Part shown: in pieces, positions 1 through 64,000 of the stretch | Layout of the letters: each line of letters starts with the position of its first letter | Numbering within the stretch: position 1 is the stretch's first letter | Source of the DNA: a virus | Length of the DNA stretch: 64,000 nucleotides | Virus genome (UHGV): UHGV-0293664 | Reading direction: 5' to 3' (one strand) | Program-made: the position numbers and the translations under genes | The notes under the pieces: generated by a model | The model's input: the letters and a program-made list of their open reading frames with translations, nothing else | The model's database searches: none | What the model was told of the DNA's origin: nothing

Positions 1-458
1 TTGACAGTATGAATGCGGGAATCATCACCAAGTGGAACTCTGTTGTGTCACCTGCAGACACTGTGTTCCACTTGGGAGATATTGCGTGCACTAATGATAA
101 GAATATCAACAACTTACTTCCAGATATTCTAAATATGTTGAACGGACATATTATTCTTGTTCGTGGCAACCATGACACAAGGACGACTGTCAGAATTATG
201 AAAGAGTTCGGTCATGAGGTTGTAGATTATTACGAGCTTCGCCACAACAAGAATTTGATCTGTATGAGCCATTACCAGTTTGCAAAGTGGAACAGAAAGC
301 CTCACGGATCAGTCCAACTGTTCGGTCATGCTCACGGAACCACACAGCAGTTGTTTGGCAGGCAGTTTGATGTCGGTTGGGATGTGTGGGGGAGACTCTT
401 ACCATTAGAAGAGGCATACCGTATTGCAATGAGTCTTGCTATTGACAGCGGGGAGTAA
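1..458 (+). CDS. Ser/Thr protein phosphatase-like metallophosphoesterase, 5' end outside window
   Basis: ORF 9..458 stays open to the window edge; motifs GDIACTND, RGNHD and GHAHG match calcineurin-like phosphoesterase motifs II, III and the GHxH motif; the first DxH motif is absent, so the N-terminus is probably upstream. Confidence 0.55.
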   Translation, partial: DSMNAGIITKWNSVVSPADTVFHLGDIACTNDKNINNLLPDILNMLNGHIILVRGNHDTRTTVRIMKEFGHEVVDYYELRHNKNLICMSHYQFAKWNRKPHGSVQLFGHAHGTTQQLFGRQFDVGWDVWGRLLPLEEAYRIAMSLAIDSGE

Positions 459-505
459 TCCCTGCTATTTTAAAGAAAATTGCCACACAAGGAGAATCAG
501 GAGAT

Positions 506-856
506 ATGAAAGATGGGGATAAGCTGCTATATCTTAAAGTCCCCCTTGAAATACTATCTATGTCAAAAGTTTTGAATGACACAACTGGGGAGGTTGTTGT
601 TCTTGACTTATATGACAAGATCGTATACTGCTACCTGCACAACTGGTATAAGCTTGGAGGAAATTCACGCTTCACACCCAGCACAAGGAAAATTGCAGCA
701 GATGTAGGGATAAAGAAAACAAAAGCAGCAGCGTGCGTTAAAACTTTAGAATGTGCAGGAGTGGTTGAAATATCCACACAAGGGAGAGGTAAAAGATGCA
801 CATTTTCCAAAGTTTTGCCACCAGAAGAGGTTATTCGAATGTCAACAACTGATTAG
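506..856 (+). CDS. small DNA-binding protein, winged-HTH-like (possible origin-binding or regulatory protein)
   Basis: 116-aa ORF with RBS GGAGAA upstream; C-terminal segment STRKIAADVGIKKTKAAACVKTLECAGVV looks like a helix-turn-helix; sits immediately upstream of an iteron array. Confidence 0.35.
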   Translation: MKDGDKLLYLKVPLEILSMSKVLNDTTGEVVVLDLYDKIVYCYLHNWYKLGGNSRFTPSTRKIAADVGIKKTKAAACVKTLECAGVVEISTQGRGKRCTFSKVLPPEEVIRMSTTD

Positions 857-928
857 ACCAGTAAAAACTTAAATATCTGTACTATAAGGATTCGTATGTT
901 TTATGTTCGCCATGGAACAGACACTGTT

Positions 929-1015
929 AACTGTCCGTGATACGGACACTACTGTCCGTCACGCGGACACATCTGCCCGTAATACGGACACTAACTGTCC
1001 GTGATACGGACACAT
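929..1015. repeat. four tandem copies (about 21-bp period) of palindrome GTCCGT-N3-ACGGAC; iteron or operator array
   Basis: Core 15-mers at 934-948 (gtccgtgatacggac), 954-968 (gtccgtcacgcggac), 975-989 (gcccgtaatacggac), 997-1011 (gtccgtgatacggac). Confidence 0.7.
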
Positions 1016-1144
1016 AAAGAATATAACTAAAATAACTAAATAATAAAAATAAAAAGATCTAGTACTTATGGTACTAAAGTACATATACTTAACTTATGTA
1101 GAATATACTAGATCCTAAGTACCATGTTTTAAAATTATTACTTA
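1016..1144. other. AT-rich tract with shuffled inverted repeats (gatctagta / tactagatc; atggtact / agtaccat); possible DNA unwinding element
   Basis: Very high A+T, no ORF, lies between the iterons and a GC-rich island. Confidence 0.4.
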
Positions 1145-1400
1145 CTATAGGTAGTGTCGGCCCTTCATTGGCACTCGCCTACGAGGGGCGAGATGCCGGG
1201 CCTCCATGGTGCACACAATAACAGAAGTGCATACATGCAGGTCTGTTAACATGTGTGGGAGCGAAGCGATAGCGCAGGCCAAAGGCCGAGCACTGATGTG
1301 GACCACCGACGAAAGCTTGCCAGCGCCGTAAGGAGTCGGTTGAGAGTCTCCCGCGCGAGCTTGGATGAAGTTTATGTGTGGAAACGGACAAGAAGGCACC
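1145..1400. other. GC-rich non-coding island, candidate structured RNA or foreign insert
   Basis: Abrupt rise in G+C versus flanks; no plus-strand ORF; only overlapping minus-strand ORFs in two frames (1145..1399, 1179..1391) as expected for GC-rich non-coding DNA. Confidence 0.3.
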
Positions 1401-1517
1401 TAAATCGCTCCACAGCTATATAAACTGCACCAAGTAGGGCAATCACATCAGTTTGATAGAAAAGCTCGTTACAAAGCGATACAGTGAGTTTTTCTATAAC
1501 TTGAAGAGGAGGCTGCT

Positions 1518-2096
1518 ATGAGTTCACGCAAAGATTCCCGTGAAAAGATTGCAAAACGTTATCAGAATGAAGAACAGATGGAGAAAACTTTCAAGTGGAA
1601 GCCAGGTTTCCAGCGTAATCATTCTAACGCTCGTGATCGTAAGCATCCGGATAAGTGGTTAACACCGCCAAATGATGGCATGCAGGCTGGTGATGAGAAG
1701 GAGCTGTCACCTGGAAAAGATGGCAACTACATTCGCACTAAGGAAGCAGGTCCAAAGGATGACAGTTATCTTGTAGATAAGGTTCTTGACGGTATTGATG
1801 TAGATGTTGACACTGCACGAAACCTTTTTCTTGGTTGGTATCGCACAGGGTTTTTCGACATCAAGGCTATTCGTCGTGTTTGTGATATTAAAAAGTCTGC
1901 CTATGATGATGACTCCCTACATCGCACTCTGAGACAATACTCGGAGAGATACGGTCATCCAGTTATCACTCTTGACGATATTAACGAAGTGATGTATCAT
2001 GCAGAGGTTGTTGCAGGTAGATTCGGTGATGCATACCTGGACATCCTTTCTGCAAAGGATGAGGTAATGTTGAATAAGATTTACTATGAACGCTGA
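1518..2096 (+). CDS. hypothetical early protein
   Basis: 192-aa ORF preceded by RBS AGGAGG (1508-1513); no recognisable motif. Confidence 0.5.
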   Translation: MSSRKDSREKIAKRYQNEEQMEKTFKWKPGFQRNHSNARDRKHPDKWLTPPNDGMQAGDEKELSPGKDGNYIRTKEAGPKDDSYLVDKVLDGIDVDVDTARNLFLGWYRTGFFDIKAIRRVCDIKKSAYDDDSLHRTLRQYSERYGHPVITLDDINEVMYHAEVVAGRFGDAYLDILSAKDEVMLNKIYYER

Positions 2097-2295
2097 GGAG
2101 CGCTTAATGAACAATCTGGTAGCAAAGAACTGTAATAGGTTTAACAAGTCTGCGATTCACACTGACAGGAAAAAGAGCTGGTCTCCTGACATCGACGATG
2201 AGCTTGAGAGTTACTTTGAAGACCTGGTCACTAATGCAGATGAGATTGCGATTAAAGAATACGCAGACAGGCGAGATAAGGCCGGAATCTGTTGA
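2086..2295 (+). CDS. hypothetical small protein
   Basis: 69-aa ORF whose start overlaps the stop of the upstream gene (translational coupling). Confidence 0.35.
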   Translation: MNAEERLMNNLVAKNCNRFNKSAIHTDRKKSWSPDIDDELESYFEDLVTNADEIAIKEYADRRDKAGIC

Positions 2296-2371
2296 CAAAA
2301 ATAATCTTACCTGATAAGATCTGCAATATGATGTGATACAATTTTAACTTACGAGGTCTACAGGTAATGTT

Positions 2372-2614
2372 ATGTTTAAGGTTAAGCTCGTTTTTCGTTC
2401 CATGAATGAGGATTATTTAGAAGATGAAGGTGAATTTCGTGCACTAGATGATGCAATAGATTTTGCCAACGACTTAGCTTGTATGAATACTGGTTATGGG
2501 TTATGCTGTTGGGATGGTGGTGTTCAGATTGGCGATAGCAAGATCTTCTACTTCTACCCAGAGCCGGATAACAAACAAATTAAGTATGTTTTATTTATTT
2601 GTGCTTTACAATGA
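2372..2614 (+). CDS. hypothetical small protein
   Basis: 80-aa ORF; TTGACA at 2292-2297 upstream suggests a promoter. Confidence 0.35.
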   Translation: MFKVKLVFRSMNEDYLEDEGEFRALDDAIDFANDLACMNTGYGLCCWDGGVQIGDSKIFYFYPEPDNKQIKYVLFICALQ

Positions 2615-2639
2615 GGTTGTTTTCGTGTATCATGATGAA

Positions 2640-2900
2640 TATCCAATTTAAAGATGAATTTGATGGCTTTATCTCCGGATGCTTTGAAACAGGGTTCGGA
2701 GAAGACTGAGTTCCCCTTAGAGGGCTTGATAGTGCACCACACTCAAAATGGTAGGGGCAGCCAGCACATGACGATGTGACCCCAGCCAACCTGTAATAAG
2801 GTCGAGCCCAAGTGCGGTAATGGGTATAGCTGGTAACCCACTTGTTGGGTCTTGTTGGTCCAGGACGCTGGGCAAGTCGCAGGGAACACCACCCTGCGGC
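2640..2900. other. second GC-rich non-coding island, candidate structured RNA
   Basis: High G+C; four overlapping minus-strand ORFs of about 62-64 aa in different frames and no credible coding frame. Confidence 0.3.
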
Positions 2901-2904
2901 GAAC

Positions 2905-2933
2905 TTGACAATCAGTATTTGCTATGATAAAAT
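2905..2933 (+). promoter_or_regulatory. sigma70-type promoter TTGACA-N17-TAAAAT
   Basis: TTGACA 2905-2910, 17-nt spacer, TAAAAT 2928-2933. Confidence 0.65.
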
Positions 2934-2938
2934 CCACC

Positions 2939-2950
2939 TATCACGTGATA
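2939..2950. promoter_or_regulatory. perfect 12-bp palindrome TATCACGTGATA, putative operator
   Basis: Self-complementary sequence at the predicted transcription start, between the -10 element and the RBS of CDS 2962..3300. Confidence 0.5.
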
Positions 2951-2961
2951 ATGGAGGAAAC

Positions 2962-3300
2962 ATGGCGGATACAACTAAAAAGCGTCGCCGTAGAGGCAGA
3001 CCTCTGAAAGAGGAGTCCAACGCCATTCAGCTAGAGAAGAACATCCTTGATATGAAGGAATCTTTTATAGCGATGGTTCCAGAAGCTCACAAAGTTTTAA
3101 GAGAGCTGATGTTGGACCCGAAAACCAAACAAAATATTCGTCAAAGCATTGCAGAGTATGTTCTTGATAAGGCAGAACGAATGCAGGAAGAATATGATGA
3201 GATGTTTGGTGAAGAGGAAGAGGTGGTAGTGGAAGAGGCTGAAAAACCAGCACCCTTTATGCCATTTACCACAGAAATACAGCCTGTTGGCAATAGTTAA
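2962..3300 (+). CDS. basic/acidic small protein with KKRRRRGRP motif, putative nucleic-acid-binding regulator
   Basis: ATG at 2962 after RBS GGAGGA; Arg/Lys patch at N-terminus, acidic C-terminus; the track ORF 2842..3300 was trimmed because its upstream part covers the promoter. Confidence 0.5.
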   Translation: MADTTKKRRRRGRPLKEESNAIQLEKNILDMKESFIAMVPEAHKVLRELMLDPKTKQNIRQSIAEYVLDKAERMQEEYDEMFGEEEEVVVEEAEKPAPFMPFTTEIQPVGNS

Positions 3301-3309
3301 AATATTTTC

Positions 3310-3338
3310 TTGACAAACTTTGCTTAACAGTGTAATAT
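3310..3338 (+). promoter_or_regulatory. sigma70-type promoter for the tRNA cluster (TTGACA-N17-TAATAT)
   Basis: TTGACA 3310-3315, 17-nt spacer, TAATAT 3333-3338. Confidence 0.6.
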
Positions 3339-3396
3339 TGTAAACATGGTCTCCCACCTTTTCTGGCGGCTCAGGTGTAAAAGAAAGCCACCCAGT

Positions 3397-3471
3397 GCCC
3401 TGTTAGCTTAGTGGATAAAGCAGCGGCCTTCTAAGCCGTTGACACTGGTTCGAGTCCAGTACGGGGTGCCA
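3397..3471 (+). tRNA. tRNA-Arg (anticodon TCT)
   Basis: Hand-folded cloverleaf: 7-bp acceptor stem (two G-U pairs), D-loop with GG, anticodon loop cttctaa, T-arm actgg-ttcgagt-ccagt, encoded CCA. Confidence 0.7.
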
Positions 3472-3601
3472 AGTTCTTTTTAATGTAGCTTACTTTAGCA
3501 GAGTAAATCTTCGGCAAGTGGCGGTAACCACTTTACCGATACCTCATAGTTAGTGGTGAGAACACTAGCTATTTTAAAAAGAATTTAAATATTAGTATTT
3601 A

Positions 3602-3689
3602 GGTGAGTTAATTCCGTAGGGGTAGCGGGGCAGACTGTAAATCTGTTATCATTGCGATTCGGGTGGTTCGACTCCATCACTCACCACCA
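3602..3689 (+). tRNA. tRNA-Tyr (anticodon GTA), long variable arm
   Basis: Acceptor ggtgagt/actcacc, anticodon loop ctgtaaa, long variable arm, T-loop ttcgact, encoded CCA. Confidence 0.7.
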
Positions 3690-3803
3690 AATTTATATTT
3701 TTAAATGCATAAATCATACAGATAATGGCATTGATATTTATCGTCGTTTATACTAGTCACTAACTGCTCGAAAATCAGTGTCATTATCAGTATTGTTTAT
3801 AAA

Positions 3804-3894
3804 AGAGGGTAGGGAGCAATGGTGCTCAAGCGGTCTTGAAAACCGTCCCGTTGAGGATGACTCGATGATGGTTCGATTCCATTATCCTCTGCCA
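3804..3894 (+). tRNA. tRNA-Ser (anticodon TGA), long variable arm
   Basis: Acceptor agagggt/atcctct, anticodon stem gcggt/accgt with loop cttgaaa, long variable arm, T-loop ttcgatt, encoded CCA. Confidence 0.7.
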
Positions 3895-3992
3895 TATTGT
3901 TGACCTTGTAATTAAGCGAAAGCCGGAAGCAGAACCGGATTATCAAATGTTACAGTCGTCATCGCCGACTAGCAACATGGTCAACATACTGA

Positions 3993-4089
3993 GCTAGGTA
4001 AGCCCTTTGGCAAGGGCGAGGATTTTTAATCCTGAAAATAGACGAGGTAGTCGTTGAATACATAGGTGGTTCGATTCCATCACCTAGCA
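3993..4089 (+). tRNA. aberrant 97-nt tRNA-like gene (possible anticodon TTT; isotype unresolved; may be a pseudogene)
   Basis: Perfect 7-bp acceptor stem gctaggt/acctagc, canonical D-arm gccc-tttggcaa-gggc and T-arm ggtgg-ttcgatt-ccatc, but about 30 extra nt between anticodon and T arms and no encoded CCA. Confidence 0.4.
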
Positions 4090-4096
4090 CCTTTTT

Positions 4097-4172
4097 GCTG
4101 ATGTAGCACAATTGGTAGTGCAATTGATTTGTAATCAATAGGTTGCAGGTTCGAGTCCTGCTATCAGCACCA
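4097..4172 (+). tRNA. tRNA-Thr (anticodon TGT)
   Basis: Acceptor gctgatg/tatcagc, anticodon stem attga/tcaat with loop tttgtaa, T-arm gcagg-ttcgagt-cctgc, encoded CCA. Confidence 0.75.
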
Positions 4173-4173
4173 T

Positions 4174-4248
4174 GGCCCTGTAGCTGGAAGGTTCAAGCAA
4201 GCGACTCATAATCGCCAGACGGTGGTTCAATTCCACCCAGGGCCACCA
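4174..4248 (+). tRNA. tRNA with CAT anticodon (Met, or Ile if lysidine-modified)
   Basis: Perfect acceptor ggccctg/cagggcc, anticodon loop ctcataa, T-arm ggtgg-ttcaatt-ccacc, encoded CCA; D-stem and first anticodon-stem pair are imperfect. Confidence 0.6.
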
Positions 4249-4259
4249 AATAATAAATA

Positions 4260-4336
4260 CTCCGCGTAGCTCAGCTTGGTAGAGCGCCTGATTTGGGATC
4301 AGGAGGTCGAGTGTTCGAATCACTCCGTGGAGACCA
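4260..4336 (+). tRNA. tRNA-Pro (anticodon TGG)
   Basis: Acceptor ctccgcg/cgtggag, D-arm gctc-agcttggtag-agcg, anticodon stem cctga/tcagg with loop tttggga (G37), T-arm gagtg-ttcgaat-cactc, encoded CCA. Confidence 0.75.
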
Positions 4337-4383
4337 CTTTCAGTTATACTTTAAACATATACAAACAAAAGGAACCTTTAAAA

Positions 4384-4653
4384 ATGTATACACTTAAAAT
4401 TGTAGAGCGTGTAAATCCAACCCATACCGTAGATTTTCGTGACGATTTCAATCCTCTGGCTGTAAATCTTCGAGAGTCATATCATGAACTCAGCTGCGAT
4501 GCAGTGGTGGTCTTTTTTGAAGACAACTCTGAAGGGGCGGTAGCTTGTGTTGTTGATAGTGAGCAGAAGTTTTATATTTACAGAGATGTAGATGCATACT
4601 TGATGAATGAAAATGCAGTTACTGTTAGAATCATCCACCGAGTGCCTCGATAA
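4384..4653 (+). CDS. hypothetical small protein
   Basis: ATG at 4384 after RBS-like AAAGGAA; the longer track ORF 4276..4653 overlaps tRNA-Pro and was trimmed. Confidence 0.4.
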   Translation: MYTLKIVERVNPTHTVDFRDDFNPLAVNLRESYHELSCDAVVVFFEDNSEGAVACVVDSEQKFYIYRDVDAYLMNENAVTVRIIHRVPR

Positions 4654-4705
4654 GTATTAGTCTCCTTTTAGTTAGTTTCGATCTATTTAGGTTACTCAAT
4701 TTTAA

Positions 4706-4741
4706 CCCGCCCCGTTAGCTGTATAGCTGCGGGGTTTTTTC
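4706..4741 (+). terminator. intrinsic terminator
   Basis: Stem ccccg/cgggg with internal palindromic loop, followed by TTTTTTCGTTT. Confidence 0.5.
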
Positions 4742-4758
4742 GTTTCTGGAGCCTTAAA

Positions 4759-5157
4759 ATGATTTCAGTTTTAACATGGCTGAGCAGGTATAGAGGGGTC
4801 ATAAAAGGTTTAGTTTTTGCAGCTGCGATAGGTACAGCTTATCTTGGGGCCGTATATTGGTTTAACTCTAAGATTAATGAAGCCTACCAAGAGGGTGTAT
4901 CAGCAACAGAGTTAAAGTGGGAACGGATCCTTGATCAGCAACAAAAGCAGGCCGACAAAATTAAAATGGGCCACGCAGAGGAGGTTAAAAACCTTGAAAA
5001 ATCCCTTTCTGATCTGCAGGATAAATTAAATATGGCTGAGAAGGCAGGTAAAGAAAAGCAGATTATCTACCTCCAGTCACCTGAGGGCAAGAAGTCAACA
5101 CTTCCTGATCAGCTTATAGATATTTATAATGAGAGTATCAATCAGGAGGATCAATGA
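4759..5157 (+). CDS. i-spanin (Rz-like inner-membrane spanin)
   Basis: N-terminal hydrophobic segment GLVFAAAIGTAYLGAVYWF followed by a charged coiled-coil region; next gene overlaps its 3' end. Confidence 0.5.
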   Translation: MISVLTWLSRYRGVIKGLVFAAAIGTAYLGAVYWFNSKINEAYQEGVSATELKWERILDQQQKQADKIKMGHAEEVKNLEKSLSDLQDKLNMAEKAGKEKQIIYLQSPEGKKSTLPDQLIDIYNESINQEDQ

Positions 5158-5441
5158 GAGTTGCTACACTGTTTATTGTGTGCTTGTTATTATGTGGGTG
5201 TGCAACCAGCGTTGAGAGAGAATACAAGATTGACCCTCCTGATGTAGGAAGGTTGATTGTTAAACCCCCGGAAGGTGCCATGAAACCACCTGCTAAAGCT
5301 ATGCCTTTGAAGAAAGGTGCGCCAGATGCAGTGAATTCTGGCATTATGAGGGATAATAATCTGTCTTGTAGCAATGATAGAGTTAAATTGATCATTTTGC
5401 AAGACTATATTAGAACACTGTTTCCAAAGGAGAGAGGTTAA
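5154..5441 (+). CDS. o-spanin (Rz1-like outer-membrane lipoprotein)
   Basis: Signal peptide with lipobox-like LLLCGCAT, Pro-rich mature part (PPDVGRLIVKPPEGAMKPPAKAMP); start overlaps the i-spanin stop. Confidence 0.5.
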   Translation: MRVATLFIVCLLLCGCATSVEREYKIDPPDVGRLIVKPPEGAMKPPAKAMPLKKGAPDAVNSGIMRDNNLSCSNDRVKLIILQDYIRTLFPKERG

Positions 5442-5866
5442 TGTCTAAGATTTACGGACCGTGTTCTGAAAAGCAGAAGATGATCCTAGAAAACGATGCA
5501 GATATTTTGGTAATCGGCGGTGCCGCAGGGTCTGGCAAGTCGTTCCTCCTGCAGTTGATGCCGCTTAAAATTATTGATGACCCACACAGCTCTGTGGTTA
5601 TGTTCCGAAGAACAACTCCACAGTTGGAAGGTGAGGGTGGGCTATGGCCTAAAGCAGTAGCTATTTACAGTGATCTGCCTGAAAACATTAAACCAAAGTT
5701 CAGAGAAAAGGATCATAAGTTTATTTTTCCACGGTTTGATCCGAGCACTGGCAAGTGGGATAGGAGCAAAAAGGGGGCCGTTGTAAAATACTGCCACATG
5801 GAGTATGTCCAAGATAAGCTTAACCATCAAGGCCTTGAGTACACAATGGTTTGCTTCGATGAGGGT
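5441..5866 (+). CDS. terL: terminase large subunit, exon 1 (ATPase N-terminal part)
   Basis: Walker A GGAAGSGKS and Walker B MVCFDE; the ORF stops at TAA straight after the Walker B region, where terminases normally continue. Confidence 0.75.
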
Positions 5867-6749
5867 TAATTTGTAGCTCTCGTAAAACCTCCCTAATTGC
5901 GGGGAAATCTTTATTATTGACACCACCAACCTGTCATGGTAACATGATAGAGGCTTCGAAGAGAGATCGAAGGTATGGTAACAGTGTGTTAATTTAGATA
6001 ATCCGCAGCGAAGCATCCGAAAGGATGAACGTTCAACGACTAGTCGAAAGACGTAGAATCAAGCGATTCGAAACGGGAGGGTGAATGTGTAATACTAAAA
6101 AATGTATGGATTGCCAAAGAGTTCTACCTCTTGATGATTTCTTTTTATCATCTAAGAGCAAGGATGGATACTCCGGTACATGCAAGGAATGCTATATGTA
6201 CTACAGGAAGAATGGATCTCGTAGAAACAAAAATATGGTTAAGAGAGATGATGCAGCATCTTTTATTCAAGACTTACTGAAGAAAGGTGAGCTTTTTGAA
6301 TGTAAATCTTGTCATGAAAGTATGCTTGCTGATAGTTTTTACACAAAACGTGACTATGGTAAAGTGTATCTGGTTACGAACAGGTGTAAGATGTGTGAAA
6401 AGTTTTATCAGATTGAGAAGAAATTTCACATAACAAAAGATGAATACTATCGTTTACTCTCAGATCAAGATCATAAGTGTGCCATTTGTAGAATATCTCT
6501 TGATGAGTATAGGACGCAAGGGTACAGAGATTTCTTTTGTGTTGATCATGACCATAAAACTGGTGCTGTAAGAGGGTTGCTTTGTGATAAATGCAACAGA
6601 GCTTTAGGTTTCTTCCAAGAGGATGAGGAAACCATTCTTAGAGCAGCAGAGTATTTGCACATTCATAAGATATAGTCTGGTCTGCATGGAGACATGCAGC
6701 TGCCTGAAAATGGCGGGGCAAGACTAGCGACCTTGCCCGAACATAAACG
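5867..6749 (+). mobile_element. putative group I-type self-splicing intron carrying an HNH homing endonuclease gene
   Basis: Separates the two terminase halves, which are in different frames; exon 1 ends in T and the proposed intron ends in G; hairpins with GAAA tetraloops (catcc-gaaa-ggatg, tcgaaaga); boundaries approximate. Confidence 0.5.
6085..6675 (+). CDS. HNH homing endonuclease (endonuclease VII-like HNH family)
   Basis: Motif CVDHDHKTGAVRGLLCDKCNRALG plus several CxxC zinc-ligand pairs; lies inside the terminase-interrupting insertion. Confidence 0.8.
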   Translation: MCNTKKCMDCQRVLPLDDFFLSSKSKDGYSGTCKECYMYYRKNGSRRNKNMVKRDDAASFIQDLLKKGELFECKSCHESMLADSFYTKRDYGKVYLVTNRCKMCEKFYQIEKKFHITKDEYYRLLSDQDHKCAICRISLDEYRTQGYRDFFCVDHDHKTGAVRGLLCDKCNRALGFFQEDEETILRAAEYLHIHKI

Positions 6750-7871
6750 ACGCAGTTCGAATGGGAGCAGATAGACTATCTGATGTCTCGTCTGCGATCT
6801 CAGTCAAAGTATCCATCAAGAATGGTTATCAGCTGTAACCCCGATTCAGAACACATGCTTGCCAAACTGGTTAGGTGGTGGTTGGACGATGAAGGGTATC
6901 CAGATCCGGAGAAATGCGGTAAGAAAAGATATTTTATCCGACGCGACGGTGAATTTATCTGGGGAGACTCTAAAGAAGAGTTGATAGAGAAATACACCAC
7001 GGTTAACGGACTGGGTGTAGAGATCAAGCCGAGACCGTTGTCATTCTCGTTTATAGGCGCAACAATCTTCGATAATCCTGTCTGTTTGAGAGACAACCCA
7101 GAATACCTTGCTTTCCTTGAAGGTCTACCCGAGCTTGAAAAAGCTCAGCTTCTTCATGGCAACTGGTTTGCCAAACCTGAGGGTGCGAACTATTTCCAAA
7201 GATCTTTCCTTCGTGATGCCGATAGAGTACCACTTGGATCAGTATCTTGCAGGGCATGGGATAAAGCTGGAACTGAAAGAACTTCAGGTAATAAATTCCC
7301 TGACTTTACCGCCAGTGTTAAGGTAAGTAAAGATAGCGACGGCTTTTATTACCTGTCCGGTTATTATTGTCCTGAGAACGTGGATGACGGGAGGTATTCC
7401 ACAGGTCTGGAAGGTAAGTTCTGTAAAAAGGCTGGTGAACGAGATGTGATCATCAGGAAACAGGCACAGTTTGATGGTGATGATTGTATAATCGTATTCT
7501 CTGTGGACCCCGGTCAGGCAGGTAAGAGTGAGTTCTTAACTTCCTCCAGATCCTTACTCGCCGAAGGGTTTAGGGTTGAAGAAGACCCAATGCCTTCCAA
7601 CAAATCTAAACTAACAAGGTTCTCACCTTTTGCCAATCTTGCCCAACAAGGAATGGTGAGGATTGTAAAATCCAGTTTTCATCCTGATACTCTGGAAGCA
7701 TTTCTGACTGAACTTGAAAAATTCAACGGGGAAAGATCAACATTTAACAGAAAAGACGACTGGGCCGACTGTGTAGCTTCTGCGATTAATTTCCTGGAGA
7801 AAGAGGAGGTAGCACTTCCTTGTGTTATTCCATCAATCTCATCACCTTCTATGTTCAAGCGTTTTATCTAA
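6750..7871 (+). CDS. terL: terminase large subunit, exon 2 (coupling and nuclease C-terminal part)
   Basis: Frame open from 6747; proposed junction gives ...MVCFDEG|TQFEWEQIDYLMSRLR...; SRMVISCNPDSEH coupling-like motif, acidic nuclease-like motifs FSVDPGQAGK and DDWADCVASAINF. Confidence 0.7.
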   Translation, partial: TQFEWEQIDYLMSRLRSQSKYPSRMVISCNPDSEHMLAKLVRWWLDDEGYPDPEKCGKKRYFIRRDGEFIWGDSKEELIEKYTTVNGLGVEIKPRPLSFSFIGATIFDNPVCLRDNPEYLAFLEGLPELEKAQLLHGNWFAKPEGANYFQRSFLRDADRVPLGSVSCRAWDKAGTERTSGNKFPDFTASVKVSKDSDGFYYLSGYYCPENVDDGRYSTGLEGKFCKKAGERDVIIRKQAQFDGDDCIIVFSVDPGQAGKSEFLTSSRSLLAEGFRVEEDPMPSNKSKLTRFSPFANLAQQGMVRIVKSSFHPDTLEAFLTELEKFNGERSTFNRKDDWADCVASAINFLEKEEVALPCVIPSISSPSMFKRFI

Positions 7872-7874
7872 GTG

Positions 7875-7903
7875 TTGCCAATCTTGATCAGATGTGGTAC
7901 AAT
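7875..7903 (+). promoter_or_regulatory. sigma70-type promoter with extended -10 (TTGCCA-N17-TGgTACAAT)
   Basis: TTGCCA 7875-7880; TG at 7895-7896; TACAAT 7898-7903. Confidence 0.5.
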
Positions 7904-7919
7904 AGAGTAATTGGAGATA

Positions 7920-7946
7920 ATAGCCCTCTGATGAGGGCTATTTTGT
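7920..7946 (+). terminator. hairpin plus T-tract just downstream of the promoter (possible attenuator)
   Basis: atagccctc-tgatg-agggctat followed by tttgtt, about 20 nt downstream of the -10 and upstream of the portal RBS. Confidence 0.4.
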
Positions 7947-7971
7947 TATACTGTTTTGAGGGGTAAAGCTT

Positions 7972-9528
7972 GTGTCCAAAAAGAACCGCAGGAAACACAA
8001 CGCCACAGCCAAAACTGTGAATAAATCTGGGAACGCAGGCGCACCAACTCATAATGTTCGTATGAGTGAGATCGGTTCTGGCGCACTTTCCCAAATTATG
8101 GCAGAATCGCAATCTATGATGGTTGAGGAATTGCGTTGGCCTCAGCTGATTGCCACCGTGGAGACTATGAAATGTGATTCCACAGTTGCTACTGCCTTAG
8201 ATACAAAATATGTTTTCATCACGAAAGCATTCAATGATTTTAAGATCCTTTATAATGTTAAAAGTGAAGACTCTAAGAAAGCTGCAGAGCTTATAGAGTA
8301 TTCTTTGCGTAATTTGGCAAACCAACAAACTCTTCGAGATATCGCAAGAAGCGCAGCTACCTTTAACGAGTATGGTTTTTCACTGTTTGAGAAAGTATAC
8401 CGCAGAGAGAAAGAAGGTAAATATGCCGGGATGCTTCTTATTGATAAAATTGCATTCCGACCTCAGGCCAGCTTGTCCAGATCAGAGCCGTTTGTTTTTG
8501 ACAAGAATAGTAGAACACTGACAGGTATTTATCAGTCACCTAATGCATTTCTAAACACTCAGAATGCACGCTGGGCTGGACCTCTTGCTGCAATGCCTTC
8601 AAAAGGCTTTAATGAGCCTGAAATTTTCATCCCTGCTAAAAAGCTTATGCTCATGACCCTGTCAGGAACAGAATCTAACCCTGCAGGTGTATCACCAATG
8701 ATAGGTTGCTACAGATCTTTCCGTGAGAAAGTTCTGATTGAAAACCTTGAGGTTGTTGGCTGTTCCAAAGACCTTGGTGGTGTGCTTGAGCTGAAAATTC
8801 CTTCCAATATTTTGAACAAGGCCAGCATTGACCCGAATTCAATGGAAGGGAGAATGGTTGCAGACCTTATGCTTGACGCAGCAAACGCCCATAGTGGTGA
8901 GCAAAGTTTCTTTATACTTCCGTCTGATAGAGATAAGTCTGGTAAAGAGCTTTACTCCATGACCCTGAAGGGGGTTGACGGTATGGGTAAGCAGTATTCC
9001 ACTAAAGATTTGATTGATGCCCGTAAGAAGGCGATTCTTGACCGTTTCGGTGCTGGCTTTATTAACCTTGGTAACGATAACGTCGGATCTTTCTCTCTGT
9101 CTGAGTCAAAACAGTCTATCCATGGTCATTTTGTTCAGCGTGATATAGATATTATCACTGAGGCCTTCAATAAAGATCTTATCCCACAGCTTCTGGCATT
9201 GAATGGTATCATCCTTGAAGATGATGATATGCCTAAACTGAAACCTGGTCTGATTGAAGAGGTGGACATGGAGAGCTTCTCCAAGTTTGTCCAGAGGATC
9301 GGTGCTGTAGGTTACTTGCCAAAAACTCCTGCAGTAATTAATAAGATTCTTGAAGTAGGCGGGTTTGATGAAAGATTTGACGAGGACATGGATCAGGAAG
9401 AGCTGATGAAGCTCTTGGGCCAGGACATTAGTAGGGCTGGTGATGGAATGGCTGCAGGATCCACTGGCAACGGCACTTCTAAGATGTCATCAACCAGAGA
9501 TAATTCCATATCCAACATGGAAAATTAA
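7972..9528 (+). CDS. portal protein
   Basis: 518-aa ORF (GTG start after RBS GAGGGG) directly downstream of terminase; size and position typical of portal; no motif check possible. Confidence 0.55.
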   Translation: MSKKNRRKHNATAKTVNKSGNAGAPTHNVRMSEIGSGALSQIMAESQSMMVEELRWPQLIATVETMKCDSTVATALDTKYVFITKAFNDFKILYNVKSEDSKKAAELIEYSLRNLANQQTLRDIARSAATFNEYGFSLFEKVYRREKEGKYAGMLLIDKIAFRPQASLSRSEPFVFDKNSRTLTGIYQSPNAFLNTQNARWAGPLAAMPSKGFNEPEIFIPAKKLMLMTLSGTESNPAGVSPMIGCYRSFREKVLIENLEVVGCSKDLGGVLELKIPSNILNKASIDPNSMEGRMVADLMLDAANAHSGEQSFFILPSDRDKSGKELYSMTLKGVDGMGKQYSTKDLIDARKKAILDRFGAGFINLGNDNVGSFSLSESKQSIHGHFVQRDIDIITEAFNKDLIPQLLALNGIILEDDDMPKLKPGLIEEVDMESFSKFVQRIGAVGYLPKTPAVINKILEVGGFDERFDEDMDQEELMKLLGQDISRAGDGMAAGSTGNGTSKMSSTRDNSISNMEN

Positions 9529-9595
9529 AAATTATCAACACAGGGGGTTGCAAAACCTCCTTTGGCGTGATAAAATAATCCACATGGGGAATAAG

Positions 9596-10015
9596 ATGCC
9601 ACAGGAAGAAATGATTTCCTACGAAATCATCTACGAGCCTGACACTAAAGATGCTCACGGTGAGTGGATGAGTAAAGACACCATCAAAAAGGCTAAAGAT
9701 AACTGGGACGCAGCATACGCCGCAGGCCTAGTTTCTGAAAACCTTTTTCACTTGACCTCTACAGATGCTTTCACCATTGAAAAGACGTGGATTCAAGAAG
9801 AGTTTGATGTTGTAGTGATTGGCACTGAGCAGGTCATCAAGGCTGGCTCTTGGGTTGCTAAAGTTAAATACAATAATCCTGAATTATGGGAAGCTAAGAA
9901 GGCTGGCATTGTTGGTGGCCTAAGCATTCAGGCAACAGGTAATGTTGATGAAGAAACTGGTGAAATTACCAACGTAAACTTCGGGATCAGTGTTGTAGAA
10001 GAGGGCAATGAATAA
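9596..10015 (+). CDS. head morphogenesis protein (possible prohead protease)
   Basis: Between portal and scaffold-like gene; start trimmed to the ATG at 9596 after GGGGAA, because the track ORF 9440..10015 overlaps the portal 3' end. Confidence 0.3.
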   Translation: MPQEEMISYEIIYEPDTKDAHGEWMSKDTIKKAKDNWDAAYAAGLVSENLFHLTSTDAFTIEKTWIQEEFDVVVIGTEQVIKAGSWVAKVKYNNPELWEAKKAGIVGGLSIQATGNVDEETGEITNVNFGISVVEEGNE

Positions 10016-10992
10016 TGTCTGAAAAAACGATTACTATTAAAGAGAAGGGGATTGCCCTGTGCCATAAGGCGCAAGGCTATAGCGCTAACAACAGACCTGT
10101 ATCTCTTTTGATGAAGAGTGATCTTCAGCCTGAGCAGTTGACAGACGATATTGTTAAGGCACTTCGCCAAGTTACTGTGGAGCTTAGTTTTGAAGAATAC
10201 CTGCGTCGTTTCTTCGATATGTGGTATGACGATGCCAAGGCACTTGCACACATGCTTGGTTTTGAGATTGAAGAGGAAGCTTGGGCTAAAGAGCATCCTG
10301 ATTGGGAATGGGCGCAAGCTGACGCAGAGTCTTGCATTGCATGGCTGGAAGAGCGTTGTGATAACGTGACCATTCATAAAGCTGCAAAAGAAGGCAAGCA
10401 GCTTAGTGTGGTAGATCAGTACAGCCTGTTAAAAACACAACAGATTTTTGAACAAGTAACCGCTGATCTCTTCGATAAAGAAGGGAACCTGATCAAGGCG
10501 GTACAGGAACCTACTGAGGTGGATAAAACTACCGAGGTGGATGATGTTGCAAAATCCGCAAATACCGAGGAGAATCCGGTGGACGTAACCAAAACTAAAG
10601 AGTATCTGGATCTGCTGAAGCAAGTAGAAGAGCTGAAAGCAACCCAGAGTAAAGCTGAAGAAATCATCAAGGCCCAGGTTGAAGTTGAAAAAGCTAAAAT
10701 GCTGGCTAAAGCTCAAGCTTTAAGCTTTGTTGGTGAAGAAGATCATGCAACCCTTGTTGACTTCATGCTGGAAAAAGCTAACGAACCTATCGTAGCTATG
10801 CTGGAGAAAGCTCAAGCCAAAATTAAAGAGCTGGAAGCAGAGGTGCATAAAACCAAAGAAGAGTTTGCCACCACTGAACATGGTAATGATGGCGAACCTG
10901 TTGTGGATGATATTGCAAAATCCGCAGAAGAAATTCTTGCTGAAAACGTTGCAAAAGCGCTTGCTCGTGCACGTGCAGAATCTAACAAATAA
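10015..10992 (+). CDS. scaffolding protein
   Basis: 325 aa, highly acidic and Ala/Glu/Lys-rich with coiled-coil character, placed between portal/protease and capsid genes. Confidence 0.5.
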   Translation: MSEKTITIKEKGIALCHKAQGYSANNRPVSLLMKSDLQPEQLTDDIVKALRQVTVELSFEEYLRRFFDMWYDDAKALAHMLGFEIEEEAWAKEHPDWEWAQADAESCIAWLEERCDNVTIHKAAKEGKQLSVVDQYSLLKTQQIFEQVTADLFDKEGNLIKAVQEPTEVDKTTEVDDVAKSANTEENPVDVTKTKEYLDLLKQVEELKATQSKAEEIIKAQVEVEKAKMLAKAQALSFVGEEDHATLVDFMLEKANEPIVAMLEKAQAKIKELEAEVHKTKEEFATTEHGNDGEPVVDDIAKSAEEILAENVAKALARARAESNK

Positions 10993-11012
10993 GACATTAA
11001 CGGGGGAAATAA

Positions 11013-11402
11013 ATGATTACCGCTCAATATTCTGATATCGTGCTCGGCAAAGTTGATTCTAGCGATGCTGGCTACAATTTTAAAGAGATGGAAATTACAC
11101 TGACAGAGCACCATCATGCTGGCACTGTTGTAACAAAAATTGGCACTATCGCTAACGATGATGGCTCAGATGTTTATGGTGTTCTTGTAGACCGAGCTCT
11201 GGTAAAAGATGCAGGAAAAGTTCATCTGGCTGAGCCTCTGCAAACAGGTCAGAAATATAAACTGGTTGTTGCAGTTCACGGTGTTACCTTTGCAAAAGAT
11301 AAGCTGCTAGGGTCTAACGGTGAAGCAGCTAAGCAGGCTGTTCTTGAAAAGCTGGAAGCTCTGGGTAACAAAGTTCACGTCCAGACTCTTGGTGAAGAGT
11401 AA
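11013..11402 (+). CDS. head decoration-like protein
   Basis: 129-aa ORF immediately upstream of the capsid candidate with strong RBS and highly biased codon usage; call by position only. Confidence 0.35.
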   Translation: MITAQYSDIVLGKVDSSDAGYNFKEMEITLTEHHHAGTVVTKIGTIANDDGSDVYGVLVDRALVKDAGKVHLAEPLQTGQKYKLVVAVHGVTFAKDKLLGSNGEAAKQAVLEKLEALGNKVHVQTLGEE

Positions 11403-11449
11403 GCCCTAAATAGTTCGGGAAATATTTAAGTTTTACTTTGGAGAAATAA

Positions 11450-12460
11450 ATGATTACTCGTAAAGATGAATTTGGCATTGTTGATTTAGGTGCTACTCTG
11501 GACCTTGTTCCGCGCCAATTCCGACTGATTACCGGTATGGATCTGTTCGAAACCCGTCTCGGCACCTCAACAATTGCTCAGATCGAGCGTGTTGATGAAG
11601 TCGTAACCGACATTCCGGCACGCCGTCGTGGTGGTGAGCGTAACTACGTTGGTAGTGAACGTGCTCAGGTTAAAAACCTGAACATCCCGTTCTTCCCTCT
11701 GGACAAAGGCATCACCGCAGCAGATGTTCAGAACTTCCGTCGTTACTTCACTCCTGATGCTCCGAAAACTGTTCAGGACGTAGTAACCCGCGTTGTTCGC
11801 CGTATCCGTGTTTCTCATGAAGCACTGCGTGAGAAAGCGCTGTTCCAGGCTATTCTGGGTAAATCCTATGCACCTGGTGACACAACCTGTCAGTATGACT
11901 ACTACACTCTGTGGGGTGTGACTCAGAAGTCTGTTGAGATTGACCCTGCAAAAGCAGATCAGGATCCGATGGAGGTTCTGGAAGAAGCTCGTCTGCACAT
12001 CGCGCTGCAAGCTGGCGATAACGCAGCTGGTTATCGTATTGTAGCCCTGTGCTCACCAGAGTTCTTCAGTGCTATTACCCATCACCCACTGGTAGAACTG
12101 GCATACACCTATTACGGCTCTGCTCAGGAACCTCTGCGTCGCCGTCTGGGTGCAGGTGGTCAAGACAGCGTATACCGTGTGTTTGAGCATAAAGGTATCA
12201 CCTTTATCGAAGATATCTCTGGCAATATTCCTAAGAAAGAAGCTCGCATTCTGCCGATGGGTATTGATCAGATGTTCCAGCTGCACTTTGCTCCGGCAGA
12301 TGATGTTAACGAAGCAAACACTCCAGCACAGGAACTGTACATGTGGTATAAACACTCTGCATACCTGCGTGAAGAGAAGATTGAATCTGAAACTTCCATG
12401 CTGGCAGTTAACACCCGTCCAGAGCTGGTTGTTAAAGCAACTCTGAAAGCTGGTGGCTAA
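11450..12460 (+). CDS. major capsid protein (candidate)
   Basis: 336 aa, strongly biased high-expression codon usage, follows scaffold and decoration-like genes, followed by a strong terminator. Confidence 0.5.
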   Translation: MITRKDEFGIVDLGATLDLVPRQFRLITGMDLFETRLGTSTIAQIERVDEVVTDIPARRRGGERNYVGSERAQVKNLNIPFFPLDKGITAADVQNFRRYFTPDAPKTVQDVVTRVVRRIRVSHEALREKALFQAILGKSYAPGDTTCQYDYYTLWGVTQKSVEIDPAKADQDPMEVLEEARLHIALQAGDNAAGYRIVALCSPEFFSAITHHPLVELAYTYYGSAQEPLRRRLGAGGQDSVYRVFEHKGITFIEDISGNIPKKEARILPMGIDQMFQLHFAPADDVNEANTPAQELYMWYKHSAYLREEKIESETSMLAVNTRPELVVKATLKAGG

Positions 12461-12484
12461 TCACTGATGTGATTCATCCCATAT

Positions 12485-12513
12485 GGGGAGGGGGTTCTCC
12501 CCTCCCCTTTTTA
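12485..12513 (+). terminator. strong intrinsic terminator after the capsid gene
   Basis: GGGGAGGGGG-ttct-CCCCTCCCC then TTTTTATTT. Confidence 0.75.
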
Positions 12514-12540
12514 TTTATTAGGGTTTACCAGGAGTGTCCC

Positions 12541-13389
12541 GTGAAGAGAGCTGTATATCCAGTCGAGTATGATCCTCTATTAAGAGTTTTCAACAATCAG
12601 TTAAGTTTTTATCAATTTTTAGCACAATATAACCCAGAAATCAATGTTGGTTTATCAGCCCTGCTGCCACCAACAGAATTCGTTATCGGCAGTGTTCACT
12701 ATCCGTGCAGAACGATTGTAGACTTCTTCGAGAAGATTGCAAAACATACAGGACTGCCAATTGATCCTGGTATTTCAACTATCCGTATGGGTGTTATTCT
12801 TCTGTTCTTCACAGAGAACCTTGATGAAAGCACTTTAACACTGCAAAGCGGGGATGTCAATATCACACTCACCCCGTCAGTGTTTAAAGAGGTAGATGCT
12901 GCTTTCCAAGTTTCCGTGGCAGAGGGCCATCTATGGGACCCTGTAGGGATGCCTAAAAAAGTGACCATAAACGATGAGCAATGCAATATTGTTTATGAAG
13001 AAGATACCCAAACCTTCACCATTGAGTGGCCTAAGAAACGTTCTCAGGTTGTAAATCTTGGACTGGTCTCTACGATAGCTCCACCGCCTGAACCAGAGCC
13101 GGAGCCGCCTGTAGGTCCTACTGAACCTGGTGGTGGTGGTGAAGAATCTCAAGGTCCGACTGTACCTGAGGAAGGCACTGAGCAGGATCCTGAACAGGCA
13201 CAAGAATCAAGATCTTCTCGCAGTGATGTTGATGCCATACTACAGCAGGCCGCAGCTCTTAACAACGAAGATGACAAAAGTGGTTCAAAAGATGCACTTC
13301 AAGCCTTCGCTAAAGAGTACGGTGTTACCTTAAGTAAGGCAAAAACTTTCCAAAATATGATGAAAGATTTTGAGGCTGCACTGGCATAA
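12541..13389 (+). CDS. hypothetical head/neck protein with Pro/Glu-rich linker
   Basis: GTG start after RBS AGGAG (the track start 12469 lies in the terminator); contains PPEPEPEPPVGPTEPGGGGEE linker. Confidence 0.4.
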   Translation: MKRAVYPVEYDPLLRVFNNQLSFYQFLAQYNPEINVGLSALLPPTEFVIGSVHYPCRTIVDFFEKIAKHTGLPIDPGISTIRMGVILLFFTENLDESTLTLQSGDVNITLTPSVFKEVDAAFQVSVAEGHLWDPVGMPKKVTINDEQCNIVYEEDTQTFTIEWPKKRSQVVNLGLVSTIAPPPEPEPEPPVGPTEPGGGGEESQGPTVPEEGTEQDPEQAQESRSSRSDVDAILQQAAALNNEDDKSGSKDALQAFAKEYGVTLSKAKTFQNMMKDFEAALA

Positions 13390-13398
13390 TTTTGTTAA

Positions 13399-13433
13399 GG
13401 CCCCTTCCAAATCAGGAATGGGGCTTTATTTTT
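13399..13433 (+). terminator. intrinsic terminator
   Basis: ggccccttcc-aaatca-ggaatggggc followed by tttattttt. Confidence 0.6.
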
Positions 13434-13448
13434 ACGAGGTATTTTCAA

Positions 13449-14069
13449 ATGGCATGGTATGAAGATGAAGAGATTATCCCGTCCCCGCCTAACCATGATG
13501 GTGTAGTTGATACCCCAGAAGAACCACCAAAAGAAGATCCTGTACCTCCGGAACCTGATCCAGACCAACCTCTTATTAATATTATGAGGTTGTTGCTTGG
13601 CAATGTTGATGAGGAAACCCTCCCTGACGAGGTAATTAAAACATTCCTTGACATGGAGAAGCTGAAACTAAATTATCCGGCAGACCCTGATAAGCTACCT
13701 CTGCTTAAGTACAATGTGCTTGTGCAGCTTGTGCGGTGGCTGATGATGCAGGAAGTGTCCAGCGGTAATGCAAGTATAACTTCTCGTCTGGAAAAAATAG
13801 GTGATGAGACCATAGAGATTCGTGGTGGATCTGCCTACGCCCAGTGGAAAGATTTCCTTGATTGGCTGCTGGCACACCCAGACTATGTAGACTCTGAGCT
13901 GGATGCTTACAGCAGAATGATTATCATTGGTGGTGTTCGTGTAGACGAAGGAATTCGGGTTAAATTTAATGAAAACAGCAACGGCCCGTTCGATGTCCAA
14001 GGGATTACACCTATCAGTGGTCTAAATAATCAACCTCCTCGCCACCCAAGACGCAAACGCAGTTTTTAA
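13449..14069 (+). CDS. hypothetical neck/head-tail joining protein
   Basis: ATG at 13449 (MAWYEDEE...); the track start 13392 lies inside the terminator hairpin. Confidence 0.35.
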   Translation: MAWYEDEEIIPSPPNHDGVVDTPEEPPKEDPVPPEPDPDQPLINIMRLLLGNVDEETLPDEVIKTFLDMEKLKLNYPADPDKLPLLKYNVLVQLVRWLMMQEVSSGNASITSRLEKIGDETIEIRGGSAYAQWKDFLDWLLAHPDYVDSELDAYSRMIIIGGVRVDEGIRVKFNENSNGPFDVQGITPISGLNNQPPRHPRRKRSF

Positions 14070-14075
14070 AAATTG

Positions 14076-14104
14076 TTGCTTTTGATGTATCTTTGTGGTA
14101 AAAT
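14076..14104 (+). promoter_or_regulatory. sigma70-type promoter with extended -10 (TTGCTT-N17-TGgTAAAAT)
   Basis: TTGCTT 14076-14081; TG 14096-14097; TAAAAT 14099-14104. Confidence 0.5.
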
Positions 14105-14122
14105 ACATTAGTGAGGAATATA

Positions 14123-14587
14123 ATGCTAAAGGTTAAATGTCAAACAAGGTTCAACTTAAAGCGTTTAGATCGCTTTTATAAAGACCTTGTGAAACTTGAA
14201 AGCAAAACAATAACCTACGGCTTTTATGACGAACCTCACCCGTCAGGCTTAAATATGGCAACATTGGCAGCTATTCACAACTTCGGTTGGAACGGGCTGC
14301 CTGTTCGCAATTTCATGGAGACGGCCTTTGCATTTCACAGCACGCAACTGCAAACCTTGACAGAAAAATTGTTGAGGGCTATGGCTAGAGGATCAAGTGC
14401 AGAGGCCGTTCTTAGGCAGATGGGGGACACAGGGGCTAAAGCTATCCAGTTTGTTATTGAGGCTGGTCAGTTTAGTAACCCTACTGTTAGTGAGCAGTGG
14501 GCACAAGAGAAGGGCTTCAACGAGGCTATGCGGCATTACGATGTGCTGCTGGAATCTGCAACCTTTAAAATTGGACAGCAAAAATAA
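14123..14587 (+). CDS. hypothetical head-tail connector protein
   Basis: ATG at 14123 after RBS GTGAGGA; position between capsid and tail genes. Confidence 0.35.
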   Translation: MLKVKCQTRFNLKRLDRFYKDLVKLESKTITYGFYDEPHPSGLNMATLAAIHNFGWNGLPVRNFMETAFAFHSTQLQTLTEKLLRAMARGSSAEAVLRQMGDTGAKAIQFVIEAGQFSNPTVSEQWAQEKGFNEAMRHYDVLLESATFKIGQQK

Positions 14588-14596
14588 GGGGGTTGA

Positions 14597-15022
14597 GTGG
14601 CAGCAGGTTATAAGCTGATAGGAAAGAACAGGCTAATACCCCGTAAAACATTTAAAGGTCGCCACAGAGTGTATAACAAAACAGTTGGTGGTCCTTTTGC
14701 TAACGAGGGGTTAGAACTTGAGTATGAAGAGTTTGATGTCTTAGAGTGTGTTGTGCAGCCGTTGACAGGAAGGGCAGCTAAAGATTACTCCTCTCAAATA
14801 AATCCCGAAGGTGACAGACAGTACGAGGCTTTTACAGTTTACTCCTCAACCAAGTTGTATAGTCCAGATGAAGGAACATATGCAATGGCTGATCAAATTC
14901 AGCTGCCTGACATCCGTGGTGACTTGAAATGGTTTACCGTTTTAAAATGCGATGCATATGTCACGTCTGGTGGTGGAAGATATAGATTTTTTGTGGTAGA
15001 AGAGCCTGAAGGAGAAGACTGA
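14597..15022 (+). CDS. hypothetical head-tail connector protein
   Basis: GTG start after RBS AAGGGGG; 141 aa. Confidence 0.35.
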   Translation: MAAGYKLIGKNRLIPRKTFKGRHRVYNKTVGGPFANEGLELEYEEFDVLECVVQPLTGRAAKDYSSQINPEGDRQYEAFTVYSSTKLYSPDEGTYAMADQIQLPDIRGDLKWFTVLKCDAYVTSGGGRYRFFVVEEPEGED

Positions 15023-15573
15023 TGGAAGCTTTCGAAAAAGTTTTTTCTGATCTTGAAACAACCATTGCTAAGCTTGTCAAGGTTGCCACAGGAAGAACTG
15101 TAGTTCTGGCAGAAAGCTTCACCATACCGAAGCCGGAAGGTGAGTTTGTACTTTTACAAACCTTGGCGATCAATCCCACCACTTGGGAAGATAACGAGTT
15201 CCAAGATGCGGAAGGTAATGCTTACGTAACACACAGTTACACTGTTACCTATCTGTTAACAGCTTATCGTGGCAGGGCATATGCTGCACTTAGCAGAGTA
15301 TTGCAAGCAATAAACCTTCCAATGTTTTATGACAAGTATTTCCCTCTGGGATCGTGCTTTGCCTACTCTAACAATTCAACAATCTCACCTCAAAGAGTGC
15401 CGTTGAATAAGCAGACGTATGAAAATAGGGCCACGGTAATGCTGACATTTAACGTAAGGTTTGTTGAGACAGACATTGGGGCTTTTGAGGATCTTCAGGG
15501 AATTAAGGCTGAAATAACCATACACTTCCCTTCACCCAATTCTGATAAATCGGTTACAGACAGTGGTCAGTAA
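15022..15573 (+). CDS. hypothetical tail completion/neck protein
   Basis: 183-aa ORF with start overlapping the upstream stop. Confidence 0.35.
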   Translation: MEAFEKVFSDLETTIAKLVKVATGRTVVLAESFTIPKPEGEFVLLQTLAINPTTWEDNEFQDAEGNAYVTHSYTVTYLLTAYRGRAYAALSRVLQAINLPMFYDKYFPLGSCFAYSNNSTISPQRVPLNKQTYENRATVMLTFNVRFVETDIGAFEDLQGIKAEITIHFPSPNSDKSVTDSGQ

Positions 15574-15645
15574 TCGTTATAATTGTGTAGTGTAATGATT
15601 ACACTGCGTGTTTGATATCCGTGCACAGATATTAAGAGGAAACAA

Positions 15646-17022
15646 ATGCCATATTTAGATAAAGTGGTAGATGTTACAGTTAACCTCGGAACCCAGCCTA
15701 TTGACACTGTAGGTTTCGAAACCCCGCTGTTCATCGCTATCCACAACAACTTTACTGAGCGAGCTCGCGTGTATGCTGAGCTGGACCAGATGGTGGAAGA
15801 CGGTTTCGCACAAGGCTCTGCAGCGTATGAGTTTGCAGCAAAAGCTTTCGGCGGTGTATTCCCTCCACAATACGTTATAATCGGCAGACAGGCTAAAGAA
15901 AAAACCACTGTAGATTTTAAAGGTATTGCTGCCGCAGCCGATACCGATGTCGTAATGACCATTGCAAAAGGCAGCTACAATACTTCTTTGATAGTGCCTA
16001 TCTCTGGTGGAACAGCTGCAACTCAGATTGCAGAATCAATGAAGACTAAAATCGAAGCAGATGATAACTTGGACGATATCACTGTAGCGGCTGAAGACGG
16101 TGTTATCACCATCACTGGTGACTGTACTGTAGGTTATCATACTGGTAACTATACAATCAAAAATATCGCCAATGCTGAAAAACCTTCTACAGTAGTTGAT
16201 AAGATCAATGCTGAGCGTGACAATTGGTACTTCCTGTGCCATGAAGACCACACCGACATTGAAGCATGTGCTAAGTGGGCTCAGGCCAACTACAAGCTGC
16301 ATGTTTACTCTACTGCAGAAGATGTGACTGGTAAAGATAATAACATCGCCACCAAACTGATGGCTGCACAATATGACAGTGTTGGCATGTACGATCCTCG
16401 TGCTGATAAAGATTTTCCAGAGGGTGGTATCGTAGGCGCTATGGCATCCAACGATCCGTCTTACGGTGACAGCTTGCACTTAAAACAGATGCCGGGTGTG
16501 ATTGCACCATCTCTGACTTTAACTCAGCGTATGGCGATTTGGGAAAACCACGTTAACTTCTACAGAATGATTAACGGTGTTGGCGCTTTCTGGGAAGGTA
16601 AGTGTGCTTCAGGTCAGTATGCAGACGCTATTCGTTTTGCACACTGGATCAAGTTCAGATCTGAAGAATCCATGTTTGGGTACATGCATCGTCGCTCTAA
16701 TATGGGTTTAAGCATGAAGATGTCCGATGATGATCTCCCGGTTATCAAGTCTGTCCTGATGAACAACCCAATCAACACTGGCATTAAGAATGGTGCGATC
16801 CTGACAGGTTTCGACGAAGACAATAATGTATTCTACGACCCGATCATTACAGTTCCTAAACGTGCAGAAATCCCAACCAATCAGTTGGCTGCTCGTGTTC
16901 TGGAAGGTGTGAAAGTAGAGCTGGTGTATAACAACGCCCTGCACTTCGTTCGTATCCGGATCAACGTCCTTCTGGACAAAGTTGGTTCTAAATCCACCAA
17001 TGCTGTTGCAATGACTGAATAA
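15646..17022 (+). CDS. tail sheath-like protein (candidate)
   Basis: 458-aa ORF with high-expression codon bias, immediately upstream of a 157-aa tube-like gene, the chaperone pair and tape measure; order sheath-tube-chaperone-TMP is typical of contractile tails; not motif-verified. Confidence 0.4.
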   Translation: MPYLDKVVDVTVNLGTQPIDTVGFETPLFIAIHNNFTERARVYAELDQMVEDGFAQGSAAYEFAAKAFGGVFPPQYVIIGRQAKEKTTVDFKGIAAAADTDVVMTIAKGSYNTSLIVPISGGTAATQIAESMKTKIEADDNLDDITVAAEDGVITITGDCTVGYHTGNYTIKNIANAEKPSTVVDKINAERDNWYFLCHEDHTDIEACAKWAQANYKLHVYSTAEDVTGKDNNIATKLMAAQYDSVGMYDPRADKDFPEGGIVGAMASNDPSYGDSLHLKQMPGVIAPSLTLTQRMAIWENHVNFYRMINGVGAFWEGKCASGQYADAIRFAHWIKFRSEESMFGYMHRRSNMGLSMKMSDDDLPVIKSVLMNNPINTGIKNGAILTGFDEDNNVFYDPIITVPKRAEIPTNQLAARVLEGVKVELVYNNALHFVRIRINVLLDKVGSKSTNAVAMTE

Positions 17023-17032
17023 GGAAGCCTAG

Positions 17033-17506
17033 ATGGAAACTCAAATTTTAACTCCTTATGCGTATGACCCTAAAAAGGTCAAACTGTATCTGATGCAGCA
17101 GCGTGTCACTGGCTTCGCTGCTGACACCAAGATTGTTGTTTCAAGAAACGAAGACAACATTTATCCCCACGTCGGTGTGGATGGCGAAATGTCTGCAGCT
17201 CTGTCCCGTAACCAATCTGGTGTTATGACTGTATCTTTGCAGAACACTTCTGTATGGAACGCTTACCTTTCTGACTGGCAGAAACAGGCATCGATTACTG
17301 GCCTGGTATTCTTCCCGGTTCTGCTGGAAGGTAGCCAGGGCCCTGGTATTTCCACAATCGGTTGGATCCAGAAACAGCCTGACCTGACTTACGGAACCGA
17401 AGTAGGTCAACTGGACTGGGATATCGGTATTCTGGATGCATGGCTCAACCGTGATAACATCACTGGTGCTCTTACTGGCCTCGCAGGTCTTGCAGGTATT
17501 ATCTAA
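17033..17506 (+). CDS. tail tube / major tail protein (candidate)
   Basis: 157-aa ORF directly before the chaperone genes, followed by a terminator. Confidence 0.4.
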   Translation: METQILTPYAYDPKKVKLYLMQQRVTGFAADTKIVVSRNEDNIYPHVGVDGEMSAALSRNQSGVMTVSLQNTSVWNAYLSDWQKQASITGLVFFPVLLEGSQGPGISTIGWIQKQPDLTYGTEVGQLDWDIGILDAWLNRDNITGALTGLAGLAGII

Positions 17507-17523
17507 GGGCACACTTTAGCATA

Positions 17524-17555
17524 AGCCTCACCTTCGGGTGGGGCTTTTTGCTTTT
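17524..17555 (+). terminator. intrinsic terminator
   Basis: gcctcacc-ttcg-ggtggggc followed by tttttgctttt. Confidence 0.65.
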
Positions 17556-17596
17556 ATGGTTTTGACACACGTTCTTGAATTGCTTGAAAGGTTAAA

Positions 17597-17625
17597 TTGA
17601 CAATGCACAATAATCATGGTAAAAT
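17597..17625 (+). promoter_or_regulatory. sigma70-type promoter with extended -10 (TTGACA-N17-TGgTAAAAT)
   Basis: TTGACA 17597-17602; TG 17617-17618; TAAAAT 17620-17625. Confidence 0.6.
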
Positions 17626-17668
17626 ACACAAATATGGTGCACAACATGACTAATAAGGATGCTATAAA

Positions 17669-18142
17669 ATGGCTATAAACTTTAGACCTACAACAGAGAT
17701 TGATTTAGCAGGGCACAACTTTGTGATCACCCACTGGGGACCGATGAAAGCAATGAAAAACATGCCTAAAATCGGTAAGATTGTGGCTGTCCCGCTAGGT
17801 GCTATCGGCGGATCTATTATCTCAGGCGGTCAGAACATGGCAGAAGTCCTTCCTACTGCTCTGGCTTACCTGTTCCAAGAACTTGATGATAACTCTATTG
17901 AAGAGTTATTTAAAATTTTGTTCGAAGATATTACCGTAGATGGTGTGGATAAGCTTAACCCGGATGTTGTGTTTGCAGGGCATCTGCTGGAGATGATTAA
18001 GCTGGCAGGTAAGGTTCTGGAGGTTAACTACGGCTGTTTTTTCACACAAGACGGTTTAGGAAGCCTTCTGGAGATGTTACAGCAGATGGGTATGATTCAG
18101 CAGGTGAACAACCTGGATCAGACTCCGGAAGAGCAGGAATAA
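17669..18142 (+). CDS. tail assembly chaperone (gpG-like, zero-frame product)
   Basis: 157-aa ORF directly upstream of the tape measure gene; contains slippery heptamer T_TTT_TTC. Confidence 0.6.
   Translation: MAINFRPTTEIDLAGHNFVITHWGPMKAMKNMPKIGKIVAVPLGAIGGSIISGGQNMAEVLPTALAYLFQELDDNSIEELFKILFEDITVDGVDKLNPDVVFAGHLLEMIKLAGKVLEVNYGCFFTQDGLGSLLEMLQQMGMIQQVNNLDQTPEEQE
18037..18043 (+). other. -1 programmed ribosomal frameshift slippery site T_TTT_TTC
   Basis: Heptamer is in X_XXY_YYZ register with the chaperone frame (codons tgT TTT TTC = C F F); the -1 frame is open from here to 18402. Confidence 0.55.
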
Positions 18143-18402
18143 GCAAGGTTGTTGTGAGGGCCAGTGAGTGGGCAGCCAAGAACAGTTCACTCAACTGGTT
18201 CGACTTTCTTTGGTGCAGGGTGCTCAAGAATTTCAAAGGGGAAAATTTTGAATCGCTAAATCTTGCAGATATGGCGTATTTCCTGAAGCTCTGTGAGTAT
18301 CTTGATATCGAAGAATTCCTAGATACCGTCCAAAACAGGGAAATGGAGCGGGAGCAGAAGGCTGCCGCAGCTGCTGCGAAAGCTAAGCGCAGGAGAGGAT
18401 AA
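18043..18402 (+). CDS. tail assembly chaperone frameshift extension (gpGT-like; fusion product about 244 aa)
   Basis: The -1 frame has no stop between 18043 and 18400; the track ORF 18154..18402 is its tail; position matches the conserved G/GT arrangement before the tape measure. Confidence 0.5.
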   Translation, partial: HTRRFRKPSGDVTADGYDSAGEQPGSDSGRAGISKVVVRASEWAAKNSSLNWFDFLWCRVLKNFKGENFESLNLADMAYFLKLCEYLDIEEFLDTVQNREMEREQKAAAAAAKAKRRRG

Positions 18403-18456
18403 TCTAAGGGCCGGATTCCTTTTCTGGGATCTGGCCCTTTTTATTATGAGGAAACC

Positions 18457-20793
18457 ATGGCTACAAACAAAATAGTTGCCACAACAGTCAACAAGATTGG
18501 CTTTGAGATAGAGAACTCCTCCTACAAAAAAGCTGTAGAGAAAATTCGCAGTATTGGGAGGGAGTTCAGGAAACTGGGCGAAGATTTTAACTCAGCCAAC
18601 CCCATGAGCAGATGGCAGGCGGTAGCTGTTAAAACCCAGCAGACAATGCAGCGGGTTGCCAGACAGCAATCTCAGGCAAATGCTAAACTGCACAGAGAGA
18701 GCGTAGCACAGGCCAAGAAAGAGGCTGCAGTAAGGGCTGCAATAGAACGTAGGGAGAATGCGAGACGTAAACAAGCTGTAGGTAATCTTACCGCTAAAAA
18801 TCCAGAAATGGCTAGGATGCGTAAGTTCTACCAGCAGCAAGCTAAAGAGGCCAAAAAGGCTGCCAAATCTGCACCAGTGTCTTACGGTGGTTATAAGGCA
18901 CCTAAGGCAAGAGTTTTGGCTAATGCCAAATCTTTCAAATATATCCCCGGTAACCCTAATATGGGTGGTGTGGCTTCCGACCCTAACCTTGTGAAAGCTC
19001 AGACAGCCGCTATGAATCGTTATCATAGACAGCTAAGAAGAGACAGTAAAGCTGGTATGGATAATAAGCTTATGTCGGATCGTGAGGCAAGGAGAACCCA
19101 CCTCTACAACTCCGCGATAAGACTTTCTGCCAAGTATGGGGCCGGATTCCGTGGAAGCTTGCCAGGATACTCAGAGTTAGAGTCCAGGTTTGCTCGCGGG
19201 GAGATGAAGAAGTCAACCTTTAACGCCCACCTGTCAGCGCTGCAGTCTGGGTTTAAAAGCGCCACCAGCCAAACGCTTACACTAGGTGATGCCATGAGAG
19301 ACCTACGTAGATCTGTTATTAATGCAACAGCTGCGTATACGGCTTTTTCTGGATTTGCTGCGGTTAACAGATCCGGTCACATGATGGAGGGGGCAAGTGC
19401 TGCTCTTACTGCTGTTACTGGAGATCCAAACAAAGCCAACAGTGAGGTTGCGTTTGTCCAGCAAGAGGCTATGCGTCTTGGTTTTGATCTCAAATCTGGT
19501 CTTCAAGGTTACGCCCAGATGTCGGTAAACGCCAAAAACCAGATGACAAATCAGGAAGTGCATGAGCTGTTTTCTGCATACTCACAGTATGCTGCTGCTT
19601 ATGGTGCCGATGAGGTAAAATACCAGCGCGGTATTATGGCTATCCAACAGATGCTAGGCAAGGGACAAGTAATGTCCGAAGAACTGAAGCAACAACTTGC
19701 TGAAGCATTGCCCGGTGCATACGAACCTTTTATCAAGGCCACCAAAGAGGCTTTTGGTCTTTCTGAACTCTCCATGGATCAGTTCATGGACATGATGAAG
19801 AAAGGTGAGGTTAAAACAGCCAAGATCATGAAGTATGTGGCTAAGTACATGAACGAGGCATCTGCAGCTGGTTATGAAAGAATGCAGAAGTCTAACGTGC
19901 TGGCAGAAAACAGACTGAAAACCTTCATCGAACTGACTCGTCAGAAACTGTTCACCCGTTGGTCCGACGAACTAACAGAGTTCTATTATACACTAATCCG
20001 CACTGGTGAGACTCTGCAATTTGTGTGGGATGCCTCTGGTGATTTTGTTAGCGGGTTTGTGAGAGGCCTTAACTGGGTAGTTGGTGAACTAAACAACACC
20101 ATAGTCAAGATCCGCATGTTTTTCCTTGAATGGGGGATTAAATGGGGATTCATAACAGCTAAGACGAAGGAATATTCTGAAGAGCTTCATGACACCTTTA
20201 GTTATGCTAAATGGGCAGGGTTTGCTGCTGCCATTATGCTGGTAGTGAACGCCCTAACAAAAGGTTTTGTCATGGCATCCATGCTTGTAAAAACCTTTAA
20301 ATTCCTTAACTCTCTAAGGGGTGCAGCCGGAGCAGCGGGTGCCGCTACTACAGAAGGATCTGGTGGTGGTGCTCCGGCAGGAAAAGGGGGAGGTGGCCTC
20401 AAGACACCTGGTGGCAAAGTTGGTCTGCTCGGTAAGTTGGGCATTATCGGTACAATACTAAGCGCCGGGGAATTGTTTAATGACCGTTACAACCCACTAA
20501 GTGAAAGAAATCAGCAGCTGGATACCATCAGTGATATGATTCGTAAAGATATCATATCTGGAGGTAACGGGTTTGTTAATCCTTTGGACACCTTACCGGG
20601 AGGGACTCTTCCGTTACCAGGTGGTCCTGGTTTTGCTTCTCAATTAAGAACTATGGAAATGCTGCCTTTAGAGATCAGTGATGGGAAAATCACGATTTCA
20701 ATAGATGAGGGTGAGTTTAACAAAATATTTGATGCAAAACTGGAGTGGGAGAACAATAAAGATATCAACTTCATGTCTACCGACCTTTGGTAA
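18457..20793 (+). CDS. tail tape measure protein
   Basis: 778 aa; follows the chaperone pair; long helical Ala/Lys/Gln-rich stretches and Gly-rich hydrophobic segment GAAGAAGAATTEGSGGGAPAGKGGGG. Confidence 0.65.
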   Translation: MATNKIVATTVNKIGFEIENSSYKKAVEKIRSIGREFRKLGEDFNSANPMSRWQAVAVKTQQTMQRVARQQSQANAKLHRESVAQAKKEAAVRAAIERRENARRKQAVGNLTAKNPEMARMRKFYQQQAKEAKKAAKSAPVSYGGYKAPKARVLANAKSFKYIPGNPNMGGVASDPNLVKAQTAAMNRYHRQLRRDSKAGMDNKLMSDREARRTHLYNSAIRLSAKYGAGFRGSLPGYSELESRFARGEMKKSTFNAHLSALQSGFKSATSQTLTLGDAMRDLRRSVINATAAYTAFSGFAAVNRSGHMMEGASAALTAVTGDPNKANSEVAFVQQEAMRLGFDLKSGLQGYAQMSVNAKNQMTNQEVHELFSAYSQYAAAYGADEVKYQRGIMAIQQMLGKGQVMSEELKQQLAEALPGAYEPFIKATKEAFGLSELSMDQFMDMMKKGEVKTAKIMKYVAKYMNEASAAGYERMQKSNVLAENRLKTFIELTRQKLFTRWSDELTEFYYTLIRTGETLQFVWDASGDFVSGFVRGLNWVVGELNNTIVKIRMFFLEWGIKWGFITAKTKEYSEELHDTFSYAKWAGFAAAIMLVVNALTKGFVMASMLVKTFKFLNSLRGAAGAAGAATTEGSGGGAPAGKGGGGLKTPGGKVGLLGKLGIIGTILSAGELFNDRYNPLSERNQQLDTISDMIRKDIISGGNGFVNPLDTLPGGTLPLPGGPGFASQLRTMEMLPLEISDGKITISIDEGEFNKIFDAKLEWENNKDINFMSTDLW

Positions 20794-20802
20794 TAAACTG
20801 TG

Positions 20803-20828
20803 CAGGGGGCTCTGGCCCCCTTTATTCT
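20803..20828 (+). terminator. intrinsic terminator
   Basis: gggggc-tctg-gccccc followed by tttattct. Confidence 0.6.
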
Positions 20829-20835
20829 ATCAGTG

Positions 20836-20864
20836 TTGTAAAAACGGCTATTTTATGATACAAT
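20836..20864 (+). promoter_or_regulatory. sigma70-type promoter with extended -10 (TTGTAA-N17-TGaTACAAT)
   Basis: TTGTAA 20836-20841; TG 20856-20857; TACAAT 20859-20864. Confidence 0.5.
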
Positions 20865-20897
20865 ATTTAGATGGTATCGGAGTGTCCTGGAGAGGTT

Positions 20898-21782
20898 ATG
20901 CAAAGTAATATAGTTGATGAAAAAGACCTGTACAAGCCTCGAGAGGTTAAATCTCCAAAGGCTGAAAAGGCAGAGCAGCAAACCGAAAGCGATGTAAAGT
21001 ACACTATGTTTGTCAGCGGTCTTAACTATGGCGGTCGCAACATAGAGATGAAGGGTAAAAACTTTACTAACGATCTTGCCATTATCTTCGATCAGGTTGA
21101 GAACTACTCTTTCAAACATTCTGTTGATAAGACGGGGTTTGCGGTGGAAGATAAATCTACCCTGTCAGACCACGCTGTAATTAAAGATGGTGTATTTTCT
21201 TTTACTGGTAGGGTAAATACATCTCCACATATAATCTATGAGCAAAACTACATCGATAGGAATACTGACTCTAAAAACCCTGCAGCATCTATGCGACCAA
21301 GTGCTGCACTGGAGGCTTTGACTGAGATCATTAATAAGCGACAGTTGGTTTCTTTGGTTACCGAGGAGAGACTTCTTGAGAACTACATCATAACCAGTCT
21401 TTCTGCCAGCAAGTCTGTTGGTGAAGGTGCTGCAATGGTTTTTGATGTAGAACTTACGGAGTTCCGCACATTCTACTTGAACAAGGTTGTTAATGCAACT
21501 GTATACAGCAATCCCAAGAAAGTAGGCAAGACTCAACAAAAAGGTGCTGTCAACGATTGTAAGAATGGCAGTAACGTAGGTAACAAGAGAGACACAGGGG
21601 CATTTGCAGACACTGCATCCACAAATGCTGCAGAGGAGTGGCAGCCATATAAATCTATGATGTGGACAGATGAAAACGGTGTTACCCAATCGGCTGCGGA
21701 TTGGTATTATCAGGAATATGGAAGACCTTCTACCATAGTCCCATCTGAGCAGGGAAACTACGACAAAGTTAACGGGAAATAA
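20898..21782 (+). CDS. hypothetical tail/baseplate protein
   Basis: ATG at 20898 after RBS GGAGAGG; first gene after the tape measure. Confidence 0.35.
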   Translation: MQSNIVDEKDLYKPREVKSPKAEKAEQQTESDVKYTMFVSGLNYGGRNIEMKGKNFTNDLAIIFDQVENYSFKHSVDKTGFAVEDKSTLSDHAVIKDGVFSFTGRVNTSPHIIYEQNYIDRNTDSKNPAASMRPSAALEALTEIINKRQLVSLVTEERLLENYIITSLSASKSVGEGAAMVFDVELTEFRTFYLNKVVNATVYSNPKKVGKTQQKGAVNDCKNGSNVGNKRDTGAFADTASTNAAEEWQPYKSMMWTDENGVTQSAADWYYQEYGRPSTIVPSEQGNYDKVNGK

Positions 21783-21793
21783 GGGGGCGCATA

Positions 21794-22174
21794 ATGGAGC
21801 TTAAAGATTGGTGCATAATCACCTTTGTGTGGGACATTGACGGCTTTCCTGATCAAACCATGCGTGTTGTTTTAGACAATGAAACGTATGAAATGCGTAT
21901 GCAATGGAATGAGAGGGATGAGTCCTGGTGGTTATCTCTTGGTCCAGTAGGTGACAGCCCTTTAGTAACCAGAAAAGTAACAGCTTGTCAAGATATTTTA
22001 GACGGACTGCATTACAGGGATGATTTACCGAAAGGTAGACTAATGGCGCTGTCGTTTAAAGACGATCAATATTGGGGCAGGGTTGGAAGATATAACCTTG
22101 GGGCAAGATCTGAGCTACAACTTGTATACGGCACCCCGGTTGATCTTTACAAGGAACAGCAAGGGTTAGAATAA
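21794..22174 (+). CDS. hypothetical tail/baseplate protein
   Basis: 126-aa ORF with start/stop coupling to neighbours. Confidence 0.35.
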   Translation: MELKDWCIITFVWDIDGFPDQTMRVVLDNETYEMRMQWNERDESWWLSLGPVGDSPLVTRKVTACQDILDGLHYRDDLPKGRLMALSFKDDQYWGRVGRYNLGARSELQLVYGTPVDLYKEQQGLE

Positions 22175-23178
22175 TGGCAGAGTACAGACGTAGAACATGG
22201 CGATTATTGTTTGGTCGTCCGGTAGAGCATGGTGGTAAATCAAAAACCAATATCCCAAAATCTGTTGAAAAGAAAGGGGAGAGTGATTCCGGAGTTTATG
22301 AAGTTAGCTCAGACACTGGTGCTGCCAATATAGAGTTTGACATACAAAAGGACAATACCAAAGAGCCAAACAAAGGTTATGTGACAGTTTACAACCTGTC
22401 TGACGATACAGTTAACTATCTGGATATGCATCAGGCTGATGCCCTTGCAGTTATGTTTGAAGCTGGCTATGATGATGAGAACCAGTTGATATTCTCCGGA
22501 ACTGTGGAGTTTGTTGAAGACAGATGGGAAGGTCCGACCAGAAAAACTAAGTTCATCTTTGGGGATGGTACTGAGAACATCATTAAGTGCCAAAGCACAA
22601 GATCTTATCAGAAAGGCACACCTCTGAACTCTGTGCTTAATGACCTACTGAAGGATATGAACTTGCCAAAAGGTAGGGTTGTTGGTTTTGGAAACCAGAC
22701 TTTGCAATACTCTATGGCTTTCTCTGGAAACACTGCAGAGAACCTCCGCAGGTTTGCAAGGCTGACCAACTCCACATTTAGCGTTCAGGATGGAGCTTTG
22801 TATTGGACCAAGGTTGGAAAAAGGTTCAAAGACTCTGTGTTTGAAATAAGTGCAGAGTCTGGGATGCACGGATCGCCTACCCCTAAAAACCCAGAACCTG
22901 CTAAAAAACGAAAAGCTAAAGCTGCTGCCAAAGGTGGTTCGACATCTAAAAAGAAAAAGAAAAACCCGAGAGAGGATGTTGGCCTTACTGTAACCACATG
23001 CCTTAACGGAGCTATCCTCCCAGAGTCAACTATTTATCTTAAAAGCAAGCAATATACAGGATTCTATAAGGTAATCACGGTGCATCATAAGGGCACCATA
23101 GAAGGAGGTGATTACACTACAGAGCTTGGCCTTGGGGAAACAGTGGGTGGAGTTGTTGACAAAACTGAGGAGGTATAA
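22174..23178 (+). CDS. baseplate hub-like protein (candidate)
   Basis: 334-aa ORF directly upstream of the spike gene; Lys-rich patch KKRKAKAAAKGGSTSKKKKK. Confidence 0.3.
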   Translation: MAEYRRRTWRLLFGRPVEHGGKSKTNIPKSVEKKGESDSGVYEVSSDTGAANIEFDIQKDNTKEPNKGYVTVYNLSDDTVNYLDMHQADALAVMFEAGYDDENQLIFSGTVEFVEDRWEGPTRKTKFIFGDGTENIIKCQSTRSYQKGTPLNSVLNDLLKDMNLPKGRVVGFGNQTLQYSMAFSGNTAENLRRFARLTNSTFSVQDGALYWTKVGKRFKDSVFEISAESGMHGSPTPKNPEPAKKRKAKAAAKGGSTSKKKKKNPREDVGLTVTTCLNGAILPESTIYLKSKQYTGFYKVITVHHKGTIEGGDYTTELGLGETVGGVVDKTEEV

Positions 23179-23855
23179 TGGCAATAAATAGGAAAGATGC
23201 TGCTGTAAGATCCTTCATAGAAAAAATAATGAGGGACTACCACACAAGTATCAGGGCCAGAGTTGTCAGTGTAGACTACAGTATCCCTTCTGCAGCCGTG
23301 CAGCCAATAGCTGAAACCACGTTTGATGACGGAGATGTGGAGAGATACCCTCTTATCTATGACGTTCCAATTCAGGTGATGTCTGCAAACAGCGGAAAGG
23401 CAAGGCTAACACTTCCTATTAAGGCTGGGGATGTTGTAGGATTGCAGTTTTCAGAGAGAAATGAAAACAATAACGACGATCAACAAACTCACGGCCTGTT
23501 TCCAGGGTGGGCAATCACCTCTGTCCATTCAGACTCAAACGCTTTACAGATTGATCCTGACAACGTAGAGTTATGGAATGATAGGGTTTATTTTAAACTG
23601 ACACCTTCTGGCGATTTTGAGCTTCAAACACCCGGTGGGACATTACGGTGCGACAGCAGTGGGGAGTTTTCTTTCACTAACGGGGCTGCCAATTTGCGAG
23701 CTGCTGTGGATGGAAATATCAGAATGAATGGTGCCACAATAGACCCATCGGGTAGAATTATAACTGCTGCTGGTGTGGATTTGGATTCATTCTATGCAGA
23801 ATATAAAGGTCATACCCACTCTTGCCCTGATGGCGAGACAAGTGGACCGCACTAA
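23178..23855 (+). CDS. baseplate central spike protein (gpV-like)
   Basis: 225 aa; C-terminal GHTHSCPDGETSGP (HxH metal-binding apex motif of gpV-type spikes). Confidence 0.55.
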   Translation: MAINRKDAAVRSFIEKIMRDYHTSIRARVVSVDYSIPSAAVQPIAETTFDDGDVERYPLIYDVPIQVMSANSGKARLTLPIKAGDVVGLQFSERNENNNDDQQTHGLFPGWAITSVHSDSNALQIDPDNVELWNDRVYFKLTPSGDFELQTPGGTLRCDSSGEFSFTNGAANLRAAVDGNIRMNGATIDPSGRIITAAGVDLDSFYAEYKGHTHSCPDGETSGPH

Positions 23856-23867
23856 TAGAGGGCTTTC

Positions 23868-24584
23868 ATGGCTACGCTTTATAGTGATATATTGATGGAC
23901 CCACAGACAGGCGATTTGGCGATAGACAAAGGTCTTGAGTTGATAGATTCAAACCAGGTAAGTCTGCGCCAGCGCTTGTGGATGAGGTTTAATACGTGGA
24001 AGGGGAGCTGGTACTTTGACGAGTTGTTTGGCTTCCCTTATATGGACTTTCTCAGTAAGAAGGTCATGAAGACTGTTCTTGATAACAAGATTATGGAAGT
24101 GGCAAGACAAGAGCCGGATGTGCTAAACATCATAAACTTCCAGTCTACCATGGATCGAAGATCGAGAACATACCAAGCGTTCTTTGAGGTTGTTACCAAA
24201 GAGAACGAGATTGTAAGACTGGCTTTCGTAGGTCTTGATCAGTTCACCTACCCACAGCCTGATTCTGGGACAACCTCTCTCTGTGATGATGAGGGTTGGA
24301 TTAAGTGGGCCAATAAACTGTACTATCTGATCAACTTCAGATTGCCTAGAACCGGAGATGCCACATGGTGGAACCAGTATGCTGGTCCCGAGATGGAAAA
24401 CCCGATCCCTGTAGGCTCTCTGTTGACTCAGGATAAAGATCTGCTGATGACTGAGGCAGAACAAACTATTAACCGCAATACCTGGACGCTTGCTCCAGAT
24501 GAGCGCGAATACTCTGGTGTTATTGCTACCTCCAACGATGAGGCTATTGCCAACCAGTCTGGTCGTGCTATTGATGTTAACTAA
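23868..24584 (+). CDS. baseplate protein (candidate)
   Basis: 238 aa; N-terminal GDLAIDKGLELIDSNQVSLRQRLWMRFNTWKGSWYFDELFGFPY pattern as in small conserved baseplate proteins; by position. Confidence 0.35.
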   Translation: MATLYSDILMDPQTGDLAIDKGLELIDSNQVSLRQRLWMRFNTWKGSWYFDELFGFPYMDFLSKKVMKTVLDNKIMEVARQEPDVLNIINFQSTMDRRSRTYQAFFEVVTKENEIVRLAFVGLDQFTYPQPDSGTTSLCDDEGWIKWANKLYYLINFRLPRTGDATWWNQYAGPEMENPIPVGSLLTQDKDLLMTEAEQTINRNTWTLAPDEREYSGVIATSNDEAIANQSGRAIDVN

Positions 24585-24593
24585 GGAGAAATC

Positions 24594-25262
24594 ATGGCTG
24601 TAGCTTATCCTACAATACCAATTCCAGATCTTGAAGATGCAGAAACAGTCCTGAGTGATGACTTCTTGGTTGTCAACCAGACTGATGGGACAAGAAAGGC
24701 TAAGATTGACGATGTTGTCAACGATCTTAGTATTACTAAGATAGTCTATTTCACAGAGGGTGGTTATCTTAAGAGCAAGAAGGACTTTGCTTATGACCCA
24801 GAAACTAAACGCTACTATACGTGGAACGGGGATTATCCTAAAATAATCCTCCCAGACTCCACTGTAGATGGTGCTGGGGGTGTGTCTGCAAATGCCTGGT
24901 CTGTTTTTGGTGAGCTTGCTGCAACTTCTTCTGGCAGAATAGTTGATTACGGATCTATCGGTGGTCAGCTTGATATGGATCTTGAAGTTGCGGATACCTT
25001 TAAGGTTCGACTAACTTCAAATACCACAATCTCTTTTGAAAATCAAACAGAAGGTCTTGAAGGGGTGGCGAGAACTATAACCGTATGCATTACTCAGACC
25101 TCTGGCGGCAACAAAGTCTATTGGCCTGGTAATGTTAAATGGTCCTACGGAAGAGATCCTATCCTAACATTTACAGCTGGTGCAACAGATATTTTTAAGT
25201 TGGAAACCTACGACAACGGGTTAACTTGGTACGGGGCACTGATCATCGCAGGAGCTATCTAA
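24594..25262 (+). CDS. tail protein sharing an N-terminal domain with the 27897 fibre
   Basis: N-terminal region aligns by eye with the N-terminus of the 1269-aa fibre (TEGGYLKSKKDFAYDPETKRYYTWNGDYP vs KEGGKLNGPMDFAYFEEEDLYLRWKGEFP). Confidence 0.4.
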   Translation: MAVAYPTIPIPDLEDAETVLSDDFLVVNQTDGTRKAKIDDVVNDLSITKIVYFTEGGYLKSKKDFAYDPETKRYYTWNGDYPKIILPDSTVDGAGGVSANAWSVFGELAATSSGRIVDYGSIGGQLDMDLEVADTFKVRLTSNTTISFENQTEGLEGVARTITVCITQTSGGNKVYWPGNVKWSYGRDPILTFTAGATDIFKLETYDNGLTWYGALIIAGAI

Positions 25263-25263
25263 G

Positions 25264-27861
25264 ATGCGTATTCAACACAACATTGATAACGTATTTCAGA
25301 TGATTGAGGGGCACAGGAAGTGCCTCGATAACAACACAGGTATTACCAACACACCTACACAAAATAAGCTAGTAAACCCTGATGGTCTTATAGCTGCAGG
25401 GTGGGCAGGTAATAAGATAAATAATGATTGGGCAATGCATGAGTCCCAAGCTGTGTTGATTCTGGGATACATTGAAGCATACAGGGCATCGAAAAGCGAT
25501 TTCTATCTGGATAGGGCAAAAGATGCTTGGGAAGCTTACAATAGTCATCTTCTGGGTGCATATGCTGTAGAAAGTAAAATGCAAAGATTGTCCCACCACC
25601 CTCTGTCCACAGACGGGGTTCCATCACATGGTGGGTTTAAAGATGTGGTGGTGTCTTTTACTAATGGTAGAGGAAAAATCCCAGCTGGATCTCCGACATG
25701 GGGAGAATACCTGGACAAGGCATTCCAAGCATATAACGGTGTGTTAGGAAGAAACACTGTAGACTCTGATGTTTACGGCGGCACAGATGCTAACCCAGAT
25801 TGGACAACATCCGGATTAAGTTGGTGGGTTGAGTGGTATATAGCATGGGATGGTAACCGCTATTGGGCTAACGGTAGCATAGCCGACAGTGGTCATACGT
25901 CTGTAGAGTTCGGCACAATCCAATTACAAGATAAGGGTGTTACAGGCAGCCACAAGGTGACCTATTGTGTAAGATTACCTCAAGAGCAGGGTGGATCGGT
26001 GATACCTGCAGGATCCCCTGTAATTGTAAATCCTATAAACGTGGTTGCAGATAACCAGGCCCCAGAGTTGGACGGGGAAGAGATGTGGTGTGACGCTTGT
26101 TATCAACTCTACACCTTGACAGGTGAGGAAAAGTATTACACCGCGTTTAAACAGTCTTACAACAAGTTGCTTAATTTCAGTGATATAAACGCCTACGATA
26201 AGCTGTTTAGAAAGACCACGTTGATTAAGGCACCGTTCACAGATGGTACTTGCCTAGTTGCAGGGACAGTTCCTGTCATGAGCAGGGACAGTGACGGGTA
26301 TATCAATTTTAGAATGAACGCACGCCAGCCTTGTGAAATAATTCAAAAAGGGACTACATACAAAATAGGCAGAGATGCTGAAATTGTTATGAATTTCGGA
26401 GGAGAAGGGGTTCTGTTCCAGCCACATTTCATCCTTAATGATGGCAACAATAACAAAAAACAGTACAGGATAGGGGTTCCTTTTGGAGGGGCAGAGGTAA
26501 CAGAAATAGTTGCCAAGGTTACTGATTTCGTAGAGGTGGTTGGTAAAGACGGTAATCCGTATCTCTTACCTAAAGAGGAAAACATTGCCGTAAGCGGTGG
26601 TGCTAGTGTTAGTATGCAGTATGATACCGACATTTACAACCACTCTGACAACTTCACCCGCTGTAATATAGCAAGAGGCAAAGTAACTTTCAATTTTGGA
26701 AGAGAGATTTCTTTAAACTCAGTAACTTATCGATCAGATGATGAGATGGTAAGGGTCAAATTTCTTGACAAAGACAGGTGGTTATGGTATGCTGATCTAT
26801 ATGCCACTAATGGACAATGGATAACAGAAACTCTTACTCTAGGAGATTTCAAACTAGATCCGACACAACCTCATCACACCGAAGAAGAGATTAAACCTTT
26901 CTTTGCTAATCCTAAGGGGCTCACCTCTGTAGATTTCAGCCTAAGCGACAGGCAGATAGGTAATGGCTTGTTTGATCTATATTGCGTCAACACACTACCG
27001 CAATTTTATATTGCAGATAGGGATGCCTATCTAATCTGGTTTAGCGTATGGATGGCAAGCAAGACAGAATCAACCGCTAAGGTTGGCGATTGCTATGTCA
27101 GAAACTACAAGCAAGGTGCATACAGGCACACACCGGGTGTGTTCCCTGCCGGAAAGGTGATAGATAAGGAAAACTATCTCTTAGAGGAAAAGCCAAATTG
27201 GCCCTACCCTGGCATGCAATACCCAGCAGTCTACTGCATGGGTGCAGAAAACATAGATCGCCATAGATTGTCAAATACAACAGGCTTTCTGTATGACGCT
27301 CAAGTCTGGTATAATAATACATTTAAGACAGAGGGTCCAGTTGCCTCACGTTATGTATGGCAAAGAGGTAATGAAGGGTTGACTGGTTGGTGGGAGATGG
27401 TAGATAACTCTAAACTCCAGTCAAGATCTTTTGTTGCTGCGTGCCGCACAATATATGAGCTCAAGAAACATAAAGAACCTGTTGATGAAAGACTGTTCCT
27501 GTTCTGCCAGAAATGGGCATGGTTCCTCAACAGATTCCAGTCATCTCATTCAGGAAATCTGCCTACAGACTTTAACACCTCTGGGGGATATTCTTATCAA
27601 GACAGGGGAGACAGGATGTGGGTGGTAGGTGAATGGCTTGCAGGTTGCTGCTGGCTAGGTCTGTGCGGGTATTCAGAGACAATACCTCAAATAGATATTG
27701 TTGTAGAAGCCTGTGTGAAGCTACTGCAAAAGCACCACTTCATTAATGGGGATAATGTTTTAAACGGCTGCTGGGCAGTTTCTGATCCGGTAGGCTATCA
27801 CTCTGGCGAAATCCTTCGCGGTCTGGGCCTCTATGCTCAATACCGTGGATTGTACCTTTAA
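25264..27861 (+). CDS. large tail-associated protein, function unknown (possible tail spike/enzymatic domain)
   Basis: 865-aa ORF in the tail gene block, Trp/Tyr-rich; no recognisable motif. Confidence 0.35.
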   Translation: MRIQHNIDNVFQMIEGHRKCLDNNTGITNTPTQNKLVNPDGLIAAGWAGNKINNDWAMHESQAVLILGYIEAYRASKSDFYLDRAKDAWEAYNSHLLGAYAVESKMQRLSHHPLSTDGVPSHGGFKDVVVSFTNGRGKIPAGSPTWGEYLDKAFQAYNGVLGRNTVDSDVYGGTDANPDWTTSGLSWWVEWYIAWDGNRYWANGSIADSGHTSVEFGTIQLQDKGVTGSHKVTYCVRLPQEQGGSVIPAGSPVIVNPINVVADNQAPELDGEEMWCDACYQLYTLTGEEKYYTAFKQSYNKLLNFSDINAYDKLFRKTTLIKAPFTDGTCLVAGTVPVMSRDSDGYINFRMNARQPCEIIQKGTTYKIGRDAEIVMNFGGEGVLFQPHFILNDGNNNKKQYRIGVPFGGAEVTEIVAKVTDFVEVVGKDGNPYLLPKEENIAVSGGASVSMQYDTDIYNHSDNFTRCNIARGKVTFNFGREISLNSVTYRSDDEMVRVKFLDKDRWLWYADLYATNGQWITETLTLGDFKLDPTQPHHTEEEIKPFFANPKGLTSVDFSLSDRQIGNGLFDLYCVNTLPQFYIADRDAYLIWFSVWMASKTESTAKVGDCYVRNYKQGAYRHTPGVFPAGKVIDKENYLLEEKPNWPYPGMQYPAVYCMGAENIDRHRLSNTTGFLYDAQVWYNNTFKTEGPVASRYVWQRGNEGLTGWWEMVDNSKLQSRSFVAACRTIYELKKHKEPVDERLFLFCQKWAWFLNRFQSSHSGNLPTDFNTSGGYSYQDRGDRMWVVGEWLAGCCWLGLCGYSETIPQIDIVVEACVKLLQKHHFINGDNVLNGCWAVSDPVGYHSGEILRGLGLYAQYRGLYL

Positions 27862-27896
27862 CATAGGGGGCTGTTTGCCCCCTTTCAGGAGAAAGA

Positions 27897-30800
27897 ATGG
27901 CTGATATTAAAGTTGTCAGAATTGAATCTCTTCCTGCCACTACCGCAGTGACAGAGGATGATTACCTGGTTGTTCAGCAACCAGACCTGACCCGTCGTGT
28001 AAAAATTGGCGATGTTGTCCATGTGGATGGGACTGTTTCTCATGTAATCTCCTTTAAGGAAGGTGGTAAGTTAAACGGCCCAATGGATTTTGCCTACTTC
28101 GAAGAGGAAGACCTCTACCTGCGTTGGAAAGGCGAATTTCCGCACACTGTTCCTGCACTGTCTTCACCGTACGCTGATGGTGGGATTACTGACGCTGCAT
28201 GGATGGTATATACTGACCCGTCCTTAAGGGAGGAGCTGGAATCTACCATTGGCGCATCTATGATCATGACAGCCGAAGGGCAGTCTGTCCAGGATGTAAT
28301 GGATGTTACTGTTCAGACAGCTAACGATGCTAAAGCACTTGCACAGCGTGTAGATTTTGGTACAGTGCACACTGTAGGCGATGTTATTCACCTTGATAAC
28401 TTTGTTGGCCCTGCAGTTATTGAAGAGGGAAGAACTACCAACTACCCTTCTGTAGCAGCTGGTGAAAAATTTCTGAACGGTGTGGTATCTCGTCGTGATA
28501 CTACAACTGTTGATGGTATTTTCCGTGGTGCTACCTCAGGAGCCATGTATACCATTGCAGTAACCAACGGTGTAGCAACAACAAAAAGAATAGCACTTCG
28601 TGATGAATTTAAACGCCTAGAGGCAAACAACCCAACAAGAACAGTTATCCGTGCTGGAGATGATTTAAACACAGCAGGGTACTTGCAGCTTGATGCAACA
28701 GGCCGTTGGGGTATGTGGAACCAACAAACAGCTTCGTGGCAACCTCTTGCTATAGAGCAAGGCGGTACAGGGGCCAGAGATGTAGCAGGTGCACGCATTA
28801 ACTTAGGGGCTTTCTATAAGCAACGTGCAGCCCTTGAGCCAAATTTCAATATCAATAACTTGACTGGTAATCAGGATGGTGTATACTACCAGCCGATGAC
28901 TGCTTATGCAACTGAGGCAAATGGTTACCCTGCAGGTTCTGGTGCTGGTCACTTGATTGTTTGGCAGAACAATGCTAACGGCGGTACAGGTTGTCGTCAG
29001 GAATACTATCCATTCTCTAACGTAGATGTTTGGTATTTGAGAACCTATCAGGCCAACACAAATCAGTGGACTGCATGGCAGCCGATGGTCAGACCTCGTA
29101 ATGATGATACCTTTAGAACGCACATCGGTCTTGGGTCCAGAAATTCCCCTACCTTCGGGCACCTTTACCTGTCTCAAAGCTCTGCTGATGTTAAGTCGGC
29201 ATCAGGTATTGTTAACGGGGACAAATATAGTGCTGACGGTGTCCTTGAGCATGGGTATAGGATCTACTCTGAGGTAAGAAACGACAATAAAGCTTGGTTG
29301 ACAATCCACCTGCACAAAGGTGCAAAAGGATCTGAAACTCATAGATATTTAGGTTTCCGCGAAGACGGTGTATTAGTCTGCCCTAAATATATGCAAGTTG
29401 GGGATCTTACTGGTCAGCTGACAAACTGGGGGCTTGGAGAGTGGATTCGTAGTTCAGGGGCAGAAAGAGGTTTCTGGGGGTCCAAGAAAGCCGCCAAGAT
29501 GGTCATCTGGGATGGCGGGATGGACGAATCCGGTAACGGCAGTTTGGAATGGGGTGTTTATAACAACCGGAAGGCCAAGTGGGAACCTTTACCTCACGCC
29601 GCAGGTGGTACCGGGGCTACAACTTTAGCAGATGCTCAGAATCTGTTCAAAGTTCCTATAGCAGCAGGTGTAAAAGACTTATTAACACTGCCAAGAACCG
29701 CAGGGATGGAAGATGGGAAATACTACCCAATTATCGTTAGAACAGATCCGTACTATGCTCCAGCAACTGGCACTGATATTACTATAGTCACCAGGTCTTC
29801 ATCTGGAAATGACCCTATGAACTGTGCGACCTTACAGTGTCACTATAGAACTGGTGGTTGGACAGACAGAGGAGACTCTTTCTACGGGGTAGTAAATTTC
29901 TACCAGAATGAAAAAGCAATTCTTGGGATGGTTGCTCCAACAAGGGGTAAACAAGAATATGTTGCTTTCTATGCAGAGGCGCGTGCTTTCCCTGTCAGCA
30001 TATACGCAAGTAGAAATGTTGTCGAGGTGTTTACCAGAGAGCAAGATTACCAGGTTGGCTCTGTAACAAACAATCAGGACGGTGTTAAATTCGTTGCACC
30101 TCTCCAGTCAGCAGATTTGAATCTTGCTGTTCTTGGAGATAACAACACCAATACCAGACCTATTGTTGACTTCAAAGGTACCTCTGGGTTCTACACTGGC
30201 GGCGGCACACAGTGGCACTATATAGGCACTGCTGAACGCTATGCTGTGATGAGCAAAATGAATATGCCAAAAGTTGAGCTGTGGGCAGATGGTCTTGACT
30301 ATTTGTGCTACGGCAGCTCTAGAAAGGCGTTATTCTCTAATGCAGGATTCCAGTGTGCCTCCGATGGGACAGAGGATCTGACTAACGGTACGTTTACCTC
30401 TAAATGCGGTAATGGTGCTGGTCTCAAAGGTCGGGCAGAGTTCAGATCTACTCCGGAAGCGGGTCAAGTTATTGTTCGCGATGTTGTAGGCACAGCTCAT
30501 AGATTCTACAACTTCAACAAAGATGGTACTTTCTCAGCACCTGGTGGTTTTGTATGCCACACTGGTGGAGACTGGAACAACCAGTTTGGGAATAATAATC
30601 CGTCCAAAATAATGGCTGGCAACGTCAACGGACCTGAAGGTTCAATGGTTGTTGGCGGGGTGTCTGTAGCATTTTCTGGAAATTATGCTTTCCAGATAGC
30701 TGGTCGCCTTGATAGGTTGTATACCAGATCTATCGAGGGTGGTGCTCACAGACCGTGGAACAAGATCTTCTCACACAGAGGTGTAGGTCTTGGTTCTACA

Positions 30801-31706
30801 GACCTAAACACTTACGATGGTACTTGTGAGGGCATCTACGACCAACCGCTTGATGCCAACTCGACATCTGAAAGACATTACCCAGCACCGTACGCTGGTA
30901 CTCTGATTGTTTACCAGAACAATGCAAACAATCCGAAAGGATGCGTACAGGAGTACATCACACGTTTTGGTGACAGATACACGCGTGTTGGTAACATGGA
31001 TAGAACTGGTTCCACTTACATGTGGGAAGTTTGGCGGCATGATTCTGGTAAAGCTATCCAGTTACGCCCGAATCGCAATGTTGATGAAACAGATAAAGAG
31101 CTGTGCATTCATGTTGGTGGTTCTGAAAATCCCAGCAACAACGGTAACTTACCTAAGGATGATGCTGTACTCCATTATTGGGGTAACGGCAGCACAGGGG
31201 ATCGTCCAAACGTGTTAGAGTTTAAGGTTCTTGACGAGTCTCAAGCAAATTGGGTATGGCATTGCGGTACCTTGCCGGATAAATCAAGATATCTTTCTGT
31301 AAACGGTGCTGTGAATTGCGCATCTGTCAATCAGAGTTCTGACAGGGACCTGAAAGATAACATAGCTGTTATTCCTGATGCATTAGAAGCTATTCGGAAG
31401 ATGAAGGGCTATACTTACACTCTTAAAGAGAACGGTATGCCTTATGCAGGTGTTATAGCACAAGAGGTGCTTGAAGCGCTGCCGGAAGCAGTTAGCTCTT
31501 TCGTGCAAAGAAAGGAAATCCCAAACCCTGATCAAGATGGAACCCCTTTGATAACAGAGGAAAGATTCTACAGCGTGGATTACGCAGCCGTAACAGGCTT
31601 GCTTGTCCAGGTTTGCAGGGAACAGGACGATAAAATAACCGCCCTTGAGGAGCAGGTTAAAAAATTGACAGAGGTTGTTACTGGGTTGCAAGAGAAACTG
31701 AAGTAA
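27897..31706 (+). CDS. tail fibre with C-terminal intramolecular chaperone (peptidase S74-like) domain
   Basis: C-terminal SDRDLKDNIAVIPDALEAIRKMKGYTYTLKE...YSVDYAAVTGLLVQVCREQ with terminal coiled coil; fibre-repeat-like GGTGA motifs; internal duplicated LIVWQNNANG..C.QEY segment. Confidence 0.65.
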   Translation: MADIKVVRIESLPATTAVTEDDYLVVQQPDLTRRVKIGDVVHVDGTVSHVISFKEGGKLNGPMDFAYFEEEDLYLRWKGEFPHTVPALSSPYADGGITDAAWMVYTDPSLREELESTIGASMIMTAEGQSVQDVMDVTVQTANDAKALAQRVDFGTVHTVGDVIHLDNFVGPAVIEEGRTTNYPSVAAGEKFLNGVVSRRDTTTVDGIFRGATSGAMYTIAVTNGVATTKRIALRDEFKRLEANNPTRTVIRAGDDLNTAGYLQLDATGRWGMWNQQTASWQPLAIEQGGTGARDVAGARINLGAFYKQRAALEPNFNINNLTGNQDGVYYQPMTAYATEANGYPAGSGAGHLIVWQNNANGGTGCRQEYYPFSNVDVWYLRTYQANTNQWTAWQPMVRPRNDDTFRTHIGLGSRNSPTFGHLYLSQSSADVKSASGIVNGDKYSADGVLEHGYRIYSEVRNDNKAWLTIHLHKGAKGSETHRYLGFREDGVLVCPKYMQVGDLTGQLTNWGLGEWIRSSGAERGFWGSKKAAKMVIWDGGMDESGNGSLEWGVYNNRKAKWEPLPHAAGGTGATTLADAQNLFKVPIAAGVKDLLTLPRTAGMEDGKYYPIIVRTDPYYAPATGTDITIVTRSSSGNDPMNCATLQCHYRTGGWTDRGDSFYGVVNFYQNEKAILGMVAPTRGKQEYVAFYAEARAFPVSIYASRNVVEVFTREQDYQVGSVTNNQDGVKFVAPLQSADLNLAVLGDNNTNTRPIVDFKGTSGFYTGGGTQWHYIGTAERYAVMSKMNMPKVELWADGLDYLCYGSSRKALFSNAGFQCASDGTEDLTNGTFTSKCGNGAGLKGRAEFRSTPEAGQVIVRDVVGTAHRFYNFNKDGTFSAPGGFVCHTGGDWNNQFGNNNPSKIMAGNVNGPEGSMVVGGVSVAFSGNYAFQIAGRLDRLYTRSIEGGAHRPWNKIFSHRGVGLGSTDLNTYDGTCEGIYDQPLDANSTSERHYPAPYAGTLIVYQNNANNPKGCVQEYITRFGDRYTRVGNMDRTGSTYMWEVWRHDSGKAIQLRPNRNVDETDKELCIHVGGSENPSNNGNLPKDDAVLHYWGNGSTGDRPNVLEFKVLDESQANWVWHCGTLPDKSRYLSVNGAVNCASVNQSSDRDLKDNIAVIPDALEAIRKMKGYTYTLKENGMPYAGVIAQEVLEALPEAVSSFVQRKEIPNPDQDGTPLITEERFYSVDYAAVTGLLVQVCREQDDKITALEEQVKKLTEVVTGLQEKLK

Positions 31707-31713
31707 CTGTTTT

Positions 31714-31738
31714 GCCCTCGCTTCGGCGGGGGCTTTTT
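31714..31738 (+). terminator. intrinsic terminator with UUCG tetraloop
   Basis: gccctcgc-ttcg-gcgggggc followed by ttttt. Confidence 0.65.
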
Positions 31739-31745
31739 GTTTGTA

Positions 31746-31774
31746 TTGCGTATTAACTCAAAATCTGGTAAAAT
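31746..31774 (+). promoter_or_regulatory. sigma70-type promoter with extended -10 (TTGCGT-N17-TGgTAAAAT)
   Basis: TTGCGT 31746-31751; TG 31766-31767; TAAAAT 31769-31774. Confidence 0.5.
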
Positions 31775-31805
31775 AGCTATCATGATTGTTTAACCGGGAG
31801 GCACA

Positions 31806-32396
31806 ATGTTTTTATGGGAAAGGCCTAGATACCTTCCAGATATTAGATTGGAGCTGCTGGCAGATATTGTTACGTTTAAAAGTCCGTTTACAGGTAAAAC
31901 GCAAAAAGTAACCTATGCCACACCTAACTGGAAAGGCACTTTGACGGTTTCCAATATCAGTGAGTCACAGTTGCTAGAGCTTAAGAGCTTTGTCGATCAG
32001 GTGTATAAAGATGGGAACATATTTCTTATTAAAACTTACGGTCACTCAGTAACAGCTAATGAGCCAATCGCCCTCGGGCCTACTGGTAACGACGATTTTT
32101 TGAAGACGGTTGGGTGGGAGCCAAACAGAGACATAGCCAGAGCCGGGGATAAAATATCTGTCAATGATGAATTGAAAGTGGTAACAGCTCCAGTGCGTAG
32201 CGATGGTGTTGGGTCTGCTGTTATAGGTATATCTCCAAGACTTAGAAAACCTATTGCCGCAGGGGACACCATGAAGATAATAACTCAATCTCCGAAGGGT
32301 AGGTTTCATATCAGAGATATTTATAAAATTAAGCAAAAAGTCGATGCTATGCAAAAAGGTGATAATATAGTTATCAACTTCTTTGAGGATTTTTAA
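31806..32396 (+). CDS. hypothetical tail protein
   Basis: 196-aa ORF after RBS GGGAGG; first of three short genes preceding the gpJ-like gene. Confidence 0.35.
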   Translation: MFLWERPRYLPDIRLELLADIVTFKSPFTGKTQKVTYATPNWKGTLTVSNISESQLLELKSFVDQVYKDGNIFLIKTYGHSVTANEPIALGPTGNDDFLKTVGWEPNRDIARAGDKISVNDELKVVTAPVRSDGVGSAVIGISPRLRKPIAAGDTMKIITQSPKGRFHIRDIYKIKQKVDAMQKGDNIVINFFEDF

Positions 32397-32949
32397 GATG
32401 ATCAGAGCGCCATTAGATAATTTATTTCTTGAAAAGCTGGAGCTTGATGGTGTTGAGATCTTAATTGCTGCAAAGCTGGAGCTACCGACAGGAACTGTCA
32501 GGGTGTGCTCAGGCACTGGTGTTGTAGTAATTGAGGGGCAACATTTTATAGGGATAGGGGGATCAGCAACATTAACTGCTGTGTCTGAGAAAGATGCCAC
32601 CAACTTCGGATCTGTGGTAGCAACATTAAACGGGTTTGATCCTAAGTATGTGGGTGATCTGCTGAAGACAGAGTATTCTGGTTGTCGTGCCACGTTGTAC
32701 ATTACCGCTATGGAGAATGGTCTGCCTGTCACAACCAATGGCTTGTTTGACGGTCTTATAACAGATATGGCTATTCAGACAGGAGAGAATAGTGCTTTGT
32801 CCATATCCATCTCTTCCATCTTCAACAGCTGGTTAAGAGGTTTTCCTTATCGGTACACTGAGGAAAGCCACAGCTCAAGAAACGATAACGACAGATTTTT
32901 TAAATATGTGGATCAGGTGGCGAGCCGCCCGATCATTTGGGAGGTTTAA
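32383..32949 (+). CDS. hypothetical tail protein
   Basis: 188-aa ORF overlapping its neighbours at both ends. Confidence 0.35.
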   Translation: MRIFKMIRAPLDNLFLEKLELDGVEILIAAKLELPTGTVRVCSGTGVVVIEGQHFIGIGGSATLTAVSEKDATNFGSVVATLNGFDPKYVGDLLKTEYSGCRATLYITAMENGLPVTTNGLFDGLITDMAIQTGENSALSISISSIFNSWLRGFPYRYTEESHSSRNDNDRFFKYVDQVASRPIIWEV

Positions 32950-33374
32950 TGAGCACACATCCTCGTTTAGTGGACTGGCAAGAAAGATTGTGGAAAGTGT
33001 TTGACGAAGAGGCCACCATACCTTTTGAATGGGGATTCCACGATTGTTGCACCTTTGCGGCTAAGTGTGTTGATGCCCAATACGGAACAGATTTTCTTTC
33101 TAACTTCGAAGGAACGTATAAAACAGAGTTGGAAAGCAAGAGATGGTGCATGCTTCATTTCAAAACCACACACCTGCCCACTATTTTTGATTTCTTTATG
33201 ACTCGGCTGGACACTCCTAAACAGGTTCAGCGTGGCGATATTGTTATCTTCAAAGGTCTGAACGGCCTCACAGCTGGTGTGTTCTGGAACAACCAGATTT
33301 GGGCGAAAGGTGATAAAGGGGTCTTTATGTTCGACATGAAAGATTCTATCGTTGTTGATGTCTGGAGGTATTAA
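32937..33374 (+). CDS. hypothetical tail protein with HDCC Cys/His motif
   Basis: 145-aa ORF with FHDCCTF and GDIVIF segments; resemblance to papain-like or NlpC/P60 folds is speculative. Confidence 0.3.
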   Translation: MGGLMSTHPRLVDWQERLWKVFDEEATIPFEWGFHDCCTFAAKCVDAQYGTDFLSNFEGTYKTELESKRWCMLHFKTTHLPTIFDFFMTRLDTPKQVQRGDIVIFKGLNGLTAGVFWNNQIWAKGDKGVFMFDMKDSIVVDVWRY

Positions 33375-36300
33375 TGCCAATTGCAATGATTGATAACATC
33401 GTTGCTTCTGCAAGATCTTCAAGTTATGACTGGAACGCATCCAAGGCAGCTCTGGCTGACAGCCTGAACACTGTTACCACCAGAACTCTGGATAAGATTT
33501 TTGAGGGCAACAAATCTTACAGAAGTCAGCAAGATAGACAAAAGCTTCTCAGATCTTCTGCTGCACCCTGCTCTGTAGTGTATGGGAAGACACGCACATC
33601 CGGATTGCTTGCGTTTTTGGAGCAGGACAGAGACAGAACCCTCCATTGTGCTATTGTTCTTGCCAATCATCCTCTAGAAGGTATAGAAGACATACTCATC
33701 GACGGTAATCCTATTTCCTCGTATGGAGATCTGGTATCGTGGGAGCTACATAACGACAGAAAAACATCTGATCCTTTCATGGGTACACACTGCCCATCAT
33801 GGTCACCTGACATGATAGGTAGAGGGATCAGTTGGCTACGTGCCAGCTTCAGGTTTGACCCTAACAAGTTTCCTTTTGGGTTGCCAAACGTTACACTCGT
33901 TAAGGTTGGTAAAAAATGCTATGATCCTCGCATCAGTAAAGAGGTGTATACCAATAACGCGGCCTTGGTGATTCTAGACTATTTAAGAACGTACCTTAAA
34001 TGTCCTGACGAAACCATCAACTGGGAGTCCTTCAAGGAGGCTGCTAACATATGCGACGAGGCGGTAAAAAACGCAGACGGAACCAGTGAGCGCCGATACA
34101 CCATTAATGGCGAGTTTGACATGGACGAGGCTCCGGCAAGCATTATGGCAGAAATGCTGAAAGCTTGTGGCGCAGATCTCAGCTATGTAGCTGGTAAGTA
34201 TGGTTTGCTGGTTGGTGCATACTATGGCCCGGCAACAATGACGCTGAGTGAGGATTGTGTCTGTGGTGAGGTTAAGATCTATCCGGAAGCCTCGTTTGAC
34301 AAAAGATCCAACACAATAACTGGCAGATTCACCAGTCCGACCAAAGGGTATTCTGAAACAGATTTTCCATCAGTGTTTGTCCCAGAGTGGATAGAGAAGG
34401 ATGGAGAAAGAAAGATAATCGATATAGACTACCGCTTTGTTACCAGCCCTTATCAAGCTCAGCGTGTTTCTGCAATATTTTTAAGACGTGCTAGAGCTGG
34501 CAGGATTATTGAAGTCACCTGCAATATGCGAGGTTTTAAATTTAAACCTGGCCGTTACGTTACAATGAATCTCCCAAGTATTGGTATAGTGGGCCAAGAA
34601 ATGAGGGTTCTTGAGTGGGAGTTCACCAAAAAGGGCGGTGTCAAGGTAAAACTTCGTCAAGATGCTAAAGAGTGGAATGATGCCACAGGGCAACTTCCGG
34701 ATTCTGGCGATGTAGATATTCCGATATCCCCATCCGGTGTAGCTCAACCGCAAAACTTCAGATACTCCGTCCTCCAAGCTGGGGAAATAACTCACGGTGT
34801 TCTGGCTTGGGACAACGTTGGGACTTACGCTCAAAATATTGTGCAGGTAAGAAAGAACGGAGAGATTGTTTGGACAGCACAGACAGTTGAGCAGTTTGTC
34901 CGAGTAGAAGGCTTGACCAAAGGGTCATACACAGCAACCGTGGTTGCAACATCCTATAAAGGTGGTGTATCTCCAGAAGCGTACTGCGAGTTTAACATTC
35001 AGGCACCTGAAGCTCCGGTTTCTGTAGAGGTTAAGCAGGGATATTTCGCTATCACCTTGATTCCGCATAGTAGGGATTTAGCAAGCGTAAGCACCCAGTA
35101 TGACTTTTGGACATCTGGTATGACAAGGTTGCCAGACACCAGTGATGCTACCGTTACTTCAAAAGCCACCCGTATGGGTGTTGGTTCAACTTGGACGTCT
35201 GAAGGTCTCCAGAACGATAAGGTTTATTATTGGTATATTCGAACCACAAACGCTTTTGGTAGCTCTCAGTTTGTAGAATGCGCTGCACGCTGCTATACCT
35301 CTATTGAGGATTTGATGCCTCAGATAGATGCTGAATTCAAAAAGACAGAAACTTATAAAGAGTTGATGAGCACTTTGGATTCCTCTATTGAAGAGGTTGA
35401 AAATCGTGTCACAGAACTTAACAGGTACATGGATGGTAGGGTAGATGAAGCGTTCCAACAACTTGGGGACAGAATAGGTGCGGTAGTTACAGAAACAACT
35501 CAGAAGTTTGAAGATGTCAATGGTAACATTACAGCGCTGGATAGGAAACTTGTTGCTGCACAGAACAAATTCACCAACGATCTGAACACTGAAAGTGGCA
35601 GACTGGCATCTCTGATCGAGACAACCAATAAAGCAACTACTGATCTTCTGAACAAAAAGACAGAGGCTTTAGATGAGAAATTGGTTGCCGCCAAAGGTGA
35701 GCTGGTAGAGCAGATAGAGGGAGTTGAGAGCGGGTATTTAGCCGGAGATAAAACTCTGGATGGTAAGATCAATACTCAGAGAACAGAACTTGACGCAAGC
35801 ATCTTGAGCACTAACCAGGCAACTGTGGATCTTTTGAACAGGACATCTGAAACTCTGGATCAAAAGATCAGTCAGACAAACGCGACGGTATCTAAAAACT
35901 ATACCACCCTGGATGGCAAGATAACCACCGCAAAAACTGACCTCAACACCTTGATTGCCAATACCAACAAGGCCACCACTGACTTGTTGAATCAGAAAAC
36001 ATCTGCACTGTCAGAGCAGATAACTTCTGCACGTGGGGAGATTTCTACCAACAAGCAGGCGATTGATGCTTTGGATGGAAAACTGACTTCCACAAAAACA
36101 GCGCTGGATGCTACAATTTCCGATACCAACAAAGCCACTGTGGACCTTATCAACGGCACAGCGTCAGCTATTCGTCAAGAACTTGCTGTTGCTAAGCAGG
36201 AGATCATTGATGATGTTGGGGATGTGTCCGAGATCAGGGCTGCAGTAGCTACAACATCTAAGGCTGTAACCGACTTGGAGGGTAAAGTAAATGCTCAGTG

Positions 36301-37213
36301 GGGTACAAAAATACAGGTGGACTCCGCAGGGAATAAATATGTTGCAGGTATCCAGTTGGGGATGGAAGGGTCTGGGGGCCAAGTTCAATCCTACTTCATG
36401 GTTAGCGCAAACAATTTTGCGGTATACAACCCCGGCAATGGAACAGCAACCCTTGCTTTCGCAATCAAGAACAACCAAGCGTTCTTGAAAGACGCTTTTA
36501 TAGAGAATGGCACGATCTCTTCTGCCAAGATCGCACAAGAAATTTCGTCAAACAACTACGATGGCAACGGGTACCATAAATACGGTTGGTATATTAACAA
36601 GAACGGGCACGCCCAATTTATGGATGTGTGGGTGAAAGGCAACATCAACGCCAGTTCTGGTAACTTCACAGGGGCAGTTAACGCCACTAGTGGTACCTTC
36701 CGTGGGGATGTTTATGCCAACAATGGTAGCTTTAGGGGCACCATAGATGCAACCGGAGGTACCTTCCGTGGGCGTGTAGAAGCTTCTGTTATCCGCGCTA
36801 ACCAGTTCGAAGGTGCAATTGTTGCACACAGGACTTACGGAGATTGTGCTCCAGTATATAACTCCCGGCAAAGGGTTTGCCGTTGGAGGTGGAGATATGT
36901 GGACAACGTGCAAGGCCAAGGTAAAAACGTAACATTCTTCTTTAAACTGAACGGTACTCGTGCCAACTCTCAACTAAATGCGTGGATAGCTGGTCACCAA
37001 CTACTTGCTGGCAAGAAGTACGGAAACGATAACGATGGCATGTGTGCAGTTGGGATAACAGGTCTAGGTGAACAAACTATAGACATTATTATCGAGATTT
37101 ACACACCATGGTCAACAGGGAACGTGACAGGCATTACAATATCTTGTCCTACAGTCGTTGTAAGTCGTTCTAACTCAAGTTTCCAAGGTCCTTGGAATGA
37201 GTCTCACGACTAA
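33374..37213 (+). CDS. lambda gpJ-like host specificity / central tail fibre protein
   Basis: Segments match lambda J as recalled: GYFAITLIPH vs GYFQITATPH, YYWYIRTTNAFGSSQFVE vs YYFYIRSVNTVGKSAFVE, YVAGIQLGMEG vs YVAGIGLSMED; four tandem coiled-coil repeats. Confidence 0.6.
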   Translation: MPIAMIDNIVASARSSSYDWNASKAALADSLNTVTTRTLDKIFEGNKSYRSQQDRQKLLRSSAAPCSVVYGKTRTSGLLAFLEQDRDRTLHCAIVLANHPLEGIEDILIDGNPISSYGDLVSWELHNDRKTSDPFMGTHCPSWSPDMIGRGISWLRASFRFDPNKFPFGLPNVTLVKVGKKCYDPRISKEVYTNNAALVILDYLRTYLKCPDETINWESFKEAANICDEAVKNADGTSERRYTINGEFDMDEAPASIMAEMLKACGADLSYVAGKYGLLVGAYYGPATMTLSEDCVCGEVKIYPEASFDKRSNTITGRFTSPTKGYSETDFPSVFVPEWIEKDGERKIIDIDYRFVTSPYQAQRVSAIFLRRARAGRIIEVTCNMRGFKFKPGRYVTMNLPSIGIVGQEMRVLEWEFTKKGGVKVKLRQDAKEWNDATGQLPDSGDVDIPISPSGVAQPQNFRYSVLQAGEITHGVLAWDNVGTYAQNIVQVRKNGEIVWTAQTVEQFVRVEGLTKGSYTATVVATSYKGGVSPEAYCEFNIQAPEAPVSVEVKQGYFAITLIPHSRDLASVSTQYDFWTSGMTRLPDTSDATVTSKATRMGVGSTWTSEGLQNDKVYYWYIRTTNAFGSSQFVECAARCYTSIEDLMPQIDAEFKKTETYKELMSTLDSSIEEVENRVTELNRYMDGRVDEAFQQLGDRIGAVVTETTQKFEDVNGNITALDRKLVAAQNKFTNDLNTESGRLASLIETTNKATTDLLNKKTEALDEKLVAAKGELVEQIEGVESGYLAGDKTLDGKINTQRTELDASILSTNQATVDLLNRTSETLDQKISQTNATVSKNYTTLDGKITTAKTDLNTLIANTNKATTDLLNQKTSALSEQITSARGEISTNKQAIDALDGKLTSTKTALDATISDTNKATVDLINGTASAIRQELAVAKQEIIDDVGDVSEIRAAVATTSKAVTDLEGKVNAQWGTKIQVDSAGNKYVAGIQLGMEGSGGQVQSYFMVSANNFAVYNPGNGTATLAFAIKNNQAFLKDAFIENGTISSAKIAQEISSNNYDGNGYHKYGWYINKNGHAQFMDVWVKGNINASSGNFTGAVNATSGTFRGDVYANNGSFRGTIDATGGTFRGRVEASVIRANQFEGAIVAHRTYGDCAPVYNSRQRVCRWRWRYVDNVQGQGKNVTFFFKLNGTRANSQLNAWIAGHQLLAGKKYGNDNDGMCAVGITGLGEQTIDIIIEIYTPWSTGNVTGITISCPTVVVSRSNSSFQGPWNESHD

Positions 37214-37220
37214 CAGTAAA

Positions 37221-37248
37221 GCCCCGCTTCGGCGGGGTTTATTTTTAT
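37221..37248 (+). terminator. intrinsic terminator with UUCG tetraloop
   Basis: gccccgc-ttcg-gcggggt followed by ttatttttat. Confidence 0.7.
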
Positions 37249-37255
37249 GCTCAGA

Positions 37256-37284
37256 TTGACTATTGTTACAAAATTTGGTAAAAT
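37256..37284 (+). promoter_or_regulatory. sigma70-type promoter with extended -10 (TTGACT-N17-TGgTAAAAT)
   Basis: TTGACT 37256-37261; TG 37276-37277; TAAAAT 37279-37284. Confidence 0.6.
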
Positions 37285-37317
37285 ACCTTGTAGAGATTTT
37301 CATACCGGAGGAGTGAC

Positions 37318-38808
37318 GTGGCTAAGTATGGATTGACAGAGGCTGGTTTCGTTATACCAACCCTAAATGACCTAATCGTTGAAACTAAGCAAAGCCTGAT
37401 CCGTGCTTTTGGCGAAAACTTCAACGTACAGAGTAACTCCGTTGCAGATAAGCTGACCACTATCTTCAACGAGCGAGAGTATCAACTTATTCTTATGGCA
37501 GCATCTGTATACGCATCACAGACGCTGTATGGGGCAGAAGGTATTTACCTGGATGAGCTTCTTGGAAGACAAGGTATTTACCGAAGAGGCCGTTCTAAAT
37601 CATCAGGTACCTGCCAGTTGACAATCAACACAACTGTGCCGTACAATATGATTTACGATTCCAAAACTTACACACTGGACAGTGGGAACTTTGTTCTTAG
37701 CAATGACGTGCAGGTAGCGGGAAATCTTATTGCTCATAGGATAAACGCTCCAGATCTAAGAATTGGGAAATACAACTTTCAAATTACCAACCAGACAGAT
37801 GGAAGTATCAAAACAAAAAGTCTGGTTTTAACAGATAAGGCTCTGGACTCTTCTGATCTGCCAAGCTTTTACGGAGAGATTAAGCAGTTCATTGTCGATA
37901 ATACAACCCTGTTGAACGACGATTTGATTCAGATCGATATGTTGACAGGAACGTTGTGGATAGGGTACAATTCGAATCTTGATCAAGTTGGACTTAATAG
38001 TAGAGTAGATTTCAGGGTATCCCCGATTGTAGGGGAAAGAACTATTACCCTGGATGTTATCGCTAACGAGGCTGGTGAGCTGTCAAGAGAGGCAGAAACC
38101 GTGACAACAATGTCGCCTACTCCCAGCGGATTTATCAAACTCACCAACCGAGAAAGATTCAATGAGGGTAGGGATGTTGAGAAAGACTCAGAGTATCGCT
38201 TAAGAGCTTCCAGCACAAAACAGTTAACATCTAAGGCTACCCGTCCTGCAATCCTTAGCGCTGTAAGCGAGGTGAAAGGTGTTGAGAAAGTGAGAGTGTT
38301 CTCCAACAACACCGATAAAACTGATGCTAAAGGTATACCTCCTTACAAGTTCCAAGTGGTTGTGTTTGGTGGTGCAACGGAAGACATTTGCCAAGCACTT
38401 TACCAAACTATAGCCTGCACGAACAGGACTTATGGTAATATTTTCTACGATGTCACTACATCTGACGGTCAAACTGAAAGAATTTATTACTCCAAGGCAA
38501 ATACCTACCGCCTAGATGTAAGAATTACCTACTCCGGTGCTGCGCTTTCCACAACCGAAAAAGATGCCATTACAGAGGCCCTTTTGCATGTTGTTAACGG
38601 ACTAGATGTTGCAGATACGTTGTACAATATCCAATTGGTCGGTGCTGCATCTGCTGCTGTGTCGATAGGCAGATTTAATAGACTGGTAATTCAAGTTAAA
38701 CCAGTAGGAGCTTCTGATGAAGCTTACACTACAAACGATATTGTTGCGAACATGACCGAGGTGTTTGACCTCGACGAAAGTAATATAACTTTCCAACAAA
38801 CTATTTAA
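37318..38808 (+). CDS. baseplate/tail structural protein (possibly baseplate J-like)
   Basis: 496-aa ORF with GTG start after RBS GGAGGAG; by size and context only. Confidence 0.3.
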   Translation: MAKYGLTEAGFVIPTLNDLIVETKQSLIRAFGENFNVQSNSVADKLTTIFNEREYQLILMAASVYASQTLYGAEGIYLDELLGRQGIYRRGRSKSSGTCQLTINTTVPYNMIYDSKTYTLDSGNFVLSNDVQVAGNLIAHRINAPDLRIGKYNFQITNQTDGSIKTKSLVLTDKALDSSDLPSFYGEIKQFIVDNTTLLNDDLIQIDMLTGTLWIGYNSNLDQVGLNSRVDFRVSPIVGERTITLDVIANEAGELSREAETVTTMSPTPSGFIKLTNRERFNEGRDVEKDSEYRLRASSTKQLTSKATRPAILSAVSEVKGVEKVRVFSNNTDKTDAKGIPPYKFQVVVFGGATEDICQALYQTIACTNRTYGNIFYDVTTSDGQTERIYYSKANTYRLDVRITYSGAALSTTEKDAITEALLHVVNGLDVADTLYNIQLVGAASAAVSIGRFNRLVIQVKPVGASDEAYTTNDIVANMTEVFDLDESNITFQQTI

Positions 38809-38819
38809 GGCGGCGAGAT

Positions 38820-39506
38820 ATGGCAGAGATTAAGTCGGATGTTAACCACATCCACACTCTGCCAGATTTTGTTCAGGGAGGTCTTGACTACCTGCCTGGA
38901 GATTTTCTGGCTGAGAAGGTTAATTTAGTCACATTCTTAACCGTGTACCTTAAAAGGTTGGAGGATGTTGATAAGATGCTGGTAGGTTTGGCTGAAGGAA
39001 GATTGCTTAACAATGCCAGCGGAAGATACCTTGACGAGGTTGGTAATCAACTTGGTATTCTTAGGAATGGACTTTCAGATGCTGATTTTCGTGCCACACT
39101 AATTATTCAGCAGGCCGCAGCATCAAGGGGCGGGACTCGCGAAGATGTCATCTCCACCTTGCGACAATTGTTCGGAAGAGACAATTTCGATACGTGGAAA
39201 GGAGACAACTTCCGGTTTGACATAAATATTAGAAAAACTTGCTTTGACATATTGCAGTCTATCGATCAGATCTTAGATATGCTACCATTGCCTTGTCATT
39301 TGCGTCTTACAGAATCGCAAGGGCAAGCTTTTGGTTTTGAAGGGGACTCTACAGCTCTTGGCTTCGGATCAGTGTGGGAAGAAAACCAATTCGGAGTTGG
39401 TGGGCTGGCTACTTTGCTGTATGTTCCTGACGTAAGACCTGATTGGGACACCACAACCATTTATTGTGAAAGTATTACAGTAAACGCAACTAGACAGGAG
39501 GGTTAA
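38820..39506 (+). CDS. hypothetical baseplate/tail protein
   Basis: 228-aa ORF coupled to the flanking genes. Confidence 0.3.
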   Translation: MAEIKSDVNHIHTLPDFVQGGLDYLPGDFLAEKVNLVTFLTVYLKRLEDVDKMLVGLAEGRLLNNASGRYLDEVGNQLGILRNGLSDADFRATLIIQQAAASRGGTREDVISTLRQLFGRDNFDTWKGDNFRFDINIRKTCFDILQSIDQILDMLPLPCHLRLTESQGQAFGFEGDSTALGFGSVWEENQFGVGGLATLLYVPDVRPDWDTTTIYCESITVNATRQEG

Positions 39507-41578
39507 TGGCAACAGCTGTTTTTAAACCTTACCGTGATTACTCTACAATGGCTGCACAGTTTCATTACCGCACAGTTCAGGATACTGCCGTTCCTGGTAG
39601 GGATTATGATCATGTTGAGGGCGATGTAACTATCCCAGTCGGGGCAACCAGTATTGAGATTCCGGTGGAAATTGTTGACAAATTGCCCAACAGATTGCCA
39701 AGAAGCTTCTTTATGGAGTTTTCATCAAAATCTCAAGGGGTGATGATTGGGACACAAAGGGCGAAATGTACAATAGTTTCAGATGAGAATCTTGACAGGA
39801 TATCTTGGGATACTGTCGAGGAGAGAATGTTCCACCCAAGATATTGGGTTACAAATACTCAGCAGACTGAAAGTACCTGTATTGTTGCAGATAACAACTG
39901 TTGTATTAACCGTTTAGTGTCAAGAACATATGGAGGTGTGGCTGGGTGCATTTGGGAAACAGTTGACAAGTATGACCATTTCGGTATTGGGTTTGATGAT
40001 CACTATGAGATGAGAAACACCAAGCTTTGGTTCAGAATGTCAATAACCAACGCCAGCAACTTCTCCACTCCTGAAAAGATGATTATGACTGTAGACCTTG
40101 TTGATGGCACAATCATCTATGTTCCTTTAGCTCAATATGCTGTCAGCATCTCAGAGGATAAGAATGTTGCAGAAATTCATATTGATTTTGAGGACTGCGT
40201 CGGGATGGACCAGAACAACAACATGATGGGTGTTGATCCTCGGCAGGTGAGAAGGATTTTAATACCGCTCATGCCTAAAGACTGGGTAAGTAATAGCACA
40301 GACCCGAGAACGGAAAATGTAGAGTGTGAGTTGCGCCTAGATTTGCTTCAGCCAGACACAGGCTGGAAAATGATGCAACTTAACAATATTCAGGTGAGAG
40401 AGCACGACGTTGGGATCTGCACCGCATATGACGATATGTGGAACGTATCTCCTTTAAGGGTGTTGAACAATATCAAGCGTCTGGGCTATACCGGAACCAT
40501 AAACCATTATGTTGGTATGAGTCATTATTATGACTACACATGGTCAGGAACCCAATGGTCTATAAACAGAACAGGAGCGCTAAACGCTGCAGCTTATAAA
40601 TGGCATGATGATTTTATGTACAATGCCAAACGACATAACTTCGACGTTATGCAATCTGTAAGTTTTGAGCTTTTCAGCGATGCCTGCCCGTTGGAATGGA
40701 CCCAAAGAGACTGGAACGATAACTATGCTAAAACAGGCTATACGCCTTGTAGTTACCTCCTATCTCCAACCATTGAAGAGGGTATGAATTTCCTTACTGC
40801 AGTATTTAAGAATTTTGCATCAGCCGCTATGAGAAACAATCTGCCAGTGATTATGCAGATTGGTGAACCGTGGTGGTGGTTCAATACCGATACTCGTAAG
40901 CCTTGTATTTATGACTACCCTACAAAACAGGCGTTTTATGATGAGACTGGTGAATATGCACTAGACATTGGGACTATTGACGATCCTAAAACTGGCGGTG
41001 TTTATGACAAGTATGTAGCATTTTGTCGTGGTAAGCTTGGCGCTCGTATTGCGGCTATTTCAAAGGCAATAAAGGCACACGCTGCATCAGCTCAGATGAC
41101 AGCTCTGCTGTTTTTCCCAACCATTATGGAAACCGAGCTTACGCAAAAGCTGAACCTTGCTGACCAATATAAAAAAGAAGCAGGTGCTCTTGATTTCTTC
41201 TGCACTGAGTGCTACGATTGGGTGATGCAGGGAGGTATTGAAAAGGCAAAAGAGTCTGTAAACATACCTATCGTTAAGTTAGGTTGGCAACCGTCTGAAA
41301 TACAATACCTTGCAGGGTTCGTTCCTAGCAAAGAGCTTGCTCCGGTATATGGCTACGACCCAACCAGGAATTACCAAGAATTTTTATGGAGATGTATCTG
41401 CGGAAACATGGCAACCATAGAGTATAGATACCCTGAGGTAAAACAGTATGTGTGGGCATACCCGCAAGTAATGTCTGACAGCATCACTGTTACCGCTAGG
41501 GATTCTACCGTGCTTCATATAGGGCAGGTTGCTCTGAAAGGGTATGTAGAAGATGTTGTCCCGCCAGACTTCTCATAA
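39506..41578 (+). CDS. tail protein with N-terminal Calx-beta-like domain
   Basis: N-terminal RDYDHVEGDVTIPVGATSIEIPVEIVDK resembles the Calx-beta motif; 690 aa, Trp-rich C-terminal part of unknown function. Confidence 0.35.
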   Translation: MATAVFKPYRDYSTMAAQFHYRTVQDTAVPGRDYDHVEGDVTIPVGATSIEIPVEIVDKLPNRLPRSFFMEFSSKSQGVMIGTQRAKCTIVSDENLDRISWDTVEERMFHPRYWVTNTQQTESTCIVADNNCCINRLVSRTYGGVAGCIWETVDKYDHFGIGFDDHYEMRNTKLWFRMSITNASNFSTPEKMIMTVDLVDGTIIYVPLAQYAVSISEDKNVAEIHIDFEDCVGMDQNNNMMGVDPRQVRRILIPLMPKDWVSNSTDPRTENVECELRLDLLQPDTGWKMMQLNNIQVREHDVGICTAYDDMWNVSPLRVLNNIKRLGYTGTINHYVGMSHYYDYTWSGTQWSINRTGALNAAAYKWHDDFMYNAKRHNFDVMQSVSFELFSDACPLEWTQRDWNDNYAKTGYTPCSYLLSPTIEEGMNFLTAVFKNFASAAMRNNLPVIMQIGEPWWWFNTDTRKPCIYDYPTKQAFYDETGEYALDIGTIDDPKTGGVYDKYVAFCRGKLGARIAAISKAIKAHAASAQMTALLFFPTIMETELTQKLNLADQYKKEAGALDFFCTECYDWVMQGGIEKAKESVNIPIVKLGWQPSEIQYLAGFVPSKELAPVYGYDPTRNYQEFLWRCICGNMATIEYRYPEVKQYVWAYPQVMSDSITVTARDSTVLHIGQVALKGYVEDVVPPDFS

Positions 41579-41590
41579 TCAGGAGATAAA

Positions 41591-42631
41591 ATGTCAAAAC
41601 CTAGTTTTCCATTAGAGATTTGGGCAGAGGAGGATCAGGTTCTGCCTAACACCCACAGACAGAACAGGCTACGCCCGATTGATGATTTGTGGAGAAAAGG
41701 TTGGGATCTTGGTCAAAAGCCATCCTGTGAAGAACTTAACTATATTTTCAATATGCTCGGGACTTGGGCAAAATACATTGCTGACGAGCAGATCCCCGCT
41801 CAAGAAGGCCGCTATCTGGTACGTGATAATAACTTGAGTGATCTTTTAAACATCCCTGTTGCCCGTAGAAACCTTGGAATTATTACTAAGGAAGAGGCAG
41901 ACGCCAGGTATGTAAAAGTTACAGGTGATACAATGACAGGCCCATTGGGTTTGCAACGTATCAACTTTAAAGCTGCCGAGACAGATAAGGCTTGGATAGA
42001 GACAACTATTGGCCCAGATAAGACAACTCTTGACTTTGGGTTAAGTGATAATATTGGGGCGTTCGATGATGGTGGCACATCTACAGTGGATGCGTTCCGT
42101 TGGAGATTCCAGCCAACTCAGCCGGACATTAATCCAGAGTTCACTTTAATGTACCTGAACGCAATCACGGCTAATCGTGCGTTGTTGAAAGTGGTGGGCA
42201 ATGTTGAAGTTGTTGATAACATGCGGTGTAATAACCTCACCATTAGTAGCACAGCAACATTCACTAACTGCAATGTAGCCAGTCAGTTGACAGCTGGGTC
42301 AGTATATGTCAATGGCGGTGCAAGTTGTGATAGTATGGTTGTAAGAAGCCAGCATTGTGTTGTCGGTAACAGAAATGTGGTGCGCTCTGTGAATGGAGTG
42401 ACGGCTAACGGCAACGGCGATGTAACGATCACCATCCCACAGACAGGTGTACAGGATATCAGAATCGGTGCAAGACTTGTTGATGGCGTTTCTGAATCTC
42501 CAATCCGCAACGGATACGTTGTCACAGGTTGGCATTTTGGTGACAAAAAAGAGATGCGTGGTTCAACTTACTGGGCAGGACCTTTACAAAAACTTGTAAA
42601 TGGTCAATGGATCACTGTTAATTATGCATAG
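41591..42631 (+). CDS. tail fibre protein, paralog 1
   Basis: 346 aa; paralogous along its whole length to 43646..44689; followed by a Tfa-like gene. Confidence 0.5.
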   Translation: MSKPSFPLEIWAEEDQVLPNTHRQNRLRPIDDLWRKGWDLGQKPSCEELNYIFNMLGTWAKYIADEQIPAQEGRYLVRDNNLSDLLNIPVARRNLGIITKEEADARYVKVTGDTMTGPLGLQRINFKAAETDKAWIETTIGPDKTTLDFGLSDNIGAFDDGGTSTVDAFRWRFQPTQPDINPEFTLMYLNAITANRALLKVVGNVEVVDNMRCNNLTISSTATFTNCNVASQLTAGSVYVNGGASCDSMVVRSQHCVVGNRNVVRSVNGVTANGNGDVTITIPQTGVQDIRIGARLVDGVSESPIRNGYVVTGWHFGDKKEMRGSTYWAGPLQKLVNGQWITVNYA

Positions 42632-42645
42632 ATCGGAGGACTAGC

Positions 42646-43230
42646 ATGAAAATACTTCAAGAGTTTAAACTTTACCAACCGGGATCTGGCGAATACCACG
42701 CCAACAAGGAAACCAAGGAGCTGACCCCTCAAGAGGTTGAGGACTACACCGCATACACTGGGTATTTTTTACGTAATGATGATGGCGATTGGTATGTGCA
42801 GTCACGAACATTACGACAAGAAAATCCGGGTTGTATCTTCCTACTTGTTGACGAGAAAGGAATTCTTAAGACATCTACAGAAGAACCTGATGCCTTATGG
42901 CCTGCTCCAGGTCTTCGTGTGGTTATCGCCAAAAAAGAAGAGGTACCAGAAAACATTATGCTTCACCACGACGCTTTGCGTTTAGTTGGTGATGAATTTG
43001 TCACAGATAATGAATTCTTTGTTCAACAGGCAGAGGGTGTCATAGAGACAGAACTTGCTTGGGCTACTGCTAGACTTGGTGCCTATCAAGACATGATTGA
43101 CCTTGAATATGATCTTACTGATGACCAGAAACGTAACATCAGAGATTTGAAAATGTACAGGGTAAAACTTCTTGAAATAGATACATCTAAAGCCCCTGAC
43201 ATTTTCTTCCCGGAGCGACCTACCCTCTAA
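42646..43230 (+). CDS. tail fibre assembly protein (Tfa-like chaperone)
   Basis: C-terminal LLEIDTSKAPDIFFPERP resembles the conserved Tfa C-terminal motif; sits directly downstream of a fibre gene. Confidence 0.55.
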   Translation: MKILQEFKLYQPGSGEYHANKETKELTPQEVEDYTAYTGYFLRNDDGDWYVQSRTLRQENPGCIFLLVDEKGILKTSTEEPDALWPAPGLRVVIAKKEEVPENIMLHHDALRLVGDEFVTDNEFFVQQAEGVIETELAWATARLGAYQDMIDLEYDLTDDQKRNIRDLKMYRVKLLEIDTSKAPDIFFPERPTL

Positions 43231-43241
43231 GAGGAGGTGTT

Positions 43242-43556
43242 GTGGAGTTGGATTTGGCGGCATTGTACGGTATCTGTATGGGTACCGTTGTCCCGATCTG
43301 TGTATGGGCTTTCAACCAGTGGCACACCAAATGGAAAGGCATTTCCCAGAGGTTGGATGAACTGGAGAAAGACCTCATCTTAGTGAAAAATAGTATGGTT
43401 ACAAAAGATAGACTTGATTCCGTTATCGAGACCCGGTTAAGCAAGCTAGAGGCCGATATTAACGACCTTAAGCAGGATGTCAGGACAGATGTCTCCGGCA
43501 TCCGAGCTGATGTACAAAAGATTTTGCACATGCTCGTAGAGCATAGTAAAAGGTAA
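43242..43556 (+). CDS. small membrane-anchored coiled-coil protein
   Basis: GTG start; N-terminal hydrophobic segment then heptad-like LDELEKDL...LSKLEADINDLKQDV. Confidence 0.3.
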   Translation: MELDLAALYGICMGTVVPICVWAFNQWHTKWKGISQRLDELEKDLILVKNSMVTKDRLDSVIETRLSKLEADINDLKQDVRTDVSGIRADVQKILHMLVEHSKR

Positions 43557-43565
43557 ACAAAGGTC

Positions 43566-43597
43566 AGAACGGAAAGGACTCCGTTCTTGCATTTTGT
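43566..43597 (+). terminator. intrinsic terminator
   Basis: agaacgg-aaaggact-ccgttct followed by tgcattttgtt. Confidence 0.55.
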
Positions 43598-43615
43598 TCT
43601 CTAAAGTGTTAAAAT
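43587..43615 (+). promoter_or_regulatory. sigma70-type promoter with extended -10 (TTGCAT-N17-TGtTAAAAT)
   Basis: TTGCAT 43587-43592; TG 43607-43608; TAAAAT 43610-43615. Confidence 0.5.
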
Positions 43616-43645
43616 AGTCCTAAGGAATTTTCTCAGGAGAACGCG

Positions 43646-44689
43646 ATGACTAAACCAGTTATCCCTCTTGATATTTGGGCCAATCAGGATGTTGTGCTTG
43701 AAAATACGGGAGAGTTGAATAAATCTCAACCAAAAAAAGAAGAGAGATTGAAAGGTTGGGATATGACACAAAGAATGGCATGTGAAGTTGTTAACTTTGA
43801 ACTTCACATGCTTTCTGCGTGGTTGAAGCATTTAACAGAAGATGTTGTCCCAGGATGGGATAATAGATTCTTAAGGGTCACTAATAACCTAGCAGACGTT
43901 CCAGACAAAGCTGCTGCACGTCAAGTTCTCAATGTATACTCACCTGAAGAAATGGACGATCTATATGTTGACAAGTCTGGAGACATAATGACTCAGACTC
44001 AAACTTTAGGTCTTCAAAGAATCGAGTTTGCATCTGCGTCAACAGACAGTGCGGCAATATACACCACCATAACTCCAGACAAGACGACGATGGATTTCTG
44101 GATTATGGACAACATCGGTGGTGCTGACGGCACAGACCTTGATGATCCTTCTCACCAAATAGACGGGTTCCGTTGGAGATTTCAACCTTCTGGTGGGCAG
44201 CCTGTGTTTTCGGCTATGAAGCTCAATGCTATAACTGCCAACCGTGCAAGACTGGCTATCCAAGGAAATCTTGAATGTAACGATGCAAAAAGTTCCTCTG
44301 CAAATGCCAATGCGGTCACGATACCAAGAGCCACTGTTAACGGACAACAATCCTGCGGAAGCGCTCAAATAGGTGGAAGAGTTGATTGTAACGATGAAAC
44401 CGTTAGGGGCCAATATGCAACCGTTGGTGGAAGAAACGTGGTCCGCAGGGTAAATGGTAACAGCGCAGACGGTAGTGGTAACCTTACTATCCCTATGCCT
44501 AGCAGAGGGGTTGATGATGTAAGGATAGCGAACCGTTTCAAAACCACCTACAGAGAGTCAAGAGTCTACCCTGGACATGTGATGTGCTCTGGTAACTACG
44601 CCTATAAACACCCTTATCAAGGTGATTACTGGACAGGTGCTATCCAAAAACTTGTAAATGGTCAATGGATCACTATATCTTATGCTTAA
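43646..44689 (+). CDS. tail fibre protein, paralog 2
   Basis: 347 aa; shares the N-terminal P(L/I)(E/D)IWA..D.VL.NT pattern and C-terminal QKLVNGQWIT(V/I).YA with 41591..42631. Confidence 0.5.
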   Translation: MTKPVIPLDIWANQDVVLENTGELNKSQPKKEERLKGWDMTQRMACEVVNFELHMLSAWLKHLTEDVVPGWDNRFLRVTNNLADVPDKAAARQVLNVYSPEEMDDLYVDKSGDIMTQTQTLGLQRIEFASASTDSAAIYTTITPDKTTMDFWIMDNIGGADGTDLDDPSHQIDGFRWRFQPSGGQPVFSAMKLNAITANRARLAIQGNLECNDAKSSSANANAVTIPRATVNGQQSCGSAQIGGRVDCNDETVRGQYATVGGRNVVRRVNGNSADGSGNLTIPMPSRGVDDVRIANRFKTTYRESRVYPGHVMCSGNYAYKHPYQGDYWTGAIQKLVNGQWITISYA

Positions 44690-44700
44690 AAAGAGGGTAA

Positions 44701-44967
44701 ATGAAACTAACTCAGTTTTTATGGGGACTGGTTGCGGCATCTGATGACCCTACGAAAGTGTCCCAATCTAAGCTATGGTCGAACATAGGTATGGCGGTGA
44801 TGACTGGGGTGTTTATTCATATGGGGTATAATGATACGCTTCCTGAATGGTATGCGTGGATATACGCGCCTTCAGTAGCTTGCCCCCAGCTTATTAGCAA
44901 ATTCATCTCGCTCCGGTGGGGTTGCCAGCACCCTGACCACGTTAAAAACGAAGAGCAAAAAGCTTAA
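44701..44967 (+). CDS. small hydrophobic protein downstream of fibre paralog 2
   Basis: 88-aa ORF with two hydrophobic segments. Confidence 0.3.
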   Translation: MKLTQFLWGLVAASDDPTKVSQSKLWSNIGMAVMTGVFIHMGYNDTLPEWYAWIYAPSVACPQLISKFISLRWGCQHPDHVKNEEQKA

Positions 44968-44976
44968 GGAGAAATC

Positions 44977-46722
44977 ATGGCGCAAGACATGACAAGCTTT
45001 GAGCAGGCGGTAGATCAAGTAATTGTTGATTCTGAACGTTTGCACCTGATTGTCAACGGTAACGCTGTGGATGAAGTTGTCGTAGAGGATGGGACCACCA
45101 TCCCTACGGTACGAAAAGCCATGCTTGACACCCTTTATTTTAAAACGCCACCGATCCCTTGGGCGTATGGTGCATCCACAACAGTTTTTAACCAGCTGTA
45201 CGAGTTTAAGGGGGACACAGGCCCTCAGTGGTGGTACGCTCCCGCAGCATCAAAATCTAACCCGGTTAGAATGCCAGCAGATCCTTCACAATCTCCAAAC
45301 TGGAGATTATATACAGATTCTGCAGTAATGGCAAAATACTACGCAAAACTTAACAGTCCGAGGTTCGAAGGTGACCCGCGAGTACCGACACCTCCAATGG
45401 ACGACAAATCCGAGTCTATAGCAAACACAGAGTTTGTTGTTGACTACGTGGATAGCATATTTGAAGCCATGGAGGGGATGAAAGTTACTGTAGGGTCTTT
45501 GGTGGTAAAAGGTCTTACAGAACTTGCTAACACCATAGTTGGTGGCACACTCACCCTACATGGGCCTGTTAATGGAGCAGATTCTACTGCACGCTTCAGG
45601 AACCTAATCCTCACGGCAAACACTTCTACACTTACTTTTGCGTGGAGCGATCCTAAGCATGCAGACTGGAGAAGTACAGAGCTGCAGCCTCATGAAGTGT
45701 CCACCCACAGGATTATAGCTGACACTATAACTTCTGGGAAACCAGTGGCTAATAATAACGATGTGCATTTTGATGGTCTAGGTAATAACTTTTTTGACTA
45801 CGTGTACATTCGTGGTAATGCCATGAAGGCAGCAACCGAACCGACATTGCAGGTAGATGGAACCACCAGGGTTAAGAACCTTGAGGTGACAGGTACTGTT
45901 ACAGGAATAACCTACTCTGTCGATGGCACCATGATCTACCCTAGCTATATTGAAAGCACGGGGGACGCATTAATAAATGGTGATTTAGAAGTTGGCGGAT
46001 CTGTAGTTATTCGAGGTACAGCCTCTATCCAAAACATAGCTCTGAATACCTTAAGAGTCAATGAGCGTGCAACTTTTGAAGGAGAAGGGCTTGCAGCCAA
46101 TAAAGGTACAATTACCGAGCTGACCACCACCACTCTAACTGCAACAACTGCAAACTCTGAAAACTGCAACGTTACCAGAAACTTGCAGGTAAATGGGGAT
46201 GTTAGTTTAAACGCAGCAGGTACTGGCACCACCTACCTGCACAACCTTGAAATATCCGGCACAGTGACTGGGTGGCTGCCAGACTTCTCTAATGTCAACT
46301 TTGTTTGTAATGGCATTAACTCTAGCGGTAAGATAACCACCTCTCAAGGAATTGAAGCTGGTAAAACCATTACTGCCCCTACTTTCCACGCAGGGAAGGT
46401 AGATTTTGATTTAGAGGAGGTTGACGCGTCCAGTGGGACATGGACACCTAACGGGCAGGCCAGTATGTATGTTGTCCACGCGAAAGGGGATTTTACAATA
46501 GGACAGTGGCCTGGGACATCAGCGGAAGATAAACCTTATCCATTCACTGCAGTTATCTATGTAATTCAGGATGCTGTAGGTCACAACGTGACTTTGCACG
46601 ATAAGTATGCCATCCTGTCGGCAACACCTGTTATTAACAACAAGGCTAACAGTGTTACCTTGCTGCAATTAACGTATTGTGGTGTTGGTGATATTGTAGA
46701 CGTAGTAATTGCACAACGTTAA
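44977..46722 (+). CDS. tail fibre/spike-like protein
   Basis: 581 aa, Thr/Gly/Asn-rich repetitive composition typical of fibre shafts; RBS AAGGAGA. Confidence 0.4.
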   Translation: MAQDMTSFEQAVDQVIVDSERLHLIVNGNAVDEVVVEDGTTIPTVRKAMLDTLYFKTPPIPWAYGASTTVFNQLYEFKGDTGPQWWYAPAASKSNPVRMPADPSQSPNWRLYTDSAVMAKYYAKLNSPRFEGDPRVPTPPMDDKSESIANTEFVVDYVDSIFEAMEGMKVTVGSLVVKGLTELANTIVGGTLTLHGPVNGADSTARFRNLILTANTSTLTFAWSDPKHADWRSTELQPHEVSTHRIIADTITSGKPVANNNDVHFDGLGNNFFDYVYIRGNAMKAATEPTLQVDGTTRVKNLEVTGTVTGITYSVDGTMIYPSYIESTGDALINGDLEVGGSVVIRGTASIQNIALNTLRVNERATFEGEGLAANKGTITELTTTTLTATTANSENCNVTRNLQVNGDVSLNAAGTGTTYLHNLEISGTVTGWLPDFSNVNFVCNGINSSGKITTSQGIEAGKTITAPTFHAGKVDFDLEEVDASSGTWTPNGQASMYVVHAKGDFTIGQWPGTSAEDKPYPFTAVIYVIQDAVGHNVTLHDKYAILSATPVINNKANSVTLLQLTYCGVGDIVDVVIAQR

Positions 46723-46730
46723 TATATCTA

Positions 46731-46757
46731 ACCGCTCCTGACGGGGCGGTTTTCTTA
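46731..46757 (+). terminator. intrinsic terminator
   Basis: accgctcc-tgac-ggggcggt followed by tttctt. Confidence 0.55.
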
Positions 46758-46770
46758 TCTGGAGAACACA

Positions 46771-49700
46771 ATGCTTCCAATCCCTTTGCTAAAACTTGGT
46801 CGTCATTTCCTCGATAAGAGGGGTGGAATTAAGGAACTTGCTGTTCTGTCATACCCAATAGACAACAGTGATGGCACAAGCACTACAGTATCCTATGTAA
46901 ATAGTTTAGCTATACTTTTTGATGATGGTCAACTCAATATCACGGGCTATAACAGGTTCGGAGAGTGCCGCACTGGGGGTCTTGACACGATAAACTACCC
47001 CAACGAGGCTGCCTGGAACGTTGATCATGTGTGGAGAGCAGACCGTGCGTTTGTGATCCGAACTTTTGATAACCAGTTTTTCTACATCGGCTGCACTGCA
47101 GGGCTTATTGGGTCTGATGCTGCAGGCGGTAATGATGTTTGTGTAAGAGAGTGGACACCTCTTCCTGAACAGATCGTTAAAGGGTTGCACCTTGACACCC
47201 ACCCAGAGCGCCTTATTGAAGTAATGGGCGGTATTAACAACACTATCTGGGTTATTGCAGAGGCAGAAGGCACTGGCATACTTAACCTGTATGGATCTGG
47301 TAACAACACCTACGGATCTTTGCATGTAGATAAAAATCAGCATGCAACCCCTGTAAAGATCGGTGAGACATCGGAAAATCCTGAAACAGGCCCTTGGAAA
47401 AACCCAAGCATCAACTGCGAGGTGCATGACAACTCTGTTATTTTCGGTGGTCCTAGAGGTTTCTGGATTGCTGGATACGACTTTCTGAGAAATAACAGTA
47501 GAAACGATCTTGTTTGGCCTCCTGTGCAGATTACTCGTAACGATTTGAGGGGCATTCCTGCAGATGAGGAGTGGAAAGGGTTTATGTGTGGTCCTAACGG
47601 GGCAATAATTGCCACACAGAGGATGCATAGACCCGATGACCAGCAGCTTGTTAACGTATTCTACGGGCAAGACGTTTGGGGAGATGACACATGGCGTTCC
47701 TTAAATATCACCTACACCCATGAGGTAATAATGGCTCGTGGGTACGGCACAAGTGGCATTTTCTTCAATAATGGCACTAAGCAGTATCGTGGATTCTCTC
47801 GCAACTTGTGTAATGATATTGGCGCACAATCTGCAAACAATAGCCCTAGGGCCAATTTTATCCACTATCAAGCTCTTGCTACAGCTAAATATGTTGAGCA
47901 ACGCCTGCCAGTTAGCTGGACAGAGAGTGTTTATTTCCAAGGCATCCACAGGGAAGGTTTCTTAGGAACCTTTACTGTTGTTAATGGTAAACTTTGGTGG
48001 TCAGGCATCCCAAGGGGGAGTTTTGCAGGCTCTAACAACCTGTTTGGCGGCAGACTTAATAGTCAGGGGTTCACAGAGGTTCCTGAGAATTGGTATAAAA
48101 ATGTCCCAGTAGACAGTTGGGATGTTGATGATATTTTCGACGTTAACGGTGTTAGCAGCGTTAGCAATATTTACATTGGTGACACGGTCAAGATGAAATT
48201 GAAGCCTCAGCCAGAAGGGGCTACGTTCATTATTGACAAGATTGAACTGGTAAATGCTGCAGGCACGGTTGTTACAGATGCAAATTACCAATTCTCCACC
48301 AACTGGAACCACGGCGGGGCCAATGAAGTTGTTGTTACCCAGTATAACAGAAATGTTAACAGACGTGGCCTGTACTCTGTAAAAATAACTTATCATGACA
48401 AGCATGGCACAGGCAGAACCCATACGACAAGGACTTTGAACTGGAACACCATAGTTCCTGCGTATCCGTCTAACGGCAAGTGGCATACCGTTGGTAGAAA
48501 CAAGCAGTTCCATGTTAACGATACTGTATACTTTGGGCTGAATGGTACTCAGCCTGCAGTAGAAGGTGATACATCATATATGGTCCGACTCCACAGAATG
48601 GATGCTGGATCAGTCACTTACGATGTTACCCAAGAGATTTATGATCAGAGAAGAAATACCTACAACAACTTGGTGCAGACACAGGCCGTATGGGAGTTCA
48701 ACCCTAACGGCAGAGGTGGTAAAATGTTGCAGGTTAACGAGCAAAACGGAACGTCGTTAACTGTCCACAAACACCCAGACCCTTGGCCTGATCCTGGAAA
48801 ACCTCACCCAGGCGCTCGTACGCTGAAAATTGTCAGCCATGATGTAGGATATTTCGGAATACGCTGGGAAGCTACAGTAAGGTATGCCGACGGGACAACA
48901 AACAACATAGGGATTACACTTGGTGGCACCAGTGAAGATAACTCGCTGAAAATTGCCTACACTCCTAGAGGTATATCTATTGACAATATGGATGTTGTTC
49001 GCAATGGTTACGGCGATGTGAATGTCAAAGTTACTCTTGGCGAACATCTTGGTGGGGAAAGGATCATCATGTATGCTTTTGATCATGACCCGCGTACCAA
49101 CGGAACTTATGCAAATCAGGCATGGAGTTACCTGATAAATGCACCTGGGCCGAATACTAAAGAGTTCTACTACGGCATGAAGCGAGATGTGTGCAAGAAA
49201 ACAGGAACACATGACTGGATTGCTATCTGCGTTAAAGATGAGCGCACAGCTTGGGATGAGCCTGTTAACAGATGGTTCATAGGTATTCCTACCAGAAGTG
49301 ATAAGTATGTCGCAGAATATATTGTATGCATGGGCGGTACCAACCTGAACATGTGTTGGAACGAGGATGCAAACAAATACTCTGATTATGACTATATGAG
49401 GGACTACTCTTGTAATCAGTGGTTTAACCAATCAACAGGATACCCTCCACGTCAGGCGAGAGTAAACCCTGCAATCTTCACAGATACGCAGGTTTTCTTG
49501 ACAAAACAGGCCAACAAGGTTCAGACCTTCAAGAATAAATACGATCCTAACAAGTGGTTCTACAACTGTTACGGCGCATTTTTCTGGGGACCTGGTGAGT
49601 TACCTGGTGGAGGATCTTGCTTGAATGAGGCAACTTACGCCAGTGACTACATCATGGGGCAGGTCAAGAAGTATAAGATAATCCCCGGTCCTGAGACTCT

Positions 49701-52398
49701 GGGCAATGCCGTTGACCCTTATATCATCATGACTGCACTGAGATCAAACATGGACGGGACATCCATGTCTATGCAAATTCCGGTAACAAACGGGTACAAA
49801 CGTGTTGTGATGATCATTAAGTGCGACTTAATAGGTAAACAAGTTCTTGCAGAAAACGGGACATCCACACATCCTTTTGAGATTGCTCTGCACTATCAGT
49901 TTGCTGACTCGCCTTTTGCAGGTGATAAGAGAATATCTGATACAGATGCACAGCGTTGTAAGAAAGTATTGTTGGGTGCAGGTTGGTGGTGGTATGAGTT
50001 TGATTTAACAGACAAATTCACCGACACGTCTAAAGTTGTAACAGGACTTCGTCTAGACCTTGGCGAGAACATGCACAAAGCTGTTTGTGATGGCACCTAT
50101 GGTGACCCTACAATATACCTAAAATATATTTCTTTTGAGCATCCGGAAGATGTTGTCTACGGTCCAAAACTGAGATTGTTTGGCAGTTGGATTGCAAAAG
50201 ATAGGGTAGGCATGGGTAAGAAGGTGAGAGGGTTCTTGGTTGATGCAGGAACAGAAGACATGCTGGTTAATGCAGTATGGCCTGAATTACCTGGGACTCA
50301 GTGGAACAACTCAGCCAAATCTATAAACTGGTTTAACATCCACAGGGCTATGTGGACCACTAACTGCTACTTGTGGAGAGAGCTTAACGATCAGGCTTTT
50401 GGCTTCAGTGATGGCAGGAGGATGGCGATCATTTGCTGGACAACGCTGCAAAGATGCTATGACCATGACTACGAGATTGGTGGTAGGGCATGGAAAAATA
50501 TCAGGGACAGAATCATAACCAATTTTGCAGACGACAACGGTGGTGGAGCACATAACTTTGGCACAAGCCGACTTATCCATTTGAATGGATCCTCGGCCTA
50601 CAAGAAAGAAGGTTACTCAGGGTCCATGATCGAGTGGGGTCTGGTGAAAGATGCTCGCGTATTGATGGGCCAGCAACTTGCTGCCGCAATAGGCCCAAGC
50701 GCAGTGCAGTCGGTTAAACCAGCGTGGTTCGATATCCCATTGTGGTCACCAGGAACACCGGGAACTGCTGCAATCAACCCTACCACTGGGGATCTAGAAA
50801 TATCCTGGGAGGACTTGAAGCAGGTCGGTGGTTGGGATAAAACGGGGTATCAGGTCCAGTGGTGGAGGGCTGATGGATCTTTAGCCTCTGATGAGTTTGT
50901 TAAGGACAATTTCTACACCATGTCCTCTGCAAAAGCACAGCAATTATTTGGTCAGGCCACTCCGTCAACGATCACCATGTCTATGTGCTGTAAAGACAAC
51001 AGGACTGGAGCTTTGGGGCCAAGGGTTGCTAAGGTTTTCTCAGGTATTAAATGGAATCTCCCTGTTCAAAGTGTTTCATGGAAGCAAATAGGTGATAACA
51101 AGCTGCTGGTTACCCCTGCCTGTCAGTTCAACGCAACTCTTAACGTTGATCCTGCTGTTGCGGCAAACTCAGCTAAAGCTTCTGACTTCTCTGTGTCTAA
51201 CACTGCTATGGCAGATGTGAGGAAGATTGACACACTGAACGCCAGAATTACCTGTAAAAACACTTATGGCACATTCCAAATCATCAACAACTTCACAGAT
51301 GCTGATTCTAAGGTAGTAAGGACAGCAAGCCAGACTCTGAGTTTAGGGACTCTGGCCTATGCGGCCCTGATCACCGAACAGTCGGCAACACTCCAAGGAG
51401 GCGGTGTAGGCAAGTCCATTGCAACACCTGTGTGGAAGCCGAATGAGTGGGTTGTGTTTGATTTGACTGTGGACTTCTCCAGTGATAATAACTGGACATG
51501 GGTAAGGAATTGTTTGTCACAGTTGATGGGCGGTCCAAGCTCCATTAGCGATAGTCACGACTCTACTGACCCGAGCGTGTTCCAGGTGGGTAAAACTCAC
51601 CCAGAGACTGGAGAAACGTTGCCTGACAGGAAGTATGCTTTGGTTTGCATCTCTTACGGGAAGGCAGATGTCACCTTCTCAGGGACACACACTTATAACG
51701 GAACCTACAACTTCTCAAGGAAGTATAGTCTCAAAGCAGGGAACATTGTAGACGAGGTTGGTGTGCTGTATAATCCAGGTAACGGCATAGGGATTGTGGG
51801 TGGTCAACTGCAGATGCAGGAACCTTCTATTACACCTTCCAACGTATCCGGGATTAGAAAGACTTGGGAAAGTAGTAATACCAACATTGCAACAGTGGAT
51901 GCCACCACAGGACTGGTAACATTTAAAGCCACTGGGAATGTCACCATAAAGTTTGTAGTTACAGATGATGCAGGCCGCAAAACGTCTTCAACATCATTCA
52001 CTGTCAAACAGATGGCACCTCAGTGGTTTATTTGGGAAGGAAATCCTCTTGACGGGGCTTACCCTAGACCTGCAGGAACGTCTAATATGAGGGTCTTTAC
52101 CGGTCCGGTCATGAACAATCCGACCACAACCACCAACCCTACATTTTTTGGTGCTTACATACCTGAAATCATTGGCCTACCAAGGAACCAGATACAACTG
52201 CTTTTCGGAGCAGGTGTTGATGGTCTAGCCACCTTTGGGTACAGTGACAACATTGATGCAGCCAGAAGCTCGGGTTGGATTGGATTTAAGTTCCAGTGGA
52301 ACCCTGGTGGTAGAACATTAGGTCTTGCAAGCATAGGTGTTATGCTACCTGGTAACCAGCAATACCATCTCGAAGCTTATACAAACTTCCCTAGTTAA
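46771..52398 (+). CDS. giant virion-associated protein (1875 aa) with C-terminal Big_2-like Ig domain
   Basis: Uninterrupted 5.6-kb ORF after RBS GGAGAA; C-terminal SNVSGIRKTWESSNTNIATVDATTGLVTFKATGNVTIKFVVTDDAGRKTSSTSFTV resembles a bacterial Ig-like group 2 domain. Confidence 0.45.
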   Translation: MLPIPLLKLGRHFLDKRGGIKELAVLSYPIDNSDGTSTTVSYVNSLAILFDDGQLNITGYNRFGECRTGGLDTINYPNEAAWNVDHVWRADRAFVIRTFDNQFFYIGCTAGLIGSDAAGGNDVCVREWTPLPEQIVKGLHLDTHPERLIEVMGGINNTIWVIAEAEGTGILNLYGSGNNTYGSLHVDKNQHATPVKIGETSENPETGPWKNPSINCEVHDNSVIFGGPRGFWIAGYDFLRNNSRNDLVWPPVQITRNDLRGIPADEEWKGFMCGPNGAIIATQRMHRPDDQQLVNVFYGQDVWGDDTWRSLNITYTHEVIMARGYGTSGIFFNNGTKQYRGFSRNLCNDIGAQSANNSPRANFIHYQALATAKYVEQRLPVSWTESVYFQGIHREGFLGTFTVVNGKLWWSGIPRGSFAGSNNLFGGRLNSQGFTEVPENWYKNVPVDSWDVDDIFDVNGVSSVSNIYIGDTVKMKLKPQPEGATFIIDKIELVNAAGTVVTDANYQFSTNWNHGGANEVVVTQYNRNVNRRGLYSVKITYHDKHGTGRTHTTRTLNWNTIVPAYPSNGKWHTVGRNKQFHVNDTVYFGLNGTQPAVEGDTSYMVRLHRMDAGSVTYDVTQEIYDQRRNTYNNLVQTQAVWEFNPNGRGGKMLQVNEQNGTSLTVHKHPDPWPDPGKPHPGARTLKIVSHDVGYFGIRWEATVRYADGTTNNIGITLGGTSEDNSLKIAYTPRGISIDNMDVVRNGYGDVNVKVTLGEHLGGERIIMYAFDHDPRTNGTYANQAWSYLINAPGPNTKEFYYGMKRDVCKKTGTHDWIAICVKDERTAWDEPVNRWFIGIPTRSDKYVAEYIVCMGGTNLNMCWNEDANKYSDYDYMRDYSCNQWFNQSTGYPPRQARVNPAIFTDTQVFLTKQANKVQTFKNKYDPNKWFYNCYGAFFWGPGELPGGGSCLNEATYASDYIMGQVKKYKIIPGPETLGNAVDPYIIMTALRSNMDGTSMSMQIPVTNGYKRVVMIIKCDLIGKQVLAENGTSTHPFEIALHYQFADSPFAGDKRISDTDAQRCKKVLLGAGWWWYEFDLTDKFTDTSKVVTGLRLDLGENMHKAVCDGTYGDPTIYLKYISFEHPEDVVYGPKLRLFGSWIAKDRVGMGKKVRGFLVDAGTEDMLVNAVWPELPGTQWNNSAKSINWFNIHRAMWTTNCYLWRELNDQAFGFSDGRRMAIICWTTLQRCYDHDYEIGGRAWKNIRDRIITNFADDNGGGAHNFGTSRLIHLNGSSAYKKEGYSGSMIEWGLVKDARVLMGQQLAAAIGPSAVQSVKPAWFDIPLWSPGTPGTAAINPTTGDLEISWEDLKQVGGWDKTGYQVQWWRADGSLASDEFVKDNFYTMSSAKAQQLFGQATPSTITMSMCCKDNRTGALGPRVAKVFSGIKWNLPVQSVSWKQIGDNKLLVTPACQFNATLNVDPAVAANSAKASDFSVSNTAMADVRKIDTLNARITCKNTYGTFQIINNFTDADSKVVRTASQTLSLGTLAYAALITEQSATLQGGGVGKSIATPVWKPNEWVVFDLTVDFSSDNNWTWVRNCLSQLMGGPSSISDSHDSTDPSVFQVGKTHPETGETLPDRKYALVCISYGKADVTFSGTHTYNGTYNFSRKYSLKAGNIVDEVGVLYNPGNGIGIVGGQLQMQEPSITPSNVSGIRKTWESSNTNIATVDATTGLVTFKATGNVTIKFVVTDDAGRKTSSTSFTVKQMAPQWFIWEGNPLDGAYPRPAGTSNMRVFTGPVMNNPTTTTNPTFFGAYIPEIIGLPRNQIQLLFGAGVDGLATFGYSDNIDAARSSGWIGFKFQWNPGGRTLGLASIGVMLPGNQQYHLEAYTNFPS

Positions 52399-52404
52399 CA
52401 AGAG

Positions 52405-52442
52405 GAAAATAAAAAGGGGCCGTTTGGCCCCTTTCTTTTTAT
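52405..52442. terminator. bidirectional intrinsic terminator between convergent transcription units
   Basis: A-tract, stem ggggcc-gttt-ggcccc, T-tract; lies between the plus-strand stop (52398) and the minus-strand stop (52445). Confidence 0.7.
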
Positions 52443-52444
52443 AA

Positions 52445-52645
52445 TTAGTAATATTCCCAACACGACCCATCTTCAGACGGCTGGACACGCTTACCTTCAT
52501 GATCGACATAGGTGTAACCACAGCCTTCACAGATAACAGGTGCCGCATAACCTTCCTTCCACTGCTTCTCCGTGATCAATCCTTTCAGATCTCCGCAGTC
52601 ACGACCAAACAACTCTTCAGAACAGTCTTTACAAAAATCAGCCAT
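52445..52645 (-). CDS. small zinc-ribbon-like protein
   Basis: 66 aa with CKDC...CEGC cysteine pairs. Confidence 0.4.
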   Translation of the reverse strand: MADFCKDCSEELFGRDCGDLKGLITEKQWKEGYAAPVICEGCGYTYVDHEGKRVQPSEDGSCWEYY

Positions 52646-52714
52646 CTCTATCAGTCTCCATATTTAACCAATCTGTATTACATATTGCCGAAGAAACAGT
52701 ATTTCATTTCATCA

Positions 52715-52933
52715 TTACAGATCTCCAACAACTTCCCAAATACCCCAGTGAGCATCCATATCCTTGATAAAGTATCTTTCTCCACGGTTTGTCCACACAC
52801 CTATCCCAACTTTACCATCTATCCCATTGTATACATCTGCCTCATACTCTTTGCCCGGTGTAAAGTGTACACCCATCATAAGGGCTGTTATTCCGTTAGG
52901 ATTTTTAAATTTAACAAATTTTACTTTGCTCAT
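52715..52933 (-). CDS. hypothetical small protein
   Basis: 72-aa ORF in a tightly packed minus-strand gene block. Confidence 0.35.
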   Translation of the reverse strand: MSKVKFVKFKNPNGITALMMGVHFTPGKEYEADVYNGIDGKVGIGVWTNRGERYFIKDMDAHWGIWEVVGDL

Positions 52934-52934
52934 A

Positions 52935-53264
52935 TTACTTAATCCTTGCAGTTACAGTAGCGCTATACCCCATGTAGTTATGAGACATAAAGAATGTAAG
53001 CCCTTTAAGTTCAGGATTCTTTCTAAGAAATCGTTTCAATTTTCGAATGCAATTAACACCATGATCATAGTTTGAGAAATTAAATTTAATACCCTGCTCT
53101 ATCATAGTGCACACTTCTTCATGGGTATGCCATTGTCTATCGTGGTCACAAAACCAGTAACCAATACTTTCTTTTTCTTGGATATGCAACCCCCAAAATA
53201 CTTTATGCATTGGATATTTTGGTTTTCTACCATGATAATGTAGTTTAATATTCACATGTGCCAT
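52935..53264 (-). CDS. hypothetical His/Trp-rich protein
   Basis: 109-aa ORF; stop adjacent to the downstream gene start. Confidence 0.35.
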   Translation of the reverse strand: MAHVNIKLHYHGRKPKYPMHKVFWGLHIQEKESIGYWFCDHDRQWHTHEEVCTMIEQGIKFNFSNYDHGVNCIRKLKRFLRKNPELKGLTFFMSHNYMGYSATVTARIK

Positions 53265-53434
53265 TTTTTTGTTACTCCGTTCTGTATCTGTGATAATGAG
53301 AATAGCAAACTGGAGTGTGTGCTGTCAACAACATTTTTTAAGCGTTTTGGGGAAGTTTTTTGAAAGGTGGGTGTAATCACAAGAGGGGGTAGAGTTATTG
53401 AAGGCACAGGCCTCGTTTGAGGCCTTAAAACAGA

Positions 53435-53815
53435 TTATGATGCTTTGACGTAGCGCTCTGACAAAGCTGGGAAGCCAAAAGCAGCACCTACACTGCCGTA
53501 CGCTATCCACCATTGAAGTTCATCGTGACACCATTTTCCGATCAGAAAGGTGCTGGGGTAGCGGGTCAATATTTTGGCATAAGCTTTAGGGTCTGCATCC
53601 TCTGGGATAATGATGCTTGGAACATCTTTGTTATGACCACAGCAGCAGTTTAGAGTTTTCAATCCTGCCGCCCATAGACTCATGATAGGCTTAGCCATGC
53701 ACTTATCAAGGCACACACGTTTTTTGCCGTCTCGAAGTTTTTTAGGCACATCAACGATAACATTTGGATGCTTGGCACCTTTCACTTTCCAATTATAGGA
53801 TTTACACTTGCACAT
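53435..53815 (-). CDS. hypothetical Cys-rich protein
   Basis: 126-aa ORF with CKCK and NCCCGHN cysteine clusters. Confidence 0.35.
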   Translation of the reverse strand: MCKCKSYNWKVKGAKHPNVIVDVPKKLRDGKKRVCLDKCMAKPIMSLWAAGLKTLNCCCGHNKDVPSIIIPEDADPKAYAKILTRYPSTFLIGKWCHDELQWWIAYGSVGAAFGFPALSERYVKAS

Positions 53816-54117
53816 TTAATCAGTCTCCGTCTAGAAAGCTCTGTAACTAAAATGATGCACAAAACTACCTAGCAATGCAATCTTATGCCTGCGGTGAGTT
53901 AAGTGCGCTACAGGGACTCCTGTTGCGTTTTAAGGCATATTTTACTTAAAGTCTTTATCACCTGCCACGATTGCATGAATCCACTCATTGTGATGCTTAA
54001 TAGCGGTGAGATGTAACATGATGTAGTGATCGTCATTGCCAAACATGGTATGATAGGCTTTGGCAGCATTTTGATATAACTTCCACATCAGGTAATAATA
54101 TCTTCGCCTCATGGCTC

Positions 54118-54588
54118 TTACTCCGGTTCAGGATCTGGGTAATCTTCAATAATAAAGGGCCATCCGTTCCGCTTAGCCTCAGACTTATACTCGATCTCCT
54201 TCATTGCAAACTCTAACTGATTCTTAGCCGGAATACATGCCGGAGAATCATCAATCCAGATATCTGGGTAGATATCAAACTGCGCCAGATAGGCTGCCTT
54301 CTGAACACCCCCAGTATAAAACACACCAACATCAAGCTCCTTGCGCCAATACTCAATGTCTACATTGTCTTGAGTAATGAATCGGGAAGTCACAAGGTAG
54401 ACTGTCCACCCCTCCTTCTTCAGATCCCTGATCAGGCGGGAGAAGATGAAAGGGCTCGCATTAAACGTTCCATCAAAGTCAATGGCAATGATGTGCGTGC
54501 CGTGGCGAGTCTCATATGGATTGCTCGTGGTAAGATTGCTGTAGTTAAAAGGAACTTCTTCCCCGCAGTAGCTGTAGTCCATATTCAC
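54118..54588 (-). CDS. HAD-superfamily phosphatase (possible nucleotidase)
   Basis: Motif I IIAIDFDGT, motif II LVTSR, motif IV IWIDDSP. Confidence 0.55.
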   Translation of the reverse strand: MNMDYSYCGEEVPFNYSNLTTSNPYETRHGTHIIAIDFDGTFNASPFIFSRLIRDLKKEGWTVYLVTSRFITQDNVDIEYWRKELDVGVFYTGGVQKAAYLAQFDIYPDIWIDDSPACIPAKNQLEFAMKEIEYKSEAKRNGWPFIIEDYPDPEPE

Positions 54589-54860
54589 ACCTTCTCGTTG
54601 ATAAATTTACGGGCGGTTTGGTGAGTTGTTTCTGCTGTCTTCAGAATGATGTTAATTTTATTGTCAAGATCATTCATCTCTGCAGTTAATTCAGGAATCT
54701 CTCCGGCGTGCATAGTGAAATCATACATAGACATGCCCAGAATCTCATTGATGCGGCGGTTGCATTCTGCAGCACGCTGGTTCATTTTCCAAGCTAACAC
54801 CAAAGCCTCCTGCGTAGCCTCTAGTGCAAAATCTAATACGTCGGCCTCTTCTTTCGTCAT
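54585..54860 (-). CDS. hypothetical small protein
   Basis: 91-aa ORF overlapping the downstream gene start by 4 nt. Confidence 0.35.
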   Translation of the reverse strand: MTKEEADVLDFALEATQEALVLAWKMNQRAAECNRRINEILGMSMYDFTMHAGEIPELTAEMNDLDNKINIILKTAETTHQTARKFINEKV

Positions 54861-54917
54861 GTCAGTCTCTCCTGTTGTATTGTTGGTAGGTGTATGAATA
54901 CCTTATAACTCACCTTT

Positions 54918-55484
54918 TTATTCAAACTGCAATAGTAAATCCACCACCGCGCTAGGTCTGTCAACAAATTCCCCTGGTCCACATGCCCATAAAGGGTATC
55001 CGTCTACATACCGCCAAATCCAACCTGCAGTGTGGAGTTCGAGCAGGGCAGTACCGTCCTTACTGTCAACCACTCTTTCCCACAGTGTCGGGCAGCGAAG
55101 CTTGAGGATCGGATCCCCTCCCTTATACCCGTCCATGTAGATACCCATTGCAAAGTTCAGCATCATCTTTTTGTGCACCGATCTCTTACTGAGAGTGCTC
55201 ATCACTTCCTCTTTGTGAATGTTTGTAAGCTTCTCCTTGGCTATCCGCAGATCGTTGCAACCATTGTTCAGCAAATCTTCTAGACACCTGATCCGAAGGT
55301 CGTGAATGTCTTTGTCGTGTACCGTTGGCACAGGGTCGTAGCGGTATAGCACTGTTGATACAAGGTTGCTCGGGTGTGGGTCTGACAGCAACCCATAACC
55401 CCAATACTCTTCTGTATCTGAAAGGACAAGACACCCAATGTCTCTGTCAAGCTTTCCTGTGTTGTAAGCCACATTGACCGCCAT
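54918..55484 (-). CDS. hypothetical protein
   Basis: 188-aa ORF. Confidence 0.35.
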   Translation of the reverse strand: MAVNVAYNTGKLDRDIGCLVLSDTEEYWGYGLLSDPHPSNLVSTVLYRYDPVPTVHDKDIHDLRIRCLEDLLNNGCNDLRIAKEKLTNIHKEEVMSTLSKRSVHKKMMLNFAMGIYMDGYKGGDPILKLRCPTLWERVVDSKDGTALLELHTAGWIWRYVDGYPLWACGPGEFVDRPSAVVDLLLQFE

Positions 55485-55486
55485 GA

Positions 55487-55732
55487 CTATAGCTCCACTA
55501 GCAAAGTGCTTTCAAAGTGCCGTTCATGCAGACCGTTGTAAGGGACCACCTCCACAACGCCATCACGAACATATGGGGTCATCATAGTGGTATAATCTCC
55601 AAACGGGTTGGTATTGTCACTAACCACAACCACCTTCTGCCCTTCCTTGGCAGAGTGCCAAATAGATCTGCACTTCATCAGGTGTTCGAGAGCTCCAGGT
55701 AAAATTTTGTTACGTTCTTTACGGGTCTTCAT
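55487..55732 (-). CDS. hypothetical small protein
   Basis: 81-aa ORF. Confidence 0.35.
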   Translation of the reverse strand: MKTRKERNKILPGALEHLMKCRSIWHSAKEGQKVVVVSDNTNPFGDYTTMMTPYVRDGVVEVVPYNGLHERHFESTLLVEL

Positions 55733-56178
55733 AACAGGTATAGCTCCTTATGAAAGTGATCTTTTAATTTCTCACTGAGAAACTTCTTGATACCTTCCTC
55801 TAAAGTGTTTTCGATGTAGTCCAGCTTAACTGCTTCGATAGACATATCATAGATCGCCAGCTCTAAGCTGTCAAGTCCCATCATAGCATGAACCATAAGA
55901 TTTTCATCTTCAGATACATTCAGGGGACTTCCTATAACATCTGGAGGCAGAATAGTTTCCCAATTATTCTGGGTGGTAGTTCTCCCCCCCTCTGCTTTAC
56001 GGCGCAGTTCGAATGTGTTCTTAGTATAGAACACTTCATAAGAAACGATACGACTGTCGCTCTCATAATAAACGAAGTTCAGGTAGGAGCCTAGCCGCAG
56101 TCGGCAAACTTCCACCCCAAACCATTGTTTCTTATAAGAATTCAGGCTAATGCTGTCGCATTCACGTTTGCTCAACAC
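55729..56178 (-). CDS. hypothetical protein
   Basis: 149-aa ORF overlapping the downstream start. Confidence 0.35.
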   Translation of the reverse strand: MLSKRECDSISLNSYKKQWFGVEVCRLRLGSYLNFVYYESDSRIVSYEVFYTKNTFELRRKAEGGRTTTQNNWETILPPDVIGSPLNVSEDENLMVHAMMGLDSLELAIYDMSIEAVKLDYIENTLEEGIKKFLSEKLKDHFHKELYLL

Positions 56179-56194
56179 GGCTCTCTCCTTTTTG

Positions 56195-56428
56195 TTAATC
56201 TTCGTAAATCAGGATTTCTGCTTTAGGTTTTCGTGCTTTCAGATCCAGCTCTATCCAATGCACCATGGCTGTTTCAAGAAAAACAGCCTGGATGCATCCG
56301 TCCTCAGCGTGCCCTACCAACATAACAAGATCTTCACCTTCGTCATCTGCATCACGAACATACAGAATCTCTCCAGATTCAAAGTCTTTCACAACCTGAT
56401 TGCTGGATAATTTACGAATTTTTGCCAT
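56195..56428 (-). CDS. small protein, possible distant member of the 87-aa paralog family
   Basis: 77-aa ORF immediately downstream of the three paralogs, similar size and acidic character. Confidence 0.35.
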   Translation of the reverse strand: MAKIRKLSSNQVVKDFESGEILYVRDADDEGEDLVMLVGHAEDGCIQAVFLETAMVHWIELDLKARKPKAEILIYED

Positions 56429-56429
56429 A

Positions 56430-56693
56430 TCAGAAACCCTCTAAAAAGCTCTTGTAGAAAACAATCTCAGTGTCCACACCAGTCACAATCTTGTCGTTCC
56501 TGATTTCATCGGTAAGATAGGTGTCAAAACGCAGAACCTGTGTGGTGTTGTCACACATCCACTCAGCTGTGACCATTGCGAAAATCTTAGCATCTTCATT
56601 ATCCGGTGTAAATGTTACCACCTCACCGCATTTAAACTTTTCGATAGGTTGAGTGTTAGCTTTCGGCTCTGCGATAGTGATTTTTGTGGTCAT
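56430..56693 (-). CDS. 87-aa paralog family member 3
   Basis: Identical length (87 aa) and shared pattern with the two upstream copies (cGeVV...VTgvDteI). Confidence 0.45.
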   Translation of the reverse strand: MTTKITIAEPKANTQPIEKFKCGEVVTFTPDNEDAKIFAMVTAEWMCDNTTQVLRFDTYLTDEIRNDKIVTGVDTEIVFYKSFLEGF

Positions 56694-56956
56694 TATTCTC
56701 CTCCTTGTTTTGAATAGCTTGTCTCTCCAAGGATGGTAATTTTGGTATCAAGCTCTGTAACTTTCATGTTTGGTGGCAGATCGTACAACTCCTTATTTTC
56801 TAAATCGAACCCCCACACACAATGTTCTCCTGTTTTGACAATCATAACTATGTTTTGAATGCCGTCTCCGTCGCAACTTACCACGGTCCCACACGGAAAA
56901 CTATCTGCACGCTTTTTGTTCTTCACCTTAGAATTGAATACAATGCTAGTAGCCAT
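56693..56956 (-). CDS. 87-aa paralog family member 2
   Basis: MATSIVFNSKVKNKK..GTVV..GFDL..VTELDTKITILGE aligns with member 1; start overlaps the upstream stop. Confidence 0.5.
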   Translation of the reverse strand: MATSIVFNSKVKNKKRADSFPCGTVVSCDGDGIQNIVMIVKTGEHCVWGFDLENKELYDLPPNMKVTELDTKITILGETSYSKQGGE

Positions 56957-57219
56957 TATTGTTCCTCCACCATAACTTCGCCAAGAATTTCTATGCAGGC
57001 ATCCATTTCTGTAACAACCAAGGTGTGAGGTAGTTCTGCAAACACCTTTCTGAACAGGTCAAATACCCCAACATATATGTTTGCAGGATGTGATTTTACA
57101 ACAAGTGCTGTATTCACATCCCCAAGTTCATCAACAAACATCACCACAGTGCCTGGAGCTACTGAAGACAGATACTTCTTAGTTTTACGGTTTGATGCAA
57201 ATTTTAACTCTGTTGCCAT
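56956..57219 (-). CDS. 87-aa paralog family member 1
   Basis: MATELKFASNRKTKK..GTVV..GVFDL..VTEMDACIEILGE aligns with member 2. Confidence 0.5.
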   Translation of the reverse strand: MATELKFASNRKTKKYLSSVAPGTVVMFVDELGDVNTALVVKSHPANIYVGVFDLFRKVFAELPHTLVVTEMDACIEILGEVMVEEQ

Positions 57220-57234
57220 AAATAATCTCCTCCT

Positions 57235-58716
57235 TTATTTAGCGTACTCGATTAATTCCACAGTTTTCCCAAAGCTCGGGATATAATTTTTATTATACCC
57301 CTCGGTGAGAACCCATAAAGTATCGTACTTTTTCCACTTGTTGTCAACAGCCTTTTGTTCAAAGTTATGCTCAAAGTATAGGTCGGTCAGGACGATGACA
57401 TCTTTTGCATTCGGTATATTGGCATCCAGATACTCGAACACGCAAGCAGCTGTTGTGCCCCATGTTGAGTGGACCTCATAGTTGATCATCTCATCTATGT
57501 TACCGCGAGTGTATACTTTAACCTCTCCAACCTCAGTTGACCAACAGAACATTGTAACCTTAAACTCTTTATACAGATTGCACAATCCGGTGATTTCATT
57601 GAACATTTTCTTTAAAGTTCTTTGAGAGATCGAGCCAGAAACGTCTAAAGCCACCACAATATCTATGGTGTTTTCCGGATTACGACCAGGAACAATAACG
57701 TGCTGGTTCTTGTTTATAGCCCCAACTTTTCGCATTGTGCTGGTCAAAGACCCAGATCGGCGACCAGGTTTTCTGTAGGTCAGTTCAGCCTTTCGTTTAG
57801 ACAACATGCGTTGCTTAATGATATCTATATAGTTGATTACAGGCTTGCCTCTGTTCTTGACAAACTCACGCACCGCCTCAGGGCAACGACCTCCGGAAGC
57901 TTGCATTGCTGCCTCCAGCATGTCACCAGAATCCTGCATGGCCTGATCTTTATCAGATTGGCTGATTACAGGTTGTGGCCGATCATACCCCATAGCCTTC
58001 CCAAGATCATCGCTGGTGCCACCGTTCCCGCTCATGTGATCATCGGTTTGTCGCTTATCTCCTTGGGAGTTATCACCTTTACCGCTCTTACTTTTACCGT
58101 TATTTTGATCTCTTTGCCTATCAAGAACTGCATAGACGTTCTCAGCAATCCATCCATGAAACTTCATGTCGCAGTAGCAGCTGGCTAAGAAACCAAAAGG
58201 CTTACCTTTTACGAACGTAGTGCTTTTCCCCTTCGGGAAGAAAACACAAGGGGGCTTGCTAAAGTCAACCACAAGACCTGTGTTGATAACGTGATCACAA
58301 GCAATATTGAACAGTTCCGGCTCAAAGCTTTTGCCACGGACCAGGTGATCACAGATAATATGCCCCACCTCATGTGACAGAAGGAAAGCCACCTCTTTCA
58401 CAGATTTGGGGGAATAGAAAACTTCAGCCATCTCAAACTGCTCTCCAGTTAGAGAGGCCTTGAGAATAGCCTTGCGTTCATCAGCCAACCCCATAATGAA
58501 CTCAGGACTGTAATAGATGCGTTTATGGTCGGTTGCCATGGTGGAGCACCATGTGTGGTTTTCTACGAACTGTAACCCTGACAGCAGTGTGCCATAAAAC
58601 GGCAGCTTTTCAAGGAGATACATACGTGCAGCCTGTAACATTCTCAGGGCATCATCTTTCTGTGAGGCAATGATTTCTGAACTTCTGCTATCCATTAAAA
58701 CTCCAGAAGGGGCCAT
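57235..58716 (-). CDS. VWA-domain protein with N-terminal HExxH metallopeptidase-like domain
   Basis: HEVGH zinc-binding motif at N-terminus; MIDAS motif VVALDVSGSIS in the C-terminal half. Confidence 0.6.
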   Translation of the reverse strand: MAPSGVLMDSRSSEIIASQKDDALRMLQAARMYLLEKLPFYGTLLSGLQFVENHTWCSTMATDHKRIYYSPEFIMGLADERKAILKASLTGEQFEMAEVFYSPKSVKEVAFLLSHEVGHIICDHLVRGKSFEPELFNIACDHVINTGLVVDFSKPPCVFFPKGKSTTFVKGKPFGFLASCYCDMKFHGWIAENVYAVLDRQRDQNNGKSKSGKGDNSQGDKRQTDDHMSGNGGTSDDLGKAMGYDRPQPVISQSDKDQAMQDSGDMLEAAMQASGGRCPEAVREFVKNRGKPVINYIDIIKQRMLSKRKAELTYRKPGRRSGSLTSTMRKVGAINKNQHVIVPGRNPENTIDIVVALDVSGSISQRTLKKMFNEITGLCNLYKEFKVTMFCWSTEVGEVKVYTRGNIDEMINYEVHSTWGTTAACVFEYLDANIPNAKDVIVLTDLYFEHNFEQKAVDNKWKKYDTLWVLTEGYNKNYIPSFGKTVELIEYAK

Positions 58717-58728
58717 TGGCCCCTGTTA

Positions 58729-59718
58729 TTATTTAACGTGTTTGAAAATACCTGCCAACTCGGTCATTGTCATGCGGGTGGTCTTCATAAGATCTGTCAT
58801 AGCTTTCTCCATAATTGGGGATACTACCATAAAGTTTCCTTTAGTGAAACCTTTATTCCAGTCGGTCACCAACAGTGGTTTAAGTCCAGCTCCGAGACGT
58901 TCACCAGTTAAAGCACAACATTTTCGAATGTATGTGCTCTTAAACTGGCTGAATGACAGATCCACTTTCATACCTGCATCGTAGAACGTCTGGCAATAGA
59001 AAGTGTAAGCTTTGGCAATCTCAACATCGTCAGGCAGTGCAGGAACCTCTTCTGTAAGCTCTTCTTCGACCCCTTGAGGCTCTTTTTCCTCTTCGTAAGC
59101 CTGTTGCGTCATCTCTTCAATCTCCTCTACTACAGGCTCGTTTACAATGTCAGAAATGTGCTTGTTGGCTCCACGATTAGCCATGAAGTTTTTAAAATCC
59201 TGCATTGGTGACATATCTTCCTCCCATTCTTCGTCAAAGAGTGCCAGTTTATCCTCTTCCGTTCCATATTGCAAGATGAAATCTTCAAAAGTGTAATCAC
59301 CTTTCAATTTCTCCATACGCTCTTCGCTCAGGTGGAGCATCATCTGCTGGACAATTTTTCGATCAGTTTTGTCTTTAATCAAGACTGCGGTCTTTTTATC
59401 TACCAGACAGTCCTTTAGAGAGTTGCATCTCAACCCTACCACACAACAGTTATCAACCGCATAAGGGCCTTCATCATCTATCCGCTCTAGAGATGGGTAG
59501 AAAGGATTTCCCAGTCCGTTTTCATCCGTGTGCATGTCGAAAGGTATAAGGGTATAGTCGCATACTCCATCTCCTAAAAGTTTTTTACCAAATAGGAGAT
59601 ATTCTTCCCATGACAGGTTGAACTCTATATCTCGTTTCCGTGCATTATTCTGTTTGCGTCTGTATTTTTTGAGCAAGCGCTCTAACTCTTCTGGTGTATA
59701 ATATTTTTCAAGATTCAT
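58729..59718 (-). CDS. hypothetical protein with HNH-like cysteine motifs
   Basis: Start trimmed to the ATG at 59718 because the track start 59784 lies upstream of the predicted minus-strand promoter; motifs ERIDDEGPYAVDNCCVVGLRCNSLK and a second Cys-containing segment near the C-terminus. Confidence 0.35.
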   Translation of the reverse strand: MNLEKYYTPEELERLLKKYRRKQNNARKRDIEFNLSWEEYLLFGKKLLGDGVCDYTLIPFDMHTDENGLGNPFYPSLERIDDEGPYAVDNCCVVGLRCNSLKDCLVDKKTAVLIKDKTDRKIVQQMMLHLSEERMEKLKGDYTFEDFILQYGTEEDKLALFDEEWEEDMSPMQDFKNFMANRGANKHISDIVNEPVVEEIEEMTQQAYEEEKEPQGVEEELTEEVPALPDDVEIAKAYTFYCQTFYDAGMKVDLSFSQFKSTYIRKCCALTGERLGAGLKPLLVTDWNKGFTKGNFMVVSPIMEKAMTDLMKTTRMTMTELAGIFKHVK

Positions 59719-59749
59719 GAGTTGTCTCTTGTGCTCTGTGGGTGGAGAA

Positions 59750-59779
59750 ATCTTACCAAGGGCCTGGGAAGATGTCAAC
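59750..59779 (-). promoter_or_regulatory. minus-strand sigma70-type promoter (TTGACA-N18-TAAGAT on the complement)
   Basis: Plus-strand tgtcaa 59774-59779 and atctta 59750-59755. Confidence 0.45.
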
Positions 59780-59791
59780 CTCAAAAACGTG

Positions 59792-59820
59792 TTGACTTTA
59801 CTCTAAATCCTCGATATAGT
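59792..59820 (+). promoter_or_regulatory. plus-strand sigma70-type promoter (TTGACT-N17-TATAGT)
   Basis: TTGACT 59792-59797; TATAGT 59815-59820; back to back with the minus-strand promoter. Confidence 0.5.
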
Positions 59821-59860
59821 GCACCCATTCGAAAGAAAACTAGCATAGGAGTACTTATTC

Positions 59861-60760
59861 ATGGCAAATCTTAACAGTTTTAGCACCAGGTGGCAACAGG
59901 ATATAACAACCAATCTTTCAGCTGGAGATATCCTTTCTGCAATTTACGAGGCTTTGGATGATAAAGCTACTTCAAGATCGGTTTGTACTAATCCGCTAAT
60001 TCCTATAGTGATGAAGGTAATTGAGCGGAGGTTGGTATCCGGGTCTGATAAGTGGACATACCTTGATAATGGAGGGCATACTTACTCCAACGGATATGTT
60101 GATATAAAAGTGGAATACGCAGTATCATACCGCCGGAGCGGTTCTGTAACTTTCAACTTCTCTGGAGGTTTTCGATCTCTGGCTACTTCACCTTTTGTTT
60201 CCTCAGAGGAGAAGTATGAGCTGCCATTTCTTTGGATGATGGCTAACGCGACAGGAAAAACCCCCGTTAGCATCCGAGTAAAATACAACTACAACGGATC
60301 TAGTAAGATCTATGCCGAAAGTGCCTCAGCAAGTTTTTATTTTGTGATGGGGGATGGAATCCTCAAACATATAAAGATGTGCGATATGCATGATGTTATA
60401 AATGAAGTGACTGATAAGAATGTTCTAGTGAAAGACCTCAATAATTTTTATACACCTGGAGACTATTACGTCAACCGCCCACTGTGCATCTTTAATGCCG
60501 CACACCCTTTAGGTGAGTATTTGATCGCCAATAGCGATATTGCCAATAACCGCTTCGAGGTAGCAAGAGTACAGAATGAGGTATTGACATCTTGCAAGAG
60601 CGGTGATAAGTTTACCGAAGAAGAGATGGGTGTTTTAGAAATGATGGGATATAAGTGTAGCCTTTGGGTAGATGAGGTGTTTAATGACTGCATCTATGGA
60701 CAGGATATTTACCCGTTAAAGAAGTATACTGATTCCAGTTTAATTTACGCGGAGATTTGA
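59861..60760 (+). CDS. hypothetical protein
   Basis: 299-aa ORF after RBS AGGAG; first gene of a coupled plus-strand block. Confidence 0.45.
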   Translation: MANLNSFSTRWQQDITTNLSAGDILSAIYEALDDKATSRSVCTNPLIPIVMKVIERRLVSGSDKWTYLDNGGHTYSNGYVDIKVEYAVSYRRSGSVTFNFSGGFRSLATSPFVSSEEKYELPFLWMMANATGKTPVSIRVKYNYNGSSKIYAESASASFYFVMGDGILKHIKMCDMHDVINEVTDKNVLVKDLNNFYTPGDYYVNRPLCIFNAAHPLGEYLIANSDIANNRFEVARVQNEVLTSCKSGDKFTEEEMGVLEMMGYKCSLWVDEVFNDCIYGQDIYPLKKYTDSSLIYAEI

Positions 60761-61035
60761 CTATGATGAAGTCATGTGGTAGTGTATATTATGTTGGTGA
60801 GAATGTTCAGGCAGACAGCGTGTGGAAATCCATTAAGTCTACCACCGACGATGCCTTCTTGAGCGGGTTATGTTTTCCCAGCCCTGGGGACACTCTCCCT
60901 TACCCTGGAGATTTTGTTGTCAACAAGATGGACGGTTATACCGTGTGCCTGATGGTTGAAAAAATCTTTTTAGACACTAGACACAATCACCGTCTTGTGT
61001 TAAAATTTCAAGAATGTAAAATGACAATTGCCTAA
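60757..61035 (+). CDS. hypothetical small protein
   Basis: 92-aa ORF overlapping its neighbours. Confidence 0.35.
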   Translation: MTMMKSCGSVYYVGENVQADSVWKSIKSTTDDAFLSGLCFPSPGDTLPYPGDFVVNKMDGYTVCLMVEKIFLDTRHNHRLVLKFQECKMTIA

Positions 61036-61405
61036 GGAGGCCTTGCCTATGTCTAAAGTTACGTATCGTGCAGCTATTTACTGCAATGAACACCCAATCA
61101 ATAATGATGGTCACTGCCTTTTTAAAGAAAATCAGTTGGGCTGTATTGTCCTCCCTGATGAAGGGAAAGGTTATCTGATTGCATTGACAGGGTTTGAGCC
61201 TGAAGCTTTGGAAGCCAATCTGGACTACCTGGTAGAAGAGGGTGCTGCAGACCTGGTTGCCAATGGCCTCTCCATAAACCTTGACGAAGTGGAGCGCTTC
61301 ATGGGCAATTACCGTGTAGTGCGTGAGTTTACTATCGAGGTGGAAACTCCAGAGTGGGGTAGCCCTGAAACTAATACCGAAGAAAAAGAAGAGGAGGTAG
61401 AATAA
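61028..61405 (+). CDS. hypothetical acidic protein
   Basis: 125-aa ORF after RBS AAGGAGG. Confidence 0.4.
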   Translation: MPKEALPMSKVTYRAAIYCNEHPINNDGHCLFKENQLGCIVLPDEGKGYLIALTGFEPEALEANLDYLVEEGAADLVANGLSINLDEVERFMGNYRVVREFTIEVETPEWGSPETNTEEKEEEVE

Positions 61406-61662
61406 TGAAAGTGCAGATTTTGACTAATGCCGAGAAGATGTTTATTGAAGATACACCTTTTGAAGCTGGTGAGCTACAGTTCGTTTATTTTGTTGACTTA
61501 GATAAGGTGTTCCCTGCACTGAATCTGGGTCTGGATGAAGTTCCTCATAAGGTTTTGTGCCAAGTTGTTCGTGCTTTAGCGGCAGATGGGGAGTTCCACA
61601 CTCTTGAAGATATCCAGACCTACGGGTATCTTGAACTACAACGAGAAGAAGAGGTGGATTGA
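61405..61662 (+). CDS. hypothetical small acidic protein
   Basis: 85-aa ORF after RBS GAGGAGG, coupled to the upstream gene. Confidence 0.4.
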   Translation: MKVQILTNAEKMFIEDTPFEAGELQFVYFVDLDKVFPALNLGLDEVPHKVLCQVVRALAADGEFHTLEDIQTYGYLELQREEEVD

Positions 61663-62045
61663 TAATGGCCCGATGGAAGACAACGGTTGACCTGCATGAT
61701 CAGTGGTTAGGACGCATCACTGAAGACGGGAAACTAGTAGAGTGGGACAATAAACATGTCAGCGAGTTGGCAAGTATTGTGGCTGGCAAGTTACGCTCCA
61801 AGTTCCCTGAACAACTGGATCCTGATAATTCAAAGTTCGATCCTGAGTTGGAGGATGTTGTATACTACTTCGATACCGTGGATGACTACGATGCGTGGTT
61901 TGCAGCACGGGAGCTTTACCCACAAGGCTCCGCTATGCGTCAGATGGAAGAAGATTATCCTCCGTGCGAGCAATTCAATAGCGCAATGACTTGCCTCTAT
62001 GATTGGGCAGATAAGAACCTTGTCTGGATCCGGACTGCATTCTAG
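61659..62045 (+). CDS. hypothetical protein
   Basis: 128-aa ORF overlapping the upstream stop. Confidence 0.4.
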   Translation: MIMARWKTTVDLHDQWLGRITEDGKLVEWDNKHVSELASIVAGKLRSKFPEQLDPDNSKFDPELEDVVYYFDTVDDYDAWFAARELYPQGSAMRQMEEDYPPCEQFNSAMTCLYDWADKNLVWIRTAF

Positions 62046-62051
62046 CAGGCT

Positions 62052-62354
62052 GTGGCAAGGATGCCACTTAAAAGAGTAATAAGCATGTTATACCAGAAAC
62101 ACAAACTTTGTGCAGAAAAAGAGTTAAATTTTGACAAAGTTATCCACAGATATTGTTATGGGAAAACCGGAAGACAACTAAGAAGGTGTACCCCAACATT
62201 CTTTCACCCCAGTAGACGGCTAAGTCCTGAAGAAGCAACAGCAGAAAGGGTTGCATACAACTGGGAAGTTGTGTACGATATTGACAGATCCGATGTGGCA
62301 TCTGTTTTGGAAAACTTTGAAAACACTTACACACAAGTAGAGGACTTTTACTAA
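62052..62354 (+). CDS. hypothetical protein
   Basis: 100-aa ORF. Confidence 0.35.
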   Translation: MARMPLKRVISMLYQKHKLCAEKELNFDKVIHRYCYGKTGRQLRRCTPTFFHPSRRLSPEEATAERVAYNWEVVYDIDRSDVASVLENFENTYTQVEDFY

Positions 62355-63538
62355 TGTCAAGAAACGTATTTGAAAGTGGTCAAATCACTGTCCGTGAGTT
62401 GCCAGCTATCATTCAGTTTGCCCAGCGTCATAACCGATCTGTCCTGATTTTAGGACCAATGGGCGTGGGGAAGAGCCAGGTGATGAAGCAGATTGCCGAT
62501 AATATGTTCGGTGAGCGAGATGACAACCTGGTTGACGTGCGACTGTCAGATAAAGATCCTGCCGACTTATCTGGGCTACCTATCCCTGTAGAAGCGGATG
62601 GAACTACACGTACAGTGTTTGCAATTCCAGAATTCTGGCCTGCAGATCCAGACTGGAGCGGGATTATCTTTCTGGATGAGCTTACTCATGCAGATAACTA
62701 TCTACAAAAGGTTGCAATGCAGATTATGCTCGACCACAAGTGCGGCACCTATGCATTCCCTAAAGGCTCTGTTTTTGTGGCTGCGGGTAACCGTTCTACA
62801 GATGGTGCGGTTCTTTCGGCGCTCGAAGCCCCTCTGGCTAACCGTTTTATCATTGTAGAAGTTACAAGCAATGCAGAGGTGTTTATTGAGGACTACGCAT
62901 TCCTTAATGGGGTGCATTCCTCTGTAATTGGGTATCTGAAAAGAGTTCCATCAGCTATCGATAATTATGAGGCTATGGCTGAGATTAATTGTCCATCTTT
63001 TGCCACACCGCGATCTTGGGTTGCTGCATCTGACATCTTGCACGATTTTGACAGCGGTATTATTTCTGACGCTATGGCCCGTGTTCTTCTGCAAGGTGCT
63101 ATTGGTCACACTGCAGCGGTAGAGATCTGGACCTACCACACCAAGAAACGCAACTTACCGGAAATCGGTCGGATTATGGCAGGGGGTTGCAAAGAATACG
63201 TAGGTCCTAAACAGCCAGACATTTTGTGGATTCTTGGATCTGAAGGTTGTATCGCTATTCGTAATATGATGGAAAATGCAAGTATCTCCGACGAAGATCT
63301 TGTCAGCTGCGTGGCAAACTTCCTCGATTTCCTTTGGGAAAACTTCAAAGACGAGAACCGAGATTTTGTATTCTCAGTCTTTATGGCGATGATGAAACCT
63401 AATGCCTTAGGAAATGCCTTGCTTATCGGTAAAGGGCGTGACAAGATTGTTGCTCAGCTGATCAAAGCATACCCAAACCTGATGAAGATTGTAAAAGAGT
63501 TTGGTGAAGAGTTTAGCGCCATTTTGGCTAAAGCTTAA
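62354..63538 (+). CDS. MoxR-like AAA+ ATPase (CobS-like)
   Basis: Walker A GPMGVGKS, Walker B IIFLDELTHA, sensor-like AAGNRS. Confidence 0.65.
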   Translation: MSRNVFESGQITVRELPAIIQFAQRHNRSVLILGPMGVGKSQVMKQIADNMFGERDDNLVDVRLSDKDPADLSGLPIPVEADGTTRTVFAIPEFWPADPDWSGIIFLDELTHADNYLQKVAMQIMLDHKCGTYAFPKGSVFVAAGNRSTDGAVLSALEAPLANRFIIVEVTSNAEVFIEDYAFLNGVHSSVIGYLKRVPSAIDNYEAMAEINCPSFATPRSWVAASDILHDFDSGIISDAMARVLLQGAIGHTAAVEIWTYHTKKRNLPEIGRIMAGGCKEYVGPKQPDILWILGSEGCIAIRNMMENASISDEDLVSCVANFLDFLWENFKDENRDFVFSVFMAMMKPNALGNALLIGKGRDKIVAQLIKAYPNLMKIVKEFGEEFSAILAKA

Positions 63539-63547
63539 GGGGGTTGT

Positions 63548-63928
63548 ATGGCTAAAGTAGGTAAGCGGGGAAACTACCTGGTGGTATTGACCGAGGAGCC
63601 AGAGAAGGAGTACGAATGCAGCTCCACTTGCGTGATCGATATCCGAGAAAAAGATGTAGATGAAATCTGGTTTGAAATATTAGACGCTTGCGACAGCAGT
63701 GATTATTTCTTCATCTATGTCAACGATAAGGCTGGGTTCTTCCATGACGACGGAGAGTTGCCGTATGAAATCTATGAACTTGTAGAGGCTTGCCATCGCG
63801 GAGATGCGGAGTTGTTTGGCCTACGGCTGAAAAGCGGTAAATTCTTCTATCAAGATGAGTGCATGAATCTTCATAACTTTGTAGAGGGAACTTGCAACGA
63901 TGGAGAGATTTTGGCACACTACGATTAA
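63548..63928 (+). CDS. hypothetical acidic protein
   Basis: 126-aa ORF after RBS AAGGGGG, followed by a terminator. Confidence 0.4.
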   Translation: MAKVGKRGNYLVVLTEEPEKEYECSSTCVIDIREKDVDEIWFEILDACDSSDYFFIYVNDKAGFFHDDGELPYEIYELVEACHRGDAELFGLRLKSGKFFYQDECMNLHNFVEGTCNDGEILAHYD

Positions 63929-63939
63929 TTTCTAAGACA

Positions 63940-63966
63940 CCCCGCTTCGGCGGGGATTTTCTATTT
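63940..63966 (+). terminator. intrinsic terminator with UUCG tetraloop
   Basis: ccccgc-ttcg-gcgggg followed by attttctattt. Confidence 0.7.
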
Positions 63967-64000
63967 GGAGTTATTGTGAAAATTAAGATCTTTGCTATTA

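Follow-up and report, generated by a model that had tools for sequence, protein, structure and literature searches.

UUCG-capped hairpins in the genome of an rV5-like phage as predicted intrinsic terminators, three of them followed by predicted promoters of sigma-70 extended -10 type

Four short hairpins with a UUCG tetraloop, located in a 64,000-nt stretch of viral DNA (UHGV virus genome UHGV-0293664; the whole stretch is referred to below as the window), are very probably canonical intrinsic terminators, as predicted from their sequence and position, and belong to an rV5-like phage whose genes the host RNA polymerase would transcribe. Three of them (sites A, B, and C) are followed by promoters whose architecture argues for the sigma-70 extended -10 type, while the fourth (site D) lies elsewhere in the genome. 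The likeness of the four hairpins is best read as apparent convergence on a standard terminator design and not as a copied cassette. The feature is ordinary and already known, since a study of phage rV5 published in 2013 had predicted each of the three promoters and every terminator except that of site C.

The structural-gene region of rV5-like phages appears, as predicted at that time, to be divided by standard terminators and sigma-70 extended -10 promoters. To this picture the present analysis adds terminator C, which the table published for rV5 lacks; the junction preceding the baseplate wedge gene, which is positionally conserved across genera while its hairpin sequence turns over; the 17-nt-spaced -35 TT(G) of the promoter motif, which favours host sigma-70; and the observation that one cassette (B) lies at the border of a tail-fibre segment that has been swapped. 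These additions are not surprising, and are useful for annotating and engineering these therapeutic-candidate phages.

Source genome and earlier predictions

The window was assigned to Vequintavirus, the rV5-like E. coli myoviruses, by megablast of 3 kb and 25 kb segments, which gave more than 110 matches, nearly full-length and 92-97% identical, to genomes of this genus including rV5, FV3, Murica, and Gotham; rV5 itself is about 96% identical to the window. Genes of the + strand occupy approximately positions 1-52398 and comprise a tRNA cluster and the head, tail, baseplate, and fibre genes. The segment at 52.4-59.8 kb is encoded on the - strand and contains the gene for an Srd-like "decoy of sigma-70" protein (Table 1), and the + strand resumes from 59861. 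In the Rfam scan only tRNAs were above threshold, and no Rfam family matched the UUCG hairpins at threshold.

In Kropinski et al. study of the rV5 genome (2013, Virol J 10:76, PMC3606486) 33 promoters, 20 rho-independent terminators, and 11 extended -10 regions were reported, together with a MEME motif TggTAaAAtA found in eight copies upstream of late genes. Table S4 of that paper (Additional file 4; ARNold/MFOLD) gives identical sequences for sites D, B, and A and also includes the promoters behind C, B, and A (Table 1); the rV5 predictions refer to the same elements as those of the window. Hairpin C is present in rV5 DNA (after ORF 37), yet it is absent from Table S4. In phage Gotham the terminators A, B, and C are annotated by ARNold, and promoters are annotated by PhagePromoter. 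Unlike the present analysis, the rV5 paper made no remark on the shared UUCG loop.

Table 1. Predicted terminators, promoters, and related features of the window, with hairpins upstream of the baseplate wedge gene in phages of other genera
Feature	Position	Strand	Sequence elements	Context	Counterpart
Terminator A	17523-17555 (hairpin 17523-17546)	+	AAGCCTCACC-TTCG-GGTGGGGCTT, tail TTTGCTTTT; 10-pair stem; U-tract TTTTTGCTTTT in the T-run	17 nt past stop codon of tail tube gene (17033-17506); tail assembly chaperone gene next	rV5 t052; ARNold in Gotham
Terminator B	31714-31743 (hairpin 31714-31733)	+	GCCCTCGC-TTCG-GCGGGGGC, tail and U-tract TTTTTGTTTG; 8 pairs, one G-U	8 nt past stop codon of 1269-aa lateral tail fibre gene; distal tail protein gene next	rV5 t041; ARNold in Gotham
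Terminator C (site of the original prediction)	37219-37248 (hairpin 37219-37240)	+	AAGCCCCGC-TTCG-GCGGGGTTT, tail ATTTTTAT; U-tract TTTATTTTT	6 nt past stop codon of 1279-aa tail fibre gene; baseplate wedge gene next	ARNold in Gotham
Terminator-like hairpin D	63940-63966 (hairpin 63940-63955)	+	CCCCGC-TTCG-GCGGGG, tail ATTTTCTATTT (AUUUUCU)	12 nt past stop codon of 126-aa gene (function not assigned)	rV5 t003
Promoter behind A	17597-17625	+	TTGACA, 17-nt spacer, TG-G-TAAAAT	-35 starts 50 nt after stem; 44 nt upstream of tail assembly chaperone gene (17669)	rV5 P051
Promoter behind B	31746-31774	+	TTGCGT, 17-nt spacer, TG-G-TAAAAT	-35 starts 12 nt after stem; 32 nt upstream of distal tail protein gene (31806)	rV5 P040; PhagePromoter in Gotham
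Promoter behind C	37256-37284	+	TTGACT, 17-nt spacer, TG-G-TAAAAT	-35 starts 15 nt after stem; 34 nt upstream of baseplate wedge gene (37318)	rV5 P036
Non-UUCG terminator	12485-12507	+		After major head protein gene; no promoter behind	rV5 t060
Non-UUCG terminator	18406-18439	+	14-pair stem	Between chaperone and tape measure genes; no promoter behind	rV5 t050
Terminator, then promoter	20804-20864	+	UCUG loop; TTGTAA, 17-nt spacer, TG-A-TACAAT		rV5 t049/P048
Non-UUCG terminator	46730-46751	+	UGAC loop	After 581-aa fibre gene; no promoter behind	rV5 t028
Bidirectional terminator	52413-52434	both		Convergent end of structural unit	rV5 t026/t027
Gene of Srd-like "decoy of sigma-70" protein	58729-59784	-			gp11 in rV5 paper
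Predicted promoter	59792-59820			Starts transcription unit holding site D	rV5 P010
Hairpin in Av-05 (Avunavirus)			GGGGC-AUAA-GCCCC	Upstream of baseplate wedge gene	
Hairpin in FENT2 (Seunavirus)			GGGGC-UUCG-GCCCC	Upstream of baseplate wedge gene	
Hairpin in A5-4 (unclassified Vequintavirinae)			GGGAGC-CUCGU-GCUCCC	Upstream of baseplate wedge gene	
Hairpin in vB_Kpn_K23PH08C2 (Mydovirus)			CCACCC-UCCG-GGGUGG	Upstream of baseplate wedge gene	
Hairpin in pEa_SNUABM_56 (Henunavirus)			CCCGC-UUCG-GCGGG	Upstream of baseplate wedge gene	
Hairpin in vB_AceP_PAc (Plateaulakevirus)			CACCGC-UUCG-GCGGGG	Upstream of baseplate wedge gene	

The four hairpins

The hairpins are present at the positions given by the original prediction with the sequences described there, and a repeat search of the window carried out independently of it returned exactly these four sites as one family. 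All of them lie on the coding strand, 6-17 nt past the stop codons of + strand genes, and all possess the loop C-TTCG-G, that is, a UUCG tetraloop closed by a C-G pair, on stems of 6-10 pairs of which 5-7 are G-C. When folded as RNA in their context they reach -16.5 to -22.7 kcal/mol with z-scores from -2.8 to -4.5, the value for terminator A being -22.7 kcal/mol (z -4.5). The features by which intrinsic terminators are recognized, namely a G/C stem-loop, a U-rich tract on its 3' side, and a position downstream of a gene, are found at each site, the tract of hairpin D being weaker than those of A, B, and C.

To call the hairpins near-identical is an overstatement: C and D have a 16-mer exactly in common, B has a 13-nt core in common with both, and A has only C-TTCG-G and the G/C-rich arms in common with the other three. 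The window contains 4 instances of the complete feature, CTTCGG within at least 5 paired bases with a T-run behind it, versus 0.025 per dinucleotide shuffle (200 shuffles, maximum 1 per shuffle), and no further member of the family was found within the 64-kb window. The octamer GCTTCGGC taken alone is marginal, with 3 matches versus 0.8 expected, and 3 of 100 shuffles reach 3.

Hairpin D had been counted among the elements of the late region, which does not agree with its location: it lies within the transcription unit starting from the promoter at 59792-59820, outside the structural-gene region. No promoter was found behind it; the GGAG and the GTG of the next gene are located approximately 11 and 23 nt 3' of its stem, and in Gotham the next CDS begins 19 nt 3' of the hairpin.

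Promoters behind sites A, B, and C

The extended -10 element TGGTAAAAT is identical in the three promoters (at 17617, 31766, and 37276), and each of them has TG one base upstream of the -10 hexamer and a -35-like element at 17 nt, as is characteristic of sigma-70 extended -10 promoters. The distance of 10-30 bp at which such promoters were thought to follow the hairpins applies to B and C, but not to A, where the -35 element is farther away (Table 1), nor to D, which has none. In an alignment constructed on the -10 hexamer, which covered 14 promoters of this kind taken from the window and from five other genera, the hexamer located 17 nt upstream starts with TT in every promoter and with TTG in 10, and the base following TAAAAT is A in 13 of the 14; P036 and P051 match TTGACA at 5-6 of 6 positions. 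In the most compact cassettes the T-run of the terminator itself fills the -35 position.

The conservation of the 17-nt-spaced -35 TT(G) favours host sigma-70 over a T4-like late mechanism. The window promoters share with the sigma-70 extended -10 class the TG one base before a TAnAAT hexamer, the 17-nt spacer, and the degenerate -35, and this argues for their assignment to the class as a prediction. Unlike plain sigma-70 extended -10 promoters, they carry an extra conserved A (TAAAATA) and are restricted to structural genes, both of which may be a hint of class-specific regulation. The Srd-like protein also leaves room for a possible switch from -35-dependent early promoters to extended -10-dependent late promoters.

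Other terminators and promoters of the window

A punctuation map was compiled from every intergenic gap of the structural region and a terminator scan. It includes approximately 11 strong sense-strand terminators in the window, 4 of which contain C(UUCG)G, while the others have the loops UGAU, UCUG, UGAC, GUUU or longer ones and the same role. The order of terminator and then promoter is found at 17507-17668, 20794-20870, 31707-31805, 37214-37317, and, weakly, at 43557; the terminators at 12485, 18406, 46730, and 63940 have no promoter behind them; the promoter at 14099 has no terminator; and the order is reversed at 7875-7942, where the promoter precedes the hairpin. The proposal that the late region is cut into separately initiated units is borne out to the extent that several predicted terminator-promoter junctions divide the structural region, but the division is made neither by one repeated cassette nor specifically by UUCG hairpins.

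Genome-wide, six C(UUCG)G terminator hairpins are present in Gotham, two of them in the nucleotide-metabolism region beyond the window. A literature search for the UUCG frequency in E. coli terminators gave indirect citations only, and hence approximately 1 Mb of other viral contigs was used as background; there C(UUCG)G is the commonest loop class, with 14 of 209 predicted terminators, in a set biased by the selection of contigs for carrying one such hairpin. Compared with this rough background of about 7%, the share of C(UUCG)G is 4 of 11 among the strong terminators of the window and 6 of about 21 genome-wide, which indicates a moderate preference of the phage for the UUCG design.

Conservation in related phages

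The protein-anchored IMG/VR search with the baseplate wedge protein returned only three near-identical relatives, and the distant ones were obtained from GenBank phages by tblastn. Among 7-11 genomes of the genus the cassettes show hardly any variation. At site C both the hairpin and the promoter are nearly invariant in 11 relatives, and a few bases 5' of the stem differ in the window itself. The loop is changed to UUCU at A in EI-SP-GF and to UUAG at C in one UViG, which suggests that the exact UUCG is not absolutely required. For a test of pairing by covariation within the genus, the 11 relatives, almost invariant at the cassettes, offered too little variation and essentially no compensatory changes; the only changes in pairing were the replacement of the G-U pair of hairpin B by G-C, found in BP9, and one G-C pair added in the 20804 hairpin, whose loop also differs among relatives (UCUG/UCCG).

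Outside the genus a terminator-like hairpin is found in the gap upstream of the baseplate wedge gene (42-60% protein identity) in all six phages of other genera given in Table 1, and in 5 of the 6 a TGnTAAAATA promoter comes after it. In Phapecoctavirus there is no intergenic gap upstream of this gene, and the junction is therefore not universal. Judged from these sequences, at the wedge-gene junction the position and the predicted function are kept and the hairpin sequence only partly. At the position of site A the 5' arm of the hairpin is the same in phage A5-4 (GCCUCA) and similar in Av-05 and FENT2 (GCCACA), and the loops of all three are other than UUCG, so that the UUCG cap at site A looks locally acquired. 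At other terminator positions UUCG occurs in A5-4, Av-05, and FENT2.

Common design of the hairpins

The original prediction spoke of a repeated terminator-promoter cassette, and this was not supported by alignment. Apart from the hairpin, the alignment of B with C is limited to a promoter core of 20 nt, CAAAAT(C/T)TGGTAAAATA(G/C)CT, which is identical at 18 of 20 positions (z 7.8), and their spacers, -35 hexamers, and 5' UTRs do not align. Similarity is modest between the promoter regions of A-B and A-C (z 3.3 and 4.4, attained in 6 of 500 and 2 of 500 shuffles, respectively), and for pairs with the cassettes at 20794 and 43557 it is no more than marginal (z up to 2.4, in most cases close to zero). 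Descent of the cassettes from one another was rejected on these alignment statistics together with the ubiquity of the hairpin. The paralogy of fibre genes was also considered as the source of duplicated terminators and rejected, since comparison of the fibre proteins upstream of B and C (approximately 1270 aa each) revealed no significant similarity.

The ubiquity is considerable. At least 120 IMG/VR viral contigs contain the exact 16-mer CCCCGCTTCGGCGGGG, and among the contigs listed as bearing it none has a blastn match of 100 nt or longer to the window. At the CCCCGCTTCGGCGGGG sites listed, at least 6 T are found in the next 9 bases on the UUCG-sense strand in 94 of 123 cases versus 11 of 123 on the opposite strand. 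The same 16-mer followed by TTT is present in at least 120 bacterial genomes of many phyla, among them Proteobacteria, Cyanobacteria, Actinobacteria, Bacteroidetes, and Patescibacteria, and two papers use the same hairpin as a designed synthetic terminator. UUCG and GAAA loops have been described as typical both of T4 mRNA hairpins and of rho-independent terminators (PMC3972237), and it was between the genes of T4 that UUCG hairpins were first observed, as structures of unusual stability (Tuerk et al. 1988 and d'Aubenton Carafa et al. 1990, as cited in PMC3972237). The hairpins of the window share with C(UUCG)G terminators and T4 hairpins the C-G-closed UUCG on a G/C stem, the U-tract, and the location after genes, with no substantive difference. 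Since UUCG-capped G/C stems are a common optimum, the four hairpins would be expected to resemble each other, and convergence on this design is the best reading of their likeness.

Proposed role

According to the established intrinsic-termination model, applied here to sequence predictions, the nascent RNA of a polymerase leaving the gene would fold into a short G/C-rich stem, closed by the C(UUCG)G tetraloop as an unusually stable and fast-nucleating cap. The hairpin and the U-tract would then destabilise the RNA-DNA hybrid, by which a part of the transcripts would be released, and the hairpin left at the 3' end would also protect the upstream message. At sites A, B, and C the downstream promoter of sigma-70 type (TTGnnn, 17-nt spacer, invariant TGGTAAAATA) would restart transcription. 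As a result the blocks of structural genes, namely sheath and tube; chaperones; tape measure; baseplate hub to fibre 1; fibre module 2; and baseplate wedge onward, could be dosed separately, with abundant products (head, sheath, tube) set apart from less abundant ones (chaperones, tape measure, baseplate, fibres). No mapping of transcript 3' or 5' ends for Vequintavirus or Vequintavirinae was found in the literature searched, the search being in part poorly targeted.

Alternative explanations

In T4-like phages the elements called PeSLs, which are composites of a terminator and a sigma-70 promoter, mediate the shuffling of genes (Arbiol et al. 2010; Comeau et al. 2014; PMC2839356, PMC4122927), and it could be supposed that the terminator-promoter units of the window are mobile cassettes of this kind, derived from each other and shuffling tail-fibre modules. 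Several features speak for it: as in PeSLs, an intergenic terminator stem-loop, a sigma-70-like promoter, and a Shine-Dalgarno sequence lie within approximately 100 bp; a fibre module of four genes lies between B and C, which have the hairpin core and the 20-nt promoter core in common; and in comparison with Gotham and ECP26 the homology is lost within the fibre gene and returns precisely at 31709, with the opening bases of cassette B, so that this copy stands at a homology breakpoint beside the variable fibre segment. However, PeSL copies are conserved over about 100 bp, while those of the window are alike in their functional cores only, with modest or marginal similarity in the other pairs and with unrelated fibre proteins upstream of B and C; the identical hairpin is found in at least 120 viral contigs with no detectable similarity to the window and in bacteria; and at site A the relatives have the same 5' arm but no UUCG. 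PeSLs carry early promoters and flank ORFans in the hyperplastic regions of T4-like phages, whereas the sites considered here are in the structural-gene region and the phage group is an unrelated one. For PeSLs, minicircles as well as recombination between copies have been demonstrated (PMC2839356, PMC4122927); in the window no such recombination was seen, only one junction is at a breakpoint, with no indel or minicircle evidence, and the other fibre breakpoints relative to Gotham and ECP26 are internal to genes. A mobile cassette is accordingly improbable. Somewhat less improbable, although still unlikely, is that a modified polymerase reads the TGGTAAAATA elements as late promoters specific to the phage, in the manner of the T4 late TATAAATA. 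This possibility was raised by the rV5 authors, who likened their motif to T4 late promoters and found it only upstream of late genes 27-66 (PMC3606486), and it agrees with the degenerate -35 as opposed to the -10 and following A, invariant across six genera, and with the presence of the Srd-like protein gene. T4 late promoters, in contrast, have TATAAATA at -10, no -35, and are read with gp55, gp33, and gp45, no homologues of which are reported in the rV5 paper (PMC3606486), while the motif of the window is TGnTAAAATA with a -35 TT(G); the invariant TG, the TT(G) placed at exactly 17 nt in all 14 promoters, and the complete or near-complete TTGACA of P036 and P051 point to sigma-70 architecture. 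With a similarly low probability both ideas may be combined: TGnTAAAATA would be a -35-independent late class of at least 6 genera, mostly placed directly behind a terminator and timed by a phage factor, for example the Srd-like decoy, which would disable strong TTGACA-type early promoters, and the junctions would serve also as fibre-exchange linkers. If this were true, a PeSL-like mechanism would exist outside T4-like phages.

As to the hairpins themselves, the marginal enrichment of GCTTCGGC alone might be taken to mean that their likeness is that of chance G/C-rich palindromes without function. This explanation, of almost negligible probability, is effectively refuted by the count of the full hairpin with T-run, by the intergenic, sense-strand location of all four directly after stop codons, by the genus-wide conservation of hairpins and promoters at A, B, and C and the conservation of D in rV5 and Gotham, and by the terminator kept at the position of site C across genera. 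More serious, but quite unlikely, is the suggestion that the hairpins are mainly stabilisers of RNA 3' ends or end points of processing, which block 3'-to-5' exonucleases and set mRNA half-lives without release of the polymerase. It would be in keeping with the unusual stability ascribed to the T4 intercistronic UUCG hairpins in the works cited in PMC3972237, with the weak U-tract of D, which lacks a restart promoter, and with the hairpins at 18406, 46730, and 27866, which lie between genes and have no promoter behind them, where full termination would starve the downstream genes. Against it, the U-tracts of A, B, and C are good ones, follow directly after the stem, and are accompanied by restart promoters, which are sensible only if transcription is reduced, and this hairpin together with a T-run serves as a working design for synthetic terminators. 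The two roles are moreover not exclusive, as a terminated transcript ends in a protective hairpin. Within the preferred reading of the hairpins as intrinsic terminators, site D would act as a terminator or attenuator in a non-structural operon with no restart promoter, and because of its poor U-tract (AUUUUCU) and the lack of a promoter its attenuation may be weak, or its main effect may be on the stability of the RNA.

Hairpin downstream of the tail tube gene in distant relatives

In the distant relatives Av-05, FENT2 and A5-4 the loci orthologous to the window's gap with UUCG-capped terminator A carry a hairpin 3' of the tail tube gene that reads either GCCACAUGGAUGUGGC or GCCUCA-AGGA-UGAGGC; its T-run is weak, and no promoter accompanies it. 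The 5' arm of the window's hairpin is identical in A5-4 and similar in the other two relatives. The Vequintavirus hairpin looks like the hairpin of the relatives extended by C-G pairs and a UUCG cap.

Coordinates of the predicted elements and orthologous loci
Feature	Position	Details
Orthologue of window 17507-17668, distant relative L129	L129 13085-13175	
Orthologue of window 17507-17668, distant relative L130	L130 7345-7436	
Orthologue of window 17507-17668, distant relative L131	L131 13108-13202	
Predicted promoter upstream of tRNA cluster	3310-3338	
Six clustered tRNA genes	3397-4333	Rfam
Predicted promoter	within 7875-7942	TTGCCA, 17-nt spacer, TGGTACAAT
Terminator-like hairpin	within 7875-7942	AATAGCCCTC-TGAT-GAGGGCTATT, then T-run; upstream of gene at 7972
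Short hairpin	27866-27882	GGGGGC-TGTT-TGCCCCC, then TTTCAGGAG

Hairpins flanking the fibre gene

Within the 3' part of the 1269-aa lateral tail fibre gene (window ~30890-31709) the DNA homology to the related phages Gotham and ECP26 is lost, and it returns exactly at 31709, 2 nt past the fibre stop codon, where the terminator B cassette (a UUCG-capped hairpin followed by a predicted promoter) begins; therefore the conserved cassette forms the right-hand edge of the swapped fibre C-terminus. At the other end of this gene the short hairpin at 27866-27882 overlaps the ribosome-binding site. This hairpin is kept in every relative checked and may serve as an attenuator or as a translational element.

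Other regulatory elements

In the region 7875-7942 the predicted promoter precedes the hairpin, an order opposite to that of the terminator-then-promoter junctions, and therefore the transcript to which the hairpin belongs would carry it in the 5' UTR. Both elements were also predicted in rV5, as P064 and t064ABC, and the equivalent of the tRNA-cluster promoter in that phage is PtRNA (PMC3606486).

The gap 857-1517 (661 nt) is devoid of coding sequence, and on the rV5 genome map only a "non-coding" box is drawn for it (PMC3606486). It contains four tandem repeats of 21-22 nt each (928-1013), all of which include the inverted repeat GTCCGTnnnACGGAC; 3' of them comes a stretch rich in G/C. The array looks like a set of protein-binding sites, either iterons or operators.

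The ORF 58729-59784 (-), located at the divergent promoter region 59750-59820, matches the PHROG families "Srd anti-sigma factor" and "decoy of host sigma70", although the family that scores best carries the label HNH endonuclease. Its rV5 counterpart is gp11 (PMC3606486).

Host labels of related records

Eighteen GenBank records (MG0656xx) are titled "Campylobacter phage" with C. jejuni as the stated host; they share ~96% identity across 25 kb with the window, which belongs to an E. coli Vequintavirus, and their host labels look doubtful.

Follow-up and report, generated by a model that had tools for sequence, protein, structure and literature searches.

Why do rV5-like phages carry two short tail fibres when sister genera have one, and what is the place of the second fibre on the particle? 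Our analysis sharpens this question for a locus at positions 41591-44967 of a 64,000-nucleotide viral DNA, UHGV-0293664 (the window, meaning the whole stretch analysed). Among broad-host-range coliphages, these phages are some of the most often isolated, and they are considered for use in therapy and biocontrol; their irreversible adsorption to the LPS core is probably decided by the short tail fibres. An earlier note on this DNA had described two paralogous fibre modules with different partner genes, separated by a terminator and a promoter, and had proposed either dual receptor specificity or a regulated switch.

Identity of the locus

Sequence comparison assigns the window to a Vequintavirus (rV5-like) coliphage, and the region 41591-44967 to its short-tail-fibre locus, equivalent to rV5 genes 33 to 29. 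The gene order is identical to that of the BASEL phage EmilHeitz, with 97.5% DNA identity, and is also that of rV5. The products of 346, 194, 104, 347 and 88 aa match gp33, gp32, gp31, gp30 and gp29 of the rV5 gene table in size. The whole 3377 bp is present at 94.5-97.6% DNA identity in 114 records, and the layout is unchanged in about 116 genomes. Copies of the first fibre gene (STF1) with at least 95% identity occur in 116 phage records, as do those of the second (STF2).

Much of this has been published. The paralogous short fibres of rV5 share 42.3% identity, and recognition of two LPS chemotypes was proposed for them (Kropinski et al. 2013, Virol J 10:76). The BASEL Vequintavirus phages encode two paralogous short tail fibres and a chaperone, homologous to Mu GpS and GpU, and allelic variation is absent from their short tail fibre locus (Maffei et al. 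2021, PLoS Biol). Relative to rV5 and the BASEL phages, the window holds the same locus from another isolate, with about 97% DNA identity and an identical P030 promoter, and nothing substantive differs. Since earlier work on rV5-like phages had already covered the locus and its promoter, the paralogous fibres and the dual-LPS idea, the locus is real and ordinary, and the finding contributes no new kind of system. New here are the ancestral small-gene neighbours, the promoter class, the compensatory changes in the hairpin, the divergent docking domain of STF2 and the near-identical tips in one lineage.

Two fibre genes under purifying selection

STF1 (41591..42631, + strand; 346 aa, rV5 gp33) and STF2 (43646..44689, + strand; 347 aa, rV5 gp30) both belong to phrog_4465, with E=2e-171 and E=1e-166, respectively. 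They align end to end with 44% identity (E=1e-96), which bears out the full-length paralogy claimed by the earlier note. Both ORFs are intact in 13/13 genomes, some of them from lineages only 70% identical in DNA. With dN/dS values of 0.023 for STF1 and 0.063 for STF2, the two genes show strong purifying selection throughout the 13 genomes, and neither copy is a degenerate pseudogene.

The non-synonymous rate of STF2 is about two to three times that of STF1, as would be expected if one fibre were a redundant duplicate in decay. Against this reading stand the low dN/dS of STF2 and its 347-aa frame, intact even in the 70%-identical lineages, as well as its own conserved promoter and ribosome-binding site and its presence in every Vequintavirus record recovered. 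We give the decay of one copy next to no credence; the selection analysis effectively refutes it. The duplication of the short fibre is old and both copies are kept functional.

Partner genes and ancestral gene order

The gene directly 3' of STF1 (42646..43230, + strand; 194 aa, rV5 gp32) encodes a tail fibre assembly chaperone, with a match to PF02413 Caudo_TAP of 42.7 bits (cut-off 22.1) and to phrog_136; its BASEL annotation is 'tail fiber chaperone'. It is the only Tfa gene of the locus. The same arrangement, with a Caudo_TAP gene directly downstream of the fibre gene, is found in Mu (tail fibre S and chaperone U; PDB 5YVQ) and P2 (H/G). Mu has a chaperone for each fibre set (U, U'), whereas here one chaperone gene is present for two fibres.

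The chaperone gene is followed by m104 (43242..43556, + strand; 104 aa, rV5 gp31, GTG start; phrog_5345, dN/dS 0.034). Its product has one N-terminal hydrophobic segment (approximately residues 3-24), followed by a charged helix with heptad-like hydrophobic spacing. Thus, both the Tfa-like chaperone and the small membrane-anchored coiled-coil protein described earlier are present.

STF2 is followed by m88 (44701..44967, + strand; 88 aa, rV5 gp29), whose product has no Tfa domain and shows zero amino-acid changes across 11 genomes. The earlier description of a small hydrophobic protein is only loosely right: the gene is there and its family, phrog_1322, is labelled 'membrane protein' in PHROGs, but the maximum Kyte-Doolittle 19-residue score is 1.05, moderate and under the usual transmembrane threshold. 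The last gene of the STF2-headed operon encodes a 581-aa fibre protein (44977..46722, + strand; rV5 gp28, phrog_4549). Its homologues in L017-L019 match PF26208 and PF26209, the N- and C-terminal domains of phiTE_241.

The small genes do not distinguish the two modules. In every related genus m104 comes after Tfa, with homologues in this position in GAP31, SalP219, BIS47 and PaulScherrer, and homologues of m88 occur throughout the Vequintavirinae and their relatives, with or without a second fibre. Genera with a single short fibre keep the 104-aa and 88-aa genes as neighbours too, which contradicts the view of them as different partners for different fibres.

In Seunavirus and Mydovirus the order is STF, Tfa, m104, m157, m89 and the next fibre. 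Comparison with this order places STF2 in the slot of the 157-aa membrane-protein gene of the sister genera. STF1 is the ortholog of their single short fibre, and STF2 is specific to Vequintavirus. Proteinortho likewise pairs the PVP-SE1 fibre with gp33, not gp30 (PMC11370258 Table S6).

Promoters and the question of a switch

A late-class sigma-70-type promoter with an extended -10 element is predicted at 43587..43616 on the + strand, directly after the hairpin described below. It consists of TTGCAT (43587-43592), a 17-nt spacer and TGtTAAAAT (43607-43615), followed by A. rV5 Table S4C lists an identical sequence as P030, and the predicted promoter lies between the modules, where the earlier note had placed it. 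Three divergent lineages keep the -35 hexamer, the spacer length, the TG and the -10 element, although the spacer itself differs in sequence. The window contains the pattern TTG-N17-TGnTAAAAT seven times where 0.06 would be expected; all seven sites lie on the + strand, and the other six precede structural operons.

One such site, at 37256..37284 on the + strand (TTGACT-N17-TGgTAAAAT), is equivalent to P036 of rV5 Table S4. The corresponding operon runs from baseplate gp36 to STF1, Tfa and m104. This promoter comes after a strong terminator hairpin (37219-37240), and a terminator scan, with a criterion of at least five T within eight bases, found no + strand terminator-like site between the promoter and position 43566. 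The unit formed by STF2, m88 and gp28 ends at a strong intrinsic terminator (46730..46751, + strand; -15.7 kcal/mol), which is t028 in rV5 Table S4D.

The hairpin-promoter pair had been read as a means of expressing the second module independently, and with it of choosing between receptor specificities by a regulated switch. The fibre genes are indeed separated by a hairpin and a promoter, both conserved, and the related S/U system of Mu alternates S/U with S'/U' when Gin inverts the DNA. Unlike the invertible fibre sets of Mu, both fibre genes are fixed here in one orientation, in a layout invariant among the genomes compared. Between 41000 and 45600 we found four pairs of inverted repeats (14-20 nt, 78-93% complementary), none of which brackets either fibre module, arguing against an inversion like that of the Mu G segment, and the ORF list contains no recombinase at the locus. 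The terminator-then-promoter punctuation recurs at 31746 and 37256 and is therefore not special to the STF2 module. Because P030 is of the same class as the six other structural promoters, including that of the STF1 operon, co-regulation is favoured over a switch, which we consider very improbable.

STF2 most likely fires from its own predicted promoter together with other late genes. The co-expression of STF1 and STF2 is suggested by their common promoter class. We found no Vequintavirus transcriptome in the literature.

A conserved hairpin between the modules

The intergenic region 43557-43645 contains an 8-bp hairpin, AGAACGGA-AAGGAC-TCCGTTCT, at 43566..43587 on the + strand (-12.8 kcal/mol). 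Across lineages, four of seven aligned pairs show compensatory double changes, and 90.5% of cells are paired. This covariation score was reached by 0/500 shuffles, and slid registers pair far worse, as expected of a G+C-containing stem that is kept by selection. The T-rich tail, TTGCATTTTG, has at least five T in eight bases, though the run is interrupted (UUGCAUUUUG) and doubles as the -35 hexamer of P030. The stem is also weaker than the adjacent terminators (-15.7 to -16.6 kcal/mol). In view of the interrupted U-tract and the weaker folding, the hairpin looks at best like a leaky intrinsic terminator, which probably closes the upstream operon. The terminator of the earlier note is thus present as a hairpin, with termination that is probably leaky.

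Alternatively, the stem-loop could be an mRNA 3'-end stabiliser, a processing site or a protein-binding element, with transcription of both modules coming largely from the promoter of the upstream operon and P030 only adding to it. Apart from the poor U-tract and the low stability, the loop AAGGA is kept across lineages while the stems vary. The hairpin is absent from the terminators listed in the rV5 and BASEL papers, and the Murica annotators did not call a terminator here either. However, its location just past a stop codon and ahead of a promoter, the covariation of its stem and the T-rich stretch downstream fit a terminator, and clear terminators precede two other promoters of the same class. 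We regard a role other than termination as possible although not likely, and retain the leaky terminator as our reading.

Docking domains and tips

In a search of the PDB, the N-terminus of STF1 matches the phiTE short tail fibre with E=1.5e-19 and residues 286-343 match the Mu tail fibre S (5yvq_A, residues 440-501; E=4.9e-6). For STF2 the phiTE match has only E=1.9e-8, and no Mu S match is found for it alone at E<=1, yet it is homologous to STF1 over that region. A family profile matches phiTE at the short-fibre N-terminus (E=3e-29) and Mu S at the tip (E=6e-9). The Mu S tip is therefore homologous to those of STF1 and the profile, the STF2 tip showing no sequence match of its own, whereas the N-terminal docking domain of Mu differs from the Vequintavirinae/phiTE type seen here.

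In both fibres, the first 90-110 residues or so form a homologue of the wedge-binding domain of phiTE (9CUY), where the corresponding residues 3-92 attach the fibre to the wedge (PMC11972413). Identity of this domain to the outgroup fibres of Seunavirus and Mydovirus is 61-66% for STF1 and 37-50% for STF2. The divergence of STF2 is seen in all three lineages. It lacks motifs common to STF1 and phiTE, and its docking-domain dN/dS is about twofold that of STF1 (0.122 versus 0.054).

From residue 286 onwards, the tips of the two paralogs share only 45% identity, although within each protein no domain is more constrained than the tip (dN/dS of about 0.03). The STF2 tip is seen only in Vequintavirus records. 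The C-terminal 15 residues are almost identical between STF1 and STF2. In lineage L017 the two tips are 87% identical, while the N-domains and shafts stay distinct.

The phi92 gp147 fibre and the phiTE short tail fibre (PDB 9CUY/9MJN) share the N-terminal docking domain of the fibres described here. Their genes have the same neighbours as in our locus, with the wedge genes directly upstream and the genes for Tfa and a transmembrane coiled-coil protein downstream; they have one fibre copy against two here. The phiTE fibre, from a flagellotropic phage, is longer (554 aa), with a coiled-coil and Ig-like distal part. In phi92, gp147 forms fibre III, present in six copies that point downward and proposed for irreversible adsorption. 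The LPS-core-binding short fibre gp12 of T4, also used for irreversible adsorption, is a functional analogue. T4 has a single gp12 gene and the chaperone gp57A, not Tfa. HHpred similarity to gp12 was reported for gp30 and gp33 (Kropinski et al. 2013). No T4 gp12 chain is among the PDB matches of STF1, STF2 or the family profile, and the published HHpred matches were not reproduced.

The second fibre on the virion and dual receptor recognition

The evidence for gp30 and gp33 in the virion is weak. The main text of the rV5 study places gp30, gp32 and gp33 among the detected virion proteins (Kropinski et al. 2013), but the rV5 MS file contains no gp30 or gp33 peptides and rV5 Table S3 has no 'MS evidence' flag for either. 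Cryo-EM of Bas49 and Bas54 at 7-9.5 Å shows one short-fibre density class, in which the paralogs are not distinguishable.

The much greater divergence of its docking domain suggests that STF2 may use another docking site. In that case, STF1 and STF2 would not be equivalent in structure, and receptor variation would not be the main difference between them. STF2 would then dock on the second wedge-protein copy of each wedge or on another fibre such as the 581-aa gp28, and the particle would bear two short-fibre sets or a branched fibre. The lost motifs and faster evolution of the STF2 docking domain, the near-identical L017 tips on distinct N-domains and shafts, and the location of STF2 in the same operon as gp28 are consistent with this arrangement. 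In addition, a density attached to the TC8 fibre head of Bas49 and Bas54 is unassigned in the RBPseg paper. On the other hand, the STF2 N-domain is clearly homologous to the wedge-docking domain, cryo-EM showed only three fibre types near the baseplate, and single-fibre genera carry a gp28-type fibre without STF2. An AF2 monomer model (mean pLDDT 31.8) was unusable and offers no structural support. We consider non-equivalence of the two fibres rather unlikely.

Quite improbable, in our view, is the stricter version, in which STF2 does not share the six wedge sites of STF1 as a receptor variant but forms a structurally distinct fibre set with a docking site of its own. Such a site could be the second wedge subunit or the head of the co-transcribed 581-aa gp28 fibre, where Bas49 and Bas54 show the unassigned attached density. 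If true, the unit P030-STF2-m88-gp28 would encode an adhesion device complete in itself, possibly a branched one, that was added to the baseplate of the ancestor. The position of STF2 in an ancestral gene slot, its divergent docking domain, the near-identical tips in one lineage and the promoter class give testable handles on why both fibres are kept and where the second sits; the classification is unchanged.

Constitutive dual recognition, rather than a regulated switch, is the outcome that we favour, with some confidence. STF1 lies at the end of the baseplate operon, ahead of the sole Tfa-type chaperone and the membrane-anchored coiled-coil protein, and STF2 heads the next transcription unit (STF2, m88 and the 581-aa fibre), behind the probably leaky hairpin and the promoter. 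Both fibres would be produced together late in infection. The single Tfa may help to fold both, as the almost identical C-termini suggest, and the homologous N-terminal domains would dock both on the baseplate. The tips, different between paralogs and each highly conserved, would bind LPS-core epitopes. As in Mu and P2, these would be LPS-core-binding fibres on the baseplate of a contractile tail.

The dual receptor specificity put forward earlier is plausible, with tips that differ between the paralogs and are each constrained. In L017, the similarity of the tips means that different receptor specificity cannot explain the keeping of both copies. The rV5-like phage LL12 requires the outer-core Glc I (waaG), and its dependence on waaP is milder.

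The short tail fibre locus and its relatives

The first of two short tail fibre genes, STF1 (41591-42631), encodes 346 aa and is followed by Tfa (42646-43230), a 194-aa fibre assembly chaperone, and by m104 (43242-43556), a 104-aa protein with one N-terminal hydrophobic segment and then a charged helix with heptad-like spacing. An intergenic gap of 89 nt separates m104 from the second fibre gene, STF2 (43646-44689, 347 aa), which precedes m88 (44701-44967), an 88-aa protein that is only mildly hydrophobic and has a charged C-terminus. The open reading frames lie exactly where an earlier note on this DNA had placed them. Its further observations are confirmed for the end-to-end paralogy of the fibres (44% identity, E=1e-96), the Tfa-like chaperone after the first fibre (Pfam Caudo_TAP, above threshold), and a hairpin and extended -10 promoter between the fibre genes, both found in the 89-nt gap. 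The hydrophobic segment and heptad-like helix also agree with its description of m104 as a membrane-anchored coiled coil, but calling m88 hydrophobic overstates its character.

NCBIfam returned nothing for any of the five locus proteins or for the 157-aa protein of Seunavirus described below. A holin or spanin role was considered for m104 and m88 from their small size, the transmembrane segment and coiled coil of m104 and the charged C-terminus of m88, and was set aside for want of supporting evidence; the holin proposed by the rV5 authors is gp129 (Kropinski et al. 2013). Between the wedge genes and STF1, Vequintavirus genomes carry a 690-aa protein (39506-41578) with N4 gp65-like NCTSP domains (PF23844, PF23845) and Calx-beta, which Seunavirus, Mydovirus and phi92-like phages lack at this place. 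The NCTSP-type domain has been tied in the literature to NGR/ECA glycan recognition.

By megablast, 119 phage records match the region 39500-47000, and in 111 of them the match covers 80% or more of the query. The closest, at ~97.5% identity, are BASEL phage EmilHeitz and other rV5-like coliphages of the genus Vequintavirus. Between 16 and 21 records in the MG0656xx series, titled "Campylobacter phage" with C. jejuni as host, are ~97% identical to the rV5-like coliphages here and are probably mislabelled or contaminant genomes. In the curated BASEL annotation a lateral tail fibre of 690 aa comes first and another lateral tail fibre last; between them stand a short tail fibre protein followed by a chaperone and a hypothetical protein, then a second short tail fibre protein followed by another hypothetical protein. 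The corresponding rV5 genes run from 34 down to 28.

In rV5, STF2 corresponds to gp30 (347 aa) and STF1 to gp33, of similar size; the two were reported to be 42.3% identical and to resemble T4 gp12 by HHpred (Kropinski et al. 2013). Maffei et al. (2021) later described Vequintavirinae sensu stricto as encoding a pair of paralogous short tail fibres with a chaperone, at a locus homologous to that of phi92-like phages and, further back, to Mu GpS/GpU. They saw no notable allelic variation in the paralogs and named the first outer-core glucose as the probable terminal receptor. That proposal draws on the genetics of phage LL12, which requires waaG and is mildly affected by waaP. The core of what is seen at this locus (paralogy, promoter and dual-LPS hypothesis) was thus already published in 2013 and 2021.

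Whole-phage proteomics of rV5 names gp30, gp32 (Tfa) and gp33 as found (Kropinski et al. 2013, main text). The three proteins stand without the "MS evidence" mark in rV5 Table S3, and no tryptic peptide of any of the five locus proteins was found in the rV5 MS supplement, a file seemingly limited to a few abundant proteins. The presence of the short fibres in the virion rests on the main text of that paper and one secondary table, and the virion evidence for both is weaker than it appears.

A second fibre gene within an ancestral cluster

In Seunavirus (GAP31, SalP219) and Mydovirus (BIS47), which have a single short fibre, the order is wedge genes, STF, Tfa, m104, a 157-aa polytopic membrane protein, m89 and the next fibre, with tight or overlapping gene junctions. 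The phi92-like phage PaulScherrer has STF, Tfa, a 113-aa transmembrane coiled-coil protein and the next fibre. More broadly, the m104 and m88 families are spread over Vequintavirinae and relatives, with or without a second fibre, and STF2 in the window occupies exactly the slot of the 157-aa gene. The two fibre genes had been described as modules with different partner genes. Since the partners occur independently of the second fibre and in an order that is ancestral in single-fibre genera, the two modules are better described as one ancestral cluster into which a second fibre gene was inserted. A tblastn search of the window with the Seunavirus and Mydovirus 157-aa proteins found no remnant of that gene (best E ~1).

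Both fibre genes are maintained

The earlier note had named degeneration of one copy into a pseudogene as one outcome that would refute it, and neither copy decays. When the locus was aligned between the window and ten relatives, STF1 gave a dN/dS of 0.023, m104 0.034, Tfa 0.054 and STF2 0.063, and m88 showed zero amino-acid changes. With two more divergent genomes added, the 346- and 347-aa open reading frames are intact in all 13, and the tip is the most constrained domain of each paralog (dN/dS ~0.03). At a threshold of at least 95% identity, STF1 is found in 116 phage records and the STF2 tip likewise in 116. Allele similarity to the window is uncoupled between the two genes: one relative (L001) has STF1 at 94.7% and STF2 at 97.8%, and another (L010) has 96.9% and 92.8%. 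This indicates recombination between the STF1 and STF2 genes within the genus.

Divergence between STF1 and STF2

Identity between the paralogs is high at residues 1-20, 111-150, 185-200, 251-275 and 321-346 and falls to 20-35% at residues ~51-90, 205-250 and 291-320. Aligning the fibres had been proposed as a way to locate a divergent receptor-binding region, and the divergent stretch 291-320 does fall inside the region matching the Mu S tip. DNA-level similarity is confined to the final 63 nt (84% identity). This stretch includes an exact 30-nt match (42587-42616 and 44645-44674) encoding QKLVNGQWIT, which may mark a site of recombination or be a segment that the chaperone recognises in both fibres.

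Over residues 1-70, the N-terminal docking domain, STF1 shares 61-66% identity with the fibres of Seunavirus and Mydovirus and 50% with that of phiTE; the values for STF2 are 37-50% and ~40%. The neck (residues 71-115) of STF2 is instead closer to Seunavirus, at 58-62% versus 44-47% for STF1. The paralogs are therefore mosaic, with the closer N-terminal domain in STF1 and the closer neck in STF2. The STF1 tip resembles those of SalP219 and PaulScherrer (56-57%), and the STF2 tip is restricted to Vequintavirus, with a next best match of 43.5%. In an independent orthology table, the PVP-SE1 fibre is the partner of gp33, and gp30 has none. Among PDB entries, STF1 matches the phiTE fibre (1.5e-19) and Mu S (4.9e-6), and STF2 matches phiTE at only 1.9e-8 and by itself does not match Mu S; a family profile matches both structures. 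An AF2 monomer of STF2 from a 9-sequence alignment was unusable (mean pLDDT 31.8, pTM 0.20).

In phi92, the single homologue gp147 forms fibre III, present in six copies docked on the wedge protein gp145 and proposed to act in irreversible adsorption (2026 phi92 structure paper). In the phiTE structure, the wedge-docking joint consists of the homologous N-terminal residues 3-92.

A protein search with STF2 yielded only eight clusters, and contigs add two further lineages with the two-fibre layout, in which STF2 is 78% (L018/L019) and 49% (L017) identical to that of the window. In L017, a divergent Vequintavirus-like lineage known from a 135-kb contig of Logan SRR24653873 (fibre genes 3913-4953 and 6001-7065), the tips of the two fibres share 87% of their residues, 77% of their nucleotides and only 53% of third codon positions. 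Recent gene conversion is rejected by this last value, and the likeness of the tips has been maintained over a long time. A difference in receptor specificity cannot account for the keeping of both fibres in this lineage. Dual receptor specificity, suggested earlier for the two fibres, is plausible and is challenged by L017. Its main rival is that STF1 and STF2 would sit at distinct docking positions. The N-terminal domain and shaft are the parts that differ consistently by paralog type in all lineages; this, with the retention of both fibres in L017 despite near-identical tips, is the basis of that possible reading. Low-resolution cryo-EM of Bas49 and Bas54 shows no more than three types of fibre around the baseplate, a single class of short fibre among them, and an extra density of unassigned origin on the head of another fibre. 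The m88 homologue of L017 is lengthened to 118 aa by a repetitive acidic tail.

Promoter and hairpin between the fibre genes

An 8-bp hairpin (43566-43587, -12.8 kcal/mol) lies in the gap between m104 and STF2. One A-T pair is swapped for C-G in close relatives, and in L018 the AAGGAC loop is unchanged on a stem of AATGAC/GTCATT. Across a six-sequence alignment, compensatory double changes affect four of seven pairs, and pairing holds in 90.5% of cells; none of 500 shuffles reached the covariation score, and slid registers pair only 19-65%. Covariation and register specificity together show that selection maintains the hairpin as a structure. The tail is broken and shares bases with the -35 hexamer, and the adjoining terminators are stronger. 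We read the hairpin as a putative leaky terminator; an mRNA-stabilising or processing stem-loop is a live alternative. Rfam gave no known RNA family in the gap, just sub-threshold chance matches within the STF2 coding sequence. A pairing of the promoter spacer with the STF2 ribosome-binding site, present in the minimum-energy fold of the window, was discarded as absent from the cross-lineage consensus structure. The Murica record (KT001917) annotates a "terminator" inside the STF2 coding sequence (~43778-43811), not at the intergenic hairpin.

Immediately downstream of the hairpin are TTGCAT, a 17-nt spacer and TGtTAAAATA. The window sequence at 43595-43631 is identical to P030, TTGTTCTCTAAAGTGTTAAAATAGTCCTAAGGAATTT, listed as a "putative late promoter" in Table S4C of Kropinski et al. 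(2013), who reported eight occurrences of the motif TggTAaAAtA upstream of rV5 late genes. In the window, TGnTAAAATA occurs 6 times (0.89 expected) and TTG-N17-TGnTAAAAT 7 times (0.06 expected), all on the + strand; the latter sites, at 2905, 9548, 14076, 17597, 31746, 37256 and 43587, include several of the published rV5 promoters (P074, P056, P051, P040 and P036). The lineages of the window, L017 and L018 all keep the TTGCAT hexamer, spacer length, TG and TAAAATA but differ in the sequence of the spacer, the footprint of a real promoter.

The same promoter class precedes the STF1 operon (37256), and the simplest reading of the sequence would be that STF2 is co-regulated with the other late genes. 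The arrangement of a terminator followed by a promoter recurs at 31746 and 37256 and is thus a general trait of the late region. The regulated switch suggested earlier finds no support here: the locus has neither inverted repeats bracketing either fibre module nor a recombinase gene, and at the sequence level a Mu-G-like inversion is excluded.

No terminator-like site lies on the + strand from 37284 to 43566. Transcription therefore probably runs in two units, gp36 through m104 and STF2-m88-gp28 (gp28 being a 581-aa fibre), the latter ending at a strong terminator (46730-46751). The 1875-aa fibre gene homologous to rV5 gp27 starts 20 nt past this terminator (46730-46771) with no late-class promoter between, and its expression would need read-through.

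The promoter pattern is also present at the junction of the 157-aa gene and m89 in GAP31 (6431-6459) and SalP219 (6467-6495), a position equivalent to that of P030. In these Seunavirus matches the -10 element overlaps the annotated start codon of m89, which might be mis-called, or the transcript might be leaderless.

Follow-up and report, generated by a model that had tools for sequence, protein, structure and literature searches.

A four-gene paralogous array with an exchangeable first cassette in an rV5-like Vequintavirus

Four consecutive small genes of virus genome UHGV-0293664, here termed c1 to c4, are paralogs that are arranged as 2+1+1 rather than 3+1, with c4 the least certain member. 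The window (the whole stretch of DNA that was analysed, 64,000 nucleotides) is from an rV5-like Vequintavirus, a phage of Escherichia coli. Phages of this type are widely used in E. coli phage therapy and biocontrol, and approximately two thirds of their genes are without an assigned function. The array genes were already on record as hypothetical proteins. The present analysis adds that they form one family, and it contributes a predicted fold, a proposed duplication history, the cassette polymorphism and the contrast in selection between the copies. The array is a modest, well-defined lead and not a surprise.

Layout and genomic setting of the array

The 3.1-kb stretch around the array was 97-98% identical to approximately 115 complete rV5-like myophage genomes (genus Vequintavirus), including those of APECc02, Murica, LL12 and the BASEL phages Bas48-59. 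The first 52 kb or so of the window carried plus-strand structural genes, and the array was located in a minus-strand operon that extended from about 59.8 kb to a bidirectional terminator and corresponded to genes 11-26 in rV5 numbering (Table 1). In the main text of the rV5 genomics and proteomics paper, genes 11-26 were proposed to form one transcription unit, and sigma-70-type promoters, as predictions only, were placed between genes 10 and 11, pointing both ways (PMC3606486). When located by blastn alignment, the annotated rV5 promoter P11 coincided exactly with the promoter-like site found upstream of the operon in the window, and the terminator corresponded to those that rV5 is annotated as having between genes 26 and 27. 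Two promoter-like matches within the array (56955-56984 and 56584-56612) were disregarded because the number of such matches in the region was not above the shuffled expectation (27 versus 20.6 ± 4.7). No infection transcriptome for a Vequintavirus was found in the literature, and a paper on anthracyclines that mentioned Vequintaviruses contained nothing on the array genes.

On the minus strand the gene order was Srd-like gene, DUF2201 gene, c1, c2, c3, c4 and gp017-like gene. The start of the DUF2201 gene that is annotated in relatives corresponded to position 58695 of the window. Synteny was conserved: the DUF2201 gene directly preceded the family member or members, and the gp017-like gene followed them, in the window, in rV5, in a divergent Vequintavirus contig (L014) and in a distant 124-kb contig (L009). 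The window counterpart of the MoxR ATPase gene, which is annotated as MoxR in Bas50, was located at 62354-63538 and gave only a weak AAA match in Pfam.

The initial annotation described three consecutive minus-strand genes of 264 nt with start/stop overlaps, and both the list of open reading frames and the sequence itself confirmed this arrangement. The c1/c2 and c2/c3 junctions each had one base in common in a TAATG stop/start overlap, the start codon of c4 was located one base beyond the c3 stop codon (TGAtATG), and a Shine-Dalgarno-like GGAGG or GAGGG motif preceded each of the four genes. In every deposited relative that was inspected, all four were annotated as coding sequences for a hypothetical protein. 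That c3 has the same 264-nt length as c1 and c2 is in part a coincidence, as judged from the other family subtypes, which were 252-267 nt long.

Table 1. Features of the array and its surroundings in window coordinates.
Feature	Position	Strand	Basis
Bidirectional intrinsic terminator, operon end	52411..52436	-	Scan
gp017-like gene, directly downstream of array	55729..56178	-	phrog_6790
c4 (= rV5 gp016, bas54_0052), 77 aa, phrog_12046; most remote paralog	56195..56428	-
c3 (= rV5 gp015, bas54_0053), 87 aa, phrog_12861; remote paralog, most constrained	56430..56693	-
c2, subtype B, 87 aa, phrog_10698; second gene of variable cassette	56693..56956	-
Replaceable cassette, 500 nt (most of c1 + c2), equivalent to 230 nt in rV5 (gp014, subtype C)	56705..57204	-
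c1, subtype A, 87 aa, phrog_10698; first gene of variable cassette	56956..57219	-	ORF + Shine-Dalgarno
DUF2201 metallopeptidase/VWA-like gene, directly upstream of array	57235..58716	-	Pfam DUF2201_N 4e-28, DUF2201 3.5e-11
Srd-like gene ('anti-sigma factor' in records), first of operon	58729..59706	-	Record annotations; PMC3606486, main text
Predicted sigma-70-type promoter-like site, TTGACA-17-TAAGAT with TG	59750-59778	-	Scan

Homology among the four genes

The relationship between c1 and c2 was evident in direct comparison (BLASTP 39% identity, E = 9e-14; Smith-Waterman z = 19.7 against shuffled sequences), and both proteins matched the phrog_10698 HMM over their full length (E = 2.8e-42 and 2.2e-41, respectively). 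No BLASTP match was obtained between c3 and either c1 or c2, with shuffle z values of only 1.3-4.6, and the pairwise values for c4 were likewise marginal (1.2-3.8). The phrog_10698 HMM gave only E = 0.078 for c3 and did not match c4, which places both outside that family; c3 matched phrog_12861 (9e-62) and c4 matched phrog_12046 (5e-55).

A family HMM was constructed from seven subtypes of the gp014 family, with c3 and c4 left out, and was run against all 408 open reading frames of the window (at least 40 aa, six frames). In addition to A and B, the subtypes comprised C, which is rV5 gp014; A' and B', from the divergent Vequintavirus contig (L014-L016); C', from short metagenome contigs (L012 and L013); and D, from the 124-kb contig of a more distant relative (L009). 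The third and fourth best scores in this search belonged to c3 (E = 8.3e-7) and c4 (E = 5.6e-4), respectively; the open reading frame ranked after them had E = 0.36. Alignment of each protein to the same profile with hhalign gave 91% for c3 (P = 9e-7; 77 columns, end to end) and 61% for c4 (P = 8e-5; 68 columns). A poorer profile built from three subtypes gave 4.6e-4 for c3 and 0.12 for c4; the signal for both genes therefore rose with the diversity of the family, as true homology predicts. That the two best non-self matches in the genome should be two adjacent genes on the same strand would be very unlikely by chance. No further family member was detected in the remaining 69 kb or so of the sister genome Murica (501 open reading frames; best E = 0.6), so that c3 and c4 stood alone as matches in a total of about 900 open reading frames. 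Two candidates in the window, the 81-aa gene gp018 (55487-55732) and an open reading frame at 4276-4653, were rejected as extra members, since their HMM E values were at least 0.06 and rose to 0.78-1.8 with better profiles.

Homology among the copies was thus supported by the alignment statistics (BLASTP, HMM and hhalign), although unevenly. The claim that the three 264-nt copies align along their length held for c1 and c2; for c3 it failed in pairwise comparison and was recovered by profile only. The suggestion that the 77-aa open reading frame, c4, may be a distant relative was borne out by its profile and hhalign scores. The term "amplified" was appropriate to a tandem family of paralogs, but not in its implication of recent duplication: the copies were only 15-40% identical, and the duplications are therefore ancient. 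Databases keep these proteins as three unrelated families, phrog_10698, phrog_12861 and phrog_12046, all of 'unknown function'; they correspond to rV5 gp014-gp016 and to bas54_0054, bas54_0053 and bas54_0052, and are joined here as one paralogous superfamily with a predicted, probably shared fold.

Distribution, cassette exchange and selection

An exhaustive search of 1.84 billion representative proteins with the four-family profile returned 10 matches, which were Vequintavirus-like variants or fragments save for one false positive. This false positive, a 408-aa protein (P0030), was rejected as a family member after inspection of its sequence, which was repetitive and resembled a surface protein; its score came from four repeats. 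By tblastn the genes were found in 118 of 50,697 phage records, all of them Vequintavirus, and three word-indexed homolog searches returned nothing beyond near-identical proteins. A search for related loci with c3 identified two viral and two metagenome loci, all with architectures that were already known. The family is almost confined to the genus Vequintavirus.

Five architectures were observed. The arrangement A-B-c3-c4 was present in the window, in 44 records and in L022, and its counterpart A'-B'-c3-c4 in L014-16. The arrangement C-c3-c4 was found in 74 records, including rV5, FV3 and Bas54, and also in L020, L021 and L023. A single D gene was located between the DUF2201 and gp017-like genes in L009 and L010, and a single C' gene between HAD-like and gp024-like genes on short contigs. 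In the L009 phage the DUF2201 protein was only about 62% identical, and tblastn found neither c3 nor c4. Among the 118 Vequintavirus records, c1 was present at 90% identity or more in 44, the c3 protein was at least 93% identical in all 118, and c4 was at least 88% identical in all; A and B were always paired, with both in 44 records and one alone in none. Copy number therefore ranged from the single D-type gene of the distant L009 to three or four copies in the genus. The simplest reading is that a single ancestral gene behind DUF2201 was serially duplicated in tandem in the Vequintavirus lineage, with c3 and c4 probably representing older, neofunctionalised copies.

The first two slots contained c1 and c2 in 44 of the 118 genomes and a single gene of about 40% identity (rV5 gp014) in the other 74; thus the place of the window's A+B pair is taken in rV5 and Bas54 by one gene of the C type. 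In the blastn comparison with rV5, identity was 94% as far as position 57205 and 96% again from position 56704, the two genomes being collinear at 94-96% outside the interval between these points. Both breakpoints fell within conserved gene ends, namely the 5' end of c1 and the 3' end of c2. These comparisons indicate that slots 1-2 form an exchangeable cassette, occupied by A+B, A'+B' or a single C. Derivation of C as a hybrid of A and B by unequal crossing over was rejected, as the segment-wise pattern of identity gave it no support (Fisher p = 0.73). The alternation of A+B with C amounts to a clean natural allele swap between genomes that are otherwise 94-97% identical, and could reveal a host-range determinant.

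Rates of substitution were estimated against six relatives by the Nei-Gojobori method. The dN/dS ratio of c3 was 0.008-0.024 (approximately 0.01), which represents extreme purifying selection; the ratios for c4 and c2 were 0-0.11 and 0.07-0.18, respectively, and that for c1 was 0.2-0.45, an imprecise value because substitutions were few. On sequence grounds, all four are clearly real genes under selection, and few proteins encoded in the operon were as conserved as c3 and c4.

Across genomes the c3 protein was 93-100% identical and its DNA just 78-94% identical. The dS of c3 was several-fold above that of the flanking genes, both against rV5 (0.59 versus 0.08-0.12) and against phita32 (1.4 versus 0.1-0.2). 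Against the divergent L014 the pattern was reversed, with protein identities of 98% for c3 and 95% for c4 compared to 34-82% for their neighbours. Since the divergence of c3 and c4 was out of step with that of the neighbouring genes, the c3-c4 block is a mosaic tile with its own recombinational history, and its proteins are very strongly constrained.

The suggestion that this is an arms-race locus was therefore upheld in part: the first slots varied in copy number and sequence in the manner of a cassette, which fits a conflict locus, whereas c3 and c4 were highly conserved and did not behave like arms-race genes. The description of the genes as early has the predicted sigma-70 promoter as its one support.

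Predicted fold and possible function

The four proteins are approximately 9-10 kDa in size and acidic (pI 4.5-5.3), with a basic N-terminal arm in A and B. AlphaFold2 modelling gave a pLDDT of 71.6 and a pTM of 0.59 for c2, for which the alignment contained A and B sequences only, and a pLDDT of 81.1 and a pTM of 0.68 for c3 with the superfamily alignment, all five c3 models falling between 76 and 81. Both proteins are predicted to form a Tudor/SH3-like small beta-barrel of five strands with an N-terminal beta arm. In the models a long beta segment at the N terminus led into a helix of a single turn (residues 17-19), which lay just ahead of a conserved F-x-x-G motif (F20/G23) and was followed by five strands. 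The order of elements was shared by the two models, an agreement that is partly circular because the c3 alignment held other subfamilies. Beyond the initiator methionine, only G23 and one isoleucine were invariant across the four families, and no conserved residue of catalytic appearance was found among them.

A search of BFVD with the c3 model yielded a single match with E < 1e-3, an 87-aa protein of Vequintavirus phage nomo that had been modelled independently (TM 0.75). This protein was only 19% identical to c3 and is therefore a member of a different subfamily and not the c3 ortholog. The C-type protein of Pr121LW and a 78-aa protein of phage naam also were on the list; the remaining matches were small uncharacterised phage proteins. 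Among these, N4 gp21, PaP3 ORF65 and dozens of BFVD 'uncharacterized protein' entries were similar in size (65-95 aa) and barrel fold (TM 0.5-0.7) but were 10-23% identical to c3, with E > 1e-3 save for the Vequintavirus protein; having no known function, they provided no mechanistic lead.

This fold class also is known in the uL2 C-terminal domain, the Tudor domains of PHF19 and SMN, PWWP domains and the KOW domains of Spt5/NusG, and in the C-terminal Tudor domain of UvrD/PcrA, which binds RNA polymerase. Searches of Pfam, NCBIfam, PADLOC (defence systems) and a PDB sequence profile yielded nothing above threshold for the array proteins, and neither a specific structural match nor a specific family match was obtained for the c2 and c3 barrels. 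The array proteins did not qualify as members of the Tudor 'royal family', which is defined by a five-strand barrel with an aromatic cage for methyl-lysine or methyl-arginine and by matches to Pfam Tudor, PWWP or chromo models, or as Sm/Hfq-like barrels, which have an N-terminal helix ahead of a five-strand barrel and form ring oligomers; no KOW motif or ribosomal L2 signature was found in Pfam, NCBIfam or the PDB sequence profile.

We favour, at a probability of about 0.45, the reading that c1-c4 bind host or defence macromolecules without acting as enzymes; the variable slot would track differences between hosts, and c3 and c4 would address something conserved. The proteins would act stoichiometrically, as inhibitors, decoys or adaptors of host macromolecules, and would be made from the onset of infection. 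The targets of c3 and c4 would be conserved, and that of the swappable first slots would differ between host strains, as a component of a defence system might. A more specific version, which we consider rather unlikely, is that the proteins are new phage Tudor-like mini-barrel inhibitors of a 'constant plus variable' design. According to this proposal c3 and c4 would act against conserved host factors and the first slot (A+B, A'+B', C or D) would be an allelic specificity module for strain-specific variants of defence or host components, possibly steering a DUF2201/MoxR anti-defence machine.

Experimental data that bear on these readings come from the HIDEN-SEQ preprint, in which Bas54 (phage MaxBurger, MZ501093) was subjected to saturating transposon mutagenesis (10.1101/2025.11.20.689424). 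As a C-type Vequintavirus, Bas54 covers the orthologs of C, c3 and c4: bas54_0054 is the C type (98% identical to rV5 gp014), bas54_0053 is c3 (98%) and bas54_0052 is c4 (100%), and c3 and c4 were 98-100% identical to their rV5 and Bas54 orthologs. On E. coli K-12, insertions were recovered at 17 of 17, 13 of 15 and 12 of 12 TA sites, respectively, and all three genes were non-essential, as were the DUF2201 and gp017-like genes (10.1101/2025.11.20.689424). The C-type, c3 and c4 orthologs are thus dispensable for growth on this host, which supports the view of the array genes as accessory. That c3 is nearly invariant and yet can be lost under laboratory conditions points to a gene whose importance is confined to natural hosts.

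On a clinical isolate, the log2 fold changes were +0.46 for the gp014-type gene, +0.33 for c3 and -1.32 for c4 (p = 0.13, q = 0.68); in the same comparison they were -2.28 for the gp017-like gene (q = 0.195), -2.20 for DUF2201 (q = 0.009) and -7.23 for the MoxR ATPase bas54_0063 (10.1101/2025.11.20.689424). The data sheet is titled CFE303; its command line and a duplicate next sheet ('311' library) point to CFE311. No significant depletion of the C-type, c3 or c4 orthologs was detected in this one isolate (q at least 0.68), a result for which redundancy between paralogs may be responsible. MoxR and bas54_0140 were validated as being needed against the DS-28 defence system of CFE311 (10.1101/2025.11.20.689424). 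With a MoxR ortholog validated against DS-28 and a DUF2201 ortholog that was depleted, the neighbourhood of the array is conflict-related. The initial reading of a host-takeover or counter-defence locus consequently gained a validated anti-defence gene nearby, but the three array orthologs themselves showed no significant depletion in the isolate.

In an alternative that is in our estimation doubtful, the barrels would serve the DUF2201 VWA/metallopeptidase and its MoxR-type AAA+ partner as accessory subunits, as adaptors, as regulators or as substrates, and the variable slot would retarget the machine. VWA domains are protein-binding modules, and in each full-length lineage observed, L009 among them, a family member was located directly 3' of DUF2201, in addition to the involvement of the MoxR and DUF2201 orthologs in the same host. 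However, the gp014-type and c3 mutants were not depleted in that screen and c4 was depleted only weakly and non-significantly, C' had no DUF2201 gene alongside on its short contigs, and the MoxR gene is in the opposite operon, 5 kb from the array.

The one-base stop/start overlaps, the uniformly strong ribosome-binding sites and the invariable pairing of A with B (44 records with both, none with one) would also suit a hetero-oligomer of small barrels, comparable to Sm/Lsm, which would have nucleic acid or a host complex as its ligand and in which translational coupling would provide equal dosage. Small beta-barrels often oligomerise; we nevertheless regard this arrangement as improbable. A role in the tail-fibre-rich particle, whether in the virion itself, in its assembly or as chaperones, is less credible still. 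The operon adjoins the lateral tail-fibre genes and the downstream gene is labelled 'tail protein' by PHROG, but the C-type, c3 and c4 orthologs were non-essential and saturated with insertions, the array and the structural module are on opposite strands, the array being preceded by a sigma-70-type promoter and an Srd-like gene, and the main text of the rV5 genomics and proteomics paper contains neither 'gp14' nor 'gp17' (PMC3606486). That the genes are functionless leftovers of duplication or mis-called open reading frames, as their lack of a known function and their dispensability in the laboratory might suggest, is contradicted by the selection analysis (dN/dS far below 1 for all four, and a c3 protein nearly invariant despite saturated synonymous change), by reading frames that were intact in 118 genomes, and by ribosome-binding sites and confident fold predictions, and is the least probable of these explanations.

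The array resembles the hyperplastic accessory loci of T-even phages, for example the polymorphic internal-protein (IPI/IPII/IPIII) anti-restriction locus. Both comprise small dispensable genes at a fixed site between conserved flanks, with alternative cassettes among isolates, and both lie in a part of the genome where host-interaction genes are abundant. The T-even internal proteins are packaged and have a signal for capsid targeting; in contrast, the array had no homology to them, no capsid-targeting signal and no virion evidence, and two of its four members are highly conserved and not polymorphic. If no phenotype emerges, the locus will represent another small accessory gene cluster. Against the favoured reading, the extreme conservation of c3 and c4 suits a housekeeping interaction as well as it does host takeover.

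History of c3 and relocation within the operon

The c3 gene of the window, one of four adjacent paralogs in the array, was compared with its counterparts in rV5 (L003), a divergent Vequintavirus contig (L014) and two other related loci (L007 and L008). Protein identity was 93-100% genus-wide, whereas DNA identity was merely 78-94%. Relative to the adjacent genes, the dS of c3 was several-fold higher in close genomes and far lower in a distant one. On these sequence comparisons, c3 behaves like a mosaic tile with a separate history. Its dN/dS was approximately 0.01; despite this value, the ortholog in the Vequintavirus Bas54 is non-essential under laboratory conditions (10.1101/2025.11.20.689424).

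A member of the family's C' subtype, with 62% identity to rV5 gp014, was found in a short metagenome contig (L012). Instead of lying behind the DUF2201 gene, this gene had a gp024-like gene on one side and a HAD-like gene of 211 aa on the other, which argues, from contigs of only 1.7-2.7 kb, that the C'-type gene can move within the operon.

Features of the operon and its relatives
Feature	Sequence	Position	Strand	Remarks
c3	window	56430-56693	minus	
DUF2201 VWA/metallopeptidase gene	window	57235-58716	minus	operon divergent from that of MoxR gene
MoxR-annotated AAA+ ATPase gene	window	62354-63538		operon divergent from that of DUF2201 gene
GC-rich hairpin AGGGGCC-ATT-GGCCCCT	window	58708-58724		between Srd-like and DUF2201 genes; annotated terminator in phage Murica
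gp019-like gene	window	54918-55484		single copy
DUF2201 gene (gp012/gp013)	rV5 (L003)	2757-4218		two ORFs
C'-type gene	L012	1355-1606		
TnpB-like gene (OrfB_IS605 / Cas12f1-like_TNB)	L009	2119-3258		immediately upstream of Srd-like gene
gp019-like genes	L009	6938-7531, 7577-8128		tandem pair

DUF2201 and MoxR genes and the upstream hairpin

The DUF2201 and MoxR genes are separated by approximately 4 kb. The MoxR ortholog of Bas54 has been validated as an anti-DS-28 gene, and significant depletion in the same host was also recorded for the DUF2201 ortholog (q=0.009), a result on which the main text of that study is silent (10.1101/2025.11.20.689424). These data suggest that the two products work jointly. 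Sheets S6 and S7 of Extended Data Table 8 of the same HIDEN-SEQ study contain identical numbers, and the command line of the sheet 'K-12 vs CFE303' itself gives the '311' library as its source (10.1101/2025.11.20.689424); because of this command line and the numbers shared with the next sheet, the CFE303 comparison seems to be absent from the file.

Unlike the single 486-aa gene of the window and other relatives, the DUF2201 gene of rV5 is broken into ORFs of 416 aa and 70 aa in different frames; in the reference, this split stems from either a frameshift or faulty sequencing.

The hairpin may be an internal attenuator, and the downstream genes, including the array, may therefore be transcribed at a level different from that of the first gene of the operon.

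Database records and a distant operon

Several product names were encountered at this locus: 'HNH endonuclease' for both the Srd-like and DUF2201 genes and 'tail protein' for gp017 in RefSeq, all inherited from PHROGs; 'excinuclease ATPase subunit' for the c1 ortholog of phage B9-1; and 'anti-termination' for the Srd-like gene in some other records. These names look to be without foundation. Sixteen GenBank genomes (MG0656xx) labelled 'UNVERIFIED Campylobacter phage' were approximately 97% identical to E. coli Vequintaviruses at this locus, and Campylobacter looks doubtful as their host.

In a more distant relative, the 124-kb metagenome contig L009, the TnpB-like gene is inserted between the two divergent operons. 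The gp019-like genes of this contig had 26-29% identity to that of the window and, judged by sequence, the pair represents a second tandem duplication within the operon.
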